This document shows, piece by piece, positions 1 through 64,000 of a stretch of 64,000 nucleotides of DNA. The position numbers and the translations under genes are program-made. The notes under the pieces were generated by a model. It was given only the letters and a program-made list of their open reading frames with translations. It did not search any database and was not told where the DNA came from. Position 1 is the stretch's first letter, and each line of letters starts with the position of its first letter. This DNA comes from Bacteroidota bacterium (lineage in GTDB: Bacteria; Bacteroidota; Ignavibacteria; UBA10030; UBA8401): positions 548 through 64,547 of the forward strand of contig JBFMFY010000013.1 in the NCBI GenBank assembly GCA_040751955.1, read 5' to 3'.

Positions 1-2910
1 ACGATCGAACCAGATCGAACCTTGGTCGGAAAAGAGCGGTGGCTTGCGCACTTCAAATTGGTCAATCCCCGGCTGCGCGGATGGATCTGTGCCAAAGAAT
101 GTTGTTTGGTCCTTGTTCATTGAGGATGAATACTCAAGAGTAAATTTCAGATTCGGTTCCTGTTTCACATCACTGGAACTCGATGAAAAAGGAAACGGAA
201 TGGAGAGCGTGTTACTGTTGCTGAAGTAGTAATACCCGATAAACGGTTTCATCACCTCGGAGGGAATGAAACCGCTCTCTCCTTCGTATGCATAAATAAG
301 ACTGTTCGGGGGAAGATTATTCGCCGTAATTACATCGCTCCATTTTACAGGAGCTGAGTAAGGACTTCCAATGATATTCCACGCAAAGGAATTCATTGTT
401 ATCGACACGATGCCGTTGGTCGGCGCTGGAAATTGATACGAACCGTCGATGACAAAGCTATTCTTTTTAATAAGCCAATACCCCTGCCCATATCTCATCG
501 TAGAACTGCTGCTCATTTCGTTCAAATGGTTCGGCGGCGTGCCGCCATTGTCGCTGTAAATCCGATAATCGTTCGGTATGTTGCCTTTAAAAAGATCTCC
601 GACCAAAATCGGAGAAGCAACCGGAATCGTCACCAAACGATAGTCGGTCGATTTTTTCGGTTCTGCAGGGTAGGAAGCCGATACAACGTTTAACACTGTC
701 TGTTGCACGGGAGTAATGAAAGTGGACAATGGCGACCAACTGCTCGAGTTCGTAAGCGAGCGCGCCCTCACTCTCCACTGGTATGTTGTCCCCGGAGCAA
801 GATCCGGAATGGTAATTGCCGACAAGACTGACGTAATAATTTGTCCCCGGATGGAAGAAGAAATAATCGTCCCCACTTCAAGATCGTACGATGTGGCACC
901 GGTAACAGATGACCATGATAACGTGACGCTGGTGTTCAAAAGTTGTGAACCGTTGGAGGGGTTCAAAATGCTCGGAGTTGTCAATGGAACTGAAGGGTTG
1001 AACGTGGTGTAGAATGTCCCATTCTGATTATAGACATTGATAAAAATCCCCGCCGGAGATGTACTGTACAGAGGTGTTTCAAGAAATGAATTGACATCTG
1101 CCGTCATCGAATAGATGACGTTTGTGCTTAAGTTAATTTGAGCTACCATGCCGTGCGATCCTACCACGAGTGCGGTACTTGAATTAAGATACGTTACGCC
1201 GTACCCCCAGTGCGGCAATTGACCGACTTTCGTCCATGTAACACCGCCGTTCGACGTCTTCCATAGCGTCGAATCATTTTTGACTGCGAGTCCCTGTGCT
1301 GAGTTGAGAAAAACAACACCGGAAGTGGAAACAGTCGAATCGAACGCAGTCTTCGCCACGGGATAGAAATTCCACGTATTGCCGTAGTTCGTGGTTTTGA
1401 AGATGCCGCGAATAGTGGATGACCCGCTCGTCAAATTACCTGCCATAAAACCAAGACTGGAGGTAATAAAATGTACTTGCGACGGTGTTGTCGTTCCGAA
1501 GAGATATGTGTTGTTATTCAGCCACGTAACACCACCGTCGGTCGTGCGCAGAAATGCGAGATTGCTTGAAGATGAAATCCCGTCGCCGATAGCGATTCCG
1601 GTAGTGCTGTTATCGAACTTTATATAATTGATGAAGTCCGTAACTGAAGTATTGTTGAATACTGGCAACCATGAAGTCCCCCCATCAGTTGTACGGTAGA
1701 TCTTTCCGGTTCCGGTGCCGGCAAACCCCAATGTTGCACTCGCAAATTCAAGAGCGTACACATGCTCCGTTGTAGAAATACCTGAGCTCATACGGGTCCA
1801 TGTAATCGGCGAACCTGCCGTGATCGTCGTACTCGACTTTGCTACCAATCCGTTATTTCCTGCAATCCATACCGCACCGAATTTTTCAGTGAAATAATTT
1901 ATTTTGCTTGTTGTGATAGCTGAAGAGAGCGTAACCCGATAGAGCGACGGAAGAGGATCAAGTGTGGATGTTGACGACAGAACAGCGAACTGCGTTGAAG
2001 AACTCACATTGCCGTTTCCGGTAAGGACTGTTATCGTATAATTCCCTGCAGCAAGGCTTGGTACTGTTGCAATGATTTGCGTATTACTCCAGCTTGATAT
2101 GCCCGCACTTGTTGTCCCAAATTGCACTCCACCCGCTCCCTGAGTTGCTCCGAAGTTGCTTCCGTTGATCGTCACTGAGGTACCGACAGAGCCGACCGAC
2201 GGTGTAAACGACGAGATACTTGGAGTGGTTGAAGGGGAAAAGGATTTAAAACGTTGGTAGGAGTTATCATTCTCATTTGATTCGATAACAACATTTGTAG
2301 GATCAATCTCCAAGCGAAATGAATGCGATCCGGCAGCAAACTTCCCTATGGGCTTATTGATCCAGACGACACCGTTGTTGCTGGGAATAGAAGATGAGTA
2401 CGTACCTTGAAACTTCAAAACGTTATCGACATACAAATAGCCGTAGAGGGTAACTCCCGAAGGAGAGGGATCGGTTCCATTATTCAGCGCAGCATAGTTG
2501 ATGTACACTGAATCAGTATTAAAAATTGTCGAGACATCCACAGCAGAATTTACAGTTGAAGTATAAGTGTTAGAAACTACAATCGGGAATGACCAGCCTG
2601 TCGGAGTATAATATGTGAGATTGACTGCAGCCGTTTTTTGAAAAGACTCTCGATCTCTTTCGCCGCGCTCCGATTGGTTTGCCAATCCGATTCCTTCCCT
2701 CAAATCTTGTTCAACGATATTTCCGCCTGTTTTGATGGTCATCGGTACTGTTGGCGTTGAAGCAATCACATCTGCACTTCCCGAGGCATCTTTGACAACA
2801 AAAGTCCGCTCAATAATAATTTTACCATTCCCGCTCTGCAACAAAAAAAACGCTCTGCTATCCTGATACGACAACAGCAGCATGATCGTAAGAAGAAAAT
2901 ATTTTTTCAT
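1..2910 (-). CDS. Large secreted multidomain protein; its C-terminal end runs past the window start. It has a signal peptide, an IPT/TIG-like domain, BNR/Ycf48-like 'TTDGGxxW' repeats and an Fn3-like segment.
   Basis: ATG at 2910 (minus strand) gives MKKYFLLTIMLLLSYQDSRA (signal peptide). Hand translation shows KIYRTTDGGTSW and FLRTTDGGVTW BNR-like motifs, a TIG-like SISSFTPSVGSVGTSVTINGSNFG and TLSWSSVTGATSYDLEV. There is no minus-strand stop down to position 1. No other ORF of 60 aa or more is listed in the ORF track in this span. Confidence 0.6.
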   Translation of the reverse strand, partial: MKKYFLLTIMLLLSYQDSRAFFLLQSGNGKIIIERTFVVKDASGSADVIASTPTVPMTIKTGGNIVEQDLREGIGLANQSERGERDRESFQKTAAVNLTYYTPTGWSFPIVVSNTYTSTVNSAVDVSTIFNTDSVYINYAALNNGTDPSPSGVTLYGYLYVDNVLKFQGTYSSSIPSNNGVVWINKPIGKFAAGSHSFRLEIDPTNVVIESNENDNSYQRFKSFSPSTTPSISSFTPSVGSVGTSVTINGSNFGATQGAGGVQFGTTSAGISSWSNTQIIATVPSLAAGNYTITVLTGNGNVSSSTQFAVLSSTSTLDPLPSLYRVTLSSAITTSKINYFTEKFGAVWIAGNNGLVAKSSTTITAGSPITWTRMSSGISTTEHVYALEFASATLGFAGTGTGKIYRTTDGGTSWLPVFNNTSVTDFINYIKFDNSTTGIAIGDGISSSSNLAFLRTTDGGVTWLNNNTYLFGTTTPSQVHFITSSLGFMAGNLTSGSSTIRGIFKTTNYGNTWNFYPVAKTAFDSTVSTSGVVFLNSAQGLAVKNDSTLWKTSNGGVTWTKVGQLPHWGYGVTYLNSSTALVVGSHGMVAQINLSTNVIYSMTADVNSFLETPLYSTSPAGIFINVYNQNGTFYTTFNPSVPLTTPSILNPSNGSQLLNTSVTLSWSSVTGATSYDLEVGTIISSSIRGQIITSVLSAITIPDLAPGTTYQWRVRARSLTNSSSWSPLSTFITPVQQTVLNVVSASYPAEPKKSTDYRLVTIPVASPILVGDLFKGNIPNDYRIYSDNGGTPPNHLNEMSSSSTMRYGQGYWLIKKNSFVIDGSYQFPAPTNGIVSITMNSFAWNIIGSPYSAPVKWSDVITANNLPPNSLIYAYEGESGFIPSEVMKPFIGYYYFSNSNTLSIPFPFSSSSSDVKQEPNLKFTLEYSSSMNKDQTTFFGTDPSAQPGIDQFEVRKPPLFSDQGSIWFDR

Positions 2911-2944
2911 ACCGTAGCCCGATCCGTTGTTGTTTTACTGAACA

Positions 2945-3769
2945 TCATTTCACCGCCGACAGTACCGCATGGTCAACAGTCCGCTGATGAAGCGGAATTG
3001 TAAAAAGCCATTGAGAAAGACTTGTTAACGACAATTTCGGCAACATAAGTTCATCACCGACGATCTTCGCATCGCCGATCTCTGCAAACGGGATCTCTTC
3101 CTTCGTCACGACAACAATGAACTCTTCATTCGATGTTTTTTCTTCACCTTCAACTGTTAAATACAGTTCATAGTCCCGCGGAAAAATGAATTTTTTCTTC
3201 GCCTGAATCTTGTTGTTCCGGCTTAATGCGTTGGGGAATGCCATTTGAATCGTGTCGTTCTTCACATGGAAGATCGTGAGAAAGCCATCCTTTGATGATG
3301 TGATTTCCAACTCGACAGGCTCCGATTCGCGGTAGGTTGACCGTTTTGATTTTACCGTGACGGTAAACCCCGGGTCGGTGTTCCCTTCGGGAATAACTAT
3401 GAATGCTTCCAGTTCGGCATCGATCTGGTACTGTACATCCTCTTTGGATGAAGCTTTGGTAAGACGAACCGGATCGGAGATGTCGATGTTCCGTTCCTGA
3501 GTAATGATGCCGCGCGATGTTGCCTCGGTGAATTGGCTGTAGTAATCGTTCATCGCGGTGTTTGATTCTGTCTGCACCCTGAAGGATGATGCAGAAACGA
3601 CGATGCCCGCCTGATTGAGTGCATCAGCGCGGGCACGTTTTACAGCTTCGGTTCGCATTTTTTTAACATCGGTGCCAAATGCCGATGCCTTCCCCTTCAC
3701 CCAACGCCCTTGTTCTTGAGCAAAAAGTGAGGCAGCGATGAGACAGATGGATAGGAACAATCTGATCAT
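2945..3769 (-). CDS. Lipoprotein with an LPP20-like N-terminus and a DUF4384-like C-terminus. This is a typical caspase-associated partner.
   Basis: 274 aa ORF with signal peptide MIRLFLSICLIAASLFAQ. Lies 1 nt after the caspase gene in the same orientation. The KGKASAFGTDVKKMRTEAVKRARADALNQAG N-terminal motif is LPP20-like. Confidence 0.45.
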   Translation of the reverse strand: MIRLFLSICLIAASLFAQEQGRWVKGKASAFGTDVKKMRTEAVKRARADALNQAGIVVSASSFRVQTESNTAMNDYYSQFTEATSRGIITQERNIDISDPVRLTKASSKEDVQYQIDAELEAFIVIPEGNTDPGFTVTVKSKRSTYRESEPVELEITSSKDGFLTIFHVKNDTIQMAFPNALSRNNKIQAKKKFIFPRDYELYLTVEGEEKTSNEEFIVVVTKEEIPFAEIGDAKIVGDELMLPKLSLTSLSQWLFTIPLHQRTVDHAVLSAVK

Positions 3770-3770
3770 A

Positions 3771-5558
3771 TCAATACTTGACCATCACCCTGTTCGGGTC
3801 GCCGTCGAATTCCGGAGTCTGAGTACCGCTGATTCTCCGTGAAACAGCAGTGACGTTCGATGTCACATACTCTTTTAATTCGCCGAGTGTGATCTCTTTA
3901 TTCTTGTCCTTATCCGCTTCGCCGCGCAATCCTGCTGCAAGAAAGTATGTGAACAATCCGGTCTCCGATTCATCGAAACCGAGCGAGGTTTCTTCACCGG
4001 TCGAGGAGTTAATAACGGTGAAATTTTTGTACGAGAGCCACGGCTTCGTTACCTTCAGTTTTATTCCTTTTGCTGCAATCAAATTCTGTTCTTTAATCTG
4101 GGCGGAGGCGCGCGACGCACCGCTGAAGCACGCATCCAGTATCACGGTGACACTTTTGGCGTTCAACTTATTCAGGTTCTCATAGAATCGCTGGATCGGA
4201 TATCCCGACTCTTCGAGAAATTCCTTGTCACCATCCACGGGAAAAAGGAATGTCTGATCCGCCGCTTTGTTCGGCATGCCGTGTCCGGAATAGAACACGT
4301 ACACATCGGTCTCTTTCGGCTTCACATACGTTGCAAGTGTTCCTTTTTCAGGATCAAACAGTTTCTTGAAAAATATCCCCTGCACCTGATTGTTTGTATA
4401 GAAAAGTATCCTGTCCCTGTCGATACCGAATCTGTTTTCGAAATAGCGTTTCATAATCTCCGCATCGTTTGCGGCATACGGCGCTGAGGGAACATTCATA
4501 TAGTTTTCAATCCCAATCACAACGGCGATTGCATTCGGGTTTGATGTCTTCGACGGAGGAACATCTTTAATATCGACATATCCGTCCGTCAGTGCGCTGC
4601 TCTTCTTTCCGGTAAATTGAATTCGTGTCACCTGTTTTTGCTGCGAGGGTCTTGCCTCCACTGAGACCAATTTCGGCTCCGCCGGTTTTTGATCAAGTTG
4701 AATAGGCAACTGGAACGATTTCAGCACGCCGTCTTTCGGTTCGTCTTCCAGTGTCAGAAACACCGGCAGATCACCGGTCGCTTCCACGCGCATTGTAGGG
4801 CTGACGATAAACGAAAGTTCTTTCACATCTCCCGATTTGATATCTCCAATCACTCCCGAGTTTTCAGACAACTTAATATTCTCGGAATTCGTCGCGACGT
4901 TATACTTCACATTGAGCGCACCGGTCAAGCCGACATTCTGAACGACAACACGAACTTTTACGCGCTCCCCTTTCTCAAGCAATCCGTCGTTCTTTTTCGC
5001 ATACAGCCCTTCTCCCCGTTCGATGATTTCAAGACCTGAGAATTGCAGCTTCGGAGGTTCAAATTCTTGCGTGCTTAATTCCAGGTATGCCGTCTCCATA
5101 TCATACCCTTCTTTCTCAACCCCTTTGATCGCAAACTTGCGGACTGCGCTCTTGATCTTTTTGCCGGCAAGGATTTTGAACGTCAATGTCGCTTCCTGCT
5201 TCGGCTGCAGGCGTTTCACATGTTTCTCTTTTTCAATGTAAATGTTCGGATCGGGATTTTCCGATTCTTCCACGAGCGATACCTTCATCTCCTGCGCATC
5301 GCCGATCCCCTTATTCATCAGCTTTACAGTAACAATTGCCGATTCCCGGTTTTCAAGGATACCGTTGTTGTTTTCATCCTTAAAGGAAATCTGAGCATAA
5401 ATATCAGGCGGACCGCCGGCTACCGATTTCGAGTTCTTATCGTCAACCTCGATTTTACCTACTTTAAATTTAACCTGAGCGTCAACTGAATATGCGAGAC
5501 AGACAGCAATCAAGAATATTTTTATTTTTTTCATAGATACCCCCTTCGTAATGCTCAT
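3771..5558 (-). CDS. Secreted caspase-family (peptidase C14) protein. Ig/CARDB-like N-terminal domains precede a C-terminal caspase domain.
   Basis: 595 aa with signal peptide. Catalytic dyad motifs FYSGHG and LDACFSG sit in a segment beginning AVVIGIENY, as in the caspase/metacaspase His-Cys fold. Confidence 0.75.
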   Translation of the reverse strand: MSITKGVSMKKIKIFLIAVCLAYSVDAQVKFKVGKIEVDDKNSKSVAGGPPDIYAQISFKDENNNGILENRESAIVTVKLMNKGIGDAQEMKVSLVEESENPDPNIYIEKEKHVKRLQPKQEATLTFKILAGKKIKSAVRKFAIKGVEKEGYDMETAYLELSTQEFEPPKLQFSGLEIIERGEGLYAKKNDGLLEKGERVKVRVVVQNVGLTGALNVKYNVATNSENIKLSENSGVIGDIKSGDVKELSFIVSPTMRVEATGDLPVFLTLEDEPKDGVLKSFQLPIQLDQKPAEPKLVSVEARPSQQKQVTRIQFTGKKSSALTDGYVDIKDVPPSKTSNPNAIAVVIGIENYMNVPSAPYAANDAEIMKRYFENRFGIDRDRILFYTNNQVQGIFFKKLFDPEKGTLATYVKPKETDVYVFYSGHGMPNKAADQTFLFPVDGDKEFLEESGYPIQRFYENLNKLNAKSVTVILDACFSGASRASAQIKEQNLIAAKGIKLKVTKPWLSYKNFTVINSSTGEETSLGFDESETGLFTYFLAAGLRGEADKDKNKEITLGELKEYVTSNVTAVSRRISGTQTPEFDGDPNRVMVKY

Positions 5559-6055
5559 TGAGGCCTGCTTGTCGGTGGACCGGGCAACGGACCGTCGGCA
5601 GTCGGCTCATCTTTGGAAGATCCGAGTAACAGTACAGCGCCTGCACCAAGTACTGCAGCACCTCCGGTGTACCATACCCAGCTTCCTATTCCTTCGTTTT
5701 TTGAAATCGTGAGTTCAAACTCAATATCATCATACGGCAATCCGCGCGGAAATTGCTTTTTGAACGCCCAGATCACGCGGAGATTGTTCCCGACAAATTT
5801 ACCGTCGCCAACGGCGCCAGAAACATACTCCAAATCATATTTGAAATTCTTATCCGATTCGCGCGTTAAACGAAATGTTACCTCGTACTCTGCATCTTCT
5901 TCATCGCCAATGGGGGTATGGCTGTACGTGATAATAATATTGTCTCCCCCCTGCTGCACGTCGGTGATTGCGTACGGCTTTATATCCTGGCTAAAGCCAT
6001 ACACGCTGCACAGCAGCAGAAGTATCGTACCTCTCTCAAAAATTTTCATAGGCAT
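5555..6055 (-). CDS. Small secreted protein with a C-terminal transmembrane helix and a Pro-rich tail.
   Basis: ORF 5555..6082. The likely start is at an internal Met giving signal peptide MKIFERGTILLLLCSVYGFSQ. The C-terminus WVWYTGGAAVLGAGAVLLLG is hydrophobic. There is a 4-nt ATGA overlap with the caspase gene. Confidence 0.45.
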   Translation of the reverse strand: MPMKIFERGTILLLLCSVYGFSQDIKPYAITDVQQGGDNIIITYSHTPIGDEEDAEYEVTFRLTRESDKNFKYDLEYVSGAVGDGKFVGNNLRVIWAFKKQFPRGLPYDDIEFELTISKNEGIGSWVWYTGGAAVLGAGAVLLLGSSKDEPTADGPLPGPPTSRPQ

Positions 6056-6078
6056 TCCTACCGTTTCAGACATGTTGC

Positions 6079-7203
6079 TCAATTGAGTGCAAACGAAATA
6101 TAAAATATCCCCACTTTCGTCGGCTGTTCAAATTCTCGCTCCATACTCGATGAGGGAAATGAGTTGCTGTTCGTGATTGTAACTTTGTGCTTCGGTTTCG
6201 CGGAAAAATATTTCGCTCCGAATGTCACGGCGTCGGTAAAAGTTAACCCGAACGAATATGCAAATCCCGGTGCAAACGTGTCGGCAGATTCAAGCTTGAC
6301 ATTTGCCGTTTCATAGTTAAGATCCGGCAGATGAATCAATGATATTCCGTAGTCGCCGGATCCAAACAGATATGCAGAATGCGAAAGATTGATCGCGACA
6401 CCGAGACCGAGTGTGAACCACATCAGGTAATGCGCTTCATCTTCCGAAGAAAGAGAGCTGCCGCTTTGATTCCTCATCTCATCGATATTCAATCCGAGAT
6501 AGGCGAATTGAAAGCTCAGGGGCATGTAAAGATTTTCCGACAGATGTATTCTCCCCTCATACCCGGTACCAAATCCACTCTTCGCAAACCCGGCATTCTG
6601 GCCGGTCGTCTCTTTAAATTCTCCGTTCGGTGTTGAGTACGCAAAGTTGAACCAAAAGCCGCCGAGATTGTATCCTTCATTATAACTGTTTGAAGCAGGG
6701 GAAGAATAATTTTGCTCAGAGACGGGTGATGTTACAGTAAAAGCATTGGAATGAACATCCCGCTGGCTTCCCATCTGCACCGCAACAGCATAACTCTTTT
6801 CATCTACATCCGGTACTTTAATGGTAATCCGATCACTCCTCCATGCTTCGATAGCCACTTGCTGCGAACCAAGAAATACCTTGCAATTCTTCGGCTCGCT
6901 CGGAAACATTCCTGTGATGTACACAGATGAACCGACGACACCAGAGGAAGGGGAAACAGATTCAATTACAGGAATATATTCTTTCTCAATCCTGGAAATA
7001 TCGACAAAGTCAAAAAACTCAATGCCTTCCGATGATTCTATGACCACGGTTTTATCGGGAATCTTCTCAATAATCTTTCCGGAAACTACTTTTCCGTTCT
7101 TCAGGTAAAGAACATCGACCTCCTTAGCCTGAGAAAAAAGATCGGTTGCAGAAAGCAACAACAGAGTAATGATTAAAAAGAGCGATTTGTATAGATTTTT
7201 CAT
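6079..7203 (-). CDS. Outer-membrane beta-barrel protein with an N-terminal IPT/TIG-like domain.
   Basis: Internal Met start MKNLYKSLFLIITLLLLSATDLFSQ is a signal peptide. The TIG-like VIESVSPSSGVVGSSVYITG follows. The C-terminal half has alternating amphipathic strands ending IFYISFALN. Confidence 0.55.
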   Translation of the reverse strand: MKNLYKSLFLIITLLLLSATDLFSQAKEVDVLYLKNGKVVSGKIIEKIPDKTVVIESSEGIEFFDFVDISRIEKEYIPVIESVSPSSGVVGSSVYITGMFPSEPKNCKVFLGSQQVAIEAWRSDRITIKVPDVDEKSYAVAVQMGSQRDVHSNAFTVTSPVSEQNYSSPASNSYNEGYNLGGFWFNFAYSTPNGEFKETTGQNAGFAKSGFGTGYEGRIHLSENLYMPLSFQFAYLGLNIDEMRNQSGSSLSSEDEAHYLMWFTLGLGVAINLSHSAYLFGSGDYGISLIHLPDLNYETANVKLESADTFAPGFAYSFGLTFTDAVTFGAKYFSAKPKHKVTITNSNSFPSSSMEREFEQPTKVGIFYISFALN

Positions 7204-7378
7204 AGGCAATGTTCGCAAGTGCAGGAAGGATTCATGACAAGTATAGATATTTGTCCCCAATATTGCAAGTTAGATAGATCGTAAGCCGGGCGCAACAATA
7301 CAATATAACGCTTTTGTACGGTGGAAGTAAAAAGGAGCAATCAAAGTTCAGGATTGTTTTGTCTTATATAAAATGTAA

Positions 7379-9850
7379 TCACACTCTTTGGTAGTTTTTT
7401 GATACCAGTGCATCAGCCAGAGCATTTAATAACATGTGCTGACGAAAAGGTTTTTGCAATAACTGCGCAACTCCAAACTCCTCAGGTTTGAAATCATGAT
7501 ACGAGGGTGAATACCCTGTGGTCGCGATGATTGGTACGTCAGGATTGATCTCCCTCAATCGCCTGATCGCGCCGGGACCGTCCAATACGGGCATGTTCAG
7601 ATCCATGATAACGCATGCTATGGAAGGATTCTTTTTAAAAACTTCAACGGCATCGTTGCCATTGATTGCCGTGACAGCATTGTAATTGTGCATCGTCAAT
7701 GTCTCCTTGGTCAATTCAATAATCGAAACCTCATCGTCAACAATAAGAATTAACTCACCATGTCCCTGCGATATACTTGGTTGAGCTTCGCTGACATGCT
7801 TGGAGATGTCTTCCGGCGATGCAGGAAGAATAATTCTGAATGTCGTCCCTTTTCCTACGGTGCTTTCGACATCGATTGTTCCACCGTGGCTCTTCACAAT
7901 AGTCATGACCGTCGATAACCCAAGCCCGGTCCCTTTCTCAAGAGATTTTGTTGTAAAGAAAGGATCAAATATTTTTCCCTTTATATTGTCAGGTATTCCA
8001 AGACCTGTATCAGAGATTGTAAGACAGACCATATTGCGTTCAACAATATTCTCCGCAGCGATGGTAATCGTTCCTCCCGTTGGCATCGCATCGCGGGCGT
8101 TGATGCACAGGTTAAGTAAAATTTGATGCATCTGTGTGAAATCTCCTGTAATCATGTCAATGTCAGGTGGAACGACCGTGCGAACCGTGATCGATTTGGG
8201 AAATGTTTCCTGAATAATTTTTTTCAACTCATCTATCAGAAATTTGGGATCAACACCCGTCCGTTCGTGTTCCGTCCCTTTTGCAAATGTAAGGACTTGC
8301 CTGACCAACGATACACCACGGCGTGCACTCACTTCCATTATATCGAGAATCCGTACTTTCTCGTGATCAAGCATGCGCCGTAAGCGTTCTATTCCCATCA
8401 CAACCGGTGCAAGAATGTTGTTCAGATCGTGCGCCACACCTCCAACGAGAGTCCCGATGCTTTCCAAACGTTGTGCGCGGAGGAACTGCTTTTCGATTGC
8501 TTTCTTCTCTGTGATGTCGAACGCAATTCCTATCCCCACTCCCTTCCCCTTGTTGTCGATCCTTGCACCGGCAAAATCCAGCCAGCGGCTTTCGCCATTT
8601 TTTCGTTGAATGACAATCTCATATCGGGAAGGAACGTCGGCACCTTGAATCCTGGCTTCTGCTCGTTTCTGTACAAGCTCACGCATATCGGGATGAATGA
8701 GGAGGGAGAACGGCATGCTGAGCAACTCCTCTTTCGAGTACCCTGTGATCACTTCCGTTGCATGGTTCACATATAAAAATTTTTCTTGCTCATAAACAAA
8801 TATGGCTGCGGGCGCAGCTTCGGAAAGTGCACGGAACATCTCTTCGCTTTCACGGAGTTTGTTTTCTGTCTCAACTCTGGAGGAAATATCGGTAGCAACG
8901 TACATTGTACCGATGGACTCTCCTTTGTCGAAAATGTTCGAGATTGCCAAAAGAACGGGAAATGTACTGCCATCGTTTCGACGGTAAACAGATTCTCCGT
9001 GTAGAATTTTTCTCAAATCTGTCGGCTGATCGGACGGCAACTCCTGCACAATAAAATCTGCAGCGCGGTGATTGATCCCGTCAATACCGAGTGATTTGCG
9101 GAATGCTCTGTTTGTGAAACGCAATACCCCGTTCGTATCTGCAACAGCCACTAGATCACTCATGGTCTCAAGGATGACCGACGCGGTCGTTTCCGGTGTC
9201 AGCGACATCAGTTGGTATTTCACTACACCGATACTTACAAATGTTACCGTAGCGGTCGTTGCCACTATTGCAAGCCGAAATACTTCAATTCCCGCCAGAG
9301 GAATGAACGCATCGGTCATCGAACCGATAGAAAGAGGAACCGCAGCGCCAAGAATTATCAACAATGTTTGCGTCACTTCTCTTTTCGATGTAGCAGCACG
9401 CAGTTTTTTCCAGCACCAGCGGAGACCGATAACGAAACAAACTTCAAGCCAAAGAATGAACGGAACATACAGTACCGATGGCGTGAACGTAGAACCCCAC
9501 GAGAGTGCTACATTCTTGGTAACATATCCAGACGCTTGTAAAACACTGATCGTGATCCCGATTCCGTACATTATTTTTACCCATCGTAACGATGAAGCGG
9601 GCTGCTGAGAAAACTCAAAAGTAAAATGGAAGAACACGGCGGGAAGGATGCAAAAACCGATGCCGCCGTACTGCACAATGAGGGAAGTAATTTCGGGATC
9701 GCGAATGATGCGAAGCAGGAATTCCGCACTCCCCCAATACACAAGACACAAAATGGTAAGAGACCACAATTGATTGACACGGGCAGAAGGGTTTTTAGAG
9801 AGGACAAAAACTGCAAAGATGAGGTTCGCCGCAGTTGCAACAAAGGACAT
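7379..9850 (-). CDS. Hybrid sensor histidine kinase with a multi-TM sensor, PAS domains, HisKA, HATPase and a C-terminal receiver.
   Basis: 823 aa with an N-terminal polytopic region and two PAS-like segments. The H-box is VGGVAHDLNNIL. The ATPase G-boxes are DTGLGI and GTGLGL. The C-terminal REC is ILIVDDEVSIIEL...IMDLNMPVLDG. Confidence 0.85.
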   Translation of the reverse strand: MSFVATAANLIFAVFVLSKNPSARVNQLWSLTILCLVYWGSAEFLLRIIRDPEITSLIVQYGGIGFCILPAVFFHFTFEFSQQPASSLRWVKIMYGIGITISVLQASGYVTKNVALSWGSTFTPSVLYVPFILWLEVCFVIGLRWCWKKLRAATSKREVTQTLLIILGAAVPLSIGSMTDAFIPLAGIEVFRLAIVATTATVTFVSIGVVKYQLMSLTPETTASVILETMSDLVAVADTNGVLRFTNRAFRKSLGIDGINHRAADFIVQELPSDQPTDLRKILHGESVYRRNDGSTFPVLLAISNIFDKGESIGTMYVATDISSRVETENKLRESEEMFRALSEAAPAAIFVYEQEKFLYVNHATEVITGYSKEELLSMPFSLLIHPDMRELVQKRAEARIQGADVPSRYEIVIQRKNGESRWLDFAGARIDNKGKGVGIGIAFDITEKKAIEKQFLRAQRLESIGTLVGGVAHDLNNILAPVVMGIERLRRMLDHEKVRILDIMEVSARRGVSLVRQVLTFAKGTEHERTGVDPKFLIDELKKIIQETFPKSITVRTVVPPDIDMITGDFTQMHQILLNLCINARDAMPTGGTITIAAENIVERNMVCLTISDTGLGIPDNIKGKIFDPFFTTKSLEKGTGLGLSTVMTIVKSHGGTIDVESTVGKGTTFRIILPASPEDISKHVSEAQPSISQGHGELILIVDDEVSIIELTKETLTMHNYNAVTAINGNDAVEVFKKNPSIACVIMDLNMPVLDGPGAIRRLREINPDVPIIATTGYSPSYHDFKPEEFGVAQLLQKPFRQHMLLNALADALVSKNYQRV

Positions 9851-10046
9851 TAACGCGTAGATATTGAAATAAAGGACCAGCAGCTCCCCCTTGTCACTAC
9901 AATTATGAGTCTGTCAATAAAATCGCAGTACTTCAGAATTAATATACGCTTGGTCTGACCCCTATGCAAGTTGAATAACGTTGGAATTTTTTAATAGTAA
10001 TTTCATGAAAAAATTTTTAGTATTAAAAAAATCTAATGAGGAGACT

Positions 10047-11894
10047 ATGTCCATATTGTTCCGTTCTGTCCGTTCATTGTGCGCGGCGGTCGTCATGATC
10101 GCTGCTACGCTTCATTCTCAGCAACCGGTGAATGATGTCCATTCTTTCGCCAATCCAAACGAGGTCACCATTACCCACATAGACCTTAACCTTTCGGTCA
10201 ATTTCGATTCAAAAACATTGTCCGGAAAAGCGACGTTGACCATCGACAACAAAAAGAAGACAAAGAAATTGCTGCTCGACACACGCGACCTGACAATTGA
10301 GAAAGTAACTCTCGACGAGAAAGAAACGCCGGCACAATTCTCCCTCGGCGATGAAGTAAAATTCCTCGGCAAACCATTAACAATTACGATCACACCAAAG
10401 ACAAAAAAAGTTCATGTCTATTATTCCACGTCTCCCAACGCCGGAGCGCTGCAATGGCTGGAGCCGTCACAAACGTCGGGAAAACAAAAGCCGTTTCTCT
10501 TTACACAGTCACAAGCGATCCTTGCACGAACGTGGGTTCCGTGCATGGATGGTCCCGGAGTTCGATTCACGTACTCCGCAACGATCCGCACCCGACCTGA
10601 TCTTGTTGCCGTGATGAGCGCGGCAGGAAATTCCGGAACGAAAGCGGCAGATGGCATTTACAAATTTGAAATGAAGCAGCCAGTACCTTCGTACTTGTTG
10701 GCACTCGGCGTTGGTGATCTTGAATTCCGTCCGCTCGGGCATCGCGGCGGAGTGTATGCAGAACCTGCTGTCGTCGAAAAAGCGGCGTATGAATTTGCCG
10801 ATCTTGAAAAGATGATCTCTGCCGCCGAAGAATTGTACGGACCGTACCGCTGGGAACGGTATGACCTGCTTGTGCTGCCGCCGAGCTTTCCGTTCGGCGG
10901 AATGGAAAATCCACGCCTGACCTTTGCAACGCCGACGGTGCTCGCAGGTGATCGCTCGCTTGTCGCACTTGTTGCTCATGAACTTGCACATTCGTGGTCC
11001 GGTAATCTGGTAACGAATGCAACGTGGGACGATTTCTGGCTGAATGAAGGATTCACCGTCTATTTCGAACAACGCATCATGGAAAAACTGTACGGCAGAG
11101 AATATTCCGAAATGCTCGCGACATTGGCGTTGAAAGATTTAAAAGAGACCATCGACGATCTCGGCGTAACAAGTCCCGATACGCATTTGAAACTCAATTT
11201 GAAGGGGCGAGATCCGGATGACGGGATGAACGATATTGCATACAACAAAGGATATTTTTTCCTCCGGCTGTGTGAAGAGACATTCGGTCGAAACGAGTGG
11301 GATACTTTCCTAAAAAAATATTTCAATGAAAATGCATTCAAACCGATGACAACCGAACTTTTCTTAAAGCATCTGAACTCCTATTTTAAAGACAAATCGA
11401 AAAAGGACCGTCTCACTATCAATGCGTGGGTCTATTCTCCGGGATTGCCAGCTAACTGCCCGCAGCCGCAGTCGGCGGAATTTGAAAAAGTATCGGCACA
11501 GATTGACGCATTGAAGAACGGAACTCCCGCCGTCAAACTACAGACTGATGGATGGACAACACATCACTGGCTGTTCTTCATCAGGAATCTTCCCGATACA
11601 TTGAAACTGGAAAGGCTGATCGAACTTGATTACGCATTTTATTTCACTCGCTCCGGCAATCAGGAAATTCTATGCGAGTGGTTCCAGCGCTGTATTAAGG
11701 CAAAATATGAAACAGCATACGGACCGATGCGCAATTACCTGATCAATGTCGGACGCAGGAAGTTGATCAAACCGATCTATGAAGCGCTTGCCAAAACCCC
11801 GGAAGGGAAAGCGTGGGCAAAAGAGGTCTATGCAAAAGCGCGCCCGGGATACCACTCTGTCAGTTACAACACTATTGATGACATCTTAAAGTAA
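10047..11894 (+). CDS. Secreted M1-family zinc aminopeptidase, leukotriene-A4 hydrolase-like.
   Basis: HEXXH zinc motif VAHELAHSWSGNLVT plus the downstream WLNEGF glutamate. The ORF opens at 9981; the Met at 10047 gives signal peptide MSILFRSVRSLCAAVVMIAA. Confidence 0.85.
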   Translation: MSILFRSVRSLCAAVVMIAATLHSQQPVNDVHSFANPNEVTITHIDLNLSVNFDSKTLSGKATLTIDNKKKTKKLLLDTRDLTIEKVTLDEKETPAQFSLGDEVKFLGKPLTITITPKTKKVHVYYSTSPNAGALQWLEPSQTSGKQKPFLFTQSQAILARTWVPCMDGPGVRFTYSATIRTRPDLVAVMSAAGNSGTKAADGIYKFEMKQPVPSYLLALGVGDLEFRPLGHRGGVYAEPAVVEKAAYEFADLEKMISAAEELYGPYRWERYDLLVLPPSFPFGGMENPRLTFATPTVLAGDRSLVALVAHELAHSWSGNLVTNATWDDFWLNEGFTVYFEQRIMEKLYGREYSEMLATLALKDLKETIDDLGVTSPDTHLKLNLKGRDPDDGMNDIAYNKGYFFLRLCEETFGRNEWDTFLKKYFNENAFKPMTTELFLKHLNSYFKDKSKKDRLTINAWVYSPGLPANCPQPQSAEFEKVSAQIDALKNGTPAVKLQTDGWTTHHWLFFIRNLPDTLKLERLIELDYAFYFTRSGNQEILCEWFQRCIKAKYETAYGPMRNYLINVGRRKLIKPIYEALAKTPEGKAWAKEVYAKARPGYHSVSYNTIDDILK

Positions 11895-11896
11895 AA

Positions 11897-11932
11897 ACGC
11901 CTCCCCTCCTCTTCCGGAGGAGGGGACTCAGG
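11897..11932 (+). terminator. GC-rich perfect hairpin just after the peptidase stop, with no U-tract.
   Basis: CCCCTCCTCttccGGAGGAGGGG is a 9-bp perfect stem. No T-run follows and the next ATG is at 11937. Confidence 0.35.
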
Positions 11933-11936
11933 GGAG

Positions 11937-13091
11937 GTGGTCCTGATGTATAAATATTTTATTTTCCTCTCGGTGTTGTTCTATTCCTGCTCCGACCAAT
12001 CAAAGCAGCCCGACTCAAAACCTCTTGTCGATTCACTGAACACATTGCCAAAAGATAAATGGATAGAACGCACATATCTGATCCAGAAAAAATTTTACGA
12101 AGTGTACACGGCAGGATGGGAAGGTGCAAACGGAGCAATCGGCGATGCGTATCTCTTTCGTACAACAAAGGACTCCTCCCTCCTCCGACGATACATGCAC
12201 CAGTTCGATTTGAAACAGATGTTCAACGGCACGTGGGTAGATGACCGTGCGTGGATTTGCCTTGCGGAATTATACTGGTGGGAATTTTCAGGAAAGAAAA
12301 ACCAACAATGGGTTGAGGATGCCCGACAGAGGTATATCAGTGCACGCAACGAAGGACGACTCTCCAACCATGAAGGATTCTGGAGTTGGTACAATTATCC
12401 GCCGCATTGGAAGATGAACGAACGGATCATCACCAACAGCAACATGAACCAGATGGTCGCGGTTGCCTGCCGGTTATTCGAAGCGACAGGTGACCGGAGA
12501 TTTCTTGATGATGCGTTGCTGGCATGGAACGGCGACATAAAGTTTCAGGGTATTGAAAGAACATTCTACAGAGGAAACGGCATCTGGCAAGGCGAAGGAG
12601 GATTGGCTGCATTCGGGAAACAACTGCCGTGGGAATCGGCAAGTTATCTTTCGGTACTCAATGCTCTTTATCGCGTAACCAAAGATGAAAAATATAAGAC
12701 GATGGTGGTTGCATCAACAAAGCATATTTTAGATCCGAAAAACAAATGGATTGATCCGAATGATTTTTATCAAATCCACATGGACGGTAACGGTGCGTTC
12801 GTTCATTTCCTGCTCGATGCATACGAGATTGCACCGAAAGAATTATCGGATGTTCCCGGAAAGATAGAAAAGATGCTCGACCATGTCTGGAGTAACAATC
12901 ATGGCAGTGCAACCGTGACGCTTCACAGAGAATATGATCACGCAATCAGAAACGGATGGAACCCGCACGGCGGTGAAGACGGGTACGGTGTTGATGAAGT
13001 GGGAACTGTTCATGCACAATCGCAGGCACTTAGAGCGTTTGGCGTGTTTGCATACTTCAACAATCTCACACAAAGGCAAAAAGAAAAGTGA
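11937..13091 (+). CDS. Lipoprotein, putative (alpha/alpha)6-barrel glycoside hydrolase, GH76-like alpha-1,6-mannanase family.
   Basis: Lipobox LFYSC. WVDDRAWICLAELYWW resembles the GH76 catalytic Asp-Asp, aromatic-rich motif. Family assignment is tentative. Confidence 0.45.
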   Translation: MVLMYKYFIFLSVLFYSCSDQSKQPDSKPLVDSLNTLPKDKWIERTYLIQKKFYEVYTAGWEGANGAIGDAYLFRTTKDSSLLRRYMHQFDLKQMFNGTWVDDRAWICLAELYWWEFSGKKNQQWVEDARQRYISARNEGRLSNHEGFWSWYNYPPHWKMNERIITNSNMNQMVAVACRLFEATGDRRFLDDALLAWNGDIKFQGIERTFYRGNGIWQGEGGLAAFGKQLPWESASYLSVLNALYRVTKDEKYKTMVVASTKHILDPKNKWIDPNDFYQIHMDGNGAFVHFLLDAYEIAPKELSDVPGKIEKMLDHVWSNNHGSATVTLHREYDHAIRNGWNPHGGEDGYGVDEVGTVHAQSQALRAFGVFAYFNNLTQRQKEK

Positions 13092-13096
13092 AAAAA

Positions 13097-14794
13097 TTAC
13101 TTCTGCAAAACCATTTTTTTCACACTCATATAATTTCCTGCTGTCAACCTATACAAATAAATCCCGCTCGGCAGCGCCGACGCATCGAACGATACCGTAT
13201 GCGTTCCCGCCTCTCTCTGTTCATTCACGAGCGTTGCCACTTCCCTTCCAAGCATGTCATACACTTTAAGTGTGACAGCAATCCCCCTTGACACTGTCGC
13301 GTCATTCCCCCTTTGTAAAGGGGGATTAAGGGGGATTTGAAATTGAATCGTTGTCGCCGGATTGAACGGGTTGGGAAAATTTTGATGCAATGCGAATCCC
13401 AAAGGAATGTTCCCCTCACTCCGCACAGACGTCACCACAAAGCCGGCGAGATGTACGATTGTTTGCCTTGCCGTCCCATCGGAATAATTGATCGTCATCG
13501 TTTCGGATGAATCGGGATCGTTCGTGATGGGTGCAAAATGAACATTGACCGTCCGATAACTGTTTGCACTGAGATAAGTGATCGTGTCGGTCAATGAAAA
13601 AGCAGGATGTGAAACTGCGATCGATGTGATACTGACATCCTTATTCCCGTTATTCGCAAGAACAAGTGTTCTGTCCGATGAGCCGACAAAATCAATCGTG
13701 CCGAATTCAACAGTACGCGGGGATGCGATGATAACCCCGGCAGAGGGTACCGTTGCCGTTCCTCCGAAATTATTGATCCGGTCAACAAACTCAGGATGAT
13801 CGACGAACGGATTTCTGTTTCCCTGATACTGTGCAATCCCGTTATTCCGGTTCTTCGATTTTTGAGTGGGTGGAAAATTCCTGTTCCATTCCCGGAAAGC
13901 CGATTCCGCATACGGGCTTTCGGTCCAGAAATTTCCGTGATTTGCATGACGGACGATAAAATAGAACATCGCTCGCGCGCAATCTCCTTTGTGCGCATCA
14001 CGTGGTTCAAAAACCGTTACACCACCGTAACCTATCCCCAATTTCGAACCACCGACACTCCACGAGACATTCGAGACTACTTTGCCGAAGGCGTAATTGC
14101 TCCGGGTGCTGTTGGCAACCTCGTCGGATGAAAAAAGATGGTGAATATCGGACTGCATCGGATCAACACTCCCGAATTTGCTCTGCGGCCATGTGTGTTC
14201 CGCGTTAAAGTTGTTCGTCGTCGCACCGGCACGCGTGTTAAATTTCGCTTTTCGTCCTGTATAAATGCACTCTACTGAATCAATGCCGTTGTTGCTGTCG
14301 ATATTGCCGTACATCCGGTCGCGTGCAGTCGTGTACCCCAGCGTGGTATGCCCCTGCTGTGCGATCGTTTTCAAAACAGTCTTGAGTGATTCTCCCGATA
14401 ATCCCTGTGTACTTTTATAGAGCGTTTCGGGGTATTTTTTGGTTCCGGAAAGAGGAACAACGACAGTACCTGATGTGAGGTTTGTCTCGACAAAAGCAAA
14501 ATCATAGTACGTAAGATTGTGAGGAGATGAAAAATAGATCCACGTCATCGCACTGTCACCGGATCCGATAAGGAAAGCGGTGTCCTTTACAGTAAATGAT
14601 TCGCCAAAGATGTTGATATCGGTGATCTTGACATGCGACGGGGATGTGTTGACAATCCAGAGAGCGGTGCTGTCTTTCACTCCGGCAAGTGTTGTGTCGA
14701 ATTGTACCGATGCAGGATTCATACTGATCGATTGTGCAGCAGCCGAATGACAAACCAACAATATTGCAATACCTATATATGAGAGGCTCTTCAT
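13097..14794 (-). CDS. Extracellular endonuclease I family nuclease with a C-terminal T9SS (Por) sorting domain.
   Basis: Signal peptide. Endonuclease-I motifs NAEHTWPQS and GNRNPFVDHPEF. C-terminal LHQNFPNPFNP...TLKVYDMLGREVATLVNE...GIYLYRLTAGNYMSVKKMVLQK is a T9SS CTD. Confidence 0.8.
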   Translation of the reverse strand: MKSLSYIGIAILLVCHSAAAQSISMNPASVQFDTTLAGVKDSTALWIVNTSPSHVKITDINIFGESFTVKDTAFLIGSGDSAMTWIYFSSPHNLTYYDFAFVETNLTSGTVVVPLSGTKKYPETLYKSTQGLSGESLKTVLKTIAQQGHTTLGYTTARDRMYGNIDSNNGIDSVECIYTGRKAKFNTRAGATTNNFNAEHTWPQSKFGSVDPMQSDIHHLFSSDEVANSTRSNYAFGKVVSNVSWSVGGSKLGIGYGGVTVFEPRDAHKGDCARAMFYFIVRHANHGNFWTESPYAESAFREWNRNFPPTQKSKNRNNGIAQYQGNRNPFVDHPEFVDRINNFGGTATVPSAGVIIASPRTVEFGTIDFVGSSDRTLVLANNGNKDVSITSIAVSHPAFSLTDTITYLSANSYRTVNVHFAPITNDPDSSETMTINYSDGTARQTIVHLAGFVVTSVRSEGNIPLGFALHQNFPNPFNPATTIQFQIPLNPPLQRGNDATVSRGIAVTLKVYDMLGREVATLVNEQREAGTHTVSFDASALPSGIYLYRLTAGNYMSVKKMVLQK

Positions 14795-16374
14795 TGTGTC
14801 GGCTCTCCATTGTTGAAAATTGGTAGAGGATTTTTAATGACAGTCAGAGTTAATTGACTTTCATTTCCCACCCGATCAACGGCAGAGACCGCTACGGCAT
14901 TCAATGTCTCCACTGTTTCAGTCGCACTCACTTCCCCGTTCCTGCGTCTCGATTCCGATTTCACAACGCGCGACACTGGAAGGCTCAAAGTAGAATCGGT
15001 TTTTGTAAGAATCGAATAGTTCCACGTCTCGTTGTACCGGTAATATACGACTGACCGAAACACATCGGCGGCATTCGGATGCGTCCAGGAAATTGCAGCG
15101 GTGTCGTTCAGAACAGACTGAGTCATGACCGGTGATAACGGCGCTTCGTTGTCAAGCCACGGAGATGAAGGAACAAGCGCCTGTTTCTGATATGGACCGT
15201 TCCTCAATACGCCGTTCAGCACGCTGCTGTCGCGTTGGAATGCTTTCATGCTGAAGTGAATATGTCCGGGACCGTCCGGCACAAAGCCGCGCGTAATCAT
15301 AATCTGGTTGAAGATCTCATCTGCCGCCGCTTCATCGCGCGACCGGCTGATAATCATGCCGGGCCAAAGATTGCGCTGCATCGTATTCTCTTTCACCCAC
15401 CACCCGAGCAAAACGGGAAAACTTTGCGGGATCTGGTTGATACGCCAATAGAGTTGAGGTGTCCAGTAATCGACCCACCCTTTATTCAACCACAATTTTG
15501 CGTCAGCATACAATCTGTTGTACTGATCGAATCCGGAAATTGACGGGGGATTCTTCGGACGCCAGATACCGAACGGACTCAATCCGAATTTCACATGTCT
15601 CTTTTCCGCTTTGATTCCTTTGTACACCCGTTCGATAAATCTGTTCACATGCGAACGGCGCCAATCTTCGCGCGATGTAGTACTGTCTTTCTTCCTGAAT
15701 TCAGTCCATGTCTCATCATCAGGAAAATTCCCATCGCCGTACGGATAGAAATAATCATCGAAATGTATCCCGTCCACATCGTACCGTTTCACTACATCCA
15801 TCACCACGTTGTAGGAAATATCCTGCACTTCTTGTTTGGAAGGATCGAGCCAGTACATCCCGTCGCTGATTTTCTTAGCAAGATCAGGACGCTTTTTGAC
15901 AATGGAAGAATCTGTCGGTTCGTTGTTTCTTGAAAGATGCGCACGGTACGGATTGAACCATGCATGTAATTCAATTCCGCGCTTGTGGGATTCATTGATC
16001 CAAAATTCCAGAGGGTCATAATATGGTTCCGGTGCTTTCCCCTGTTCACCTGTTAAATAAAACGACCATGGCTCATAGGAGCTTGCATACATCGCATCGC
16101 AATGCGGACGGACTTGAAAGACGACTGCATTCAGGTTCAATGCAACGACTGTATCGAGAATTGTGAGTGCTTCGCGCTGCTGCTCTTCCGTTGTCAATCC
16201 CGGTTTACTCGGCCAATCGATATTGCCGACTGTTGCAACCCACACACCGCGGAATTCGTGCTCAGCGCGAGGCAGCGAATCTTGTAGAATCGGATCCGAA
16301 ACAATCTGTTTCGTGCCGCCGCATCCGAAGAAAGCGACCACTAAAAGAGAGAACAAAATCAATGGCATTTTCAT
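14791..16374 (-). CDS. Glycoside hydrolase-like family 10 (GHL10, former DUF187) lipoprotein with a C-terminal Ig/Fn3-like domain.
   Basis: Lipobox FFGCGG. FRGVWVATVGNIDWPS...ELHAWFNPY is typical of PF02638. ATGA overlap with the nuclease gene. Confidence 0.7.
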   Translation of the reverse strand: MKMPLILFSLLVVAFFGCGGTKQIVSDPILQDSLPRAEHEFRGVWVATVGNIDWPSKPGLTTEEQQREALTILDTVVALNLNAVVFQVRPHCDAMYASSYEPWSFYLTGEQGKAPEPYYDPLEFWINESHKRGIELHAWFNPYRAHLSRNNEPTDSSIVKKRPDLAKKISDGMYWLDPSKQEVQDISYNVVMDVVKRYDVDGIHFDDYFYPYGDGNFPDDETWTEFRKKDSTTSREDWRRSHVNRFIERVYKGIKAEKRHVKFGLSPFGIWRPKNPPSISGFDQYNRLYADAKLWLNKGWVDYWTPQLYWRINQIPQSFPVLLGWWVKENTMQRNLWPGMIISRSRDEAAADEIFNQIMITRGFVPDGPGHIHFSMKAFQRDSSVLNGVLRNGPYQKQALVPSSPWLDNEAPLSPVMTQSVLNDTAAISWTHPNAADVFRSVVYYRYNETWNYSILTKTDSTLSLPVSRVVKSESRRRNGEVSATETVETLNAVAVSAVDRVGNESQLTLTVIKNPLPIFNNGEPTQ

Positions 16375-16472
16375 AATAAAAATTAACCTTTATCTTAATC
16401 AAAGTTTCATTACTTTCGTCAACAATTTACTTCATAGTTTATCCAATTCAAAAACATTTTACAGGAGGAATT

Positions 16473-19148
16473 ATGAGAGTGCTTTCAATCGTGGTATTCA
16501 TAACAATAGTGACTGGAATTATGAACGCACAAATGCCACCAATACTCGACAGAGAACTTTTCTTTGGCGATCCGGAAATTTCCAACGCGCAAATTTCGCC
16601 GGATGGAAAATGGATTTCGTTCGTCAAACCGTACAACGGTATTCGCAACATCTGGGTGAAAAAAACGGAAGAACCGTTTGAAAATGCAAAACCGATTACG
16701 AACGATACCAAGCGTCCGGTCTCCAGTTACTTCTGGTCACGCGGCGGAAAATACGTTTTGTTCGTGCAAGATAAAGGAGGAGATGAAAACTTCCGCGTGT
16801 ATGCCGTGAATCCCCTTGAGTCCGGCGATCCTGTTCCGCCGGCGCGCGATCTGACACCGTTGGAAAAAATACGCGCCTATATTTACGATGTACCGAAGAA
16901 AACTCCCAACGAAATCATCATCGGTTTGAATGACCGTAAAGCCGAACTGCACGATGTGTACCGGTTAAACATTGAATCAGGCGAACGCACTCTTCTCCGC
17001 AAGAATGATGAGAATGTTGCCGGGTGGGATATTGATCCGGACGGCAATGTGCGGCTTGGCATCCGTCAAACACATGATGGAGGTACTGAACTTCTGCTTG
17101 TTGACGGCGCTAACTTAAAACAAATCTACTCGACAACACCGGAAGAAAATTTCGGCACGCTCCGTTTTACTCCCGATGGAAAGAGCGTGTACATCACAAC
17201 AAACAAAGGAAATGTTGACAAGCAGCAGTTTGAACTGCTCGATCTGACCACGTTCAAAACAAAAGTGATTGAGAAAGATCCGTTGGATGAGGTTGATTTT
17301 GCCGGACCGATCTTCTCGGACAAAACGGAAAAACTTCTCGCAACAATGTATCTCGGCGACAAGATGCGCATCTATTTTAAGGATAAGCAGTTCGAAAAAG
17401 ATTACAAGCAGATGCAAAAGACAATGCCGAAAGGCGAAGTTTCTATTGCAAACATGACTGAAGATGAAACTGTCTGGATGGTGACGGTATCGAGTGATGT
17501 CGATCCCGGTTCCCGTTATTTGTATAACACGAAAACAGGAAAAGCAACTCTCGTGTACAAAGCACGGCCAAACCTTCCGAGCGAGCATCTTGCCCCAATG
17601 AAACCTCTCCGTTACAAAGCGCGCGACGGCATGATGATTCCCGCATATCTTACTCTTCCTAAAGGGGTTCCTGCAAAGAATCTGCCTGTCGTGATGTGGA
17701 TCCATGGCGGACCGTGGGGACGCGATGTGTGGGGATACAATCCGTACGCACAATTCCTGGCGAACAGAGGATACGCGGTGTTCCAACCGAACTTCCGCGC
17801 CTCAACGGGATATGGAAAGAAATTTTTGAACGCAGGCAACAAGCAATGGGGTACCGGCGCAATGCAGCATGACATCACCGACGGCGTGAATTATCTTATT
17901 AAAGAAGGGATCGCTGATCCGAAAAAAATCGGAATCGGCGGCGGTTCGTACGGCGGGTATGCAACGCTGGCGGGTCTTGCATTCACTCCGGATTTATATG
18001 CTGCAGGATTTGACATTGTTGGTCCATCAAATATCATCACACTGCTCAACTCAATTCCTCCCTACTGGGCACCGATGAAAAAAATGTTTGCTGTGCGAGT
18101 CGGCGATATGGAAAACCCGGAAGAGAAAAAAATGTTGGAAGAGCAGTCGCCACTGAATTCTGCAAAACATATCAAAGCACCGCTGTACGTAGTGCAAGGC
18201 GCAAACGATCCGCGCGTGAAAAAAGCGGAGGCGGATCAGATTGTTGTTGCAATGCGCGATCTGGGCAGAAAGGTGGAATACATGGTCGCGCCGGATGAAG
18301 GACACGGATTCCAGGGGCGCGAAAACAGATTGGCAATGATTGTTGCGATGGAAAAATTCTTTGCCAAACACCTCGGCGGGCGTGTACAGCAAGAAGTTCC
18401 GGATGATATTCAGAAAAAACTGAATGAGATCACCGTCGATATTACCACCGTGAAGTTGCCGGAAAAACCGTCACCTATCGCAACGCCGATAAACGTGCCG
18501 GTCTTCAATCCCGCGCTTATTAAAGAAGGAAAGACGGAATACGATATGAAGATGAATATGCGTGGACAGCAAATGTCGATGCTTTTCTCACGCTCGATCA
18601 TGAAAACAAAACTCGGCGAGAAGGATGTTGTGCGCATCATTGAATCAACCAGCGGCGCAATGGGAAGCGGCGTTGATACGGTCGATTATGATGCTGTTAC
18701 ATTACTCCCAATTCGCCAGCAAGTGCAGCAGGGACCGGCGAGTATCTCGTTCACATTCACCGACAAATCGATCACCGGCACAATGGTAGCCGGGGGACAG
18801 ACGATGCCTATCAATGCAACATTGGATGGACCGACACTGCCAAGTTCATCGTCTGCCGGAGCCATCCTGGCAACACTCCCGTTTGCCGAAGGGTATCAAA
18901 CATCGTACTCCACGTTTGATATGATGTCCGCTTCCACAAAGAAGGTTACTTTGAAAGTGCTTGGAAAAGAAAAGGTTACCATTGCAAAAGGATCGTTCGA
19001 TGCATTCAAAATCGAAATCGTGCACGGTGAACAAGACGGGATAAAATCCATCTATTGGGTCAGTATTGCTGACCGCACGATGCTAAAAAGCGAAGCGACG
19101 ATGCCTGCCGCAATGGGAGGCGGAACAATGACGAGTGAGTTGAAGTAA
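16473..19148 (+). CDS. S9 prolyl oligopeptidase-family serine peptidase: beta-propeller, alpha/beta hydrolase and an extra C-terminal domain of about 270 aa.
   Basis: Signal peptide. Nucleophile motif [13 protein letters not shown], downstream Asp/His ([16 protein letters not shown]). Strong AGGAGG RBS upstream. Confidence 0.85.
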
Positions 19149-19187
19149 ATACAATCCAAAAAAAATCTTCAGAATACTATAGGGATT

Positions 19188-19214
19188 CGGGGCGCTTTAC
19201 CGCGCCCCTTTTTA
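19188..19214 (+). terminator. Rho-independent terminator.
   Basis: GGGGCGCtttaccGCGCCCC followed by TTTTT. Confidence 0.7.
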
Positions 19215-19339
19215 TTGAGACATATTTTTTTTCTGCTTTTAGAAAAATTATTTGAAAATCTAACGGAACATTTTTTAAATTCATTCCGTCAAAATTCACG
19301 AAAAATTCTTTTTCTCACTATCAACCGATCTTTATTTGT

Positions 19340-20293
19340 ATGTCAATTACAGTAAACAATCTTACAAAATACTACGGCAGCGAAAAAGCCGTCAATGATA
19401 TTTCATTCTCCGTTCACAAAGGAGAAATTCTCGGCTTCCTCGGTCCGAATGGCGCAGGAAAAACCACAACGATGAAGATCATTACCTGCTATCTCCCCCC
19501 TTCCTCCGGATCGGTGGAAGTGGACGGACTGTCGGTGGAAAAAGAATCTCTGCGTGTGCGCCGCAAGATCGGTTATCTTCCTGAATTAAATCCGTTGTAT
19601 TTAGATATGAATGTAGTTGACTACCTCGAATATTGCGCTCGTCTGCACAACATTCAAAATACTACGATGAAGAGCCGCCTGCGCGAAATGATTGATGTCT
19701 GCGGATTGACAACCGTGCGGCACAAAGATATAGGCGAGCTTTCGAAGGGATATAAGCAGCGTGTGGGGCTTGCGCAGGCGATGATTCACGATCCGGAAGT
19801 ATTAATCCTTGACGAACCGACAAGCGGACTCGATCCGAATCAGATAGTGGAAATTCGTAATCTCATCCGGCGGCTGGGGAAAGCAAAGACAGTGATCCTT
19901 TCAACGCACATACTTTCGGAAGTGCAGGCAACATGCGATCGCGTGGTGATCATCAACGAAGGAAGCATTGTCGCCAACGGCACGCCGGAAGAATTGCAGC
20001 AGCAATTTCAAGGAACCACAAAATACGCAGTAGAAGTAAAAGCAGCGGTAAACGATCCGATGAGCGATATTTTTCCGAAACTGAAGGCAATTGAACATAT
20101 CGACACGGTGATGTACGAAGGACAGGAGGGCGCAAATTACCGCTTCACACTGCAATCAACCCGCGGCATTGACGTGCGGGAACAGATTTTCCGGCAGTCC
20201 GTTGCGGAAAACTGGGTGCTGATGGAATTATCCAAACAGACGATCAGTCTGGAAGATGTTTTCCGTAAATTGACGCAGGCGCAAAACAATTAA
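19340..20293 (+). CDS. gldA: ABC transporter ATP-binding protein, GldA-like.
   Basis: Walker A GPNGAGKTT, ABC signature LSKGYKQRVGLA, Walker B LILDEPTSGLD. First gene of an ATPase, ABC-2 permease, GldG-like cluster. Confidence 0.75.
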   Translation: MSITVNNLTKYYGSEKAVNDISFSVHKGEILGFLGPNGAGKTTTMKIITCYLPPSSGSVEVDGLSVEKESLRVRRKIGYLPELNPLYLDMNVVDYLEYCARLHNIQNTTMKSRLREMIDVCGLTTVRHKDIGELSKGYKQRVGLAQAMIHDPEVLILDEPTSGLDPNQIVEIRNLIRRLGKAKTVILSTHILSEVQATCDRVVIINEGSIVANGTPEELQQQFQGTTKYAVEVKAAVNDPMSDIFPKLKAIEHIDTVMYEGQEGANYRFTLQSTRGIDVREQIFRQSVAENWVLMELSKQTISLEDVFRKLTQAQNN

Positions 20294-20393
20294 TAATCGT
20301 CATGTTCGAATGTATCAATCGGGTATCCTTCGATAGATTCCCGCCAAAAGCATGCGGGTATGACGAGGTAAATAATAAAAAATCGCAATCATT

Positions 20394-21143
20394 ATGAGCA
20401 CACTAACAGCAACGTTCAACAAATTCCTTCCCACCATTACAAACACACGTACGATCTTTGCAAAAGAATTGAAATCATTCTTCAATTCGGCGGTCGCGTA
20501 CGTGGTGATCGTGGTGTTCCTCAGCATTATCGGCTGGTTTTTTACTAACAATCTGTTTTTAATGAACACGGCTTCCCTGCGGCTCTTTTTTGAACTGACG
20601 CCGCTGATCTTCCTCTTCGTTATTCCTGCTATAACAATGCGTTTGCTGGCTGAGGAAAAGAAATCGGGAACCATAGAACTGCTGACGACAAAACCGTTGA
20701 ACGACGCGGAAATTGTTCTTGGAAAATTTTTTGCCGCATGGGCGCTCATTGCACTGGCTCTTCTCCCGTCGGTTCTTTACTACATAACGATTGCATCGCT
20801 CGGATCAATCGATAACGGACCGGTCGTTGGCGGGTACATCGGCTTACTGTTGATGGCAGGAGTGTACGTGTCGGTCGGAATTTTTGCGTCGAGCGTCACC
20901 GACAACCAGATTATCGCCTTCATTCTCGGATTCCTGTTCGTCTTTTTCTTTTTTATTCTCGACAAAGTATTGTTCTATGTCCCCGAATTTCTCACGGGCA
21001 TTCTGGAATTTCTCGGCGTAGATTATCACTTTGCAAATATCGCGCGCGGCGTCATCGATTCGCGCGACATCATTTATTTCCTGACGCTTATGGGATTCAT
21101 GCTCTACCTCTCTGTCGTATCGCTGGAACGGAGAAAGTGGTAA
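20394..21143 (+). CDS. gldF: ABC-2 type permease, GldF-like.
   Basis: 249 aa with six predicted TM segments, immediately downstream of the ATPase. Confidence 0.65.
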   Translation: MSTLTATFNKFLPTITNTRTIFAKELKSFFNSAVAYVVIVVFLSIIGWFFTNNLFLMNTASLRLFFELTPLIFLFVIPAITMRLLAEEKKSGTIELLTTKPLNDAEIVLGKFFAAWALIALALLPSVLYYITIASLGSIDNGPVVGGYIGLLLMAGVYVSVGIFASSVTDNQIIAFILGFLFVFFFFILDKVLFYVPEFLTGILEFLGVDYHFANIARGVIDSRDIIYFLTLMGFMLYLSVVSLERRKW

Positions 21144-21243
21144 ACTGAATATTGGATAGAGGATGCTGTTGGCAGTTGTGCAGAGTTATGAAATTCGACC
21201 ATCAATTACCGATAACCGATTACTGATTATTGTTTACTGAATT

Positions 21244-22797
21244 ATGAAAACAACGAAATACCAATCGCTCGGACGCCTTGCAATTGTTCTTGCAATACTT
21301 ATCGTCGTCAATTTTATTTCCATTCGTCTCTTCTTCCGGCTCGATTTGACAAAGAACGGGGTCTATACGCTTTCCGACGCGAGCAAATCGCTCGTGCAGT
21401 CGCTCGATGACCGGCTTACTGTGAAAGCATACTTCACGGAAGATCTGCCGGCGCCGTACAATAACAACCGCCGCACCGTGCTCGATCTGTTGAACGAATA
21501 CCGAGCATATGCGGGGGGAAATCTCCATTTTGAATTCATCAATCCTGAAGGAGAAAAAGGGGAGAAAGATGCACAGGAAGAAGGAATTCCCCCCGTGCAA
21601 GTGCAGGTGGTAAAGGATGATAAACTGGAAGTGAAGCGCGCATACCTTGGATTGGTGATGATGTTTGAAGACAAAAAAGAAGTTCTGCCGGTCATTCAAA
21701 ATTTAAGTTCACTGGAATACGATTTCAGCAGCGCGGTGAAGCGGCTGACGACAAAACAGAAACCAAAAGTCGGGTATTCAACCGGACATCAGGAACCTGA
21801 ACTTTCTTCGTTCAGAAGAGCATATCAATCATTGGCGCAGCAGTACGAACTTGTACCTGTAGATTTGACAAAACACGAACCGGTTGCCCCGGACATTACT
21901 TCACTGCTTGTTATCGCACCGCAAACGCAGTTCAATGATTCGGCAAAATATCTCATCGATCAGTTTATCATGCGCGGCGGCAAAGCAGCTTTTTTGCTGA
22001 ACACGATGAATGTGAATCTTAATTCGCAGTACCGTTTTGCACAGCCTCAGCAAACCGGGTTGGAAGACTTACTTGCTCAGTATGGCATACGTCTGAACAG
22101 CGATATGGTGCGCGACGCACAGTGTGCCAACATTTCCATTGTGCAGCAGCAAGGTCCTTTCCAATTCCAAAGTCAGGTGCCGTTTCCATACTTGCCGTCT
22201 GTTTCCAATTTCAACAAATCCAACATCGTCGTAAAAGACCTTGAAAACGTTGTTCTCTATTTTGCCGGATCGCTCGACACGGCGACGGCAAAAAACAAAG
22301 GACTCAATGCCGAAGTGCTCATGCGCTCATCGAAACAGAGCGGACGGCAGTCCGGATTTATGATGGTCGATCCGATGCAGCAATACTCGCCGAACGACTT
22401 TTCGGAATCGGGTATTCCTCTGGCGGCAGTGGTTTCCGGTTCATTCTCCAGTTATTTCACAGGAAAGCCGCTGGCACCGGTTCATGCACAAAGTCCCGAA
22501 ACGCGTATTCTCGTTGTCGGCGACGGCGATTTTATGAAAGATGATTTTGCAGGAAACAAGAGCAACATGATCTTCTTCCAAAATATTGTCGATTATCTGT
22601 CTGATGAATCGGGACTGATAACCATCCGTTCAAAAGATGTTACCGAACCGCCGCTGGATCCCGTTTCGGACGGTATGAAGAAATTCCTGAAGTATGGAAA
22701 TCTTGCCGCCCCCCCGCTGCTTGTTATTCTGTACGGATTGCTGCGATGGAGGCGGAGAGTTTCGTTTAAGAAATCAATGGAATCTCAAATTGCATAA
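21244..22797 (+). CDS. gldG: GldG-like ABC auxiliary component.
   Basis: 517 aa with N- and C-terminal TM anchors around a large periplasmic domain. The gene sits in the canonical gldA/F/G gene order. Confidence 0.6.
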   Translation: MKTTKYQSLGRLAIVLAILIVVNFISIRLFFRLDLTKNGVYTLSDASKSLVQSLDDRLTVKAYFTEDLPAPYNNNRRTVLDLLNEYRAYAGGNLHFEFINPEGEKGEKDAQEEGIPPVQVQVVKDDKLEVKRAYLGLVMMFEDKKEVLPVIQNLSSLEYDFSSAVKRLTTKQKPKVGYSTGHQEPELSSFRRAYQSLAQQYELVPVDLTKHEPVAPDITSLLVIAPQTQFNDSAKYLIDQFIMRGGKAAFLLNTMNVNLNSQYRFAQPQQTGLEDLLAQYGIRLNSDMVRDAQCANISIVQQQGPFQFQSQVPFPYLPSVSNFNKSNIVVKDLENVVLYFAGSLDTATAKNKGLNAEVLMRSSKQSGRQSGFMMVDPMQQYSPNDFSESGIPLAAVVSGSFSSYFTGKPLAPVHAQSPETRILVVGDGDFMKDDFAGNKSNMIFFQNIVDYLSDESGLITIRSKDVTEPPLDPVSDGMKKFLKYGNLAAPPLLVILYGLLRWRRRVSFKKSMESQIA

Positions 22798-22862
22798 CAG
22801 TACGCAGGCTTGCACAAGAGCTGCCTGCAACAACACAATCATCAGTACGTATATTCTGAACT

Positions 22863-23753
22863 ATGAAAAAAAATTACATCATCCTTGTCGCTATTCTGGC
22901 ACTCCTGTTACTATCCGCCTATCTTGTCATGCAAAAGCAGGGAGAACAAAGTTCTACGGCAGAACAAACGGCAAAATTTATTTCGGTTGATTCGCTCTCG
23001 ATTGACAAAATCTCAATCCGCACCTCCTCTCAATCCTTGCTTCTGGAAAAACAGGGAAACACGTGGCATCTAAAAGAACCGATCAACGACAAAGCCGATC
23101 AACCAAGCGTTGCAAAGATCATACACATGATGAAAGAACTGGAAATAAAAAATGTCGTCTCGTCCAATCCGGCAAAGCAATCTGTCTTTAATGTCGATAC
23201 TGTAAACGGAACACGTGTAACACTGTTTGAAAATGGAAATGAAACATCGTCATTTATCGTCGGAAAATCGGGACCGAGTTACAACGATACGTACGTTCGA
23301 AAACACGGTTCGAACGATGTTCTGCTGGTGAATGCATCGTTAGGATATGAGTTTACAAAAGGAGTCAAAGAGTGGCGGAATAAGATTCTGGTTTCTGTAC
23401 CGCGGGAAACGATAAAAGAAGTTACATACCAATTCGGTGATACAACTTTTTCGGTGACAAATTCAGGCGGCGCCTGGTTAATTGGAAAAGATACTGCGCA
23501 GAGTGATGTTGTAAACGGTGTGCTTGCAGCATTAACGGATTTGCGCGCCGATGATTTTCTTGATACGGTTCATGCAGCCGCCAAAAAGGTTCAGACACTT
23601 GTTTCGTATGCAAACACTCAGGTGCGGTTTGCATTGGACAAGACAACAAATAAATATTTTGTACAGACCTCCGCTTCTCCTCAATGGTATGTGATGGAAC
23701 AATGGAGGGTGAATCAGGTGCTGAAGCGAAAGAAGGAATTTGTGAAGAAATGA
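22863..23753 (+). CDS. DUF4340-like protein. This family commonly follows gldG-like genes.
   Basis: 296 aa with an N-terminal TM anchor, same operon. Confidence 0.45.
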   Translation: MKKNYIILVAILALLLLSAYLVMQKQGEQSSTAEQTAKFISVDSLSIDKISIRTSSQSLLLEKQGNTWHLKEPINDKADQPSVAKIIHMMKELEIKNVVSSNPAKQSVFNVDTVNGTRVTLFENGNETSSFIVGKSGPSYNDTYVRKHGSNDVLLVNASLGYEFTKGVKEWRNKILVSVPRETIKEVTYQFGDTTFSVTNSGGAWLIGKDTAQSDVVNGVLAALTDLRADDFLDTVHAAAKKVQTLVSYANTQVRFALDKTTNKYFVQTSASPQWYVMEQWRVNQVLKRKKEFVKK

Positions 23754-23755
23754 AA

Positions 23756-23783
23756 AGGGCTGTCAAACGATGACAGCCCTTCT
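23756..23783. terminator. Bidirectional rho-independent terminator between the convergent DUF4340 and pntB genes.
   Basis: AAGGGCTGTCAaacgaTGACAGCCCTT is a perfect 11-bp stem. Confidence 0.65.
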
Positions 23784-23805
23784 ACCGGAACCGTTTGAGT
23801 ACATA

Positions 23806-25188
23806 TTACCCTTTCTTAAACTCCGCTACTAATTCCTGCAGAACATTCTTTGCATCACCAAAGAGCATTTTTGTATTCGGTTCATAGAAGAGTGGATTTT
23901 CGATCCCTGCAAACCCAGTTGCCATCGAACGTTTCATCACTATCACCGTCCTCGCTTTATCCACATTGATGATCGGCATGCCGTAGATGGGGCTTCCCTT
24001 TTGCGTCCGCGCTGCCGGATTGACCACGTCATTTGCACCGATCACGATGCAGACATCGACGGTATCCATGGAAGGATTAATCACGTCCATTTCGAGCAAC
24101 TGGTCGTACGAGACATTTGCTTCTGCCAAAAGGACGTTCATGTGTCCGGGCATTCTGCCGGCAACCGGATGAATTGCAAATTCCACTCTGATTTTTCTCT
24201 TTTCCAATTCATCGCTCAATTCACGCACTGCATATTGTGCCTGTGCCACCGCCATACCGTATCCCGGAACAATGACGACACGTTCAGCCTGTTCGAGTGC
24301 AAATTTTGTGTCCTCAATTGTAAACCGATTAATCGGACGCTCCTCCGCAAGCTTCGACGTATCCACCTGCGGTGCGCCGACAGCGCCGAACAGAACGTTG
24401 GTAAACGAGCGATTCATTGCTTTGCTCATAATGATCGACAGAATGAATCCCGACGAACCATCCAGTGATCCGGCAATAATAAGCATCTTGTTGTCGATCG
24501 CAAATCCGGTCGCCGCAGCAGCAAGTCCGGCGTACGAATTCATCAACGACAACACCACCGGCATATCGGCGCCACCGATGGGAAGGACGACAAAGATTCC
24601 GATAAGGAAACTGAGACCAATCATCGTATAAAAGATTGTCGCATCGTACGGAAAGAAGATCAGATAGACGAACATTCCCAGCGTGACAAAGAAAAGAGCG
24701 ATGTTCACAACATTCTGTCCTTTGTAGGTAATCGGCGCACTTTTAATGATCTCCTGTAACTTGCCGAACGCCATAAGACTGCCGGTCACCGTTAGTGCAC
24801 CGAACAATACTTCAAATCCGAGTGCGGGCATAATGCCGTACGCTTTTTCCGTGTGCACGGCATACTCATTGATGCCGACAAGCACTGCTGCGAGAGCGCC
24901 AAACGAGTGTGAGATCGCCGTTCGTTGCGGCATGGCTGTCATCGGCATCCACACGGACATTGCCGTTCCGATAGCAGAACCGACAACAATACCTGTGATG
25001 ATCCATTCCCACGTGACGATCTCTCCGCTGAGCAGCGTTCCGACAACAGCAAGAAACATCCCTATTTCAGCAAAGTGCATGCCGCGCCGCGCGGATTCCG
25101 GATGGCTTAACCCTTTCAACCCAAGAATAAACAGAACAGAAGCGGCAATGTAGATTAATTCGAGCGGATAATTTATTGCAAATTCCAT
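23806..25188 (-). CDS. pntB: NAD(P) transhydrogenase subunit beta.
   Basis: 460 aa polytopic N-terminus plus C-terminal NADP(H)-binding domain (GYGMAVAQAQ, HPVAGRMPGHMNVLLAEA). Confidence 0.9.
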   Translation of the reverse strand: MEFAINYPLELIYIAASVLFILGLKGLSHPESARRGMHFAEIGMFLAVVGTLLSGEIVTWEWIITGIVVGSAIGTAMSVWMPMTAMPQRTAISHSFGALAAVLVGINEYAVHTEKAYGIMPALGFEVLFGALTVTGSLMAFGKLQEIIKSAPITYKGQNVVNIALFFVTLGMFVYLIFFPYDATIFYTMIGLSFLIGIFVVLPIGGADMPVVLSLMNSYAGLAAAATGFAIDNKMLIIAGSLDGSSGFILSIIMSKAMNRSFTNVLFGAVGAPQVDTSKLAEERPINRFTIEDTKFALEQAERVVIVPGYGMAVAQAQYAVRELSDELEKRKIRVEFAIHPVAGRMPGHMNVLLAEANVSYDQLLEMDVINPSMDTVDVCIVIGANDVVNPAARTQKGSPIYGMPIINVDKARTVIVMKRSMATGFAGIENPLFYEPNTKMLFGDAKNVLQELVAEFKKG

Positions 25189-25189
25189 T

Positions 25190-25474
25190 TTACTTCCGCT
25201 CCTTTCGCTTGAACATCTTCAGCATTCGTTCTGTGATCAGGAATCCGCCGACGACGTTGATCGTAGCGGCTGTGACCGCAACGAATCCGAGCATCTGACT
25301 GATCTCATGAGCGCTTCCGGCTGCAACCAGCGATCCGACAAGTGAAATGCCGGAGATAGCATTGGTCGCGGACATCAGCGGCGTATGCAATGTGGGGGTT
25401 ACACGCCTGATTACTTCAAAACCGACAAAACCGGCAAGGATGAGGATATACAACAGTTCGATCAAATTTGACAT
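25190..25474 (-). CDS. pntA2: NAD(P) transhydrogenase alpha subunit, membrane part 2.
   Basis: 94 aa with 3 TM, lying between pntA1 and pntB. Confidence 0.8.
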   Translation of the reverse strand: MSNLIELLYILILAGFVGFEVIRRVTPTLHTPLMSATNAISGISLVGSLVAAGSAHEISQMLGFVAVTAATINVVGGFLITERMLKMFKRKERK

Positions 25475-25475
25475 G

Positions 25476-26633
25476 CTACGTTCCTTTCTTTCCTTTGGCA
25501 GAAGACCCTTGAGGAATAAAACTCGGATGTACGATGGCTCCTTTGTGTGTGATCAAACAGCTTTTGATGATATCATCTTCAAGGTTCAACTCAAATATTT
25601 TCTTCTCTGTATTCCAGAATTCATCGATGAGATTATATAAATTATTCGAGTACATAAGGCTTGCATTCAACGCAACTTTTGCAGGCATGTTTGCAATGCC
25701 GATAATCTTCACTCCATTCTTCTCTACGGTTTTTCCGTACACAGCACCTTCAACATTGCCGCCGGTTTCGATTGCGAGATCTACAATAACGCTTCCCGGT
25801 TTCATTGCATCGACCATATCTTTCGTTACGATGACCGGCGCTTTACGTCCGAACACTTGCGCTGTCGTGATTACGACATCTGCTTGAGCGCAATATTGCT
25901 TCATGACATCGCGTTGCTTCTGTAACTGTTCTTCCGTAAGTGCTTTCGCATATCCTTGCACTGTTTGCCCCGTTTCACCGAGATCGACTTCAACGAATTT
26001 AGCGCCAAGCGACAATACATCGTTCTTGGCTACAGGGCGTGTGTCAAATGCATCCACTTTTGCGCCGAGCCGCCGTGCAGTCGCAATCGCCTGCAATCCT
26101 GCAACACCTGCGCCGATGATGAATACTTTCGACGGCTGGATGGTGCCGGCGGGGGTCATCATCATCGGAAATATTTTTTGAATATTGTCCGCCGCAACAA
26201 TGACCGCGGCATACCCGGCAAGACTTGCCTGCGAACTGAGTGCATCCAATTTTTGCGCGCGTGTGGAGCGGGGAATCATCTCCATGGAAATTGCGGAAAC
26301 ATTCTGTTTCGCCATTGCGCCAAGCAATTTGGGTTCATTAAATGGATTCAGGTAACTGACATGGATACTCCCTTTCTTCAAAGAAGTAATTTCCTTCAGT
26401 TCCGGTTTGCGAAGGCGCAGAACAATATCACCGGTGGATATGACTTTCTTCCGGTTTTTCTCGACTGTGGCTCCTGCTTTTTTGTATTCGTTGTCGGAAA
26501 TTCCGACCGTTGCACCAAGTCCCGCTTCGATTGTAACCTTTGCCCCCTTCTTCACAAGTTTTTCCACATTCACGGGAAGCATCGGCACACGAAGCTCGAT
26601 CTTGGAATTTTCTTTGGGAATTGAAATGTGCAT
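25476..26633 (-). CDS. pntA1: NAD(P) transhydrogenase alpha subunit part 1, alanine dehydrogenase-like NAD(H)-binding.
   Basis: MHISIPKENSKIELRVPMLP N-terminus. Rossmann motif IIGAGVAGLQA. Confidence 0.9.
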   Translation of the reverse strand: MHISIPKENSKIELRVPMLPVNVEKLVKKGAKVTIEAGLGATVGISDNEYKKAGATVEKNRKKVISTGDIVLRLRKPELKEITSLKKGSIHVSYLNPFNEPKLLGAMAKQNVSAISMEMIPRSTRAQKLDALSSQASLAGYAAVIVAADNIQKIFPMMMTPAGTIQPSKVFIIGAGVAGLQAIATARRLGAKVDAFDTRPVAKNDVLSLGAKFVEVDLGETGQTVQGYAKALTEEQLQKQRDVMKQYCAQADVVITTAQVFGRKAPVIVTKDMVDAMKPGSVIVDLAIETGGNVEGAVYGKTVEKNGVKIIGIANMPAKVALNASLMYSNNLYNLIDEFWNTEKKIFELNLEDDIIKSCLITHKGAIVHPSFIPQGSSAKGKKGT

Positions 26634-26836
26634 GGAGTATCTCTCAATGGTTCGATAAATTGTGTGGCAATATACTTATCCTTTGCTCGGTGAGCAAGAC
26701 AGATTTCTTGTAACTGAATCTACTTTTTGGTAAGTTTAATCAGACAAAATAGACATGATTCGCTGGAACTTGCTTCCGATTCACTCTGTTCTTTCAGGTG
26801 TATTGACGGAACACGGAAGCACATCACATTATTTGA

Positions 26837-27433
26837 ATGCTTCCTTTCTTTTTAACCGTCTCCGTACCCGATCCTCGGCATAAGGAATTCGAACAGCAAG
26901 CTCTTCCTCATATGGACGTGCTCTATAACTACGCTTTACGGCTCACTGCAAATGCAGACGATGCGAATGACCTTCTGCAGGAAACCTTCCTCAAGGCATA
27001 CCGGTTCTGGGACAAGTTTGAACAAGGAACGAACCTGCGCGCTTGGCTGTTTAGAATCATGAAAAATACATACATCAACTTGTACCGCAAAGAAGTGAAG
27101 GAACCGGACAAAGTTGATTATGCGGAGATCGAAAGTTACTACAATAACATCCGGGATGAATCGACCGACGACACCGATCTCCAGCAAAAGATCTTCGGTC
27201 AGCTGCTCGACGACGATATCTCGAAAGCGCTCGAATCGCTGCCGGAAGAATTCAGAACCGTAGTAATCCTATGCGATATCGAAGGCTTGGCGTACGAAGA
27301 GATAGCGGAATTTCTTCAAATACCTGTGGGGACTGTACGCTCCCGATTGCACCGCGGAAGAAAACTGCTCTACACACGCCTGTATGATTATGCCAAAGAA
27401 CGCGGCTTTATTCGAAAGGATGCCGAACTATAA
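26837..27433 (+). CDS. ECF-subfamily RNA polymerase sigma-70 factor.
   Basis: Region 2 LLQETFLKAYRFWDKFEQGTNLRAWLFRIMKNTYINLYRK. Region 4 HTH AYEEIAEFLQIPVGTVRSRLHRGRKLL. Confidence 0.85.
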   Translation: MLPFFLTVSVPDPRHKEFEQQALPHMDVLYNYALRLTANADDANDLLQETFLKAYRFWDKFEQGTNLRAWLFRIMKNTYINLYRKEVKEPDKVDYAEIESYYNNIRDESTDDTDLQQKIFGQLLDDDISKALESLPEEFRTVVILCDIEGLAYEEIAEFLQIPVGTVRSRLHRGRKLLYTRLYDYAKERGFIRKDAEL

Positions 27434-27455
27434 CAATTGATACTAAAGGTGTATT

Positions 27456-28244
27456 GTGAATTGCAAAGAATTTCAAGAGTGTGCGTGCGAGATCGTTGAT
27501 AAACGATTGAGCAAAGAACGCACGGAAGAATTGCTGCAGCATGCAAGTATCTGTCCGCACTGCCAATATGAACTCCGGGCATTGCAAAGTGTAAAAACGG
27601 TCCTGCATGAAAAGGTTCAGCGCAAAAGCGTTCCCGCCGATCTCTACTATGCAATACTGAATCGCACAATGAATGAATCAGGCACATCGTGGTTCCAAAA
27701 ATTATTCGGATTTAAACTCAATCCTGCCATTGCCGTTGTTGCAATGGCTGTTGTGCTTGTTGGTGCATATTCTCTCTTCTTTCCCGTCGCTTCCATCGCC
27801 GATGAATCGAATATCATCAACCAGTCGTTGGATAATTACCAGGCGGTGATCGGCGGTACGATCAAACCACAACTGGTAAGCAATCATGATGAAGTGCGTT
27901 CGTTCCTTCAAAAAGAGGTGAACTTCTCCGTGAATGTTCCCAAGATGAAGAACTGCAAGTCGTGCGCCGGCGTTCTGTCCATCTTCAAAGGAGTAAAACT
28001 GGCTCACGTTGTCTATGAAATGGAAGGAAACATCATCTACATCTATCAGGCGAATCTTGACGATGTGATGAAGGGAGACAAGATCGGTCTGCCGGAGAAT
28101 GTGAAAGCAGAATTGGAAAAGAACAAATGGTACATCGAAGAAACAAACAATAAAACAGTGGTGCTGTGGCAGTACAAAAATACAATCTGCGCAGCAGTCA
28201 GCAAATTAAAGAAAGATCATCTGATCGCATTGTTAACGGAATAA
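27456..28244 (+). CDS. Putative anti-sigma factor with an N-terminal zf-HC2 motif and one TM.
   Basis: LQHASICPHCQ is an HxxxCxxC zinc motif. TM helix AIAVVAMAVVLVGAYSLFF. Immediately downstream of the ECF sigma gene. Confidence 0.6.
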   Translation: MNCKEFQECACEIVDKRLSKERTEELLQHASICPHCQYELRALQSVKTVLHEKVQRKSVPADLYYAILNRTMNESGTSWFQKLFGFKLNPAIAVVAMAVVLVGAYSLFFPVASIADESNIINQSLDNYQAVIGGTIKPQLVSNHDEVRSFLQKEVNFSVNVPKMKNCKSCAGVLSIFKGVKLAHVVYEMEGNIIYIYQANLDDVMKGDKIGLPENVKAELEKNKWYIEETNNKTVVLWQYKNTICAAVSKLKKDHLIALLTE

Positions 28245-28259
28245 GGAATTTGCACAACT

Positions 28260-28832
28260 ATGAAACAATTCGCAGCACTTCTCTTCACCCTCACGCTCTT
28301 TGGATGTTCCCCGCAGGACAATAAACAAAATGGATCACCACAACAACAAACTTCGACAACCGGCGCAGCCTATAAAGAGAATGTCTCAGTGGTTCAATCA
28401 GTTGAGACGGTAGAAGGAATGGCTCCGAACTTTCTCTTTTATGACGAAACGGGAAAACAAGTTTCATTCGCCGAGGTCGCGAAAGGGAAACCTGTCCTCA
28501 TCAACTTCTGGGCGACCTGGTGCGGACCGTGCATTAAAGAGATGCCCGACCTCGTCCTGCTCAGCGAAGAGTACAAGGCAAAAGGAGGATTGGTGATCGG
28601 TGTTTCTGTCGATAAGGATTCGGATGTGCTGACGCTCGTATCGGATTTTACCAAAGAGAAAAATGTAAAATATCCGATCGTGATAGATAACGGCGATCTG
28701 GAGAATGCATTTGGCGGATTACGCGGCATACCGACAACATTCTATATTGATAAAAATGGAAAGATCGCAAAGAAGTTGGTCGGACTGCAATCGAAAGAAA
28801 AGTTCGCGTCGGAGTTTGACGCGTTACTGTAA
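28260..28832 (+). CDS. TlpA/ResA-family thiol-disulfide oxidoreductase lipoprotein.
   Basis: Lipobox LFGCS. Thioredoxin active site WATWCGPC. Confidence 0.8.
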   Translation: MKQFAALLFTLTLFGCSPQDNKQNGSPQQQTSTTGAAYKENVSVVQSVETVEGMAPNFLFYDETGKQVSFAEVAKGKPVLINFWATWCGPCIKEMPDLVLLSEEYKAKGGLVIGVSVDKDSDVLTLVSDFTKEKNVKYPIVIDNGDLENAFGGLRGIPTTFYIDKNGKIAKKLVGLQSKEKFASEFDALL

Positions 28833-28851
28833 TTTTCCTTAAAGTGCCGCT

Positions 28852-28890
28852 TACTTTCAAGGTGAGCGGCACTTTTTTCATTTTAAATCC
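28852..28890. terminator. Bidirectional terminator between the convergent tlpA-like and phosphoesterase genes.
   Basis: AGTGCCGCTtactttcaaggtgAGCGGCACT followed by TTTTTT. Confidence 0.6.
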
Positions 28891-29584
28891 CTACCAATAA
28901 CCTGTCACCCAATTTTTTCGGCAGCCCGGCGGCGAGTATCTTTTCGCGTGCGGTTTTCACATCATACTCGAGCCGCACATACTCAATTGACCACGCATCG
29001 GTATCAACCAGCATAAAACACGCACGCCAGTTCCCGTCCCTCGGCTGCCCAACGCTCCCAGCATTCACGATGAATTTTTTATCACGAACAATGTGTGTGC
29101 TCACCATATCCTCGCAAAAAACTACGGGACGGTGCGTATGCCCGACAACGCATAACGGAACGGAGAATGCCTTGTAACTGAAGAGCGTATCTTCAGGATA
29201 GATAAGATAGCGGAACTCCTGCGGCTCATCGGGCGAACTGTGGACGAACATGATCCCGTGTTCTACCAGCGACAACGGAAGAGACTTCAGATACTGGATG
29301 CTTTCATGCGTCAGCACCGACCGCGTCCAGGCAATTCCGCTTCGCGCCGCATCACTGAAGTCATCGATGTCAATCTCTTTGATCGCAGCCTTGTCGTGGT
29401 TCCCCGCCACACAAGGAATATTCCTTTCCCACAGCAAGTGAATGCACTCGTTCGGATTTGCACCGTAACCCACCACATCGCCAAGACAATAGACTTGCCG
29501 GATCTTCAATCTTTCGATCTCGTTCAGCACGACTGTCAGCGCTTCGAGATTGGAATGAATATCGGAGATAATTGCTATGGTCAT
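28883..29584 (-). CDS. Calcineurin-like metallophosphoesterase (YfcE/MPP superfamily).
   Basis: MTIAIISDIHSNLEAL...VYCLGDVVGYG...GNHD motifs. Confidence 0.8.
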   Translation of the reverse strand: MTIAIISDIHSNLEALTVVLNEIERLKIRQVYCLGDVVGYGANPNECIHLLWERNIPCVAGNHDKAAIKEIDIDDFSDAARSGIAWTRSVLTHESIQYLKSLPLSLVEHGIMFVHSSPDEPQEFRYLIYPEDTLFSYKAFSVPLCVVGHTHRPVVFCEDMVSTHIVRDKKFIVNAGSVGQPRDGNWRACFMLVDTDAWSIEYVRLEYDVKTAREKILAAGLPKKLGDRLLVGI

Positions 29585-29696
29585 GATGTACTCTGAAGTA
29601 AATGTAACGATTTTTCCTTCATCCCTCTATCAATAATTTTCGGTTGAGCAAATTTTTTTGTAGTTTGATGCGGGAAATCACTACGGCTGTTGCCGT

Positions 29697-29798
29697 GTCA
29701 TTCCGAGTCCGGTTGTATCGGACGAGGAATCTGAGTTCAACACCAGAAACAAAACTGGATTCTTCGCTCGTTCCTGTGGGATTTCGCTCAGAATGACA
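29697..29798. repeat. Intergenic element of about 100 bp, flanked by an 11-bp inverted repeat and carrying an internal hairpin.
   Basis: GTCATTCCGAG ... CTCAGAATGAC, 10 of 11 complementary. Internal stem ATTCCGAGTCCGgttgtatCGGACGAGGAAT. Confidence 0.35.
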
Positions 29799-29836
29799 AT
29801 ACAGAAGCATTTTACTTTTACTCTCTAACGATAAAC

Positions 29837-30367
29837 ATGAAAAAGACACTCCTGAGCAGACTCAAAAAAATAAAAATCCTCATCAGCGATGTGGACGGCG
29901 TTCTCACGGATGGCGGCGCATACTACTCCGACGAAGGAATCGAATTGAAGAAATTTTCAATCCGCGACGGCATGGGGATCGTGCTGCTGCAGAAAGCGGG
30001 ATACAAAGTCGCCATCGTCACCACGGAAAAAACGAAGATCGTCGAACGCCGCGCAGAGCGGATCAAAGTGACCGATCTCTACCAAGGTGTCGTGAACAAA
30101 GTAGAAGCGATCGAGGATCTGTTGAAAAAATATTCGCTCGCATGGGATGAAGCGGCATTCATCGGCGACGATATTAATGACGTGCCGGTGCTGAAACGTG
30201 TCGGATTCGCCGCCTGCCCTGCCGATGCGACATTGTTGAATAAAAAAACCGCACACTATGTAACAAAAGCAAAAGGGGGACACGGGTGCGTGCGGGAAGT
30301 ATGCGATCTGCTCCTTTCGCTTGAATGGCACGGATCGTCCATTACGGAATTATGGTTGAAAAAATAA
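29837..30367 (+). CDS. kdsC: HAD-IIIA phosphatase, KdsC-like (3-deoxy-manno-octulosonate-8-phosphate phosphatase family).
   Basis: IKILISDVDGVLTDG ... FIGDDINDVPVL HAD motifs with YrbI/KdsC-like spacing. Confidence 0.75.
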   Translation: MKKTLLSRLKKIKILISDVDGVLTDGGAYYSDEGIELKKFSIRDGMGIVLLQKAGYKVAIVTTEKTKIVERRAERIKVTDLYQGVVNKVEAIEDLLKKYSLAWDEAAFIGDDINDVPVLKRVGFAACPADATLLNKKTAHYVTKAKGGHGCVREVCDLLLSLEWHGSSITELWLKK

Positions 30368-30424
30368 AATTGCAAGATTTTCAAGAACGCATTATACACA
30401 ATCTTGAAATGTTGAAATCTTGAA

Positions 30425-31687
30425 ATGAAGAATGTTTTATTCATAACCTACTTCTGGCCCCCCTCCGGCAAAGCGTCGCTTCACTGGCCGTTGTACATCA
30501 TCAAGCATTTACCGAAATCAAACTGGCAGCCGAGCGTGTTGACGGTGGATGAAGATTCATTTTCGCACAAAGATACAAGCCTGCTTGCCGAAGTACCGCC
30601 AGATCTTGAAGTGTTGAAGACCGCGGCAAATGAGCCGTTCGATCTTTACAGAAAATTTCTCGGAAAGAAATCGGATGCTCCACTCGTCGCATCCGAGACG
30701 ATCTCATTGTCCGACAAAGGACTCCGTCACCGGTTTGCCATCTGGATACGGATGAATCTGTTCGTCCCCGATGCACGTATTGGATGGTTTTTCTCAGCGG
30801 TGAACGGCGGGCGGAAAATATTGTCGAGGAAAAATTTTGATGCGATCGTTTCCGTCGGTCCTCCCCACAGCGCCCATCTCATCGGCAAAAAATTAAGCAG
30901 AGAATTCAGCATTCCTCACATTCCTGTCCTGATCGATCCGTGGGTTGACATCGTTTACTACAAGGAATTTAAACGAAGCGCGCCGACACTTTCACTCGAT
31001 AATTATTTTGAACGGACGACATTTGCCAATGCACGGAGTGTTGTCTTCGTTACACAGAGCGCCCGGGAAGATTACATCAGAAAATACCCGTGGATCGAAA
31101 AAAAATCCCGCGTGCTGTATTGGGGATACAACGAGGAGAATTTTGAAAATCTGCACCGTACACCACAAACCTCGAACCCTGAAACAATCCTTCACGCCGG
31201 CAACATTTTCGATTACCAGAATCCGACCGGTTTCTGGAAAAACATAAAGCAGGAAATTGAGAAAGGACGGAACCTCCGGCTTCGTTTCATCGGTACAGTC
31301 AGCCCGGAAATAAAAAATACAATTGCGCAAGTTGGACTCAACGACTACACAGACTACAAAGGATTCCTGCCGTACAAAGAGGTTGTGCAAGAAATGGTGG
31401 ATGCATCATACCTGCTCGTCTGCGCAACGGAGAAACGCCACGTGCCGGGAAAATTATTTGAATACTTACGCACAGGAAACAGAATTATAGCATTCGGGGA
31501 TGACAATAAAGAAGTGGGAGAAATTCTGGAAAAGTCCAATGCAGGGAAGATTTTCTCTTACAATTACAGCGGGGATGATATATTACGGCAAACGGACTTG
31601 TTAAAGCCGAATGCAACGGATATCCGCAAATACAGCCGGGAAATTATTTCAGAAGAACTGGCAAAGATATTAGACGGAATGTCGTAG
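30425..31687 (+). CDS. Glycosyltransferase, GT4-like.
   Basis: MKNVLFITYFWPPSGKAS N-terminus, typical of GT-B family-4 enzymes. 420 aa. Confidence 0.45.
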   Translation: MKNVLFITYFWPPSGKASLHWPLYIIKHLPKSNWQPSVLTVDEDSFSHKDTSLLAEVPPDLEVLKTAANEPFDLYRKFLGKKSDAPLVASETISLSDKGLRHRFAIWIRMNLFVPDARIGWFFSAVNGGRKILSRKNFDAIVSVGPPHSAHLIGKKLSREFSIPHIPVLIDPWVDIVYYKEFKRSAPTLSLDNYFERTTFANARSVVFVTQSAREDYIRKYPWIEKKSRVLYWGYNEENFENLHRTPQTSNPETILHAGNIFDYQNPTGFWKNIKQEIEKGRNLRLRFIGTVSPEIKNTIAQVGLNDYTDYKGFLPYKEVVQEMVDASYLLVCATEKRHVPGKLFEYLRTGNRIIAFGDDNKEVGEILEKSNAGKIFSYNYSGDDILRQTDLLKPNATDIRKYSREIISEELAKILDGMS

Positions 31688-31727
31688 GCAATCCGGCTTC
31701 AAATCTGCGTTATCGGCGTAATCATTT

Positions 31728-32810
31728 CTAGAATTTATTCATCACTTCGATCACCCGCAACACGTCGCTTTCGGTATGACAAAATGAAATTGGAAGACTC
31801 AGCGTTGTCAAATGGATTTCCGATGAGATGGGAAAATCATCCGTCCCCAGTACACCCCTCATCGCATTCTGCTTATGCGGCGGTACGGGATAGTGAATTT
31901 CCGTTTTAATATCGTTCTTCAGCAAATACTCTTTCAACGCATCACGTTTGGGATGTCGGACGTTATAGATATGGAACACATCATAATAATCGGGATGGAC
32001 ATGCGGCTTGATGAAATCATTTTTCAGTCCGGTATGATATATTGACGCGAGTTTTCGTTTGTGATCGGTGATCTCTTTCAGGTGACGAAGTTTCACTGAG
32101 AGAAATCCTGCCTGCACTTCATCCAGCCGCGAATTGTACCCGACAACCTCGTTGTAATATTTCTTTTCCGAACCATAGTTGCGCAGCATCCTGATCTTCC
32201 CTGCAAATGCTTCATCATCTGTCGTTACGGCACCGCCGTCGCCAAGGCAGCCGAGATTCTTTGTGGGGTAAAAACTGAATGCACCGTAGCCGAATGTCCC
32301 GGTCATCTTCCCTTTATACATTGCACCGTGCGATTGGGCGCAGTCTTCGATCAATGCAAGATTGTGCTTCTTTGCAATTGTCACGATCGGATCCATATCG
32401 CACGATTTACCATACAGGTGCACGATCATAATCGCTTTCGTTTTCGACGTGATCGCCGCTTCGATTTTTTTCGGATCGATGTTGTATGTGCGGATGTCAG
32501 GCTCGACGAGAACGGGTTTTAGATCGTTTTGAAGAATGGAGAGGATGGTTGCAATGTATGTGTTGGACGGAACAATCACTTCGCTCCCCCGTTCGAACTT
32601 CAACGCACGGAGGCAAAGAATGAGCGCATCAAGTCCGTTCGCAACACCGACACAGAATTTGTTCGTATTAAATGCAGCGAACTCCTCCTCGAAATTCTTC
32701 ACCGCATTCCCCAGGATAAACCAGCCGCTGTTCAAAGTCGCATCGAATGATTGCTTGTATTCGTTGAAGAATTTCTCATTCGCTTTTTTTAGATTTTCGT
32801 ATTCGATCAT
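31728..32810 (-). CDS. DegT/DnrJ/EryC1/StrS-family PLP-dependent sugar aminotransferase.
   Basis: [10 protein letters not shown], a K-containing SFYPTKNLG segment, MLRNYG. Confidence 0.85.
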
Positions 32811-33172
32811 GGGTACGGCTCGTAAATATAATCCTTGGGATCAAAAGGTTCAGAAGCAAAGACAAGAAAAACGGCATCGCGAGTAAAATGATGCATTGTG
32901 TGCCAGTCGCGCGGCTCAAGGATAAGGCATTTGCTTGGGTGGTCGAGCACGAAATCCTGTTTCACTGTTCCGTCATTGTTGGAAACGATGCAACTGCCGT
33001 GCACACAAATGCACGCCTGATACGTTGTGCGATGACGGTGCCCGCCGCGCACCGAATCATCAACGCCGTAAATATAAAATGTCCTTTTCACGGTGAACGG
33101 TATCTCTTTTTCAATCACCGTAAGATTGCCGCGTTTGTCGCTGTGCGTCGTTAAATTGATCAGGTAAGCCAT
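32807..33172 (-). CDS. FdtA/WxcM-like cupin sugar 3,4-ketoisomerase.
   Basis: 121 aa. TFYIYGV...RGGHRH...LILEPRDWH cupin motif. ATGA overlap with the aminotransferase gene. Confidence 0.65.
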
Positions 33173-34153
33173 TTACAAGAATTTTCCCAAAGGATATATG
33201 TGATAAATACCAAATGCTTTTCGATAGAGAAACAAGATCGGCGTTTTCCAGTTCAACGGCCTTTTCCCGGCACCATGTGAATCGAACGACGAATCGATCG
33301 TTTCAATCTCTTTTTTTGCCTTCTCCAATTCGATGAAGTACGGTGAATAGACCGTTGTCATGATCGTGTCTGTCAATTCCCTTCTTCCCAATTCCACTGT
33401 CCCATCATCAAAAAATTTGACGTAGTGAAAATGATAAAAAATTACTGGAAATTCTTTCCCGGATTTTTTCTCTTTCCCGATCAATCTACCATTTTTTTGA
33501 AAAACATCATACTGCTGCACGTTCCACGCAGCCATGCCGCCGCCGAGATGCTGCAGTTCGTGCACTCCTTCGAAACGTGTCGTCCAGTCATCGAGATATT
33601 TCTGGTCTCCGAATTTGCCATCCTCAAACCGGGCGTAACACCATTCAATGCAGCGTTCGCGCCACCATCGCAACACTTTCGGTCCCCGCTCGTCATTCCT
33701 GAACGACACAAACTGCACGCAGTACTTTCCTGTTTTTGCTTCCTTGTTGTACTGCGGCGAATAGCGGTGTTCTGTGATCATCACGGAAGCGTTCTCCATC
33801 TCATCAAACAATACTTTCGGTGAATCGAAGAACATCATATCTGCATCCAGATATGTGCACATCTCGACGTTGAATTTTTCGAGCACGTACAGAATTGTTG
33901 ACGATGTGCAGGTCCAGCAATACTCCGCACGGCTGCGAGACGGCTTTATTTGCAGCAATTCTTCATCTTCAAACTCATTCAGTGAAATGACTGTCGCGTG
34001 TTCCAATCCGAGTTGTTTCAGTACAAGGAGAGTCTTTTCATCAAATGCAAAGATATAGAGATGGAAAGAATCGCAGACGCGTTCGAGCGAACGGTACAGC
34101 GTCAATCCGCGTGAAAGATAATTCGAATCGAACAACGTGCAGAAATTATACAT
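33173..34153 (-). CDS. Putative GT-A fold nucleotide-diphospho-sugar transferase with a DxD motif.
   Basis: CTLFDSNYL...YLDADMMFF. Confidence 0.45.
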   Translation of the reverse strand: MYNFCTLFDSNYLSRGLTLYRSLERVCDSFHLYIFAFDEKTLLVLKQLGLEHATVISLNEFEDEELLQIKPSRSRAEYCWTCTSSTILYVLEKFNVEMCTYLDADMMFFDSPKVLFDEMENASVMITEHRYSPQYNKEAKTGKYCVQFVSFRNDERGPKVLRWWRERCIEWCYARFEDGKFGDQKYLDDWTTRFEGVHELQHLGGGMAAWNVQQYDVFQKNGRLIGKEKKSGKEFPVIFYHFHYVKFFDDGTVELGRRELTDTIMTTVYSPYFIELEKAKKEIETIDSSFDSHGAGKRPLNWKTPILFLYRKAFGIYHIYPLGKFL

Positions 34154-34862
34154 TTTTCACCTTGCGGGCGAGGACGATGTTATCGAGATAGAGGTCGTCA
34201 TTGGCAGGAAGGATAACAGCGAAGAATGAAGCTACGATCGTTATCAGCGACATGACTGTCAATGTAACGAACTGACGGAGCAATTTGTTATGGAAGGTCT
34301 TTTTGTACAGATAGCCATTCATGAGTTGGGCGATGACCCGGACATCGTTGACGCTTTTGAGATGCTGCTGAACGGTGAAGCCGTGCTGCTCCAGTACATG
34401 CCTAATTCCAAAGGACGAATAGCGTGCAAAATCGTACGGCTGCTCGTGCTCATCCCACACGAACGGCACGGTGAGAAGTAAAACTCCATCCTTCTTGAGC
34501 ACTCTGTTGATTTCATTCAGGAAATCAGACGGATTAAAGACATGCTCAAACACCTGATTCGTGACAACGGAATCGAACTCCTCATTTTTAAACGGAAACG
34601 TGCTGCCGTCGTAAAAGACATCCGCTTTTTTCCGTTCACGGTTCAGTGTCGTCTCGATCTCTAATCCGATGTATTGCGATGAATGGAAATATTTCTCATA
34701 CGGTTTTGTCCCGCATCCGACATCAAGCGTCTTGCCTGTGATGTTGTTTCCTAGAGAAGCAATGCTCTTCAGCAGCCCTTTGCGTGCGATGTAGAATGGA
34801 TTGACAAATATCCCAAGGAGACTTGGTTCAAATTGTTCCTGCTCAATACGCTGTTTCAGCAT
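34146..34862 (-). CDS. Class I SAM-dependent methyltransferase (Methyltransf_11-like).
   Basis: LDVGCGTKPY motif I, then VVTNQVFEHV and DGVLLL. Confidence 0.75.
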   Translation of the reverse strand: MLKQRIEQEQFEPSLLGIFVNPFYIARKGLLKSIASLGNNITGKTLDVGCGTKPYEKYFHSSQYIGLEIETTLNRERKKADVFYDGSTFPFKNEEFDSVVTNQVFEHVFNPSDFLNEINRVLKKDGVLLLTVPFVWDEHEQPYDFARYSSFGIRHVLEQHGFTVQQHLKSVNDVRVIAQLMNGYLYKKTFHNKLLRQFVTLTVMSLITIVASFFAVILPANDDLYLDNIVLARKVKNV

Positions 34863-34865
34863 GAA

Positions 34866-35540
34866 TTATATTTTCTCCAATAAAAAGACCGGGACAAGTT
34901 GAAAAAGATTTGGAAAGTCTTGCAACAGACGATCTTTTATTGGATTGCTTGACCGTTCCAACCGGCATTCGACGACGTGCAAGCCGCCGACATCGTCCAG
35001 TAACTCATAAAAATCTTCAAACGACAACTGGTGGATATGTCCCGTTGAATACCATTTGTATTCGAACAACATTCTCTTCGGCATGCGGCCGTTCAATAAC
35101 AAGTCGAGGCGGTTTCTCCAGAATGCAAAATTAGGAAACGAGATGATCTGGTATTTTGCAACCCGCTTCATTTCCCGCACCAGCACTTCGGGATACATCA
35201 CCATCTGTATAGTCACATTGCAAATAGCGTAATCAAAAGCATTGTCATCAAACGGAAGCGTTTGATCTATTGCACCGAACTGCACATTCAATCCACGCTC
35301 TTTACAAATACGCACACCGCTTTCGGAAATCTCCAATCCGGTTTCCTTTACTGATTTCTCTTTTTTCAATCGTGCAAGCAGTGCGCCGTTGCCGCATCCC
35401 AGATCGATAACCTTGGAATTCATCTTGACCATATCAACAATGATCGGATACTCGTACCGCTCGGAATCCTCATAGCCAGAGTAGTCGTATTTGCGGTTGT
35501 CGTTCCTTTGCGGATCGTCAAGATGGTGTGTATTGTTCAT
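34866..35540 (-). CDS. MetW-like SAM-dependent methyltransferase.
   Basis: VIDLGCGNGALL...FDYAICNVTIQ and MetW-like YKWYSTGHIHQLSFEDF C-terminus. Confidence 0.65.
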   Translation of the reverse strand: MNNTHHLDDPQRNDNRKYDYSGYEDSERYEYPIIVDMVKMNSKVIDLGCGNGALLARLKKEKSVKETGLEISESGVRICKERGLNVQFGAIDQTLPFDDNAFDYAICNVTIQMVMYPEVLVREMKRVAKYQIISFPNFAFWRNRLDLLLNGRMPKRMLFEYKWYSTGHIHQLSFEDFYELLDDVGGLHVVECRLERSSNPIKDRLLQDFPNLFQLVPVFLLEKI

Positions 35541-36439
35541 GTGGAAAATAGTGATCGTAATTTATTCAATGCGCGGCGTGGCAATGAAGAACGCACTGAC
35601 CGAAAGAATTCAACATATGCCTGTCGTGCTTCTTGATTTTCCACGATGGGAATATCGTTTAACACAATTGGAGTTTGAGCGACAGACGTTCTGAAATCGG
35701 TCAACGATTTTGTATGTGTGCCCGATTCCCCCTCGCCAATATTGTTGACCAATGAACGTCCCGGGAAAAGGGTCAATTTTTCCAATAAAAAAGCAGAGGC
35801 GTGCCATCGAACTGCCCACGAATCGACCTTACCGCTGATTTGTTCTCTGAGCATCTTCATGTACCCGTAGGTACCGTCGAAATCGAAACGATGCTGCAAA
35901 TTTTTTTCTTTCAATTGTCGAAGCAATTTTTTGCTGTCTGGTTCGAACAATTCCCACCCCCGTTTCCATGTAGCCCACCCCCAGCAATCGGCGCCGCGAA
36001 GGAAAAAAGTTTCGGGAAGCGGTTTTGCTGTCGGATACGAATAGCCGTGAATGCTGATCACTTGTTCTTCATGCTCGTATTTTTCCAGCGCTTCGTTCAT
36101 ATACCGCAAAAAATACGGCGACGTCACGAGATCATCCTCTACAACGATTACTTTGCCGAAGCGGTTAACGATTTGCGTGACGCCGTCAATAACCGAATTC
36201 GCAAGACCGAAATTACGGTCACGTTCAATGATCTGTACGGATTTGAACCCTTTGAGTGATGATAAATACTTTCTGACTTCCTTCACAGCCGGTATATCCG
36301 ATTCACGCCTCGGACCATCTGAAAAAATAATGAGATCGCTCTCTAACGATAATAAATTTTTTTGCAACGCATGAACGGTTAACCGTGTATGCTCAAGACG
36401 GTTGAAGACAAATACTAATATGGGAGCCGGTACTGTCAC
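35537..36439 (-). CDS. Glycosyltransferase, GT2/GT-A like.
   Basis: PILVFVFNRLEHTRLTVHAL ... VVEDDL (DxD). Confidence 0.55.
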   Translation of the reverse strand: MTVPAPILVFVFNRLEHTRLTVHALQKNLLSLESDLIIFSDGPRRESDIPAVKEVRKYLSSLKGFKSVQIIERDRNFGLANSVIDGVTQIVNRFGKVIVVEDDLVTSPYFLRYMNEALEKYEHEEQVISIHGYSYPTAKPLPETFFLRGADCWGWATWKRGWELFEPDSKKLLRQLKEKNLQHRFDFDGTYGYMKMLREQISGKVDSWAVRWHASAFLLEKLTLFPGRSLVNNIGEGESGTHTKSLTDFRTSVAQTPIVLNDIPIVENQEARQAYVEFFRSVRSSLPRRALNKLRSLFST

Positions 36440-37929
36440 CGTCTGAATTGATTCTTTCCGAATGCTCTCTGTTGAACCAGTTCAAGCGGTTTCAGCAAAG
36501 ACCATTCCGATATTGCTTTTGCTATTTCTCTCGTCTTGAAAGCTCTACAGTAAATATAATCAAAACCTTTGCCGAATATTGATCGGAGTGATAGTCTGTG
36601 AGCCGCAGAGTCAATTCTGTACGAAAGATTGCTCACGACTATTAAAAGTGGAAATGGAATGAACCTGACTTTCATGATCATATCATTGATCCATTCAATT
36701 CTTCGAGTAGTCACGATTCCTTTGAAATATTTGGGGTCAAGAAGATCGTTACGCGTCAGTGTCTTGCGCATCGTTTTCACATCGAGGACATTATCGTCAC
36801 TCACCGGTTTAATATGACCTGCGTCGTTCTCTAGATCCAAACCGTTTCTTCTAAAAAAATCTCGCAGCCACACTCGATCTGTCCTTCGACTCTGAGGCAT
36901 GTTCAATTGCGACATCGCCACGGTCAGATCATAAAACGGAGTATAGGTTTCATAAAAAAGCGACGCTGTGCGAAAAATATATGACGCAAGACCGATCCTA
37001 CCACGACGGGCAAAGACAATCCTGAACAATCTGTCTTCCTTCAACCGCTGAGCATTTTTTTCAAATATTTCTCTTTTTATTGCATGATCCGTTTTCACTT
37101 CAATAAAATCTGAAGAGATTGAAATACCATGATTGAAAAAGAGCGATCCAAAATCAAGATGGTTTTTGGGAACTGAAAGCGGAATCTTCTCTCCGCTCCA
37201 CCAATCGCCGACACTGCCGGATAGAACAATAAAATCCTTGCCCTTCATTTGATTAATCTTGTCATACAGTTCAAAGTGGTATGACGCATGAATCGGCATT
37301 TCAAGACCAAATGTATCAAAATTCCTTTGGACATAATCGCTGTTCCAATATTGATCGAGGGAAATTTGCTCCCAATTGATATTTAGACGAGTACTCACTT
37401 CGTGGGCTCTTACAACCTCGAATGAATATTTTTCACTCAGGCTGATATCGTACGTTATAGCGTCTATCCGTGATTTATCCTGAATGAGCGTTGCAAGAAG
37501 TCTCGAATCATAACCACCCGAGAGCGGTAAAAGAAATCTTTTTTGTACATGGCGCTCCCTTGATTCACCTTCAAATGCAGCAACGTGCTGTTGCAAGTGC
37601 ATTATTGCCTCTTCTTCGCTGCTAGACTTCCCGACATATACATCGATCGGATCGGGTTCCTCTCTGATCTCCAACCGTAGGTCGGTGTTGTCAGTTTCGT
37701 GGACTGTAAGGATGGACGAATGCCTCAAGAACTTGACATCTTTGATCGGTGTTTGCTCGAACACCTGGTATCCAAAGGATAAGTAATTATACAATCCTTC
37801 CATATCGAACTCAAAATTATTCCAATCAATGACATCAAGCATGTTGCAACTGACTCTTTTTGTCCGGGAATTATAATATACCGGAGAGCTATTGATCCAA
37901 TCTGTTCGAAATGTGCTGATGTGATTCAT
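36436..37929 (-). CDS. Asparagine synthetase (AsnB) C-terminal-domain-like amidotransferase.
   Basis: PP-loop LPLSGGYDSRLLATL. No obvious N-terminal Cys glutaminase domain. Confidence 0.55.
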   Translation of the reverse strand: MNHISTFRTDWINSSPVYYNSRTKRVSCNMLDVIDWNNFEFDMEGLYNYLSFGYQVFEQTPIKDVKFLRHSSILTVHETDNTDLRLEIREEPDPIDVYVGKSSSEEEAIMHLQQHVAAFEGESRERHVQKRFLLPLSGGYDSRLLATLIQDKSRIDAITYDISLSEKYSFEVVRAHEVSTRLNINWEQISLDQYWNSDYVQRNFDTFGLEMPIHASYHFELYDKINQMKGKDFIVLSGSVGDWWSGEKIPLSVPKNHLDFGSLFFNHGISISSDFIEVKTDHAIKREIFEKNAQRLKEDRLFRIVFARRGRIGLASYIFRTASLFYETYTPFYDLTVAMSQLNMPQSRRTDRVWLRDFFRRNGLDLENDAGHIKPVSDDNVLDVKTMRKTLTRNDLLDPKYFKGIVTTRRIEWINDMIMKVRFIPFPLLIVVSNLSYRIDSAAHRLSLRSIFGKGFDYIYCRAFKTREIAKAISEWSLLKPLELVQQRAFGKNQFRR

Positions 37930-37967
37930 AGAATGAAATTTTTATCAGACAAAAAAGGGAATACAAA

Positions 37968-39158
37968 TCATCGCTGTATCATAGCTTTCTTGAAATATTC
38001 CGTATCCATTAACTGTGCTACGATCATGTGAGAGAGCAATGCGATCGGTACTGAAATCGGAACGAATCTATATCGCTGCACTGCCTGTCTTACATCTGTT
38101 TCCTGAAAAATAATATCCTGAGCAAAATTTCCCCACCGCTCGCTCGGCATCAGATCGATCGTCATACCGGCGTGTGCAGACGGCAGCAACATGTTCGATC
38201 CATGCACCCCGATGACAATTGCACTCTCGGAATACACTCCGCATAATCGGCGTTCGGTCTGCATCGTGAAGACTGCCGTCCGTTGGTCGTCAATCCATTC
38301 GGGAAACCGGGTTGACGCTCCAGCACCGGCAACCGTGTACAGCAACTCCGGAAATCTCTTCCGTAATTTTTTAAAGAGCGAGACGATCTTCCTGTTCTGC
38401 ATCTGACGGAATATCTGCATCATCTTCATCCTTTTTGCAGCAGCAATAACATACCGGTTGGCGAACCAGGGACGGTCGTCTCTCCAAATGAATGTGATAC
38501 GGGAGGGCGACATATCGGTTCCGTGCCGTCGCATCCTCGTAAACAAAGAGATATCCGCTACCTGAGGATGGGAATGTGCTTTGCTGAGAAAAATCCGTGA
38601 AAATCTTTTACACTCCTTTTCTATAGTTCGTTGAAGTGTGGGATAATAGTTTCTCCCCTTTGACAGCGGCAATTTTACCGTCCATACTTCCGCCACACCG
38701 TCGGGAACCATCCATCGAAGAAAATCCTGAACGATGACCACCAGTCCGATTTTTGCATCGTTCAGTAAGTGACGTTCCGCATTCAACAGTTTCAGGAGTG
38801 CATGTCCGTATAAATAATCGATCGTATTCAAAAGAACTACCTTTTTTGTCCGGCGGAATATCTCAACGTTCAGTTCGATCTCGTCGTTCTGCGGATGAGT
38901 CAGTGAATATAACAATGGTTCGCCGAACCACCGGCGAACTTCCGAAGGACAAAACAATTCTTGTGTCGCGAGATTCACGGTATAATCATTGAGCGATCCA
39001 TGTCCTGATGGGAGCGTCGAGATCAGTTTTTGCTTGGTAGCGCTGCACACGGTTTCAACGCACGTATGCATCCCCTGCCACACGATCTTTTCGGGAACAA
39101 GGATCCCCCCGTACGGTGAAGGTCGTTCAAATTCTATTTTCGGATAGATCTGGATCAT
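37968..39158 (-). CDS. Hypothetical protein, possibly a GT61/DUF563-like glycosyltransferase.
   Basis: IGVHGSNMLLP resembles the DUF563 G-x-HG-A-G motif. Assignment is weak. Confidence 0.3.
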   Translation of the reverse strand: MIQIYPKIEFERPSPYGGILVPEKIVWQGMHTCVETVCSATKQKLISTLPSGHGSLNDYTVNLATQELFCPSEVRRWFGEPLLYSLTHPQNDEIELNVEIFRRTKKVVLLNTIDYLYGHALLKLLNAERHLLNDAKIGLVVIVQDFLRWMVPDGVAEVWTVKLPLSKGRNYYPTLQRTIEKECKRFSRIFLSKAHSHPQVADISLFTRMRRHGTDMSPSRITFIWRDDRPWFANRYVIAAAKRMKMMQIFRQMQNRKIVSLFKKLRKRFPELLYTVAGAGASTRFPEWIDDQRTAVFTMQTERRLCGVYSESAIVIGVHGSNMLLPSAHAGMTIDLMPSERWGNFAQDIIFQETDVRQAVQRYRFVPISVPIALLSHMIVAQLMDTEYFKKAMIQR

Positions 39159-39946
39159 AAAATGCGGGAGATGCTTTCCGGCGACAGTGCAACATAATTC
39201 GCGTACTGATAATTCTCCATACTTACCTCATACGCACGCGGTTCCAGTCTGTGTTTCATGATCTTGAACAGGCGAAACCCGGCATCCTGAAGCAGATGAT
39301 ACAATTGCCGCAGCGTCGTTCCGGAATCCAGGTTCGCACCGCCGTATTCAAACTGTATCGCCTTAATAAAGCCGGCATTCAGGTATGCTCCCAATCCTCG
39401 GAAAGCGGCAAGTTCGTGCCCTTCAATGTCAATCTTCAGGAAATCTATCTTTTGAATATTCTGTTTCGATAGATACTCATCAAGGCGAACAAGTGCTATC
39501 GTCTCTTTTTTATTCATCGTGACATTCACCGAGGAAAGGTCGCGTTGATACAGTGAAGCGAATCCACTTTTCTCGGCGTCATAGAAAATTTCGGAAGCAC
39601 CGTTAGTATCCGACACACCGGTGTTGTTTAAAAATATATTTTGGTCATGTGAAAATTTCTGCCGGAGAGTCGTGAAGCATGACTGTGTCGGCTCGAACAA
39701 GTACAGTCGATAGTGCAATCCCTTACGTTTACATATATCAATAAGAACCTCCGAATACCCTCCTACATTCGCACCGACATCGAACAGGACAACATCGCCC
39801 TGCAGCGAATGGATGTACCGTCGTAAAAACTCCTCTTCGCCGTTGGTATGGAAGTCCGCATTGTTGTTGTTTTCCAGACGATTGAAAAGGGTGAACAGCA
39901 CACTCCGTACACGTGAAAGCAGTATATTTGCTTTAGATGGTTTCAT
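39155..39946 (-). CDS. FkbM-family methyltransferase.
   Basis: LFDVGANVGGYS motif. The ORF opens at 40117, but the internal Met at 39946 avoids a 160-nt overlap with the upstream gene. Confidence 0.65.
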   Translation of the reverse strand: MKPSKANILLSRVRSVLFTLFNRLENNNNADFHTNGEEEFLRRYIHSLQGDVVLFDVGANVGGYSEVLIDICKRKGLHYRLYLFEPTQSCFTTLRQKFSHDQNIFLNNTGVSDTNGASEIFYDAEKSGFASLYQRDLSSVNVTMNKKETIALVRLDEYLSKQNIQKIDFLKIDIEGHELAAFRGLGAYLNAGFIKAIQFEYGGANLDSGTTLRQLYHLLQDAGFRLFKIMKHRLEPRAYEVSMENYQYANYVALSPESISRIL

Positions 39947-39953
39947 ACCATGG

Positions 39954-40676
39954 TCACAATAACCGGGTGGAAAAGAAATCTTTATTCTTTTCACCTGCAA
40001 TTGCCTTCCAAATTCTTTTAGGATGTATCTTATTTGCAATTTGCCAACCGATTGATGGGCGCTGAAGCATGTACGGGTTGGAGAACACCTTATCCCAAAA
40101 TTCGTCTTCATTTTCAACTATTTTCAACGGGATATTACCCACGAATTCTAAACCAACGGCAACAATCCCCGGAAAAAACTCATCAATAGAAAAGAGGTCT
40201 CGTTTTCGCAATGACATTGAATATTCGGTAAATTTTTTCACCATTGAGAGATTAATCTTCTTTTTATCCAGACAAATAATTTCTCCACCAACTATATCAA
40301 GTATATTTAGATGAACTTCAAAATTGTAGATGTAATCATACAGGGGTCTTGGAAATTCAATATAGGCTTTGTTCCCGACCCTTTGTATTTCCGAAACCAA
40401 CAGTGGCAATTCTGATACCGGAACATGTTCAAGCACATGAGAACAAATTATATAATCAAATGATGCATCCTTAAATGGAAGTTTCCCTTTTTCAATCTTA
40501 AACAACGGCTTCCCCTTTGTGTTGAGATCTGCTCCTCCAAATTGTGTACGATCTACGTCGCTGGATTCATCGAAGATGTCGGCACAACAATCTGATCTCC
40601 AAAAGGGGTACGCCCCGGGTCCGATTTCAAGAACAACGTCCGATGATCTGATATTCATTACCTGCGGGAAAAACAT
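39954..40676 (-). CDS. Class I SAM-dependent methyltransferase.
   Basis: VLEIGPGAYPF motif I. FDYIICSHVLEHVP. Confidence 0.65.
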   Translation of the reverse strand: MFFPQVMNIRSSDVVLEIGPGAYPFWRSDCCADIFDESSDVDRTQFGGADLNTKGKPLFKIEKGKLPFKDASFDYIICSHVLEHVPVSELPLLVSEIQRVGNKAYIEFPRPLYDYIYNFEVHLNILDIVGGEIICLDKKKINLSMVKKFTEYSMSLRKRDLFSIDEFFPGIVAVGLEFVGNIPLKIVENEDEFWDKVFSNPYMLQRPSIGWQIANKIHPKRIWKAIAGEKNKDFFSTRLL

Positions 40677-40682
40677 ACTTTC

Positions 40683-41438
40683 TTATTTGCCTTTTTGAAA
40701 TGAAAATAATCCAACAGTATACCCATTGCTGGATCGAAATGATTCTAATAATTGACTGTCAACGATATAAAGTTCTTCAGATATCGTACATCCAATAAAA
40801 AGTGATACCAGATATTCCTTTGAGAATGATCTATGCCCATTGAAATAAACTCTGTTTTCTCTCTCAACTGGTACACTAAAATAAATATACCCGCCCGGTT
40901 TAGTCACCCGCACCAACTCGCCGATCGCCTTTTCACTCCCCATCGGATCGAGCGGATCGCCGTAGCGTCCCAAGCCGATATGCTCTACCACGCACAGCGA
41001 TGAGATTGATTCGATCGAATCGTTTTCGAACGGCAGGTCGAGTATCGAACCTTTTTGAAAGTAAAGATTCTCCAGTTGCAATTCCACAGGCCTGATATCG
41101 ACCATTGTGGTCGGAACGAATTGCGAAATGATTGCAATTGTTTTGGCAGAACTTCCGACGTCGTAATGGTGCTTCGGTTTGTTCTCGAATATTTTCCGCG
41201 CCGCCCATGCATCCTGATAGAAATACACCGAATCGAGCGGAGTTGTCTCGGTTTTATCGGTCAAGCAGGGATACCAATCCAGGAAAGAGATTGAAAAATT
41301 AGTATTGGAAGGGAGCGAGATGTACTTCGTGTAGTCAAACAAAAACCGGAACATGTTCGCCAGTATCGCAATGATATTCCACCCATATTGGGGTTTTAAA
41401 AGAATGTAGAGCCGATAGAGGAGTTTCAGTACTTTCAT
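40683..41438 (-). CDS. DUF268-like putative methyltransferase.
   Basis: HYDVGSS...LCVVEHIGLGRYGD...GGYIYFSVP, matching the DUF268 SAM-MTase fold. Confidence 0.45.
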   Translation of the reverse strand: MKVLKLLYRLYILLKPQYGWNIIAILANMFRFLFDYTKYISLPSNTNFSISFLDWYPCLTDKTETTPLDSVYFYQDAWAARKIFENKPKHHYDVGSSAKTIAIISQFVPTTMVDIRPVELQLENLYFQKGSILDLPFENDSIESISSLCVVEHIGLGRYGDPLDPMGSEKAIGELVRVTKPGGYIYFSVPVERENRVYFNGHRSFSKEYLVSLFIGCTISEELYIVDSQLLESFRSSNGYTVGLFSFQKGK

Positions 41439-42736
41439 TGCTTCAAAGAGAATTTATAGAATGTGAAAATACCGGTCATCATGGCGTGAAAGTTTCGTTT
41501 TGTTTTTGGGTTCAGCGCATCGATAGCAAATGTCGTCACGATAAAACCGCAATGCGCCGCGATGATACAGCCGAACACTCCCATACGCGGAATCAGGATG
41601 TAATTCAGCACAATGTTGACCGCAGATCCCGTCATTGCGCAGACCATGGCATGACGAAACAATCCCTCGGTGGATGTATAAATACTTCTCGCCACACCGA
41701 TGTTCGAATAGAACCGGCTCCAGATAAGGATCGTCAAGATCGTCGCCGAATAGGCGAATTGTTCGCCGTAGAGTATATCGACGATCGGTCCGCTCAACAG
41801 AGATATAGGAAGGCACATCGCTATCGTCAGGATCGTCATGACCCTGTATAAATTCGTCAACCGTCTGCCGTATTCCTCGTCGCTCCATTCTTTCGTACGA
41901 ACGATGACCGGAAAGACAGAACTTAAGATAATCATCGGAACAAAGCCGAGCGGCTCTGCAATTTTTTGTGCCGCCGCATAAAGACCAATCTCTTTCTCCC
42001 CCAACATCTCACGGAGCATCACCTGATCGATCCGTGTTTGCATAAAGATAGCAAGATCGGTGATAATAATCGGCCAGCTGTTGGTCAGTAATTCCTTCGC
42101 TTTCTGTAGGTGAAAGTTCCATTGACCGATACTGTTCCCGTTTTTTTTGTACATCGCTACAAGTCCTGCTGCACCAAGCAGGATCTCAAGCGCACTTGCC
42201 GACACAAAATAAATAAGATCGGCGCCATACACGATCAAAACGATCTTTACACAGGCAATAATGAAGAAGGCGGAATTTTTTGCGTACACCGTGAATTTGG
42301 ATTGTACCTGAGATTGGAACCATTGATCGATCACATCAAACGATTGGAACACCAATCCCGCTGATGTAATAATCACAAGCCAGTGTGTCAGCGTGTCTTC
42401 CGGCCTTACAATGAAAATCGCGATCGCGGAAAAGATCAATGCGCTCAGCGCACCGAACAACCGCAGTCCGAATGCGGATCCGATGATCAGATCTTTCTTC
42501 GACGGATCCCGCACAATGTCGCGAATGACGATGCTGTCAATGCCCAGCGTTGCCATCGGCATGAACATTCCGACAAATGCCAGAGCGTAGTTGAAGACAC
42601 CGTTCTGTTCAGGACCGAGATACCGCGTAAGCCATGCATTGATGAACACGGCACCAGTCATTCGCACGCCGCGATCGATCAGCAACCATCCGAGGTTTGA
42701 AACGGTCTTCTTCAGTGTTGTTGAGGTTGTCAACAA
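41435..42736 (-). CDS. wzx: Wzx-like oligosaccharide flippase (MOP superfamily).
   Basis: 433 aa with about 12 TM helices. Typical position in a glycan locus. ATGA overlap with the downstream gene. Confidence 0.7.
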   Translation of the reverse strand: MLTTSTTLKKTVSNLGWLLIDRGVRMTGAVFINAWLTRYLGPEQNGVFNYALAFVGMFMPMATLGIDSIVIRDIVRDPSKKDLIIGSAFGLRLFGALSALIFSAIAIFIVRPEDTLTHWLVIITSAGLVFQSFDVIDQWFQSQVQSKFTVYAKNSAFFIIACVKIVLIVYGADLIYFVSASALEILLGAAGLVAMYKKNGNSIGQWNFHLQKAKELLTNSWPIIITDLAIFMQTRIDQVMLREMLGEKEIGLYAAAQKIAEPLGFVPMIILSSVFPVIVRTKEWSDEEYGRRLTNLYRVMTILTIAMCLPISLLSGPIVDILYGEQFAYSATILTILIWSRFYSNIGVARSIYTSTEGLFRHAMVCAMTGSAVNIVLNYILIPRMGVFGCIIAAHCGFIVTTFAIDALNPKTKRNFHAMMTGIFTFYKFSLKQ

Positions 42737-42772
42737 GGGATGGTGTGTGTTGTGGTGAAGTGAAAATTCATG

Positions 42773-45277
42773 TTACACCGTGGTTGTGCGTTTCTTCTGC
42801 ACAAAAAATCTCACTGCAAAGTATCCTAATCCTCCCAATACAAGAATATTGAGCCAGAGGCTCAAATTCTTTCCGAGATAAAATCCTGCGGGTTCAAACT
42901 CCATCGTTACCACGTGATCGCCTTGAGGCACGACGACGCCGCGGAACATATAGTTGAGACGATAGATCGGTGTTTCGGTTCCATCGATAAATGCTTTCCA
43001 CCCTTCGGGATACCACGACTCGCTGAGAAAAACTAAGTTGCTCCCTGTTGCATGCACCTTCAATTCAAGATCTTGAATTCCATAATGCGAATATTGAACA
43101 GATGCACCTTCCTGCGGAGGATCGATTGCCGCGTGAATATCTTCCATGACATATGTGACATCATAAGGATTAAATTTCATTCCTTTGATATTGTTAAGGA
43201 TATCCAAACCCTTTGCAACTTCATATCGGCTCACAAAAAAAGCCCTGGGCATTTCAGCGCGATTATAGAGAACATGTTTACCGCTGCCGGCAAAGACAGG
43301 AAAAAGTACGCTGTTTGAATCGGCACGATCGGAAAGGATATATTTAACATTCATCAACCCCCACAACAGCGGATTACCTAACCCTACCACGTCAAACACA
43401 TCCTGGATCTGACGCATTTTCGCTCCCTGATATCCGTATGCACTTTGGATCCTCCAATACGCCAGTGTGTTGTTGTACGGCGGCTGACCGTTTTCAAATT
43501 CTATTGTCCTGTACAGCGACGTATCCTGCTGCATGAATGAAACATAGGATGGAGTTGCAAACATACTTTGTGCATCACGATGCGGCTGGGGATTCATCGG
43601 TTTAAAATTAACTCTCCACAAATCGATCAACACAACAGAGACGAGCACGGCAACAAGGATCGTCAACGAAATCTTGTTCTTGATGAAGAGGTACAATCCT
43701 CCGAGCCCTGCAATAAGAAGTAATATTCCCGCCGTAATTTCGCTGGAGATAAATCCGGTGATGATCTTGTGGACGATTGCGGCGTTAGTACCGAATTTTT
43801 CCGCCAATACCTGAGATGGAACAAACATTTCATAGAAGGAAAGAAAAAGTTCTTTGAAAATTACGGAAAGGACGAGTAGTGCAGCCAGAACGATTAACGA
43901 GTATTGAAAATACTTCAAGAACGCATTATCCTTATCTGATGCCTGGTTCATCATTGCAGCGATCCCATATCCCGCAAGCACAGGAACGAAGATCTGCACA
44001 AGGATCAAAATCATAGAAGGAATGCGGAATTTGTTGAACATCGGAAAATAATTGAACATCAGATCATACACCAGCGGCATCTCTTTACCGAACGAAATCA
44101 GAAGCGAGATAAAGACGACAATCGTTGAATATTGTACGAACGGATCTTTTCTGTTTCTCCAAACACCAATCCCGGCAAGGATCACAATCACAACACCCAT
44201 ATATTGCGGCGCATCGGTAAACGGCATAGGACCAAAATATAGCGGAAGTCTCTGCTCGGTGTTATTTGTTTCCGGACCTTGATACGGCACAGCCGAACCG
44301 AATCCGTACCACGACGGAACAAAGAATGTCATTACTTCACCGGGAGAAAACGACCAGTTCGTCGCATATTCGTAATCAAGTCCGCCGTTCGTCGCCCCTT
44401 TCGCTTGTGCCTCCGCTGACGGTACGATCGGGTCCGAACCGCGCATCGAGTATTTAGAATATTCAAGCGTCGAAAGATATTGATCCCCTGTCATGAGAAA
44501 TGCAAGCCCGGTCGCCACTGCAAAGATAGAACCGGATCGGATTACTCCCTGCCAATGTTCCTTTTTGATCAGCGACCAGACAAGGAAAAAGAGATAGTAT
44601 ATGCCGAATGCAAAATAACAGTAAAAAATCATTTGGATGTGCCCCGGCAAGAGCATAAAATGAACAAGCAGGACAAGGAGAAGTGAGAGCCGAAGATCGA
44701 ATTTCTCCCTGAGCCTTTCGATGATCATGAAGATCCAGGGAAAGAAAGCAATCACAGGTACCTTTGTCATATGTCCCACGATGACCAAAATAATGACATA
44801 GGTGGAATGCATAACGGCAAGTCCGGAAATCAGCGCGGCGATTTTATTCTTTAATTTGTCATGAACAAAAAAATAGACTCCCGCTCCGAGAATCCAATAA
44901 TAGAACAATCCCCAGCCGACATCCGGGCTGTTCATAATTGCACCGAACAGTTTTGATCCCCTGTTGATGATAAATGCGGACACATCAAAATACCGTTCGC
45001 CGTGGACGGTCAAACTCGCGTACCCCGGCATGCCGCAAAAGATATACGGGTTCCACAGCGGAAAAATTCCCTGTTGTTCCGCATCGCTCACCAGCGTTTG
45101 AAAACTTTTGGATGCAATGTTGTCAGCCGCAACAAATACCTTACCTTCAAATACAACTTCATTGAAGAATACCACCAGCGAAAGCAGTATCGCCAGCACG
45201 GCAGCCGGATGTTGGAATTTAGCGGGAATAAGAGGGGTTTCTGTCTGTTGCTTCTGAGATTTTTTTGCGGTCGCCAT
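42773..45277 (-). CDS. YfhO-family large polytopic membrane protein (GT-C-like).
   Basis: 834 aa. WNPYIFCGMPGYASL resembles the conserved YfhO N-terminal motif. Many TM helices plus a C-terminal periplasmic domain. Confidence 0.55.
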   Translation of the reverse strand: MATAKKSQKQQTETPLIPAKFQHPAAVLAILLSLVVFFNEVVFEGKVFVAADNIASKSFQTLVSDAEQQGIFPLWNPYIFCGMPGYASLTVHGERYFDVSAFIINRGSKLFGAIMNSPDVGWGLFYYWILGAGVYFFVHDKLKNKIAALISGLAVMHSTYVIILVIVGHMTKVPVIAFFPWIFMIIERLREKFDLRLSLLLVLLVHFMLLPGHIQMIFYCYFAFGIYYLFFLVWSLIKKEHWQGVIRSGSIFAVATGLAFLMTGDQYLSTLEYSKYSMRGSDPIVPSAEAQAKGATNGGLDYEYATNWSFSPGEVMTFFVPSWYGFGSAVPYQGPETNNTEQRLPLYFGPMPFTDAPQYMGVVIVILAGIGVWRNRKDPFVQYSTIVVFISLLISFGKEMPLVYDLMFNYFPMFNKFRIPSMILILVQIFVPVLAGYGIAAMMNQASDKDNAFLKYFQYSLIVLAALLVLSVIFKELFLSFYEMFVPSQVLAEKFGTNAAIVHKIITGFISSEITAGILLLIAGLGGLYLFIKNKISLTILVAVLVSVVLIDLWRVNFKPMNPQPHRDAQSMFATPSYVSFMQQDTSLYRTIEFENGQPPYNNTLAYWRIQSAYGYQGAKMRQIQDVFDVVGLGNPLLWGLMNVKYILSDRADSNSVLFPVFAGSGKHVLYNRAEMPRAFFVSRYEVAKGLDILNNIKGMKFNPYDVTYVMEDIHAAIDPPQEGASVQYSHYGIQDLELKVHATGSNLVFLSESWYPEGWKAFIDGTETPIYRLNYMFRGVVVPQGDHVVTMEFEPAGFYLGKNLSLWLNILVLGGLGYFAVRFFVQKKRTTTV

Positions 45278-45342
45278 GAAGTATCCAATTCAGATATAAT
45301 GAATTTTTTTCAAGATAGCAGAAAATGCCCAGAGTTACAAAA

Positions 45343-45373
45343 ACAAAAAACCCCGCCGAAGCGGGGTTTTTTG
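45343..45373. terminator. Bidirectional rho-independent terminator.
   Basis: AAAAAACCCCGCcgaaGCGGGGTTTTTT. Confidence 0.75.
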
Positions 45374-45390
45374 TTTTTATTGGAGCCAAA

Positions 45391-46785
45391 TTATTTGTAC
45401 GAAGCAAATGCGATTTTCCATTCTCCACCAGGTGTCAATCCGGTATAATAGATTCGCAATTCATTATTGATTTTTGTTAGGTAAGGATATACGATACCGC
45501 CCGAAGCCCAATGATTGGATGTCTGGCTGTGCTTGAAGATCGGGTTTTTTGAATCTTTCACCCAATGGATACCATCCTCTGACGTCGCAAAGCCAAATGC
45601 GATATTTGAATAACTAAATGGATCATCGTTGGTATAAATCATCTTATAAATGCTTCCGTCCTTCACGACTGAAACCCAGGATATGTCTCCATTCTCCCAC
45701 GATTGTGAGGCTGACAAAATCGGAGAAGTGGAATATCTTTTCCATGTTAGTCCGTCTATTGAAATAGCCAATCCAATTTTGTCACCACTACAATAATACA
45801 TGTAGTATTGATTACCAATAATTTCAACCTCAGATGCTACCATAGTGTTTCTTTCCCAATCCAAGCTGTCAGTAAAAACAGGTTGAGGATACTTTACCCA
45901 GTTCTTCCCATCCACCGATGATGCTAATCCAATTTGAAAATGTTTTGATATAGCATCATATCCTTGGTAGAGCATAAAATATTTAGGCCCCACTTTATAA
46001 ACAGGACCTGGTCCAGTACCCCCATCATCCCAACTTCCTGAAGGTCCGACAACAATGATTGGTGTCGAATCTGGTCGGTTCCAATTCACACCGTCGTATG
46101 ATTCTGCATAACCCACCGGACTGGGAAAAGAATAATTCAAATAATACATCCGATACATTCCATCATCAACGTAAATCTTCGGTTGACCAACCCCGCCCCA
46201 ATCAATTGGTTTTCCGGTTTTTGTCAATATTGGATTATTTATATGATCTACCCACTTCTTCTCAGAAGTACCCCACGTAACATTAATCTGCACACTCCCG
46301 ACACCTGTCGGCACCGGAGTCAATGTCAGATTCACCTGCGTTACCGCCCCTTCTAATACGTTCACGTCTGCTTCCCCGGTATATAGTACCTTGGAGCTTT
46401 CATCTTTTGCATCCACTTTCACTTTCCAGGTTCCAACAGCCACTTCGCTGAAAAGCATTGTGGCAGATGTATCGGTAATGATATTGATAGTTTTCGAGAG
46501 TGTTGCGTACCCACTGCGCGAGAGTGTTGCAGTCAATGTTTTTACCGATGCAGGGGCGTTCGCTTTATCGAATGTAAAAGCGATATTGCCTACGTTTGAT
46601 ATCGGCGCGCTCGTTGTTACAGGTGTATTTTTTTGCTCACAACCTCCAAGAGCGAAAAGAAAACCGAAAACCAGAATTGCCAGATTTTTCATTGTGCCTC
46701 CCATAGTTCTCCTTGTGTGAAGATTATGCTGAATTTTCTTCTTTAGCAAGCTGAATTTTACGGTAAAAAAATGCTCCCGAGACAA
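45391..46785 (-). CDS. Lipoprotein with an Ig-like domain and a 5-bladed beta-propeller glycoside hydrolase-like domain (GH43/GH32/GH130 clan).
   Basis: Lipobox LGGCEQ. Repeated S-DG--W-K blade signatures (SYDGVNWNR, SVDGKNWVK, SIDGLTWKR, SEDGIHWVK). Confidence 0.5.
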   Translation of the reverse strand: MSREHFFTVKFSLLKKKIQHNLHTRRTMGGTMKNLAILVFGFLFALGGCEQKNTPVTTSAPISNVGNIAFTFDKANAPASVKTLTATLSRSGYATLSKTINIITDTSATMLFSEVAVGTWKVKVDAKDESSKVLYTGEADVNVLEGAVTQVNLTLTPVPTGVGSVQINVTWGTSEKKWVDHINNPILTKTGKPIDWGGVGQPKIYVDDGMYRMYYLNYSFPSPVGYAESYDGVNWNRPDSTPIIVVGPSGSWDDGGTGPGPVYKVGPKYFMLYQGYDAISKHFQIGLASSVDGKNWVKYPQPVFTDSLDWERNTMVASEVEIIGNQYYMYYCSGDKIGLAISIDGLTWKRYSTSPILSASQSWENGDISWVSVVKDGSIYKMIYTNDDPFSYSNIAFGFATSEDGIHWVKDSKNPIFKHSQTSNHWASGGIVYPYLTKINNELRIYYTGLTPGGEWKIAFASYK

Positions 46786-46858
46786 TTGACTCTCGATTAC
46801 TCTTTGTCTATATTTTCGGCAGTTCTATCAGCATACTTTCACTTATCAGGAGCACACA

Positions 46859-47155
46859 ATGTCAGATTACTCACTGGATGCACTCGGAATGGTTGAAACC
46901 AAAGGTCTTGTCGGAGCGATTGAAGCTGCCGACGCAATGGTAAAAGCCGCAAAGGTTACATTGATAGGCAAGGAGCAGATTGGCGGCGGCTACGTGACCG
47001 TGATGGTGCGTGGCGATGTGGGAGCAGTCAAAGCAGCCACGGATGCCGGTGCAGCAGCGGCACAGCGTGTCGGTGAACTCGTATCGGTGCATGTCATTCC
47101 GCGTCCGCACAGCGATGTGGAAATGATTCTTCCGAAACGTCCGGCATCAAAATAA
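46859..47155 (+). CDS. Bacterial microcompartment shell protein, BMC-H (PduA/EutM/CcmK-like).
   Basis: [30 protein letters not shown]...[18 protein letters not shown] is the canonical PF00936 sequence. AGGAGC RBS. Confidence 0.9.
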
Positions 47156-47204
47156 TTATCTTTGATTTTCCTACCTGCAAATTTGGAAGATCATAAAGAC
47201 AGTT

Positions 47205-47741
47205 ATGTTAGAACTTGCATTCGGACTTGTGGAAACGAAAGGTCTTGTGGGTGCTGTTGAGGCAGCCGACGCAATGGTCAAAACCGCCAATGTAAAGTTG
47301 ATCGGCAGAGAGCGTACAGACCCGGCAATGATCACCATAAAAATTTTAGGTGATACGGCAGCTGTACGTTCTGCAGTTGAAGCGGGTGCTGCAGCGGCAC
47401 AGCGTGTAGGGCAATTGGTTTCCAAGCATGTCATCCCCCGCCCGGCAGAAAACCTTGAAGAACTCGTATTTGCAAAATCTTTTTTAAGCGATGAAGAAAT
47501 TGCGCTTTTGATCGGCACCAGTCAGACACCCGGCATTGAGGATGAGAAAGAGCAATTTACACCTCCAACTGCATCTTCCGATAAAGAAAAATATACGGCA
47601 GAGTTGCAGGCAATGACCGTGCATCAGTTACGTAACTACGCGCGCAGCGTTGAAGGACTTTCCATCTACGGCAGACAAATCTCGATGGCGAACAAAGAGG
47701 AACTGATTGCGGAATTGCTGAAGACAAAGTACGGAATATAA
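47205..47741 (+). CDS. BMC-H shell protein with a C-terminal extension of about 80 aa that ends in a HeH/Rho-N/SAP-like helix-extension-helix motif.
   Basis: [29 protein letters not shown]...VGQLVSKHVIPRP is a BMC domain but lacks the GxG pore motif. The extension contains ELQAMTVHQLRNYARSVEGLSIYGRQISMANKEELIAELL. Confidence 0.85.
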   Translation: MLELAFGLVETKGLVGAVEAADAMVKTANVKLIGRERTDPAMITIKILGDTAAVRSAVEAGAAAAQRVGQLVSKHVIPRPAENLEELVFAKSFLSDEEIALLIGTSQTPGIEDEKEQFTPPTASSDKEKYTAELQAMTVHQLRNYARSVEGLSIYGRQISMANKEELIAELLKTKYGI

Positions 47742-47777
47742 TGTCGAGACAACGATAATTTTTACCAACGCCCGCTT

Positions 47778-48728
47778 TTGCGGGCGTTCCCATTTGACAG
47801 CGCTAGAATCATGAAAGAAAATAAATTCACGATCATATTTTTCTCTCTCTTATTTGCTGCAATTGTCTGGCTCTCCGTGGATATGGGAAATACGTTTCAA
47901 ACATCAATCGAACTCCCTATCCGTGTCGAACATCTCCAGCAGAACAAAGCAATCGCTTCGCCGCTTCCTACAACAATTCGATTAAAGATCCAGGGGAATG
48001 GTTGGCAGCTGTTAAATATTGTATTGTCGCCAAATTTACGGTACACAATCGATTTCAGTACGCTGTCCAAACGAGACACCGTATTTACGTACAATGACCT
48101 TACCGAACATATAAACCTGCCAAAAGAGATCCATATTTTCGAGACTACGCCGGAAACAGTCTTTGTCCAAATAGATGACAAAATAACGAAGAAGGTCCCG
48201 GTGGAACCGGTCGTATCGACTCTCTACCGCGATGGATTCGGGATTGTCGGAACAATGAAACCTGAACCCGATAGCATTGTTCTTACCGGAGCTCGTTCAT
48301 TGCTCAACCGTATCACAACGTGGAAAACCGATGCCGTTTTGCTGAAAGATATCAATGCTCCCGTTGCAGCTATTATTCCGTTGCAAGATTCTCTTCGATT
48401 GGAAGTAGAACGGTCGCATTCTACCGTGCGCTTGACCTTTGACGTCCAGCCGGTAGCAGAAAAAACAATCGAGAATATTCCTATCGAAGTGAATCAGCTA
48501 CCCGAAAACCGCAGCGTAGTATTGATCCCGCCAACACTCTCGGTTATTATTCGGTCCGGTGTGAATGCGGTCGCGCCGTTAAACGAGAAAGATTTTAATG
48601 CGTTTGTCGATTACAAATCGATCTTGCTGGATACAAGCGGCTATGTTCACCCTATTATCCTCGGACCTGAAAACATTAAGATCGTACAACAGAATCCGGA
48701 AAAAATTCAGTATGTCGTCCGAAAATAA
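47778..48728 (+). CDS. YbbR-like (CdaR-type) repeat-domain protein with an N-terminal TM anchor.
   Basis: TM FTIIFFSLLFAAIVWLSV. Repeated beta-rich units (TTIRLKIQGNGWQL, ETVFVQID) resemble PF07949. Lies 37 nt after the second BMC gene. Confidence 0.5.
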   Translation: MRAFPFDSARIMKENKFTIIFFSLLFAAIVWLSVDMGNTFQTSIELPIRVEHLQQNKAIASPLPTTIRLKIQGNGWQLLNIVLSPNLRYTIDFSTLSKRDTVFTYNDLTEHINLPKEIHIFETTPETVFVQIDDKITKKVPVEPVVSTLYRDGFGIVGTMKPEPDSIVLTGARSLLNRITTWKTDAVLLKDINAPVAAIIPLQDSLRLEVERSHSTVRLTFDVQPVAEKTIENIPIEVNQLPENRSVVLIPPTLSVIIRSGVNAVAPLNEKDFNAFVDYKSILLDTSGYVHPIILGPENIKIVQQNPEKIQYVVRK

Positions 48729-48760
48729 AAAAGCCGAACATATTGTTCGGCTTTTTTATA
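48727..48760. terminator. Bidirectional rho-independent terminator.
   Basis: AAAAAAGCCGAACAtatTGTTCGGCTTTTTT. Confidence 0.75.
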
Positions 48761-48779
48761 GTGCACTTCGCTTGCAGGA

Positions 48780-50444
48780 TCAGAAGGCTCGGTTCAGTCT
48801 AAAGAAGACCGCAACAGGCGCACTCTTATCGGTTCTCCACGCAAACCCTAACCTCGCGTTTCCGTCATGCCAGCTCAGGGCAAATCCGAGATCCGATTTG
48901 ACTGTTGGTGTTGAGATCGCATCGAACCCCTCATAGATTGCCTTCTTCGCAGGTACGTTGGCTACAGCACCTGCGTCAGCAAAAAGAATAAGGTTAAAGA
49001 AATCGGGCCAGAAGAAAATCTCATCTATCAATTCGCCAGTCATCTGGTATTCAAGATTACCAAGAATCATCCTGTTCCCCACAAATTCTTTGAATCCGTA
49101 CGCCGGCATTGTATTGGCACCGCCAAGTTCAAACATCCGCTGTACAACCGTATTTCCCTCTAATGCCCCGGCACGAATGCGCGCGCTGATCTGATCATCG
49201 TCAGAAAGTGATTGATACCGGCGAATATCAACAAGTCCGTGTGTGAAACTATAATCACCACCGAATTGATTTCCTGCTACCTCAATCTTAGTCAATGCAT
49301 CCCACCCCTCTGAGCGCCTACGGTATCTCTCTACGGTATTAAATCCGGCAGCAACGCTTACACTTCGCAGCATTCCCTCGTTAACCAACGGATTTGAGCG
49401 GAACCGATGCCCGCCAAAGACAGCCCAACTTGCCCGTTGGTCCATTGATGTATAACGATCAACATTGTATCGGACATCGATCATCGTCGTCACATCACCA
49501 TCTTTTGTGTACCGTGCGGTGTGGACGGAATATCCCTCACGCTGGAAATAATCCCGGAAATCCTGATGGAAGAAGAGTGCGGCAAGATTGTTCTCACCCA
49601 GTTTCATGATCCATTCATCTTTTGTGTCGGTCAGGCTGTGAACCTCCGCGCCGATTTCGTACAGCCCGGAAGAAGTCGCGAATTGACGATCAAGTCCTAG
49701 CTGCATGCGCCATTTGTGCGAAGCGAAACCGTAACCAAATGAGCCGTAACCGGACAAGGTACGGCTGCCATCCCAGTAATATTCTTTGTTTTTTCCGAAA
49801 CCAAAGAAAAATCCTTCCACCCGATTATAGCGGAAAAGAAAATTATCGTCGTATTCTCTGTCATACCACATAAACGGTTTGAACGAGTACGAATATTTTG
49901 CTCTCGATGTTCGTTTGCTGCGGGAGCTGCGCGATTCATAACTCTTATTCGATTCTTCAGTATAACCTTCAACGATTGCCCCTTCCTCCTTTGTGATCGA
50001 ACCGTTCATCGCACGGGCATTTCCTTTCACAAGTGCAGTTCTTTTCACAATAATATCACCGTTCACAACGAGCACATCACCAACTACAGTCCCGCGAATC
50101 GTCAATGTCCCGTTTTTAACGACAAGATCTCCTTGGATAGTATCGACTTCTGCAATTTCGGTATCTCCGTTAAATGTGATCGCGTCGGGCGTCTCTTTAT
50201 TCTGATCCTGTTCTCCCACCTCAACGATGGTAGATTGGTGTAAATACGAATTTCTTCCTTCGACAAAATCATCAATACGATGTTCAACACCTTCTACGAT
50301 CTCATCGATGAACAGTTCAATATTATCAGTTGTGTAATCGATTTCCTCTTCCGTGTGATCGAAACTTGGCTGGGCTTCCTGTGCTTGAACTGAAAGGAAT
50401 ATAAAAAATGCGGCAGTGACAGTGGTAGTACAAAATGATTTCAT
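48780..50444 (-). CDS. Outer-membrane protein with an N-terminal bactofilin-like beta-helical repeat region and a C-terminal beta-barrel.
   Basis: Signal peptide. GDLVVKNGTLTIRGTVVGDVLVVNGDIIV repeats. C-terminal FFRLNRAF with a terminal aromatic residue. Confidence 0.45.
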   Translation of the reverse strand: MKSFCTTTVTAAFFIFLSVQAQEAQPSFDHTEEEIDYTTDNIELFIDEIVEGVEHRIDDFVEGRNSYLHQSTIVEVGEQDQNKETPDAITFNGDTEIAEVDTIQGDLVVKNGTLTIRGTVVGDVLVVNGDIIVKRTALVKGNARAMNGSITKEEGAIVEGYTEESNKSYESRSSRSKRTSRAKYSYSFKPFMWYDREYDDNFLFRYNRVEGFFFGFGKNKEYYWDGSRTLSGYGSFGYGFASHKWRMQLGLDRQFATSSGLYEIGAEVHSLTDTKDEWIMKLGENNLAALFFHQDFRDYFQREGYSVHTARYTKDGDVTTMIDVRYNVDRYTSMDQRASWAVFGGHRFRSNPLVNEGMLRSVSVAAGFNTVERYRRRSEGWDALTKIEVAGNQFGGDYSFTHGLVDIRRYQSLSDDDQISARIRAGALEGNTVVQRMFELGGANTMPAYGFKEFVGNRMILGNLEYQMTGELIDEIFFWPDFFNLILFADAGAVANVPAKKAIYEGFDAISTPTVKSDLGFALSWHDGNARLGFAWRTDKSAPVAVFFRLNRAF

Positions 50445-50512
50445 GATTCCTCCGTTAGGAAAATGACCCTTTTCTGTTACGACACGCTCTACGAAAAGTT
50501 ACAACCATAGTT

Positions 50513-50540
50513 TTGAATAAAGCTCCGAATTTAGTATAAT
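50513..50540 (+). promoter_or_regulatory. Candidate sigma-70-like promoter for pdxJ.
   Basis: TTGAAT, 16-nt spacer, TATAAT, lying 25 nt upstream of the ATG. Confidence 0.3.
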
Positions 50541-50565
50541 TTGTTTGGTTTTAGAGAATGATCGA

Positions 50566-51279
50566 ATGTATCTATCCATCAATATAGACCACATAGCAAC
50601 AATCCGGAATGCACGGGGCGGGACTGAACCTGATCCTGTTGCAGCCGCAGAAATCTGCGAGCGCGCCGGCGCGGACGGCATTGTCGTACACCTGCGTGAA
50701 GATCGGCGTCATATTAAAGACCACGATGTACGAAAATTGCGTGAAACCATCAGGACAAAATTGGATCTTGAGATGGGGGCAAATGAAGATATTATTCTCA
50801 TCGCTCTGGAGGTTGTTCCCGATCTGATCACTCTCGTTCCTGAAAAAAGACAAGAGTTAACAACTGAAGGGGGGCTCGACGTAGTAGCGCAAAAAGAAAA
50901 ACTACGGCGTGTCATCGAGCGATTCCATGAAAAGAAGATTCCGGTAAGTCTCTTTATCCATCCGGAAAAAAACCAGATCGATGCGTCGAAAGAAATCGGT
51001 GCCGATATGATCGAACTACACACAGGCGAATATGCTGATGCTGCCGATGCTGCGAACCAAGATCGATGTTTCAAAAAGATTCAAGAGTCAGCAATTTATG
51101 GAAAGCAGATCGGTTTAGGGGTGAACGCAGGGCACGGATTAAACTACATCAATGTCGTGCGTGTTGCCGCACTCGAGACGATTGACGAAATGAGCATCGG
51201 ACATTCGATTATCTCACGCGCAGCGTTTGTTGGATTGGATCGCGCTGTGAAAGAAATGATATCGCTGGTTAAGAAATAA
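50566..51279 (+). CDS. pdxJ: Pyridoxine 5'-phosphate synthase.
   Basis: MYLSINIDHIATIRNARGG...GADGIVVHLREDRRHI. The ORF track opens at a TTG at 50545; the ATG at 50566 matches the PdxJ N-terminus. Confidence 0.9.
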   Translation: MYLSINIDHIATIRNARGGTEPDPVAAAEICERAGADGIVVHLREDRRHIKDHDVRKLRETIRTKLDLEMGANEDIILIALEVVPDLITLVPEKRQELTTEGGLDVVAQKEKLRRVIERFHEKKIPVSLFIHPEKNQIDASKEIGADMIELHTGEYADAADAANQDRCFKKIQESAIYGKQIGLGVNAGHGLNYINVVRVAALETIDEMSIGHSIISRAAFVGLDRAVKEMISLVKK

Positions 51280-51303
51280 TTTGATTTGTGCGTGAGAAAC
51301 AAA

Positions 51304-51330
51304 AAACCCCTTTTGATGAGGGGCTTTTTA
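51304..51330. terminator. Bidirectional terminator between pdxJ and the nuclease gene.
   Basis: AAAAAACCCCTtttgatgAGGGGCTTTTT. Confidence 0.6.
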
Positions 51331-51331
51331 T

Positions 51332-51940
51332 TTAATCGGTGATTCCCATTTTGCGAATCTCGTCTCTGATCTTTGCCGCCTTCTCATAATCTTCTTTTTC
51401 AATCGCTTCTTTTAATGAAGACTGCAGCTGTTCCAGTTTTGAGGTGAATTGCTTAACGGGAGCTTTCTCCTGTTTCTTTTCCCCCTCTTCTCCTTCTTCT
51501 ACGACCTCCTCATCGTCAGACATAACACCGGCTTCCTGCAGCACTTCTTCTTCAACAAAGATCGGAACACCATACCGCACAGCGAGTGCAATGGCATCGC
51601 TCGGACGGGAATCGATCTCTCGCGTCTCGCTGACACCTTCTACGGAAAGTTTTGCGTAAAACGTTCCGTCTCGAAGTTCATTGATGAATACTTCGTTCAA
51701 CGACACGGCAAATGTATCGATAATGTTCTTCATCAGGTCGTGCGTCAACGGACGGGGGGGCTTCATTCCTTCAAGCTCCAACGCGATGGATTGCGCCTCA
51801 AACGCGCCGATGATGATCGGCAGCTTCCGCTTGCCGTTCGTTTCTTTTAAGATCAACGCGTACGCGCCGGCGCTCGACGGGCTCGTCGATAAACCGAGAA
51901 TATCTACCTGAACTTTCTCCACCTGGTTCTCCTTGTTCAA
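51332..51940 (-). CDS. Bifunctional nuclease (BFN/DUF151) with a C-terminal UVR motif.
   Basis: RPLTHDLMKNII is the BFN core. The C-terminus EDYEKAAKIRDEIRKM is a UvrB/C-like motif. Confidence 0.7.
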   Translation of the reverse strand: MNKENQVEKVQVDILGLSTSPSSAGAYALILKETNGKRKLPIIIGAFEAQSIALELEGMKPPRPLTHDLMKNIIDTFAVSLNEVFINELRDGTFYAKLSVEGVSETREIDSRPSDAIALAVRYGVPIFVEEEVLQEAGVMSDDEEVVEEGEEGEKKQEKAPVKQFTSKLEQLQSSLKEAIEKEDYEKAAKIRDEIRKMGITD

Positions 51941-51987
51941 CTTATTGCGAGTATATCAAATTCTTTCGCCAGCCGCAAGAACTTGCG

Positions 51988-52962
51988 TCACTTTCCAAGC
52001 AGCTTCTTAATTTCCGTTGTTAATGCCGGAACGACTTCAAATGCATCACCGACAATTCCATAATCTGCAACTGTAAAGATCGGTGCATCTTTATCTTTGT
52101 TGATCGCAACAATGTATTTGGAAGACGACATCCCGGCGAGATGCTGCACCGCGCCGGAAATTGCCACTGCAACGTACAATGACGGCGAGACAGTTTTGCC
52201 GGTTTGTCCCACCTGTTCGTCGTGCGGCCTCCATCCTGCATCCACCACGGCGCGCGATGCGCCGACGGCGGCATTTAATGACCCTGCAAGATCTTCAATC
52301 AATTTGAAATTCTCCGGACCTTTCAATCCGCGCCCGCCGGAGACTATGATGTCGGCTTCAGCCACATCTTTTTTGCCGCTTGATTGTCTTACTTCTTTCA
52401 CTGCAACGGAAAAATCATCATCGTTCAATCCAACTTTTTTTGCTTCTATCGCCGCTGTTGCCCCGCTTGGGTTCCCTGCCGTAAAGACATTGGGACGAAG
52501 CGAAAAGATTTTTGTTTGAGTTTTGATAGCAACATCCACCAATCCTTTACCTGCATAAACAGGACGGGTCGCTGTAATTGTTCCACCGTTGACACTCAGT
52601 GCTGTACAATCAACTGCAAGCCCGGCATTCAGTTTAACCGCAACACGCGGGGCGACATCTTTTCCCATTGCGCTTGCGGGAAGCAGGAGAACTTCGGCAG
52701 ATTCCGTTTTTGCAATATCTGCTATTACCTTTGCATACGCAGTTGTTGAATAGAGTTCGAGCTTTGCATCTTCAACAACAACTACTTTCGAAGCTCCGTA
52801 TCCCCCAAGTTGACCTGCAATCGATGTTATATTATTCCCCACGACTAATGCCACCACTTCCGCATGAAGTTGATCGGCGACCGTCTTTGCCGCCTTCACT
52901 ACTTCAAACGCCACCTTTTTGAATTGACCGTTCCGTTGTTCTGCAAATGCTAAAATTTTCAT
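51988..52962 (-). CDS. etfA: Electron transfer flavoprotein alpha subunit.
   Basis: MKILAFAEQRNGQ N-terminus. FAD-binding motifs VSGGRGLKGPENF and ISGAVQHLAGM. Confidence 0.85.
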   Translation of the reverse strand: MKILAFAEQRNGQFKKVAFEVVKAAKTVADQLHAEVVALVVGNNITSIAGQLGGYGASKVVVVEDAKLELYSTTAYAKVIADIAKTESAEVLLLPASAMGKDVAPRVAVKLNAGLAVDCTALSVNGGTITATRPVYAGKGLVDVAIKTQTKIFSLRPNVFTAGNPSGATAAIEAKKVGLNDDDFSVAVKEVRQSSGKKDVAEADIIVSGGRGLKGPENFKLIEDLAGSLNAAVGASRAVVDAGWRPHDEQVGQTGKTVSPSLYVAVAISGAVQHLAGMSSSKYIVAINKDKDAPIFTVADYGIVGDAFEVVPALTTEIKKLLGK

Positions 52963-52976
52963 AGTGTCGGTATCCT

Positions 52977-53723
52977 TCAAATTACTTTTGCTTCTTCATG
53001 TAACAAACGAACCAGTTCAGCAGCAGCCGATGCATCGGTGCCGACAATTTTTCCTGATGCTTTTGCCGGGGGATTGCGCATTGCACTCACCTCAACCCGG
53101 ATTTCAGCCGCTGATGCCGGTTTTTCTTCGATCGGCTTTCTCTTTGCATCCATGATGCCTTTAAGCGAAGGATACCGAGGCTCGTTCAATCCTTTTTGCG
53201 CCATAATCACTGCGGGGAGCTTTGCATGAACGATCTCGTGTCCTCCTTCAATCTCCCGTTCCGCAATGATATTACCATCCTTAATTTCTAATTTCACAAC
53301 AACTGAAACAGAGGACCATCCGAGCAGTTCCGCCACCAAGCCGCCGACCTGTGCATCGTCATAATCGATTGATTGCTTCCCGCCGAAGATGATTTCTGCG
53401 CCGTACTCCTTTGCGTACTCTGCAAGCGATTGTGCAACTGCAAACGAATCGCGCACGGCACTGTCTTTCAACAGCACAGCTTTGTCACATCCCATGGCAA
53501 GTGCTTTGCGAAGTGTCTCTTTGTTCGCTTCCCCGCCGAGCGATACGACAACGACTTCACCGCCGAACGATTGTCTCGTTTTGAGCGCCTCTTCCACAGC
53601 AAATTCATCGTACGGATTCAACATGTAATTGACCCCCGCGGGATCGATTAATTTGCCGTCGGCTCCGATTTTCACTTTTGTTTCAGTGTCGGGAACATGG
53701 TTAACAAATACAAGAATCTTCAT
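52977..53723 (-). CDS. etfB: Electron transfer flavoprotein beta subunit.
   Basis: MKILVFVNHVPDTETKVKI... is the canonical EtfB sequence. Confidence 0.85.
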   Translation of the reverse strand: MKILVFVNHVPDTETKVKIGADGKLIDPAGVNYMLNPYDEFAVEEALKTRQSFGGEVVVVSLGGEANKETLRKALAMGCDKAVLLKDSAVRDSFAVAQSLAEYAKEYGAEIIFGGKQSIDYDDAQVGGLVAELLGWSSVSVVVKLEIKDGNIIAEREIEGGHEIVHAKLPAVIMAQKGLNEPRYPSLKGIMDAKRKPIEEKPASAAEIRVEVSAMRNPPAKASGKIVGTDASAAAELVRLLHEEAKVI

Positions 53724-53778
53724 TGAACTCCTAAATATTTTAGATTTTCCAAATCTGTAAGAATCGGAAAATCTTCAT

Positions 53779-54852
53779 TCATAAATACTTTTTCAGCGCA
53801 GTTAAGAACGCTCTGTTTTCGGCTTCGGTGCCGGCATTAACGCGCAAGGTGTTGTTCAGCATCGGGTAGGAACTGACATCACGGATAAGCACGTTCTCGG
53901 AAAGCAGGTTCTCAAACAGCGCTTTTGCCCCATTCTTTACTGTAAAGATAAGGAAATTTGTCTGTGAAGGAAACACTTTGATTGTATTGATTTGATTAAG
54001 ATTTTCGAATAAAAATTGTTTCTGTTTCTTAATATACGTGATTCGTTCGTTGATCAATTCGCTGTGCTGCATCAATTTTATTGCAACAGATGCCGAAAAA
54101 TTATTTACCGTGAACGGAATCTTCGGCTTCAACAATTCCGAGCAAAGGTCGGGTTGTGCGAGTAGGTAACCGATACGGAGTCCAGCAAGTGAGAATGCTT
54201 TCGAAAATGTCCGCAGAATAATAAGCCGGTCGTACTTTTGCAGCAATGGAAAGACAGATGGCATTTCTGCAAATTCAATGTACGCTTCGTCAACCAGTAC
54301 GATTGAATCTGTTTCAGTTATAATTTTTTCAACATCGCCCAGGGAAAGCATCTGTCCGGTGGGGCTGTTGGGAGAATTAAGAATGATAAGTGCCGGATGC
54401 TCTTTCTTTGCGGTCGATATGATACCATCGACATGAAACGATAGATCATCATTCGCAGGAACGGAAATGAGATGGCCTTCAAGCACTCGGACGATCTTTT
54501 CGTACAGAAAAAATGTCGGTGCCGGGATCAATACTTTTGTCCCGCTCCCGACAATCGCCATCAACACAGTGTACATCAGTTCGTTCGATCCGTTAGCGGC
54601 GATGATACTTTCTCTCGGGATGCTGGTGTATTTCGACAACGCTTCAATAAGGTGTCCCGGAAAGACGTCGGGGTATCGATTCCACGGCTGTGAGTAAAAT
54701 TCATCAAGCAATTCACGCTTTAATTCATTCGGCAGATCGAACGGATTTTCATTTTGATTCAACTTGATCAGATCAGGAGAAAGCGGTTTGCTTTTCACGG
54801 AATATGCATCTAGATGTTGAACTGATGGTTTTATATATTTTAAAAACGACAT
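53779..54852 (-). CDS. hisC: Histidinol-phosphate aminotransferase.
   Basis: LNQNENPF and a K-containing TFSKAFSLAGLRIGY segment. Confidence 0.85.
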   Translation of the reverse strand: MSFLKYIKPSVQHLDAYSVKSKPLSPDLIKLNQNENPFDLPNELKRELLDEFYSQPWNRYPDVFPGHLIEALSKYTSIPRESIIAANGSNELMYTVLMAIVGSGTKVLIPAPTFFLYEKIVRVLEGHLISVPANDDLSFHVDGIISTAKKEHPALIILNSPNSPTGQMLSLGDVEKIITETDSIVLVDEAYIEFAEMPSVFPLLQKYDRLIILRTFSKAFSLAGLRIGYLLAQPDLCSELLKPKIPFTVNNFSASVAIKLMQHSELINERITYIKKQKQFLFENLNQINTIKVFPSQTNFLIFTVKNGAKALFENLLSENVLIRDVSSYPMLNNTLRVNAGTEAENRAFLTALKKYL

Positions 54853-56135
54853 TACTTTTTATTCTTCCTTAGTTGTAAGGATAGCGCATGCGCCGTCAAT
54901 CCCTCTCGCTCTGCAAACAGTGCAACATCGTTTGCAACTTCTTCCATCCGTCTTTGCGAATAGCGGATCACGCTGGATTTTTTTATAAAATCGTCCACTG
55001 ATAGTGGTGATGAAAATCGTGCCGTGCGTTCAGTCGGCAATACGTGATTCGGTCCGGCAAAATAATCACCGACGGCAACAGGTGAATAGTTGCCGAGAAA
55101 AATCGAGCCTGCATGGCGGATCTGTTTTAAGACCGATTCATTGTTTGTTGTTATTAATTCAAGATGTTCGGGAGCGAGCTCGTTCGTAACAGCGATGCCC
55201 TGTTGAAGTGAAGCAACGATATACATTTGCCCCCGGTTCTTTAACGAAAGTGCAAGAATATTTTTCCGTGGCAGTGCATCAAAAAGCCGTCTTACCTCAG
55301 CATTTACTTTGAGTGCCAACGATCGGCTCGGAGTAACCAAAATTGGAACGGCGCGTTCATCATGCTCTGCCTGTGCCAGTAAATCGGAAGCAACAAATGT
55401 CGGATCGGCAGAGTTATCGGCAAGGATCACCACTTCGCTTGGTCCGGCAAAATTGTCGATGCCGACTTTTCCGTACACCAACCGTTTGGCGGTAGCGACA
55501 AAAATATTTCCAGGACCCACAATTTTATCGACGGCAGGAATGGTTTCCGTTCCGTATGCAAGCGCTGCAATTGCCTGTGCTCCGCCGACACGATAGATAT
55601 TTTTTATTCCTAAAATTCCTGCCGCAGCCAGTACATCCTGATTTACATTTCCATTGTTATGCGGCGGTGAAACGAGGTGAATTTTTTTTACTCCCGCAAC
55701 TTGCGCGGGGATAACATTCATGAGTACCGTTGAAGGATACGCCGCTTTGCCGCCCGGAACGTACACACCGACACGCTCGATGGGACGGAAAATTTGCCGC
55801 AGTTCAGAGCCGCCGCTCACTTTCAATGTAAACGGCTTTCGTAATTGCTGTTGATGGAATTTCCGAATGTTCGATGCCGCCTGCCTCAACACCGAAAGAA
55901 ATTTCTTGTCGGCACTTTTTACCGCATTTCGGATTTCACTTTGAGAAACTGCAAGTGATGACAGCACAATTCCGTCGTATTTTTTTTCGAATGCAAATAG
56001 CGCATCATCACCATTTTTTTTAACGGCGTTAATGATGGCTGTTACTGTTTTCTCAATTGCTGCGGTCTTCTTCTGCTCGGTTGGAGAATGAAGGACAAAA
56101 GATTTTTTCGGGCGAAGATCAATTATTTTCATCAT
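54852..56135 (-). CDS. hisD: Histidinol dehydrogenase.
   Basis: HisD motifs (GGAQAIAALAYGTE, AQAEHDE). The likely start is MMKIIDL; the ORF track opens earlier at 56246. Confidence 0.85.
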   Translation of the reverse strand: MMKIIDLRPKKSFVLHSPTEQKKTAAIEKTVTAIINAVKKNGDDALFAFEKKYDGIVLSSLAVSQSEIRNAVKSADKKFLSVLRQAASNIRKFHQQQLRKPFTLKVSGGSELRQIFRPIERVGVYVPGGKAAYPSTVLMNVIPAQVAGVKKIHLVSPPHNNGNVNQDVLAAAGILGIKNIYRVGGAQAIAALAYGTETIPAVDKIVGPGNIFVATAKRLVYGKVGIDNFAGPSEVVILADNSADPTFVASDLLAQAEHDERAVPILVTPSRSLALKVNAEVRRLFDALPRKNILALSLKNRGQMYIVASLQQGIAVTNELAPEHLELITTNNESVLKQIRHAGSIFLGNYSPVAVGDYFAGPNHVLPTERTARFSSPLSVDDFIKKSSVIRYSQRRMEEVANDVALFAEREGLTAHALSLQLRKNKK

Positions 56136-56208
56136 ATCTCTTACAATATAACAAAAAAGGAAACCCTTTTCTTGGTTTCCTTTCTGTTTTCGTCTGAAAT
56201 GTGACTTT

Positions 56209-56763
56209 CTATTTCTTTGCCAGTAACTTCTCAATCTTACCGACAATTTCCGGTGCGTCCGGTTTTATTTTGTGAACAAACCTTGCAACAACATTGCCGT
56301 TTTTATCAACTAAAAACTTTGTAAAATTCCAACCGATATCTCCTTTGAAATCGGTTTCCGTCGTCAGATATTTATACAATGGATGGATGCCGTCTCCCAA
56401 CACATCTATCTTTGAAAAGAGATCAAACGTTACTCCGTAGTTCCTTTCACAAAATGTTTTAATATCGGCATCACTTCCCGGCTCCTGTTTCCCGAAATCG
56501 TTCGCCGGAAACCCTGCAATAACAAACCCCTGATCTTTATATTTCTTGTAGATAGCTTCCAATTCCTTGTACTGGGGTGTGTAGCCGCAAAAAGATGCGA
56601 CATTCACGACCATGACCACCTTCCCCTTGTATTCGCCAAGAGATTTTTCTTTGCCGTCGATGGTCTTCATGGTAAAATTATAAAATGGAGGCATTCCATT
56701 CTCCTTCTTTGTTTGCGCAGTCATCACTGCTGCAATAAACAACATCAAAATGATCCGTCTCAT
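56209..56763 (-). CDS. Glutathione peroxidase-family protein (BtuE-like), secreted.
   Basis: VVMVVNVASFCGYTPQY, FPANDFGKQEP. Signal peptide from MRRIILMLFIAAV. Confidence 0.8.
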   Translation of the reverse strand: MRRIILMLFIAAVMTAQTKKENGMPPFYNFTMKTIDGKEKSLGEYKGKVVMVVNVASFCGYTPQYKELEAIYKKYKDQGFVIAGFPANDFGKQEPGSDADIKTFCERNYGVTFDLFSKIDVLGDGIHPLYKYLTTETDFKGDIGWNFTKFLVDKNGNVVARFVHKIKPDAPEIVGKIEKLLAKK

Positions 56764-57362
56764 ACTTTTTCCTTTGATTGATCTCAATTTACGGACACAT
56801 GATATAACATCAAAATGGAATTATTTTTTTCATTTGGCAAGAAGGATTTTTATGTTATAAGGGGATATTAAAATGAAAAAGCCAGGAATTTATACTTTAC
56901 AAACAATAGCACGATGATAACACTGGACAGGTTCTGTTCAAATAACAAAAGCTAATAAAGCAAAACATCGAAACCATATAAAAAGAAGAAAAAACCGCGC
57001 CGCCAAGTAAGCGTGTCCTGCACAAACAACGTCAACTTGGGGTTGCAAAAAAATTTCACAAGGACTTTAAACATTCAGAAGGAAGTAAGTAGTAAAGATT
57101 GAAGGTGAGTTGGCGTTGCAGATCCATCAAAAAATTTCTGAATTTTTGAGTATTTCGTATCAGACAATAGATTTCGATTCTCGTCAATTACACATTAACA
57201 TTAACAATGCAACAAGAATTTGGTCGAGTGGGCTGACTCCTCTATGTTTACTAAATGAATGGGTTGAAATCATCTGTAGATACCAACGAATTGCAGATAC
57301 TTTGAGTCATCTGACACCTTCTATTGTTTAGAAAGTTAATAATGTTTCAGATGATATTCTAA

Positions 57363-58805
57363 CTAATACACAGTAACTCTGTCAAGGTTATTTGTTTTCA
57401 CCTTCAATGCGTTAACAACATCACCTATGATAATAACTCCCGGCGCTTCGGTTTTTGCAGTTTGTATATTCTTAGCAATTGTCGAAAGCGTTCCTTCAAC
57501 TACAATCTGTTTTACAGTCGTCCCGCCGTAAATGACTGCAACCGATGTTTCTCCATCTCGTCCGCACTCAATTAACCTCGCAGAAATTACAGGCAGATTT
57601 CTTATCCCCATGTAAATAACTATGGTATCGATTGCAGCAACATTTTTCCAGTCAACGCTCTTTCCCTTATTGGATATTTCACTGCCGGTAATAAATACGA
57701 CACTGGATGCGATGCCGCGATGTGTTAACGGAATTCCGAGTGAAGAAGCAATCCCAATTCCTGCGGTAATTCCCGGAATAATCTCCACATCAATTCCTTC
57801 TTCGCACAACGATAATAATTCTTCCCCACCTCGCCCAAATACGAATGGATCGCCACCTTTAAGTCGAACAACATTTTTTCCTTCTTTCGCTTTAGTAATG
57901 AGGATATGATTGATTTCTTCTTGAAGGACAAAATGCCCTCCAGAACGTTTACCAACAAATATTTTTTCGCAATCATGTTTTGCAGAAGAAAGAAGTTCCG
58001 AATTGACAAGTGCATCGTACGCAATTACATCCGCTTGATGAATTGCATGAAGACCTTTGACTGAGATTAAATCGGGATCGCCCGGACCAGCACCAACGAG
58101 GAGGACTTTGCCGGTTTTGCTTGTCATCGCGAGTCCCGATTTCATCGGGACGAAGCGACCTCCTGCCGCCTTACTCGCGGGAGATTGCTTCGTTTTAACT
58201 TTGTTGGAACTCGCAATCACACTATTTAACTGTAGTTTCTTCAATTCATCATCAACAATTTTCACCAGCACTTCTTTTCGCTTTTCTGATTCTGCGTATG
58301 CAGAATGAACATACGGACGAATCTCGCCAAGTGTATCAAGCAGTTCGGGATATCCTTTACCAAATTCCTTCGCAATTCTGTCTCGGATTATTTTACCAAG
58401 TGTGGGACTTTTCCCGTTTGTCGAAACAGCAACTTTCAAATCGCCATTTTGAAAAATAGAAGCAAGATAGAAATTGCACAAGTCAGGAACATCAACTACA
58501 TTCACGGGAATATTGTGAGAACCTGCATCGTCAAAAATTTCTTTGTGCACCACAGGATTGTTTGTTGAAGCAAAAACAAGAACGAATCCTTCAACATCTC
58601 CTTTTCTGTATTCTCTTTGTTGAACGGAAATTCTTCCCTTTGCGGATAATTTTTCAAGACGGTGCGTCAACTTCGGGGCAACAACTGTTATACTTGCATT
58701 TACTTCCAGCAATCCCATTACCTTTTGTTCAGCAATTTTTCCTCCGCCGACAACAAGCACCGGTTTACTTTTTAATCTGAGGAAAATAGGATAGAGTATA
58801 TTCAT
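57363..58805 (-). CDS. cysG: Siroheme synthase: precorrin-2 dehydrogenase/ferrochelatase domain plus uroporphyrinogen-III C-methyltransferase.
   Basis: N-terminal LVVGGGKIAEQK Rossmann. C-terminal LVGAGPGDPDLISVKG methyltransferase motif. Confidence 0.85.
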   Translation of the reverse strand: MNILYPIFLRLKSKPVLVVGGGKIAEQKVMGLLEVNASITVVAPKLTHRLEKLSAKGRISVQQREYRKGDVEGFVLVFASTNNPVVHKEIFDDAGSHNIPVNVVDVPDLCNFYLASIFQNGDLKVAVSTNGKSPTLGKIIRDRIAKEFGKGYPELLDTLGEIRPYVHSAYAESEKRKEVLVKIVDDELKKLQLNSVIASSNKVKTKQSPASKAAGGRFVPMKSGLAMTSKTGKVLLVGAGPGDPDLISVKGLHAIHQADVIAYDALVNSELLSSAKHDCEKIFVGKRSGGHFVLQEEINHILITKAKEGKNVVRLKGGDPFVFGRGGEELLSLCEEGIDVEIIPGITAGIGIASSLGIPLTHRGIASSVVFITGSEISNKGKSVDWKNVAAIDTIVIYMGIRNLPVISARLIECGRDGETSVAVIYGGTTVKQIVVEGTLSTIAKNIQTAKTEAPGVIIIGDVVNALKVKTNNLDRVTVY

Positions 58806-58850
58806 TACATTTTCAATTTTTGGTTCCTAAATCACGCACAGAAAGTTCCA

Positions 58851-60974
58851 TTACGCCACAGCAGCTTCCTGCTTTTTAACATAACTATTTTTTATTGATC
58901 TCATAAATTCCTCTGCATCCTTCAAATAGAGTTCAGCAAATTCTTTTGTTGGTTTATTTTTATTGATACGCAGGACAAAATCTTTAAAACCGTCCGGAAA
59001 TTGAAATTCCTCCGCAAAGTGTTCTTCAAAATCAGAAAGAATTTTCATTTGCGTGTTAACAATGACATCTTTTTTCAGCAGCATAGCTTTTGCGCTGTTT
59101 ACAAACACATTGTAACTGTGGTAAATAGCATCAGCAAAGCGATGCGCCTCGTATGTTTCTTTTGCCCACTGCAGCTTCTCTTCGGTTTCAAAGAGCAGCG
59201 TGGCAACAAGATCAATTATTACTCCGGCGCATTCGCCCACCTCAGTTTTTAATTTAAACTGATCCCCATGTCCCCAATCAATGAAATCATTCGGAACAAG
59301 ATTCGTCAAATCGGCAAATGGTTTCAACAAATTGTAAAAATACTCTTTCCCTTTACGCTGATAGTATTGCTCGTAATACTCGCCTTCATTCTGATGTTCA
59401 AAGTAATCATCCAGGAGCAACCGCAGGCAATCCGGTCCGCGTTTCGATGGAATTTTTATCACTTTCTCAGAAAGGACTCCGTCGCCCTTTCCCAATCTTC
59501 CGCCGCCAAGTACAACTTGCAGCGCGGGAAGCGAATTTTTTCCCACGCGGAATGAACTGCCATGAAACCCAATGCTTGCCAATCCATGCTGACCGCATGA
59601 GTTCGGGCAACCGCTGATTTTAATTTTGATATTATTGTTGTAAATCAGATCGGGATATTCCTGCGCGATGACTTTTTCATATTCAAGTGAGATGTTTGTG
59701 CTGTCGGAAATTCCAAGATTGCATGTATCCGTTCCCGGGCATGCGGTAATGTCATTGGTGCTGTCAAAGCCCGCTTCCGCAAGACCGATTTCATTCAACG
59801 AGTGAAAGAGCGCGGAAAGATTCTCCTGCCTCACGAACTTCAGCAAGTATCCCTGATTCACAGTCACGCGAATATCATCTGCCGCAAACAACCGGGCGAT
59901 TTCCGCAAAGAGTCGTGCTTTTTTCGCTGGCAAATTTCCAAGCGGCACGCGGACATAAACGCCGTAAAATCCCTTTTGCTTTTGCTCAAAGACATTTGTT
60001 GCGCGCCAACGTTCAAAAGAGGCAGACTCCACCTCATAGCGAAAGATGGGCTCCACTTTAAAGGTGGAGTCCATCTGTACTGCTGGTACAATATCTCTGT
60101 CAACCCAGTACTCTTTTACCTGCAGCGCTGTCCATTCTTCTTCAATCAGCCGCTGCATTTCATCGTAACCGATTTTTTCCAGCAAGAATTTCATTCGGGC
60201 TTTTGACCGGTTCTTCCGTTCGCCGTACCGATCAAACACACGAAGAATTGCTTCGGCATACGGAAGGATAAGTTGTTCCTCAAGAAATTCAAAAGCGGTT
60301 ACCGCAAGCATCGGCTGTGAACCGAGTCCGCCTCCAATCAGGACTTTAAATCCGCGAATTTCTTTTTCACCTTCAAATTTTATCTTGGGAATGAATCCAA
60401 TGTCATGAATGAATGCAAATGCTGTGTCATCATCACTGGATGAAAATGCAATTTTAAATTTCCGTCCAAGTTCCTGGCAAATTGGATTGCGGAGAAAATA
60501 TTCGAAGAACGAAAACGCGTACGGCGAAACGTCGAACGGCTCTTTCGGATCAATTCCCGCTGTTGCTGATGCAGTGATGTTACGAACTGTGTTTCCGCAT
60601 GCTTCGCGCAGTGTTATGTCCTCTTGTTCTAACTGCGTCCACAATTCCGGTGTTCTATCCAGACTGACATAATGAATTTGAATATCCTGCCGGGTTGTAG
60701 CGTGCAGATTTCCATTGCCGTATTCTTCTGCAATATCGGCAATGGTGAGCAGCTGCTTCACTGTCATTCTGCCAAACGGAATTTTAATTCGCACCATTTG
60801 CACGCCGGGTTGGCGCTGGCCGTAAATACCACGCACAAGACGGAGTGAGCGAAATTTATCCTCATCAATTTTCCCTTCGCGATACAGCCGAATCTTTTTT
60901 TCGAGATCAATGATATCTTTTTCGACTATTGGCTTGTGAAGATTTTCGAGTTCAGTTCTGAAACTTTGCATATG
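58851..60974 (-). CDS. sir: Assimilatory sulfite/nitrite reductase hemoprotein (siroheme 4Fe-4S) with a C-terminal extension.
   Basis: ACPGTDTCNLG and SGCPNSCGQH cluster motifs. Start taken at MQSFRTELE, preceded by AAAAGGTGAGC. Confidence 0.8.
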   Translation of the reverse strand, partial: HMQSFRTELENLHKPIVEKDIIDLEKKIRLYREGKIDEDKFRSLRLVRGIYGQRQPGVQMVRIKIPFGRMTVKQLLTIADIAEEYGNGNLHATTRQDIQIHYVSLDRTPELWTQLEQEDITLREACGNTVRNITASATAGIDPKEPFDVSPYAFSFFEYFLRNPICQELGRKFKIAFSSSDDDTAFAFIHDIGFIPKIKFEGEKEIRGFKVLIGGGLGSQPMLAVTAFEFLEEQLILPYAEAILRVFDRYGERKNRSKARMKFLLEKIGYDEMQRLIEEEWTALQVKEYWVDRDIVPAVQMDSTFKVEPIFRYEVESASFERWRATNVFEQKQKGFYGVYVRVPLGNLPAKKARLFAEIARLFAADDIRVTVNQGYLLKFVRQENLSALFHSLNEIGLAEAGFDSTNDITACPGTDTCNLGISDSTNISLEYEKVIAQEYPDLIYNNNIKIKISGCPNSCGQHGLASIGFHGSSFRVGKNSLPALQVVLGGGRLGKGDGVLSEKVIKIPSKRGPDCLRLLLDDYFEHQNEGEYYEQYYQRKGKEYFYNLLKPFADLTNLVPNDFIDWGHGDQFKLKTEVGECAGVIIDLVATLLFETEEKLQWAKETYEAHRFADAIYHSYNVFVNSAKAMLLKKDVIVNTQMKILSDFEEHFAEEFQFPDGFKDFVLRINKNKPTKEFAELYLKDAEEFMRSIKNSYVKKQEAAVA

Positions 60975-61051
60975 CTCACCTTTTTGAAACTGCAGGAACT
61001 GGTGAAAATCCGTTCCTAATACGCGGATTTTCATCCGCACCGACAAAAACA

Positions 61052-62293
61052 TTACATCAACACGCCGACGGCAACAGTGTCATTCGTTGATTCATCTATC
61101 AAAATGAATGCGCCGGTGAATGTATTTAATTCATACGGGTCGTAGAACATTTCGTTTGCCGTCGTCATTATCACATCACCAATATCATTCAATGAAAGCA
61201 ATTCGGAATCCTGTTTTTCTTCCAATGATTCCGGGTGAATAACAGTTTTTACCTGGTCTATCTTGGCAAGAATTCTTCTCACACCGTGTTGCAGCAGATA
61301 GCGTGAATGCAATTTTGCCGGACGTTCATTCAACCAACAGAGCCGCGCTTCAATCGTTCTGGAAATTACAGGAAGATTATTTTCTTTCACAATCATATCA
61401 CCGCGGCTTAAATCCAAATCTTTTTCTAATCGAATAGAAACTGATTCGCCTGCCTGTGCGGATTCTACTTCCTTTCCCGCAAAATCAATCCCGCTAATTT
61501 TTGTTGTAAATTGTGAAGGGAGCAGTCTTACAGAATCGCCGGCAGTAATTTTTCCACTCGCTATTTTCCCGGCATAGCCGCGGTATTCAGGATGCTTTGA
61601 ACGAAGCACATACTGCACCTGAAAGCGGAACGAATGTGTATCACGACCGCTTTCGACATCCAATGTTTCGAGCAATTCAAGAAGCGGTTTGCCAGAATAC
61701 CACGGCGTGTTTTTTGAAAGAGAAGTGATATTGTCACCCGCACGTGCACTGAGTGGAACGAAAATTATTTTCTCCGAAGGAAATCCAAGACGCTGTGCGA
61801 AGGACAAAAGCGAATTTTTAATTTCATTGAATTGTGTTTCACGATACTCGACAAGATCCATTTTGTTCACACAGACGAAGACCGTTGAAAGCCGGAGAAT
61901 GTGTGAGATAAAAAAATGGCGGTACGTTTGCAGTAAACTTCCGTTACGCGCATCAATAAGAATCAACGCTACGTTCGACGTTGAAGCACCTGTAACCATA
62001 TTGCGGGTATATTGTTCATGTCCAGGAGTGTCTGCAACAACGAATTTTCGTTTTGGTGTTTGAAAATATACATGTGCAACATCAATGGTAATTCCCTGTT
62101 CTCGTTCCGCAAGCAATCCATCTGTCAATAAAGAAAAATCGGGAGAATCAAAACCGCGCCGCTTGCTGGCGCGAATTAAATCTTCCACTTTATCTGCAGG
62201 AAGAGATTTCGTTTCATACAATAAACGCCCAATCAGTGTACTTTTGCCGTCGTCAACATTTCCTGTTGTTGCAATGCGAAGAACTTGTTTCAT
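61052..62293 (-). CDS. cysN: Sulfate adenylyltransferase subunit 1 (GTPase).
   Basis: GNVDDGKSTLIGRLL, DTPGHEQY, NKMD. Confidence 0.9.
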   Translation of the reverse strand: MKQVLRIATTGNVDDGKSTLIGRLLYETKSLPADKVEDLIRASKRRGFDSPDFSLLTDGLLAEREQGITIDVAHVYFQTPKRKFVVADTPGHEQYTRNMVTGASTSNVALILIDARNGSLLQTYRHFFISHILRLSTVFVCVNKMDLVEYRETQFNEIKNSLLSFAQRLGFPSEKIIFVPLSARAGDNITSLSKNTPWYSGKPLLELLETLDVESGRDTHSFRFQVQYVLRSKHPEYRGYAGKIASGKITAGDSVRLLPSQFTTKISGIDFAGKEVESAQAGESVSIRLEKDLDLSRGDMIVKENNLPVISRTIEARLCWLNERPAKLHSRYLLQHGVRRILAKIDQVKTVIHPESLEEKQDSELLSLNDIGDVIMTTANEMFYDPYELNTFTGAFILIDESTNDTVAVGVLM

Positions 62294-62366
62294 AATTATT
62301 TTTTGTAAAAAAGATTGAAAGACCGTTCCTTATTTATGCACTGACTTTCGTCCGTGACTACAATAG

Positions 62367-63257
62367 TTAAAAATACCCCTGAACTTTTCTCAACTCCATA
62401 GCTGCTTCGGACCATTTATCGTCAATGCGGGCACCACGTTCGGATGTTTGTGCGTGTTCGGTTTCGAAAATAATTTCATCTACTGTTGATGCGCTTGATT
62501 CGATTGCGGCGGTGCAGCTCATGTCTCCCACTGTTCTGAATCTCACTTGTCGGATATCCGCTTTCTCATTATCAGCAAGCGGAACAAACTCGGAAACCGG
62601 CCAGATAAGACGATCGCGCACGAATGTTGAACGAATGTGTGAAAAATAAATGCTGGGTATGTCAAGATGCTCCTGTTTGATATAATTCCATACATCAAGT
62701 TCTGTCCAGTTGCTGATCGGAAACACGCGCACATTTTCCCCCTTGCTGATTTTACCGTTCAGCATATCGAATAATTCAGGACGCTGACGTTTTACATCCC
62801 ATTGCCCAAAATCGTTGCGAACAGAGAAGAAGCGTTCCTTTGCGCGTGCTTTTTCTTCATCACGCCGCGCGCCTCCGATACATGCGTCAAATCCATATTG
62901 TTCTATTGTTTTCAAAAGAACATGGGTCTGCAATGTGTTGCGGCTGGCATATTTCCCGATTTGTTCTTGAATCTCACCGTTATCAATTGCTTCCTGCACG
63001 GAGCCGATTAACAATTGGACTCCACGGTCTTTTACAAAAGCGTCACGGAATTCCAGCACTTCGGGGAAATTATGCCCTGTATCAATATGCACGAGCGGAA
63101 ACGGAATTGGCGCAGGAAAAAATGCTTTGCGTGCCAAATGCGAAATGGTGATCGAATCTTTTCCGCACGAAAAGAGAATTGCAGCATTTTCAAACTGCGC
63201 CGCTACTTCGCGGATGATGTAGATGGCTTCGTATTCTAATTCTTTGAGATAGTCCAT
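62367..63257 (-). CDS. cysD: Sulfate adenylyltransferase subunit 2.
   Basis: FSCGKDSITISHL PP-loop, IDTGHNFPE. Confidence 0.9.
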   Translation of the reverse strand: MDYLKELEYEAIYIIREVAAQFENAAILFSCGKDSITISHLARKAFFPAPIPFPLVHIDTGHNFPEVLEFRDAFVKDRGVQLLIGSVQEAIDNGEIQEQIGKYASRNTLQTHVLLKTIEQYGFDACIGGARRDEEKARAKERFFSVRNDFGQWDVKRQRPELFDMLNGKISKGENVRVFPISNWTELDVWNYIKQEHLDIPSIYFSHIRSTFVRDRLIWPVSEFVPLADNEKADIRQVRFRTVGDMSCTAAIESSASTVDEIIFETEHAQTSERGARIDDKWSEAAMELRKVQGYF

Positions 63258-63293
63258 TTTTGTTTTTTTGACCTCATAATTGCGATTTCATTT

Positions 63294-63653
63294 TTAATAC
63301 TGCGGAACATTCGGATCGATTTCGCGCGACCATGCGAGAATGCCGCCATCCAAATTATAGAGATTGGTTAATCCGAATTGCTGCTGCAATTCAACAATAA
63401 TATCGGCGCTGCGTCGTCCGCTGCGGCACATGATAATTGCGGGGACGTTTTTTCGGATTTTTTCGACGTTGTCAACAACCTCACTCATTGGAATCAATTC
63501 ACCGCCGATATTGCAGAATTCATACTCATCCGGTTCTCGGCAATCTATTAATTGAAAGGTCTGATTTTTATCCATCATTCTTTTCAATTCGTACACATCA
63601 ATTGCTTTTACATGTGCCGATTCTATCTTTTTTGTACTAAGTATTGTTTCCAT
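63294..63653 (-). CDS. Single-domain rhodanese-like sulfurtransferase.
   Basis: Active-site loop CRSGRRS. Confidence 0.8.
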   Translation of the reverse strand: METILSTKKIESAHVKAIDVYELKRMMDKNQTFQLIDCREPDEYEFCNIGGELIPMSEVVDNVEKIRKNVPAIIMCRSGRRSADIIVELQQQFGLTNLYNLDGGILAWSREIDPNVPQY

Positions 63654-63668
63654 AATTTTAATTGAGGG

Positions 63669-64000
63669 TTATGATTGATGTAATCCACATTCTTTCTTTG
63701 ATGATTCCCACCACCATCTTCCTGCACGAAAATCTTCTCCTTCCTGAATTGCCCTTGTGCACGGCGCGCAGCCGATGCTCACAAATCCCCTGTCATGAAG
63801 AAGATTGTATGGAACAAAATTCTCGTGAATGAAATCCATTACCTGCTTCAAAGTCCAGTGAAGGAGCGGATTCACTTTCACAACCTTGAACCGGTTGTCG
63901 CATTCGAAAAAATTCAAATGCGAACGGTTGTCGGACTGGTCGGAACGAAGTCCGGTAATCCAGATTCCGTATCCTTTGAGCCCACGCTCGAGCGGCTTTA
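63669..64000 (-). CDS. cysH: Phosphoadenosine-phosphosulfate/adenylyl-sulfate reductase, Fe-S type. This is the C-terminal part; the N-terminus lies beyond the window end.
   Basis: SIGCAPCTRA and KECGLH motifs. The reading frame continues open to position 64000. Confidence 0.75.
   Translation of the reverse strand, partial: KPLERGLKGYGIWITGLRSDQSDNRSHLNFFECDNRFKVVKVNPLLHWTLKQVMDFIHENFVPYNLLHDRGFVSIGCAPCTRAIQEGEDFRAGRWWWESSKKECGLHQS

Follow-up and report, generated by a model that had tools for sequence, protein, structure and literature searches.

Why would a bacterium furnish a caspase-like protease with a signal peptide, and what do the genes packed around it do? This question is raised by a locus near one end of the window, as we call the whole 64,000-nucleotide stretch of DNA analyzed here. 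A sequence-only reading had recognized in it a four-gene operon for a secreted caspase-like protease with an outer-membrane beta-barrel protein, a small transmembrane (TM) protein and a DUF4384-like lipoprotein. Our best explanation, which is held tentatively, is that the conserved cluster encodes an envelope-resident, orthocaspase-type cysteine protease and dedicated partners, which would together perform regulated, limited proteolysis in the envelope.

Organization and Conservation of the Locus

The four co-directional minus-strand ORFs were confirmed in the ORF list of the window: g1, encoding a TIG protein (6079..7203; 374 amino acids from the ATG at 7203, the ORF reaching a TTG at 7260); g2, encoding a small signal-peptide/TM protein (5555..6049; 164 amino acids, with the start of the NCBI call P0144); g3, encoding a Peptidase_C14 protein (3771..5534; 587 amino acids from 5534 as in NCBI P0001, or 595 from 5558); and g4, encoding a DUF4384 protein (2945..3769; 274 amino acids). 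A fifth gene of the same strand, g5 (1..2910; more than 970 amino acids, cut at the window edge), had been overlooked. The gaps are 29 nt (g1-g2), 20 nt (g2-g3), 1 nt (g3-g4) and 34 nt (g4-g5). The 1-nt gap, which had been noted before, is kept in homologues, but the 4-nt overlaps claimed for g1/g2 and g2/g3 would need upstream starts at TTG 6082 and ATG 5558, which are judged unlikely because both homologues and NCBI calls begin g2 at 6049 and g3 at 5534. Tight packing and retention of the cluster in other genomes are in keeping with a putative operon, and the conserved cluster extends to g5.

Signal peptides had been proposed for g1 to g4, and all of these (4/4) have a hydrophobic N-terminal signal sequence, which is followed by Gln; only g2 has a later TM helix. 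Gln after the signal peptide fits the Q-rule of Bacteroidetes (PMC5837995). The signal peptides on all four speak for an exported, envelope-localized caspase module and against a cytoplasmic location.

A hybrid histidine kinase gene (7379..9850, minus strand; 7TM, PAS, HisKA, HATPase and receiver by Pfam) lies 175 nt upstream of g1. Its presence had been described correctly, but the implied link to the module is not supported: the adjacency is found only in the window and in L081, the caspase of which is 94% identical, while other genes lie upstream in L084/L085, L001 and L003. By this comparison, the kinase falls outside the conserved module. Also nearby, at 9981-11894, lies a gene for an M1 aminopeptidase, and the flanking genes at the locus are of a housekeeping type (kinase, M1 peptidase, CMAS, SOUL).

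How far is the cluster conserved? All five genes are kept together in relatives with 69-94% caspase identity, those at 69-81% having unrelated genes upstream and the one at 94% having the kinase. Beyond this clade, a three-part core consisting of the caspase, a DUF4384 protein and a g2-type domain recurs over phyla of the FCB group. A g4-like or g2-like gene lies within 4 kb (<=4 kb) and on the same strand as the caspase gene in 38 of the 48 loci with full flanks; the remaining 10, with neither partner at the thresholds used, mostly encode caspases of ~800 amino acids with unrecognized N-terminal extensions. In 21 of 80 loci the caspase gene directly adjoins a g4-like gene and in 28 a g2-like one, while 6 show fusion of a g2-like domain. 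Identity between the Ignavibacteria-like caspases and those of Bacteroidales genomes is 45-48%, falling to about 30% for other FCB phyla. Some genomes have caspase paralogues in tandem (four in L063), and in about 5-6 of the 80 loci, from Bacteroidales and Cyclobacteriaceae, a cluster with DUF4384 and caspase genes opens with a sigma-70 region-2 gene and a gene for a single-TM protein.

The Caspase Protein

Is g3 a genuine caspase-fold protease? Its minus-strand gene (5534->3771) encodes a signal peptide and then a pair of CARDB/Ig-like beta-sandwiches (about 5411-4689), which a linker joins to the caspase domain (4541-3774). Both Peptidase_C14 (PF00656; E 2.4e-15) and CARDB (E 2e-06) exceed the curated cut-offs of Pfam, and secreted peptidases of myxobacteria also contain a CARDB-like module of this kind (TIGR03900, E 8e-15). 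In an AF2 model (pLDDT 82.7), the caspase domain is matched best by MALT1 in a Foldseek search (E 2.7e-11, TMt 0.69), followed by metacaspases and caspase-3, so that profile and structure prediction agree on the fold that had been proposed. The catalytic dyad is likewise intact, with His426 in YSGHG (codon 4281..4283, minus strand) and Cys477 in DACFSG (codon 4128..4130, minus strand), both assigned by sequence and alignment; the two residues are invariant in 31 aligned sequences and kept in 205/205 homologues checked, none having a substitution. By its sequence, g3 is a Sec/signal-peptidase-I substrate in which two Ig-like (CARDB) domains precede a C-terminal domain of caspase fold that bears an intact His-Cys dyad. 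Neither a T9SS sorting domain nor a lipid anchor was found in g3 by Pfam or alignment, which leaves it without an obvious way across the outer membrane. Its final site may be the periplasm, the outer-membrane face or vesicles.

The substrate pocket offers a clue to specificity. Asp475, two residues before Cys477, and Asp365 are the predicted acidic residues of the S1 pocket; a profile alignment puts them on the pocket Asp of AtMC9, Candida MCA1 and MALT1. A precedent for such an acidic pair is Asp95/Asp211 of TbMC2 (PMC6426788). Because both Asp residues are conserved, g3 is predicted to cut after Arg or Lys. It may also process itself at the conserved basic residue K497, which is part of a flexible linker that follows the catalytic Cys.

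Two EF-hand-like loops in g3, which the sequence-only reading did not mention, suggest a dependence on Ca2+. One, DKDKNKEITLGE (residues 549-560; 3879..3914, minus strand), is in the caspase domain between helices 535-547 and 558-575 predicted by DSSP on the AF2 model; D549, T557, E560 and L561 are invariant in the alignment, and the motif is present in 116/120 homologues. The other, DENNNGILENRE (residues 61-72; 5343..5378, minus strand), is in the first CARDB-like domain, with D61, E69 and E72 invariant and N63 and N65 nearly so. These assignments are made from sequence pattern and predicted secondary structure, with weak PDB profile matches (E 0.0049 and E 0.7), the better of them, for the loop in the CARDB-like domain, to 8bl6, an Ig protein designed with an EF-hand. 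Binding of Ca2+ by g3 through these loops is put forward as a prediction.

The Partner Proteins

The caspase gene is encoded back-to-back with those of two proteins that, as judged from their sequences, are a membrane-anchored beta-sandwich protein (g2) and a periplasmic protein with FlgT_N-like and DUF4384 domains (g4). g2 (6049->5555, minus strand) consists of a signal peptide, a beta-sandwich-type domain of ~100 amino acids, a Gly/Ala-rich TM helix (KD19 = 1.58) and a short tail with the invariant motif LPxPPxxRP. The helix and the tail (5558-5701) are both conserved, which bears out the description of g2 as a small TM-anchored protein. The beta-sandwich domain matches no Pfam family, and g2 as a whole has no significant match among the Pfam and NCBIfam models, libraries that may not include an EACC1 model. 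It belongs to a large, unannotated family of 561 representative clusters, which had been missed together with its caspase fusions in other lineages. By hhalign, the g2 domain is homologous to a domain of barrel-fused proteins beside the caspases of Bacteroidales (97.6%, E 3.7e-12) and to the N-terminal part of ~795-amino-acid caspases (97.2%). It is found in three settings: accompanied by a TM helix, joined to a barrel-like region, or within the caspase polypeptide.

In g4 (3769->2945, minus strand), a type-I signal peptide is followed by an alpha/beta N-terminal domain, then by the DUF4384 beta-sandwich (3337-3098) and lastly by an extension at the C-terminus. The DUF4384 assignment (PF14326) stands, at E 3.7e-11 above the Pfam curated cut-off, but the lipoprotein assignment does not: conservation does not extend to Cys9, and all homologues have a type-I signal-peptidase site, ...A|QE, so that g4, on sequence grounds, is a soluble periplasmic protein. 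Behind the 'LPP20-like' label are only sub-threshold FlgT_N matches (best E 0.0014, 17/19 homologues). An AF2 model of moderate confidence (pLDDT 73.6) has no significant fold match in the PDB.

The outer members of the cluster, g1 and g5, are conserved only within the window's own clade. g1 (7203->6079, minus strand), which is duplicated in the relatives L003 and L038, has a signal peptide, a conserved 'LKNG' beta domain of ~50 amino acids, an IPT/TIG domain and a C-terminal region of ~190 amino acids. Of the earlier description as a TIG-domain outer-membrane beta-barrel, the TIG part is sound (Pfam E 1.8e-08, above the curated cut-off; profile match to domain D of CGTase in the PDB, E 1.4e-09), but a firm barrel call is not: the C-terminal region matches no beta-barrel family among Pfam or PDB profiles. 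Its period-2 amphipathicity (z = 5.1) and lack of a TM helix make it a plausible candidate for an outer-membrane barrel. g5 (2910-> <1, minus strand) has a signal peptide followed by CARDB, TIG, BNR/Ycf48-like propeller and fn3 domains (Pfam). It is kept downstream of g4 in L001, L002, L003, L018, L038 and L084, and its orthologues in L084/L085 and L003 carry a C-terminal T9SS sorting domain (Por_Secre_tail); by these comparisons, g5 belongs to the conserved cluster and its orthologues are T9SS cargo. The large secreted neighbors of the caspase differ in domain make-up between loci.

What Does the Cluster Do?

Could the genes be unrelated neighbors that merely run in the same direction? Conservation of g1 and g5 in one clade only would fit, but gaps of 1-34 nt, a gene order kept in relatives with different flanks, and the recurrence across phyla of caspase genes beside g2-like or g4-like genes, including fusions, make this very improbable. 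A conflict or programmed-death-like module is a more serious, if still unlikely, alternative: g2 would sense envelope damage by a phage, toxin or predator and activate the periplasmic caspase, which would destroy components of the envelope or release an effector at the sacrifice of the cell. Caspases in prokaryotes are a typical part of conflict systems, among them EACC1, in which a 5' single-TM protein with a small-residue-rich helix precedes the caspase (PMC7159879). The Gly-rich helix of g2 with its conserved Pro-rich tail, read as cytoplasmic, the tandem paralogues and the varying secreted neighbors are in keeping with such a role, as is the best NCBIfam match of g3, the EACC1-associated caspase type (E 5.7e-18). 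However, this match scores 65 against a cut-off of 140, PADLOC recognizes the caspase by a generic model only and no partner at all, the flanking genes are not of a defense type, the graded caspase identity resembles long residence more than rapid turnover, and cytoplasmic targets would be out of reach for an exported protease.

Trans-envelope signaling, in which the caspase would act as a periplasmic 'site-1' protease cleaving a DUF4384-bearing regulator or anti-sigma-type protein to switch gene expression, as in the Craspase/Csx30/ECF sigma factor system, seems rather improbable to us. The C-terminal domain of some Csx30 is DUF4384 (bioRxiv 10.1101/2022.08.17.504292), the invariant g2 tail could pass a signal inwards, and some clusters are headed by sigma-70 region-2 and single-TM genes; these are, however, a minority (about 6/80), no sigma or anti-sigma gene is present in the cluster of the window or its clade, and the adjoining kinase is not conserved. 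Less probable again is a nutritional or degradative role, in which g3 would leave the cell, perhaps in vesicles, and break down proteins outside it, the neighboring genes being those of surface proteins with only a loose relation to it. Bacteroidetes metacaspases have been suggested to join in polymer breakdown (PMC4933709), and the nearby M1 aminopeptidase gene and the T9SS-cargo orthologues of g5 are compatible with it. Yet g3 has no evident way past the outer membrane, and enzymes of the caspase fold cut at specific sites, unlike bulk proteases. Moreover, dedicated partners, with gene fusions in other lineages, favor a regulated complex over a degradative protease.

In the regulated envelope proteolysis that we prefer, g2 would tether or scaffold the g3 protease at a membrane, and g4 could serve as its adaptor, regulator or first substrate through DUF4384, a domain that some other proteins combine with caspases and further proteases; these partner roles are read solely from gene adjacency and fusions. 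The output would be limited, regulated cleavage of envelope or surface proteins rather than bulk digestion, for which the candidate targets in the window's clade are the co-conserved g1, with its TIG domain and possible barrel, and g5, whose orthologues are T9SS cargo.

Comparison with Known Systems

The enzyme type is already known, whereas the exported set of partners around the caspase is undescribed. With orthocaspases and metacaspases (MEROPS C14, clan CD), g3 shares the above-threshold PF00656 match, the YSGHG/DACFSG dyad, the caspase-hemoglobinase fold, two acidic pocket Asp predicting Arg/Lys specificity and a likely Ca2+ requirement. It differs in its cleavable signal peptide and predicted export, in a caspase domain placed C-terminally behind two CARDB/Ig-like domains, in an EF-hand-type loop within that domain and in its clustering with dedicated envelope partners. 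As far as is known, characterized orthocaspases are cytoplasmic, and none in the literature cited here (cyanobacterial ones, e.g. the Synechocystis pseudo-orthocaspase SyOC) has a context of the g3 type. MALT1, the best structural match, likewise has an S1 pocket lined by Asp and accessory domains of the Ig-like type, but it is a eukaryotic cytoplasmic signaling protein of about 15% sequence identity with its Ig domains arranged differently.

The EACC1-caspase system (Kaur et al. 2020, PMC7159879) resembles the present one in its small 5' gene with one conserved small-residue-rich TM helix, its caspase gene directly after and the sub-cut-off NCBIfam match described above. Unlike EACC1, g2 carries a signal peptide and a 100-amino-acid extracytoplasmic domain; the EACC1 caspase is N-terminal with variable C-terminal effectors, whereas that of g3 is C-terminal and exported, and the system is in the FCB group, not actinobacteria. 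Craspase (type III-E CRISPR: Csx29 CHAT protease, Csx30, Csx31, RpoE) also couples a caspase-like protease to a DUF4384-capable partner or substrate, and some related FCB loci include a sigma-70-type factor, although the window cluster does not; there are no CRISPR, Cas7-11 or TPR-CHAT genes here, and g3 is of family C14 rather than CHAT and predicted to be periplasmic rather than cytoplasmic. Finally, caspases are fused to DUF4384 in cyanobacteria and alphaproteobacteria, including 23 cyanobacterial orthocaspases and trypsin/pseudo-orthocaspase/DUF4384 proteins (PMC8283722, PMC6426788). There the two domains, in a functional link like that supposed here, share one polypeptide, whereas in the present cluster DUF4384 belongs to a secreted protein of its own that begins with a FlgT_N-like domain and whose gene follows that of the caspase after 1 nt.

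Organization of the Gene Cluster

Four consecutive ORFs occupy the minus strand from 7260 to 2945, as a sequence-only reading had proposed: a TIG-domain protein (g1, 6079-7203), a small transmembrane (TM) protein (g2, 5555-6049), a caspase (g3, 3771-5534) and a DUF4384 protein (g4, 2945-3769). A fifth gene absent from that reading (g5) starts at 2910 on the same strand, 34 nt past g4, and runs off the left window edge with more than 970 codons. The genes had been thought to overlap or abut by 4, 4 and 1 nt; the 1-nt spacer between g3 and g4 stands, but the two 4-nt overlaps do not, as they need a TTG at 6082 and an ATG at 5558. Homologues and NCBI gene calls place both starts later, that of g2 (MKIFERG) at 6049 on the minus strand (P0144, 164 aa, a 100% match on the same contig) and that of g3 (MKKIKIF) at 5534 on the minus strand (P0001, 587 aa), and thus the spacers from g1 through g5 are 29, 20, 1 and 34 nt. 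Similarly short spacers are found in relatives, and the spacing is tight enough to be compatible with a single transcript for the cluster. Neither paralogues of g1-g5 elsewhere in the 64-kb window nor tRNA genes within it were found.

The Caspase

Within peptidase family C14, g3 is of the orthocaspase/metacaspase kind and shows every defining feature that can be tested. Its residues 344-585 match Peptidase_C14 (PF00656) with 57.3 bits against a curated cut-off of 21.4 (E 2.4e-15), and a CARDB match (E 2e-06, Pfam) points to a module for which the secreted myxobacterial peptidases of TIGR03900 are a further match (E 8e-15). The family search covered 5.8 billion proteins and returned 613 hits; most have the architecture of ~587 aa, others being N-terminally extended to ~795 aa, or to ~880 aa with WD40 repeats. 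In an AlphaFold2 (AF2) model (pLDDT 82.7), two beta-sandwiches (~53-163 and 171-283) precede an alpha/beta domain (343-594). The best Foldseek match in the PDB is the caspase domain of MALT1 (E 2.7e-11, TMt 0.69), followed by AtMC9, the yeast (Yca1) and Candida metacaspases and caspase-3 (range E 1e-11 to 1e-7), so that the model has the caspase-hemoglobinase fold and the two N-terminal beta-sandwich domains that had been expected. At the sequence level, PDB searches with g3 or with its full-length profile gave no caspase match; this required a profile of the caspase domain alone, which aligns to AtMC9 (E 1.8e-04), Candida MCA1 and MALT1.

The His/Cys dyad claimed for g3 is in place, with H426 held by YSGHG (codons 4292-4278, minus strand) and C477 by DACFSG (codons 4136-4119, minus strand). 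Both residues are invariant in an alignment of 31 homologues, down to 42% identity, and a motif scan, with the sequences it missed checked by alignment, found the dyad in 120/120 database hits and 85/85 locus ORFs. No homologue examined has a substituted dyad, which the sequence-only reading had named as grounds for its refutation. In the caspase-domain alignment, the nearly invariant D365 falls on the pocket Asp of "C-I-N-D" and the invariant D475 on the Asp of D-x-C. In TbMC2, Asp95 and Asp211 are the acidic S1-pocket residues accommodating a basic P1 residue (PMC6426788), and as D365 and D475 match both of them, Arg/Lys specificity is predicted for g3. A conserved N-L-x-x-x-K/R-G segment containing K497 lies in a low-confidence loop of the model, 20 residues past the catalytic Cys, and K497 is plausible as a candidate autoprocessing site.

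Two EF-hand-like loops are encoded within g3. The loop DENNNGILENRE (residues 61-72, window 5343-5378, minus strand) lies between strands of the first Ig-like domain and fits D-x-N-x-N-G-x-L-x-x-x-E, with D61, E69 and E72 invariant; in a PDB profile search, the g3 profile matches a designed EF-hand Ig protein. The loop DKDKNKEITLGE (residues 549-560, window 3879-3914, minus strand) lies within the caspase domain, in a helix-loop-helix; its D549, T557, E560 and L561 do not vary in the 31-sequence alignment, and the pattern is present in 116 of 120 homologues. In the AF2 model, helices 535-547 and 558-575 flank it and its positions 7-9 form a short strand, an arrangement with EF-hand geometry. 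We found no description of an EF-hand within a C14 domain in the literature searched.

Export

Signal peptides had been claimed on all four proteins, and the N-termini of g1-g5 each have a basic n-region and a hydrophobic stretch of at least 10 residues; they are thus present on each of the four and also on g5. The predicted cleavage sites expose a Gln (...LFS/QA, ...GFS/QD, ...VDA/QV, ...LFA/QE, the slash marking cleavage), which is the typical pattern of Bacteroidetes signal-peptidase-I substrates (PMC5837995). A second hydrophobic segment occurs only in g2, and g3 has no T9SS sorting domain. Lipoprotein status was considered for g2, g3 and g4 and ruled out, because the Cys inside the signal peptide is not conserved among homologues. 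In g4, which had been called a lipoprotein, Cys9 is present in only a few sequences and a type-I site (...A/QE) is found throughout the homologues.

Two Partner Proteins

The earlier description of g2 as a small TM protein was borne out by its signal peptide and a second hydrophobic helix, the Gly/Ala-rich VWYTGGAAVLGAGAVLLLG (KD19 1.58). This helix and the C-terminal tail (5558-5701, minus strand) end in an LPxPPxxRP motif at the extreme C-terminus, in which L157, P158, P160, P161, R164 and P165 are invariant among 17 sequences. The motif fits no known sorting signal, because it stands past the TM helix rather than before it, and its conservation suggests a docking or signaling role for the tail, which is presumably cytoplasmic. 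No NCBIfam family covers g2, and its sole Pfam match is sub-threshold and unrelated (TcaA_5th, 19 bits versus 23.6). An exhaustive HMMER search places it in a family of 561 representative clusters at E <= 1e-3 (301 at E <= 1e-10), whose members are mostly 150-185 aa long with the layout of g2.

The g2-type domain is also found in other settings. In proteins of 350-630 aa, PEGA domains precede a g2-type module, and the giants P0170 (5686 aa), P0196 (2595 aa) and P0198 (3982 aa) hold the g2-type beta-sandwich 10-14 times in tandem; from these tandem-repeat giants and PEGA proteins, the domain is taken to be a general extracytoplasmic building block without a Pfam entry. In Bacteroidales, a barrel-like region of ~180 aa replaces the TM helix (hhalign against the g2 family 97.6%, E 3.7e-12). 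The caspases of ~795 aa open with a g2-type domain, for which hhalign gives 97.2% (E 2.8e-11) in comparison with the barrel-fused family and 80% (E 1.4e-05) in comparison with the g2 family. This homology is visible by profiles only; when g2 was compared by pairwise BLAST with the proteins that carry the domain fused to a barrel or to the caspase, no match was significant.

g4 had been described as an LPP20/DUF4384-like lipoprotein. Its DUF4384 part holds: residues 145-224 match PF14326 with 43.4 bits against a curated cut-off of 27 (E 3.7e-11), and the domain is above threshold in all 19 homologues. The lipoprotein part does not, as g4 has no conserved-Cys lipobox. No LPP20 profile matches g4, while its N-terminal domain gives a sub-threshold FlgT_N match (16.5 bits versus 28.8) that recurs in 17 of the 19 homologues (best E 0.0014). 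g4 is a DUF4384 protein and, lacking the lipobox Cys, not an LPP20-type lipoprotein. Its AF2 model (pLDDT 73.6) starts with a beta-alpha-beta-beta domain, continues into a beta-sandwich and closes with an extension at the C-terminus; for this model, Foldseek against the PDB gave generic beta-sandwich matches only (TM scores 0.2-0.3) and no informative neighbor. Residues 59-85 (window 3514-3594, minus strand) are among the most conserved segments of the family (S61, R64, Q66, E68, D75-Y77 and F80-A83), yet their pLDDT is below 50; this segment may bind a partner, or act as bait for one, and become ordered only on contact with it.

Conservation of the Neighborhood

Iterated profiles of the window proteins were used to scan ORFs of 80 genome loci encoding g3 relatives, from Bacteroidota, Ignavibacteriae, Chlorobiota, Cloacimonadota, Marinimicrobia, Gemmatimonadota, Zixibacteria, Kryptoniota and Latescibacteria. 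Within the clade of the window (loci L001, L002, L003 and L084/L085), the genes follow the order g1-g2-g3-g4-g5, except that L018 is missing g1 and L038 is rearranged. Outside it, g1 and g5 drop out, but the links of the caspase to g4-like and g2-like partners persist. The caspase gene is directly adjoined by a g4-like DUF4384 gene in 21 of the 80 loci and by a g2-like gene in 28, and in six a g2-like domain lies within the caspase protein itself. Where at least 3 kb was available on each side (48 loci), one or both partners lie within 4 kb on the same strand in 38. In the literature, 23 cyanobacterial proteins join DUF4384 to an orthocaspase (PMC8283722), and in alphaproteobacteria the domain is joined to trypsin/pseudo-orthocaspase proteins (PMC6426788). 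Conserved adjacency together with gene fusion ties both partners to the caspase.

The hybrid histidine kinase (7379-9850, minus strand; 7TM, PAS, HisKA, HATPase and receiver) does lie next to the cluster, with 118 nt between its end and the longest g1 ORF downstream, but it is not a conserved neighbor. The genes 5' of the cluster differ by locus (SOUL and CMAS in L084, others in L001 and L003), and the kinase and the M1 peptidase beyond it are kept only in L081, whose caspase is 94% identical to g3. Therefore, the kinase was rejected as part of the module. The M1-family aminopeptidase gene (9981-11894, plus strand; HELAHSW...WLNEGF) is divergently oriented and adjoins the kinase; its L081 orthologue has Peptidase_M1 and Leuk-A4-hydro_C, the kinase-M1 pair being syntenic in this closest relative only.

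Other loci show variations of their own. Caspase paralogues stand in tandem in L044, L060, L070 and L063, the last, from Zixibacteria, having four in a row. Larger versions of the cluster occur in Bacteroidales and Cyclobacteriaceae (L013, L025, L026, L029, L031 and, in part, L024). A sigma-70 region-2 gene and a single-TM gene resembling an anti-sigma factor head the cluster in L013, L025, L026 and L031 (L024 in part), and in L029 such genes lie downstream of the caspase. The larger clusters continue with a ~490-aa protein without Pfam match, whose C-terminus has a Cys/His/Asp pattern like that of transglutaminase-fold cysteine proteases (DCEDRA...PDHV...CDPT), and with Lcl_C/fn3 proteins downstream.

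Clade-Specific Genes

g1 had been called a TIG-domain outer-membrane beta-barrel. The TIG domain is sound (IPT/TIG, Pfam E 1.8e-08, also supported by a PDB profile search) and is preceded by a highly conserved "LKNG" domain of ~50 aa, but the barrel is matched by no Pfam family or solved barrel. For the C-terminal ~190 residues, Pfam searches with seven members gave no barrel match, the PDB gave only FecA (E 1.4), NCBIfam gave a TDE1717 barrel below its cut-off (E 0.012), and hhalign showed no relationship to the Bacteroidales barrel region (7% probability). The region lacks a TM helix (maximum KD19 1.14), and its period-2 hydrophobic moment reaches z = 5.1 relative to shuffles. As to an aromatic C-terminal beta-signal, some paralogues end in ...F, but the window protein in ...SFALN. 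An outer-membrane barrel is thus plausible but unproven. In L081, gene calling gives a pair of ORFs, of 118 and 233 aa, for the g1 orthologue (6253-7383). The cause could be a frameshift, an error of assembly or a true separation of the barrel-like region from the N-terminal domains.

Besides its signal peptide, g5 has CARDB, TIG, a BNR/Ycf48-like propeller and fn3, and its orthologues in L084/L085, L003 and L018 end in Por_Secre_tail (PF18962), a T9SS sorting domain. In other phyla, the large secreted neighbor of the caspase differs in domains (FG-GAP, PMP repeats, sortilin/BNR).

Possible Roles and Known Systems

Bacterial caspase homologues have mostly been treated as cytoplasmic death or defence proteases. 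Judging from its signal peptides, the g3 family is exported, yet its catalytic center is fully intact, and it is widespread in Bacteroidota, Ignavibacteria-like bacteria, Cloacimonadota, Gemmatimonadota and related phyla, usually accompanied by one or both of two uncharacterized partners. How might such an enzyme work with its partners? In the joint reading that we adopt tentatively, its chances falling a little short of even, g3 would be a Ca2+-binding, Arg/Lys-directed envelope protease acting in the periplasm or at a membrane face. g2 would hold or position it, as an inner-membrane anchor in this clade and through a barrel in Bacteroidales, and g4 would serve as adaptor, regulator or first substrate. 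The output would be site-specific processing of envelope or surface proteins, for which g1 and the putative T9SS cargo g5 are local candidates. A bolder version, which we regard as quite unlikely, is a trans-envelope FCB caspase switch in which g2 would report the state of the membrane or envelope and a Ca2+-gated periplasmic g3 would cleave its DUF4384 partner or surface cargo, resulting in envelope remodeling, signaling or altruistic lysis.

Several other explanations compete with the joint reading. Chance juxtaposition of the genes is disfavored because the neighborhood is conserved, and a degradative secreted protease is a weak candidate because g3 has no evident route over the outer membrane. 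Hints of a trans-envelope signaling protease come from the genes for a sigma-70 region-2 and a single-TM protein that head the cluster in five or six loci, and from analogy with Csx30. The window has neither of these genes. The remaining rival is a conflict or suicide module akin to the EACC1-caspase pair, in which, as here, the caspase has a 5' single-TM partner rich in small residues (PMC7159879). Against it, g3 scores 65.2 bits where the cut-off of NCBIfam NF047832 is 140, the architecture is inverted relative to EACC1-caspase, PADLOC recognizes no partner, and the flanking genes are not defence-like.

What would these proteins add to present knowledge? The C14 protease family and the link between caspases and DUF4384 are already known. 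The exported location, the unannotated g2 domain family with three architectures, the putative embedded EF-hand and the T9SS-linked clade-specific cluster would be new; our literature search found no description of an exported caspase with these partners, and DUF4384 turned up in just seven papers, each time in passing. One partner carries a domain repeatedly fused to proteases and kinases, and the other belongs to an unannotated domain family. If one serves as tether and the other as regulator or substrate, the system would give a tractable handle on DUF4384 function, on caspase-fold enzymes beyond the cytoplasm, and on whether a C14 protease can be controlled in a new way, by Ca2+ gating through an embedded EF-hand. 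If g3 is merely a housekeeping envelope protease, the gain would be better annotation of several hundred hypothetical protein clusters.

Among known systems, membership in an anti-phage defence system covered by PADLOC was rejected, as g3 matches only the generic caspase model (E 1.8e-08) and g1, g2, g4 and g5 are unmatched. EACC1-caspase membership was likewise rejected: the caspase misses the NF047832 cut-off, and g2 has a signal peptide and a 100-aa domain and matches no NCBIfam family. Should the improbable trans-envelope switch prove true, it would be an extracytoplasmic counterpart of the cytoplasmic EACC1-caspase and Craspase-Csx30 systems. In the EACC1-caspase system the caspase is N-terminal and is followed by variable C-terminal effectors (PMC7159879), whereas the caspase domain of g3 is C-terminal.

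Follow-up and report, generated by a model that had tools for sequence, protein, structure and literature searches.

The two tandem BMC genes in the 64-kb window, the whole stretch of DNA that was analyzed, likely encode the facet-forming hexamer pair of a dispersed, shell-only microcompartment of the FRAG1 type, with the ybbR gene that follows them an independent neighbor. FRAG1 was catalogued by Sutter et al. (2021, Nat Commun 12:3809, PMC8217296) as a type that consists of shell genes only and occurs mostly in Ignavibacteria. It combines one standard BMC-H with one BMC-H that carries a long C-terminal extension ending in an ordered domain (PMC8217296). Its shell genes are found at as many as six separate sites in the genome, its BMC-P triplet (green, grey and orange clades) lies elsewhere in the genome, and no enzyme or encapsulation peptide is on record for it (PMC8217296, Supplementary Data 2).

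The window pair has the same composition, a standard BMC-H followed by a long-extension BMC-H, and the hosts are mainly Ignavibacteria and related FCB lineages as judged from 67 locus labels. No signature or core enzyme neighbors the shell genes among the 53 of about 56 predicted window proteins that were scanned, and none neighbors the pair in the gene tables of relatives. The locus matches FRAG1 in two of its three shell components and in taxonomy, and membership rests on these. From the literature, a BMC-P triplet is expected in the window's genome, and it and any cargo would be encoded elsewhere in that genome. An earlier note on this DNA had drawn attention to shell genes that lack an enzyme; that puzzle is real but is already on record as FRAG1.

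Two hexamer-type shell genes

Both shell genes are on the + strand, and profile searches bear out the original reading of two tandem BMC-H genes followed by a YbbR gene, with PF00936 and PF07949 supporting all three assignments. BMC-H1 (46859-47155) encodes a canonical hexamer shell protein of 98 aa that matches PF00936 with E = 6e-30 (103.5 bits against a gathering cut-off of 24.5). It also scores 140.5 bits against the NCBIfam EutM model, which passes the cut-off of 133, and by this equivalog cut-off its sequence places it in the canonical BMC-H fold. The pore loop reads IGGGY and is EutM-like. BMC-H-ext (47205-47741) encodes a protein of 178 aa with a BMC domain and a long C-terminal extension, and its match to PF00936 covers residues 5-80 (E = 5.5e-27, 94 bits, same cut-off). 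The second paralogue had been described as lacking a GxG pore loop, and indeed RTDPAM is read at the position of IGGGY in BMC-H1. The criterion used for tiling was the lysine of a D-x-x-x-K motif together with the arginine of an (I/V)PRP motif. Both residues are present in both sequences, as AADAMVK (edge lysine) and IPRPH (RPH motif) in BMC-H1 and as AADAMVK and IPRPA in BMC-H-ext, and both products are predicted to be facet-tiling hexamers. BMC-H1 would be the standard tile and BMC-H-ext a second tile that combines the RTDPAM pore with a Rho_N/HeH-like domain.

In BMC-H-ext, residues 1-80 form a canonical BMC domain, which an acidic, disordered linker (about 90-123) connects to a helical tail (124-176). 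Its AF2 model, calculated from an alignment of database representatives, has an overall pLDDT of 88.7, with values of 52-67 for the linker and 97-98 for the tail. Foldseek aligns the model to EutM, PduA and CutN at 50-58% identity with an rmsd of about 1 Å and TM(target) values of 0.87-0.93. In the model, the fold is the canonical, non-permuted α/β arrangement that superposes on PduA and EutM.

The modeled tail is like a Rho_N/HeH domain, a helical unit attached through a disordered linker that is about 35-40 residues long. The earlier note described it as nucleic-acid-binding-like. Of 45 homologous BMC-H-ext tails, 36 match Rho_N (best E = 1.2e-5); the window tail itself scores 22.2 bits (E = 1.4e-4), below the gathering score of 24.9. 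An exhaustive search of database representatives gave 67 short proteins that carry the tail; a BMC domain is present in 44 of them, and 7 match Rho_N with E values down to 1e-13. A word-indexed homologue search with the 98-aa tail alone gave 2 candidates, and the tail profile had no match among PDB sequences at E values up to 10. In canonical BMC-H proteins the C-terminus is on the concave side of the hexamer, which is cytosolic in solved shells, so the tails should sit outside the shell. By this analogy the BMC-H-ext tail is probably displayed outside, with six tails per hexamer on the exterior, and recruitment of cargo inside the shell by the tail is unlikely. The tail could bind nucleic acid; exposed tails may bind this or some other partner in the cytosol, for instance in positioning.

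Promoter, intercistronic hairpin and terminator

The promoter scan places a near-consensus σ70-type promoter, TTGACT-17-TATATT, at 46786-46814 on the + strand, and an AGGAG ribosome-binding site lies about 7 nt before the BMC-H1 ATG. The promoter is conserved as TTGAC[AT]-N17-TAT[AT]TT in 62 of 63 distinct related loci, and the remaining locus (L072) has TTGATT. Strict matches number 81 in 1.34 Mb of related DNA, and all but three (78) are upstream of BMC-H1. Fourteen nucleotides upstream of the -35 box is the heptamer TGCTCCC (46772-46778; reverse complement GGGAGCA), a candidate operator. In 44 of the 63 distinct loci the exact heptamer lies no more than 200 nt upstream of BMC-H1, against a background of 0.176 per kb, and it occurs in none of the 12 ybbR promoters from loci without BMC genes.

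The pair is separated from ybbR by a hairpin, AACGCCCGC-TTTT-GCGGGCGTT (47767-47788, + strand), with a weak T tail that makes it attenuator- or terminator-like. Folding gives a 9-bp GC-rich stem with an energy of -21.1 kcal/mol and z = -3.0. A hairpin is found at the same position in most related loci, and in most lineages it is followed by a T-run. The T-run abuts the ybbR start codon in some lineages, which suggests that the genes are probably co-transcribed. Several lineages have no room 3′ of the hairpin for a separate ybbR promoter, and ybbR therefore probably depends on read-through of the hairpin. A σ70-like match at 47794-47822 was discounted as a ybbR promoter, since the ATG and its -10 element overlap. 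At loci without the BMC pair, ybbR has a promoter similar to that of BMC-H1.

A bidirectional intrinsic terminator at 48729-48757 is common to ybbR and the convergent Omp85/DUF5686-like gene. Its 12-bp stem lies between A and T runs and folds on the two strands with energies of -17.3 and -17.5 kcal/mol (z = -3.7 and -4.0), in agreement with the strong bidirectional terminator first read there. Rfam searches of 46500-48900 returned only sub-threshold chance matches. The proposal that the three genes form one transcription unit is plausible in view of the lineages that lack space for a ybbR promoter, but a hairpin stands between the pair and ybbR. The two shell genes make up an autonomous cassette, headed by a near-consensus promoter with a strong ribosome-binding site and, in most loci, followed by a terminator-like hairpin. 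The promoter and ribosome-binding site predict high and probably constitutive expression of the pair, and ybbR is probably transcribed at a lower level via read-through of the hairpin.

These signals can also be assembled into a more specific picture in which FRAG1 is a constitutive, non-metabolic shell or lattice whose six outer HeH domains bind DNA or RNA, is wired to YbbR through the promoter and the leaky terminator, and has its dispersed genes marked by GGGAGCA. This elaboration is speculative and considered improbable.

Neighborhood and conservation of the locus

Pfam assigns the gene upstream of BMC-H1 to a divergent GH130-like protein and the gene downstream of ybbR to a convergent Omp85/DUF5686-like protein, which agrees with the glycoside hydrolase and outer-membrane protein named previously. 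The 53 proteins covered by the Pfam scans contain no PF03319, PF00171, PF06130, glycyl-radical enzyme, RuBisCO, DisA_N or glmM match; the last two short ORFs (63294-63998) lie outside the scan. A BMC-P HMM built from four seeds, each validated against Pfam, finds nothing in window ORFs of at least 45 aa. The scans and the HMM agree with the earlier note that the window has no gene for BMC-P, aldehyde dehydrogenase, PduL or a RuBisCO-like protein, and the DisA_N result that it has no cdaA. ETF, PdxJ and GH130 were considered as hidden cargo and rejected. ETF and PdxJ flank ybbR at loci without the BMC pair, and GH130 was set aside because it is adjacent to ybbR in some loci of this kind.

BMC-H1 is directly upstream of BMC-H-ext in all related loci long enough to show it (about 100 loci), and no BMC-P, BMC-T or enzyme gene occurs in the fetched flanks of these loci (up to 10 kb, and 6 kb for metagenomes). 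Such flanks would be expected if the hexamers built sheets, tubes or a scaffold on nucleic acid via the HeH tail and never closed a compartment, and the constitutive look of the promoter and the lack of encapsulation-peptide matches in FRAG genomes (PMC8217296 supplement) fit this reading as well. Against it, FRAG1 genomes have a BMC-P triplet according to the catalogue, which also lists FRAG1-labelled BMC-P proteins in Ignavibacteria MAGs (PMC8217296), and in the ignavibacterium Melioribacter roseus seven BMC-P genes are dispersed (PMC4207490). Use of the hexamers without pentamers and outside an organelle is judged unlikely.

All 67 genome loci with the extended paralogue come from MAGs whose record titles read Ignavibacteria/Ignavibacteriales or Bacteroidota/Bacteroidetes, with a few TPA records among them labelled Chitinophagaceae or Chlorobiaceae; the nearest is an Ignavibacteriales MAG at 82% identity. 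In the complete 4.24-Mb sequence OY970334.1 from a relative, the pair is located near 2.899 Mb. The exact window BMC-H-ext and YbbR sequences have no record in the contig index. In all sampled lineages the pair is found at one fixed housekeeping position and has a conserved promoter of its own, which suggests a stand-alone system and not an accessory. The point bears on whether the locus is an ordinary satellite that supplies extra hexamers to an enzyme-bearing BMC elsewhere, for example of the MIC4 type. MIC4 loci do occur in Ignavibacteria, components of both MIC4 and FRAG1 are present in M. roseus, and the presence of only two contiguous PF00936 genes agrees with the shell composition of a satellite locus as defined by Axen (2014). 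However, MIC4 has BMC-H genes of its own (MROS_0101) and the catalogue treats FRAG1 as a separate, enzyme-less type, and supply of an enzyme-bearing compartment is thought quite unlikely. The earlier suggestion of a satellite locus whose organelle is encoded at another site survives in that it fits the dispersed nature of FRAG1, but an enzyme-bearing locus elsewhere is not part of the FRAG1 literature.

The third gene, ybbR (47811-48728, + strand), encodes a protein of 305 aa in which residues 2-24 form an N-terminal membrane helix, followed by three β domains of the YbbR type. The earlier description as a membrane-anchored YbbR-repeat protein is borne out by a PF07949 match (E = 2.3e-8) and by an AF2 model with a pLDDT of 88.4 that contains the helix and the three β domains. 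The best PDB match to this model by Foldseek is the YbbR-like 4qdy (E = 2e-8), and 5hqh and 3lyw are also matched. A start at ATG 47811 is assigned because a 100% identical database protein, named 'CdaR family protein', has 305 aa, as do nearly all of the approximately 120 YbbR homologues among the matches listed. The gap after BMC-H-ext is 69 nt and holds the hairpin, in place of the 37 nt that followed from a start at TTG 47778. The predicted topology leaves only about five residues on the cytoplasmic side. In CdaR the YbbR domains are on the outer side of the membrane (PMC10636490), and by analogy the YbbR repeats of the window protein should face the periplasm, making the product an envelope protein that would be independent of the shell.

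The synteny of BMC-H1, BMC-H-ext and ybbR is conserved in part. The pair is invariant, but ybbR comes next in 36 of 63 judged species loci and the other 27 have the pair without an adjacent ybbR. Among about 31 judged metagenome loci with ybbR, the pair precedes it in 20 and is missing from about 11. Trees place at least three losses of ybbR with the pair kept and at least three losses of the pair with ybbR kept, and these losses are independent. The three genes, all on one strand, have an order that is ancestral throughout the class and survives down to about 31-45% YbbR identity. The surrounding Omp85-like, PdxJ, BFN-UVR and ETF neighborhood is conserved whether the pair is present or absent, which means that the adjacency of ybbR is explained by general synteny.

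The ancestral order, the lack of space for a ybbR promoter after the hairpin in several lineages and the likeness of the ybbR promoter in BMC-less loci to the BMC-H1 promoter are what would be expected of a single functional module, with hexamer sheets or shells anchored to, or signaling through, the membrane protein YbbR. The repeated independent losses, a neighborhood that is retained regardless of the pair and the handful of cytoplasmic residues weigh against this reading, and periplasm-facing repeats argue against a tether for cytoplasmic hexamers. Such a module is regarded as very unlikely. The membrane sheet tethered by YbbR that the earlier note offered as an explanation is not supported, given the mutual losses, the intervening hairpin and the orientation predicted from CdaR. 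The ybbR gene is an old chromosomal neighbor that either side can lose, and so its product is probably not a partner of the shell; ybbR is the ancestral downstream neighbor of the pair, and a loose functional link between them may exist.

Among microcompartments the fragmented types, FRAG1 included, are the least well understood, having shells and no known cargo, enzyme or encapsulation peptide. The analysis leaves the function of FRAG1 unsolved but provides several starting points. As a cassette, the hexamer pair is fixed, autonomous and probably highly expressed. Its clean loss in sister lineages provides natural presence/absence pairs for comparative genomics, and the conserved promoter and heptamer could help to trace the remaining members of the regulon, cargo among them. 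The HeH-type tail of the extended hexamer, probably exposed on the outside, is a further starting point. A tether by YbbR, a tempting but weak lead, is removed by the analysis.

Comparison with known systems

YbbR resembles CdaR, the regulator of the c-di-AMP cyclase CdaA in Firmicutes, in having an N-terminal membrane helix followed by tandem YbbR/L25-like β domains. It differs in the number of domains, three predicted in the window protein and four in CdaR, and in its setting: the neighbors of ybbR are envelope and housekeeping genes, with no cdaA or glmM adjacent or in the 64 kb.

BMC-H-ext and EutK both have a hexamer-type BMC domain and, after it, a small helical domain of a type linked to nucleic-acid binding. 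The two differ in that BMC-H-ext scores 81.4 bits against the NCBIfam EutK model, whose cut-off is 218, and in the type of tail, which is Rho_N/HeH-like on its disordered linker in BMC-H-ext and a helix-turn-helix in EutK; in Pfam the match of the BMC-H-ext tail, below the gathering score in the window protein, is to Rho_N and not to an HTH family. There is also no eut operon at the window locus.

The arrangement of the pair is like that of the cyanobacterial satellite ccmK loci (CcmK3/K4), which are also tandem shell hexamer genes located away from the organelle genes and under their own regulation. Cyanobacterial carboxysomes differ in having a defined main locus and cargo, neither of which is on record for FRAG1. 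Sutter 2021 describes FRAG1 without reference to ybbR (neither 'YbbR' nor '07949' appears in the text or supplements), to a fixed position in the chromosome, to a conserved promoter and heptamer or to the hairpin. The window pair adds a member with these features to a catalogued but functionally unsolved type.

Gene content of the locus

Three open reading frames on one strand are flanked by a divergent GH130-like gene (45391-46785, minus strand) and a convergent Omp85/DUF5686-like gene (48780-50444, minus strand). The earlier note had read them as two BMC-H genes and a YbbR gene, and Pfam matches for all three confirm this observation. Gene 1, BMC-H1 (46859-47155, plus strand; 98 aa), matches PF00936 (E = 6e-30) scores above the NCBIfam EutM equivalog cut-off (140.5 versus 133 bits) and is a canonical BMC-H. 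Gene 2, BMC-H-ext (47205-47741, plus strand; 178 aa), combines a BMC domain (residues 5-80; Pfam, E = 5.5e-27) with a C-terminal tail of ~100 residues. Gene 3, ybbR (plus strand; 305 aa), encodes a YbbR domain (PF07949, E = 2.3e-8) and is followed by a bidirectional terminator (48729-48757). The 37-nt gap previously placed before ybbR assumed a start at the TTG at 47778; with the start at ATG 47811, the gap measures 69 nt. A 305-aa database protein 100% identical to the product starts at this ATG (recorded as 'CdaR family protein [Bacteroidota bacterium]' on a contig of 65,315 bp), and the same start is backed by ~120 YbbR homologues, nearly all 305 aa.

Pfam analysis of 53 of the ~56 window proteins, which left out the last two short ORFs (63294-63998), detected no BMC-P, aldehyde dehydrogenase, PduL, glycyl-radical enzyme, RuBisCO or DisA_N domain. 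An HMM built from four BMC-P seeds, each validated against PF03319 at 81-109 bits, had no match among window ORFs of at least 45 aa. These results bear out the claim that the window holds no pentamer, signature enzyme or cdaA.

A polysaccharide-biosynthesis cluster lies upstream of the locus, and PdxJ, a BFN/UVR nuclease, ETF alpha and beta, HisC and HisD lie downstream. The cluster is large (30425-45277), its end directly adjoins the BMC pair, and it encodes GT4, FdtA, a DegT aminotransferase, several methyltransferases, GT2, an asparagine-synthase-like protein, a flippase and YfhO. Gene content varies among relatives on this side and is conserved downstream. Elsewhere, secreted or surface proteins are clustered at positions 1-7260: two TIG proteins, one of which exceeds 970 aa, also has BNR-like and fn3 domains and extends past the window edge, together with a DUF4384 protein and a CARDB-containing protein of the caspase family (Peptidase_C14). 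A hybrid sensor kinase (7379-9850) has a 7TM region at its N-terminus together with PAS domains, HisKA/HATPase and one receiver domain. An assimilatory sulfate-reduction cluster (57363-64000) encodes siroheme synthase, a CysN-like GTPase, CysD-like and rhodanese-like proteins and a 733-aa sulfite/nitrite reductase whose NIR_SIR domains are duplicated; a PAPS-reductase fragment lies at the window edge.

The extended shell protein

The pore loop of BMC-H-ext reads RTDPAM versus IGGGY in BMC-H1, and the edge lysine and IPRP motif are retained. In the AF2 model (pLDDT 88.7), the BMC domain (residues 1-80) superposes on EutM, PduA and CutN at ~1 Å with 50-58% identity. Residues ~90-123 are acidic, length-variable and modeled with low confidence, and residues 124-176 form four helices with a pLDDT of 97-98. 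The tail carries a motif that is nearly invariant across homologues, (A/L)MTVHELRxYARxxxGLxIYGRxISxANKxxL. Pfam Rho_N is matched by the tails of 36 of 45 BMC-H-ext homologues (best E = 1.2e-5); the tail encoded in the window reaches 22.2 bits, under the 24.9 cut-off. An exhaustive search returned 80 tail-bearing clusters, and 44 of the 67 short ones also contain a BMC domain. A few giant proteins bear 5-6 copies of the HeH-like tail motif (P0126, 1822 aa; P0129, 1367 aa; P0141, 2174 aa; P0150, 960 aa). The canonical BMC-H C-terminus is located on the concave face, which points outward in solved shells such as that of Haliangium ochraceum (PDB 5V74), so the BMC-H-ext tails are probably displayed towards the cytosol.

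Conservation, loss and transcription of the shell gene pair

A genome-collection scan with BMC-H-ext as the query returned 67 loci with identities from 82% down to ~43%, all in MAGs that carry the label Ignavibacteria/Ignavibacteriales, Bacteroidota/Bacteroidetes or, for a few TPA records, Chitinophagaceae or Chlorobiaceae. Window proteins were mapped onto these loci by local HMMER. BMC-H1 is always immediately 5' of BMC-H-ext in the mapped loci, and the gene that follows, judged in 63 loci, is ybbR (36), a convergent Omp85-like gene (16), PdxJ (3) or unrelated (8). All deep branches of the BMC-H-ext tree are ybbR-adjacent; the species without this adjacency make up a large clade of 24, a small clade and a lone lineage. 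Reciprocally, the BMC pair is absent at two of five YbbR orthologues looked up, where the neighbors are unchanged (YfhO upstream; Omp85-like, PdxJ, BFN-UVR and ETF downstream). A metagenome scan with a YbbR alignment placed the pair upstream in 20 loci and found it absent in ~11, with 5 unjudgeable, and on the YbbR tree the loci without the pair fall at three separate points inside pair-bearing lineages. Based on both trees and the reverse look-ups, the order BMC-H1, BMC-H-ext, ybbR is ancestral, and the pair and ybbR have each disappeared several times while the other was kept. Loci without the pair look as if the two-gene shell cassette had been cleanly deleted, a presence-absence polymorphism. 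Sister lineages L078, L079, L083 and L085, compared with window positions 45391-47811, have ybbR directly after GH130 or YfhO.

A promoter scan identified TTGACT-17-TATATT (46786-46814) upstream of BMC-H1, with AGGAG ~7 nt before the ATG, 3' of the promoter. TTGAC[A/T]-N17-TAT[A/T]TT occurs at this position in 62 of 63 distinct related loci, the remaining one (L072) having TTGATT, and 78 of the 81 strict matches on both strands of 1.34 Mb of related DNA are at the BMC-H1 position. The heptamer GGGAGCA/TGCTCCC (window copy, 46772-46778) is found within 200 nt upstream of BMC-H1 in 44 of 63 loci, compared with a background rate of 0.176 per kb. It is frequently an inverted pair, TGCTCCC-N4-13-GGGAGCA, and its position varies between 5' of the -35 box, the spacer and the 5' UTR; examples upstream of BMC-H1 include L001, L019, L026, L030, L031 and L044. 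The heptamer could be an operator that marks a dispersed FRAG1 regulon. Pair-less loci carry TTGATTCTC...CTATATTTTC ahead of ybbR, which resembles the window-clade BMC promoter AATTGACTCTC...CTATATTTTC, and no heptamer is present at these BMC-less ybbR promoters.

A 9-bp GC hairpin (47767-47788; -21.1 kcal/mol, z = -3.0) lies in the 69-nt gap before ybbR. A strong hairpin 3' of BMC-H-ext is found in most related loci, followed by a T-run in most lineages, and is absent from a few (L061, L067). The window's clade has a GC-rich stem with a weak T tail. The T-run directly adjoins the ybbR ATG in the deepest lineages, which leaves no space for a separate ybbR promoter. A single promoter would serve all three genes, with most transcripts ending at the hairpin behind the shell genes and ybbR expressed through read-through. 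The 3' arm retains GGAG and then T5-9 across deep lineages (L064, L065, L069, L073, L074; also L001, L057-L060). Where the T-run abuts the ATG, this GGAG is at Shine-Dalgarno distance, and hence the hairpin could also mask ybbR translation. One locus (L027:3803-4021) has a 219-nt spacer separating BMC-H-ext from ybbR (-98 kcal/mol overall), with a near-perfect hairpin of ~150 nt that looks like a MITE-type insertion.

The YbbR AF2 model (pLDDT 88.4) comprises a helix (residues 2-24) and three beta domains; the PDB entries that it matches best, 4qdy (E = 2e-8) ahead of 5hqh and 3lyw, are YbbR-like proteins. An N-in, C-out topology is suggested by the N-terminal MKENK and the 18 hydrophobic residues after it. 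CdaR YbbR domains face the outside of the membrane (PMC10636490). Most of YbbR would thus be periplasmic, across the membrane from cytoplasmic BMC hexamers. The earlier proposal that YbbR tethers the shell hexamers to the membrane is not supported: against it stand this predicted topology, the independent losses of the pair and ybbR, the hairpin between them and the fact that the neighborhood as a whole is generally conserved.

Relationship to FRAG1 microcompartments

'FRAG' microcompartments have shell genes spread over up to six genomic sites, often without identifiable enzymes or encapsulation peptides, and FRAG1, with 57 loci, is defined in Supplementary Data 2 (Sutter et al. 2021, PMC8217296). 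The FRAG1 description fits genes 1 and 2. The locus is a genuine FRAG1 hexamer pair, correctly described in the earlier note and assigned on two of the type's three shell components plus taxonomy; the BMC-P triplet would lie elsewhere in the genome, as the literature gives for the type. FRAG1-labeled BMC-P proteins from Ignavibacteria MAGs appear in the published trees (PMC8217296), and the ignavibacterium Melioribacter roseus has seven dispersed BMC-P genes (Axen et al. 2014, PMC4207490). No BMC-P, BMC-T or known BMC enzyme was found in the fetched flanks of any locus (up to 10 kb in genomes, 6 kb in metagenomes). A pentamer-less use of BMC hexamers would fit the absence of BMC-P from the window and these flanks and keeps a modest probability. 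The lack of nearby pentamer and cargo genes is FRAG1's defining, already published oddity.

FRAG1 is not mentioned in the later literature searched, nor is YbbR in Sutter et al. 2021 or its supplements (PMC8217296). New with respect to the literature searched are the pair's fixed chromosomal position and presence-absence polymorphism, the near-consensus promoter and the heptamer near it, the attenuator-like hairpin conserved after BMC-H-ext and the assignment of the BMC-H-ext tail to the Rho_N/HeH class. These features are leads towards the missing parts of FRAG1 rather than a new kind of system.

Follow-up and report, generated by a model that had tools for sequence, protein, structure and literature searches.

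A microcompartment shell protein with a glycine-free pore loop and an HeH/Rho_N/SAP-like C-terminal tail in an Ignavibacteriales bacterium

The gene at positions 47205 to 47741 of the DNA that we analyzed codes for a hexameric, minor shell protein of a bacterial microcompartment, a BMC-H protein in which the shell domain, with an altered pore, is followed by an acidic linker and an HeH-like tail. The DNA, which we call the window, is a stretch of 64,000 nucleotides from a Bacteroidota bacterium (GCA_040751955.1 JBFMFY010000013.1:548-64547). The best explanation of the gene is that an Ignavibacteriales bacterium with a FRAG1-type microcompartment uses its product as a second, specialised shell hexamer. 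The initial annotation had read it as a BMC-H paralogue with an HeH-like tail and without a GxG pore motif, and this was confirmed, with every string that it quoted present in the open reading frame (ORF) 47205-47741: VIPRPAENLEE at residues 76-86, the linker sequence SDEEIALLIGTSQTPGIEDEKEQFTPP at residues 94-120, and the HeH-like segment MTVHQLRNYARSVEGLSIYGRQISMANKEELIAELL at residues 137-172 (nucleotides 47613-47720). It had placed the feature at 47500-47741; the tail and the stop codon do lie inside this interval, but the interval begins at linker residue 99 and leaves the pore-loop replacement RERTDPAM (47307-47330) outside. The layout of the gene and its surroundings is as follows.

46859-47155, + strand: canonical BMC-H shell protein of 98 amino acids, pore loop GGGY; immediately precedes the tailed paralogue
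47205-47741, + strand: tailed BMC-H gene, 178 amino acids plus stop; BMC domain, short helices, linker and HeH-like C-terminal domain
47217-47444, + strand: BMC domain (PF00936), residues 5-80; Pfam 94 bits
47307-47330, + strand: pore-loop replacement RERTDPAM, residues 35-42; a canonical BMC-H has K-x-x-G-G-G here
47454-47510, + strand: post-BMC segment LEELVFAKSFLSDEEIALL, residues 84-102; conserved, two short helices predicted by AF2 at low confidence
47511-47576, + strand: acidic variable linker, residues 103-124; low pLDDT
47577-47732, + strand: C-terminal folded domain as predicted by AF2, residues 125-176; also from Pfam Rho_N, the tail profile and hhalign
47767-47788, + strand: hairpin AACGCCCGC-TTTT-GCGGGCGTT, a perfect 9 bp, G+C-rich, read from the sequence
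47811-48728, + strand: YbbR-like gene with one N-terminal hydrophobic helix; Pfam YbbR E 2.3e-8

The shell domain itself is unambiguous. Pfam BMC matched residues 5-80 of the tailed protein with 94 bits against a cut-off of 24.5, and the upstream paralogue at 46859-47155 with 103.5 bits; the latter also scored 140.5 bits with the NCBIfam model of EutM (cut-off 133). The best PDB relatives of the tailed protein are EutM, PduA and the BMC-H of Haliangium, all of which cover residues 3-96 only. At the six-fold axis the G-x-G motif is absent and the sequence reads R-T-D-P-A-M, at the place where the upstream paralogue has IGGGY. This replacement is a stable property of the family: T38, D39, P40, A41 and M42 are each at least 90% conserved among 30 aligned relatives of 58-85% identity. 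As judged from the sequence, a glycine-free pore loop marks a specialised subtype in which the BMC fold would still hold. The interface motifs are modified as well: KAAN has become KTAN, and PRPH has become PRPA, a change of His to Ala. Within these motifs, K26 is the same in all 30 relatives and R79 is kept in at least 90% of them. Since these two residues, which stitch hexamers into facets, are retained, the tailed hexamer probably tiles beside the canonical one.

An acidic linker of about 40 residues had been proposed to follow the BMC fold, and such a linker is present, ending in a helical module of about 50 residues. The segment just behind the BMC domain, LEELVFAKSFLSDEEIALL, is conserved, with the family alignment consensus EDLIFAKSxLxxEEIxxLLG, and AF2 predicts helices at residues 84-89 and 96-102 with pLDDT 62-68. 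In the part that follows, both length and sequence vary among the 30 aligned relatives, and pLDDT in the model of the full-length protein falls below 50 between residues 106 and 115. In a set of 313 tailed shell proteins, linker length ranges from 5 to 338 amino acids, and the net charge of the linker is negative in 80%, with a median of -11. The tail core of the same 313 proteins is net positive in 98%, with a median of +4 over about 44 residues.

We then considered the fold of the tail, which the initial annotation had likened to HeH, Rho N-terminal and SAP motifs, proposing profile and structure searches as the check. In the AF2 model of the full-length protein (mean pLDDT 83.9, pTM 0.51), pLDDT is 84-93 over residues 121-178. 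Here the model predicts a lead helix at 127-136, a helix at 139-148, a 15-residue connection and a helix at 164-176, with pLDDT 86-93; the connection between the helices contains the motif GRxISxANK. When the tail was modeled alone, pLDDT rose to 91.5 and pTM to 0.73, with predicted helices at tail positions 2-15, 18-27, 36-40 and 43-55. Pfam Rho_N (PF07498) matched the full tailed protein with an E value of 0.0024 and 18.2 bits, and the window's tail alone with 22.4 bits and an E value of 1.2e-4, just below the curated cut-off of 24.9, a comparison of bit score with cut-off that applies to the window's protein and tail only. The same model matched all 23 of 23 family tails, with a best E value of 1.2e-5. 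In a set of 35 diverse tails from many lineages, less than 62% identical to each other, Rho_N matched 22 (best E 1.2e-6), SAP (PF02037) 15 (best E 9e-4) and HeH/LEM (PF12949) 2 (best E 4e-4), and the models of all three families, which belong to one Pfam clan, match tails. Using hhalign, we aligned the tail profile with P0143, a triple-repeat protein that passes the Pfam Rho_N threshold with 51.4 bits summed over its three repeats. The probability was 93.5% and the E value 2.4e-7, with the connection about 4 residues longer in the tail.

The profile part of the resemblance therefore stood, with Rho_N matching every family tail and the SAP and HeH profiles matching some of the diverse tails, but the structure searches gave no significant match. 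Foldseek with the tail model against the PDB returned nothing significant (best E 2.9). In a viral structure library the top hit had a TM score of 0.80 at an rmsd of 1.8 Å and an E value of 0.19, and Rho_N-annotated entries stood at ranks 4 and 45; none was significant. Sequence-profile searches of the PDB produced no matches with the family tail and only chance lysozyme or coiled-coil matches with the diverse tails. The fold is thus unconfirmed in three dimensions. No alignment was obtained between the tail and residues 1-140 of E. coli Rho by hhalign, so the kinship rests on the Pfam family profiles and not on Rho itself. With the Rho_N/SAP/HeH superfamily the tail shares the spacing of hydrophobic residues, L-R-x-x-A-R in the first helix and K-x-x-L-I in the second. 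Like members of the HeH superfamily, it is predicted to have two helices and an extended connection; unlike them, it adds a lead helix, and its connection is about 4 residues longer and contains the invariant GRxISxANK. Since P0143 lacks about 4 residues that the tail has at GRxISxANK, the tail could have a specificity of its own. Overall, we consider an HeH/Rho_N/SAP-like tail reasonably supported at the level of profiles and compatible with the predicted structure.

The tail is also well conserved. Among 5.8 billion proteins searched, at least 120 clusters are related to the tailed BMC-H, with 58-90% identity and 93-100% query coverage, and these come from Ignavibacteriales or Bacteroidota where a source is named. 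Among the 30 aligned relatives, conservation within the tail reaches at least 90% at V139, H140, L142, R143, A146, R147, G151, L152, I154, G156, R157, I159, S160, N163 and L167 and is complete at A162 and K164; together with the conserved pore loop, this goes well beyond chance. The possibility had been raised that the extension is a disordered tail private to one lineage and without conservation. It is not: it is conserved in the 30 relatives, is predicted with a pLDDT of 91.5 and occurs beyond one lineage. Searching 1.84 billion cluster representatives with a profile of the family tail, we found 508 representatives at E <= 0.001 and 46 at E <= 1e-10. Among the best 150 hits, 99 carry a BMC domain as judged by a family HMM, and in these the tail sits at or within a few residues of the C-terminus behind linkers of 17-337 residues; two of the 99 have trailing extensions of up to about 22 residues behind it. 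Many of the remaining 51 resemble N-terminally truncated fragments, four of which start within the C-terminal part of a BMC domain. In four others the BMC domain is diverged, and there are many short ORFs of doubtful status. One protein, P0181 (328 amino acids), combines two BMC domains with the same tail, and in P0210, P0212, P0214 and P0217 the tail is attached to strongly diverged BMC-like domains by linkers of more than 100 residues.

The initial annotation had suggested a survey of BMC-H proteins with C-terminal extensions, and the same tail is present on shell proteins of several locus types. The locus of P0257 is a complete ethanolamine-type locus with EutA, EutB, EutC, an EutL-like tandem BMC protein, EutN, aldehyde dehydrogenase and phosphotransacylase. 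Newly retrieved homologues of P0257 carry the tail in 95 of the 116 cases examined, and P0257 homologues come from Clostridia or Firmicutes wherever the source is named. The P0241 locus has a block of BMC-H, tailed BMC-H, aldehyde dehydrogenase and phosphotransacylase. The pore loops of tailed shell proteins vary and include the ordinary GGGL. Since the tail is common on shell proteins with a normal pore, its coupling to an altered pore is confined to the Ignavibacteria-type family. A tblastn search of plasmids with a tail gave no match. P0163, a metagenomic protein of 205 amino acids, also contains a module closely related to the tail, lead helix included, between a hydrophobic segment and a SPOR peptidoglycan-binding domain. 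This module lies outside any BMC context and probably outside the cytoplasm, a poor fit to a strictly nucleic-acid-binding role.

Some hits suggested that the tail may also exist on its own or fused to a YbbR-like protein, and we examined some of these. The tail-YbbR fusion P0133 was rejected as an artefact, its source contig being full of fragmented genes. P0137, a second apparent fusion of this kind, has an origin without a record and was not counted as evidence. The free-standing tail ORFs span 36-86 amino acids, and two of them on long contigs, P0413 and P0200, were checked; both come from error-prone assemblies, where each is the split-off end of a gene whose truncated BMC-H part lies immediately before it, and were rejected. 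The assemblies L090, L091 and L092 contain many split genes, with RuvX, PdxJ and ETF fragmented as well. The apparent lone tails and fusions in these three are artefacts of frameshifts in the low-complexity linker, and we regard free-standing tail proteins as unsupported.

A scan with one genome per species found the tail in 279 species genomes, and 80 loci were kept. Most of these are labeled Ignavibacteria or Ignavibacteriales, or Bacteroidota or Bacteroidetes, with some labeled Chitinophagaceae or Chitinophagales, Chlorobi or Chlorobiaceae, or Bacteroidia; the closest is from an Ignavibacteriales groundwater metagenome-assembled genome. A canonical BMC-H lies directly upstream of the tailed gene in all 74 of the 74 related loci with enough sequence. 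Of 73 loci, 51 have the YbbR-like gene as the next gene downstream, in the same orientation, and 22 lack it there, and PdxJ is found within 7.5 kb in 58 of the 73. The 64-kb window holds two BMC genes only, and Rfam reported no family over its whole length. Using tblastn with EutN and CcmL as queries, we found no pentamer gene of the EutN/CcmL type in the window or, for 84 loci, within 10 kb on either side. In FRAG loci the shell genes are dispersed over as many as six places, and neither enzymes nor encapsulation peptides can be recognised (Sutter et al. 2021, Nat Commun 12:3809). The catalogued second BMC-H of FRAG1 comes from the same taxon, mostly Ignavibacteria (Sutter et al. 2021); FRAG1 genomes also have a BMC-P triplet of the green, grey and orange clades at another place. 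Our gene pair agrees with FRAG1 in all of these points: the pair of hexamers, the taxon, and the absence of enzymes and pentamers. The tailed gene shows no difference in kind from that second BMC-H and is a member of the family.

A second lineage has the same triad, BMC-H, tailed BMC-H and YbbR-like gene, in four loci, where the flanking genes are RelA and RuvX upstream and thymidylate kinase (Tmk) and CtpB downstream. The YbbR-like proteins of the two lineages are 27% identical from end to end, with an E value of 1e-44. Since this alignment begins at MKENK, the likely start codon of the YbbR-like gene in the window is ATG at 47811 and not TTG at 47778. The latter, which is the start of the YbbR-like ORF in the ORF list, is overlapped by the hairpin at 47767-47788. 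The hairpin begins 26 nucleotides past the stop codon of the tailed gene and has no T-run, which accounts for its not being reported by a terminator scan. The 71-nucleotide stretch that contains it folds at -21.1 kcal/mol with a z score of -2.97, and a terminator or attenuator between the pair of shell genes and the YbbR-like gene is possible. No diadenylate cyclase is called in the gene tables of L001-L004, L086, L087, L091 and L092, and Pfam matched none among the window neighbors between 42773 and 50444.

An Omp85/DUF5686-like outer-membrane protein (48780-50444, - strand) and PdxJ (50545-51279, + strand) are found beside the pair of shell genes in most related loci; this adjacency is probably lineage synteny rather than a functional link. 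On the other side, the gene at 45391-46785 (- strand) is divergent from the shell genes and kept in the closest relatives only. It encodes a protein of 464 amino acids with a weak match to glycoside hydrolase 130 (E 1e-12, residues 280-351); for its N-terminal part, Pfam gave only a weak FixH-like match (E 0.05, residues 65-136).

The initial annotation had pointed to EutK as the only loose precedent for the tail. EutK of E. coli and Salmonella is likewise a BMC-H protein with a small C-terminal domain of nucleic-acid-binding type and no known function, and the design is indeed analogous; the EutK domain, however, is a helix-turn-helix, whereas the tail is HeH-like. The two domains are not homologous. 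An hhalign comparison of the tail with E. coli EutK gave a probability of 0.7%, on which we rejected homology, and the NCBIfam EutK model matched only the BMC part of the tailed protein with 81.4 bits, against a cut-off of 218. The analogy is also not new, for the second BMC-H family of FRAG1 is already in the 2021 catalogue with the same comparison to EutK (Sutter et al. 2021, Supplementary Data 2). That catalogue did not identify the domain and did not report its recurrence on other shell proteins or the YbbR-like neighbor. In the literature linking microcompartments with Rho_N, SAP, HeH or nucleoid tethers, we found nothing on the tail domain. Our gene is therefore a new member of a catalogued family, to which we add the HeH/Rho_N-like identity of the tail, its broad spread and its recurrent YbbR-like neighbor. 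Other systems, such as the contacts of McdB with shells and PhaM on PHB granules, likewise use a factor on the surface of an organelle to link it to the nucleoid for spacing and inheritance. They differ in depending on a separate adaptor and a ParA-type ATPase, whereas in the tailed BMC-H the putative link would be built into the shell protein; the genes beside the shell-gene pair include none that resembles ParA.

What could such a tail do? The most likely role, which we put forward tentatively, is that of an outward-facing tether on the cytosolic face of the shell that binds nucleic acid. The tailed hexamer would tile into the shell next to the canonical hexamer, and its six tails would extend into the cytosol on flexible acidic linkers. 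There they would act as tethers, with nucleoid DNA or RNA as the ligand, and would anchor or position the organelle; the glycine-free pore would then indicate that this hexamer serves as an anchoring tile and not for the passage of metabolites. From the structure of the Haliangium shell and from engineering by circular permutation, the termini of BMC-H proteins are known to be on the concave face. In shells this face is turned outward, to the cytosol (PMC6787980), so six tails on a hexamer would project outward. The tail spans locus types and phyla, from the FRAG1 loci of Ignavibacteria to the second lineage and the ethanolamine-type loci of Clostridia. Its presence in Firmicutes, Ignavibacteria and others implies a ligand that all of them have. 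We ranked nucleic acid first because it fits the superfamily, the charge of the tail and the conserved Arg and Lys residues, namely R143, R147 and R157, each kept in at least 90% of the aligned relatives, and the invariant K164. EutK provides a precedent as another BMC-H with an unrelated domain of nucleic-acid-binding type. Against a nucleic-acid ligand, the linker next to the tail is strongly acidic, the related module of P0163 occurs in a SPOR context, and the YbbR-like neighbor hints at a protein partner. HeH motifs can bind proteins too, as in the LEM-BAF interaction, and Rho contacts RNA mainly through parts other than its N-terminal helices.

A protein partner is in fact nearly as likely as nucleic acid. 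It is possible that the tail is a protein adaptor on the cytosolic face, serving a positioning or segregation factor or a cytoskeletal, membrane or YbbR-like protein, and not a nucleic-acid binder at all. The YbbR-like gene completes the triad in 51 of the 73 Ignavibacteria-type loci and in the four second-lineage loci, and its products in the two lineages can be aligned from end to end; yet the gene is missing downstream in the remaining 22 of the 73 and has no counterpart in the tailed ethanolamine-type loci of Clostridia, and in the window a strong hairpin separates it from the tailed gene. Only about five residues precede the single hydrophobic helix of the YbbR-like protein, and by analogy with CdaR the remainder should be extracytoplasmic, which would leave little for the tail to bind. 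The apparent fusions do not help here, P0133 coming from an error-ridden assembly and P0137 being of unrecorded origin. For protein partners more generally, the GRxISxANK insertion is foreign to generic HeH motifs, LEM domains of the HeH type bind a protein (general knowledge), and the module of P0163 is fused to a SPOR domain.

We think it unlikely that the tail docks back on a hexamer, either its own or a neighboring one, at the concave face or the altered pore, where it could serve in gating, control of assembly or cross-linking of shells into clusters. The BMC shell surface is the one partner common to every tail-bearing organism, long flexible linkers would permit contacts within or between shells, and in the Ignavibacteria family the tail is always paired with a modified pore. 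The Clostridia tails, however, sit on hexamers with ordinary GGGL pores, so plugging of the pore cannot be the general role, and the full-length AlphaFold model, with its pTM of 0.51, a low-confidence linker and no inter-domain confidence in its output, gives no support for contact with the BMC domain. The tail might also face the lumen as a scaffold that captures cargo in place of encapsulation peptides, and an unusual device of this kind would be welcome in FRAG loci, which lack recognisable encapsulation peptides and enzymes (Sutter et al. 2021). This we regard as very unlikely. The tail is found in ethanolamine-type loci too, a locus type that normally carries encapsulation peptides on its enzymes (general knowledge). 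To bring BMC-H termini inside, circular permutation had to be engineered, and 6NLU, among the PDB matches of the tailed protein, is presumably such a circularly permuted BMC-H. In every solved shell, the concave face with the termini points outward (PMC6787980 and general knowledge).

Returning to the nucleic-acid tether, a broader version of it can be formulated, although we consider it speculative and rather doubtful. The HeH-like tail would be a general device of BMC surfaces across phyla and microcompartment types that fastens the organelle to the nucleoid or to RNA, allowing ParA-independent positioning and inheritance by hitch-hiking on the chromosome; or it would show that the FRAG1 organelles, which lack enzymes, are associated with nucleic acid. 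For FRAG-type microcompartments neither cargo nor function is known, and extended shell proteins, EutK among them, have been without an assigned role for more than a decade. The conserved, predicted folded and outward-pointing domain that recurs in Ignavibacteria, Clostridia and other lineages offers a handle that can be tested. If it binds DNA or RNA, this would explain the positioning or inheritance of metabolosomes and would give engineers an external docking module. If it binds a protein, the partner would be a new component of these organelles.
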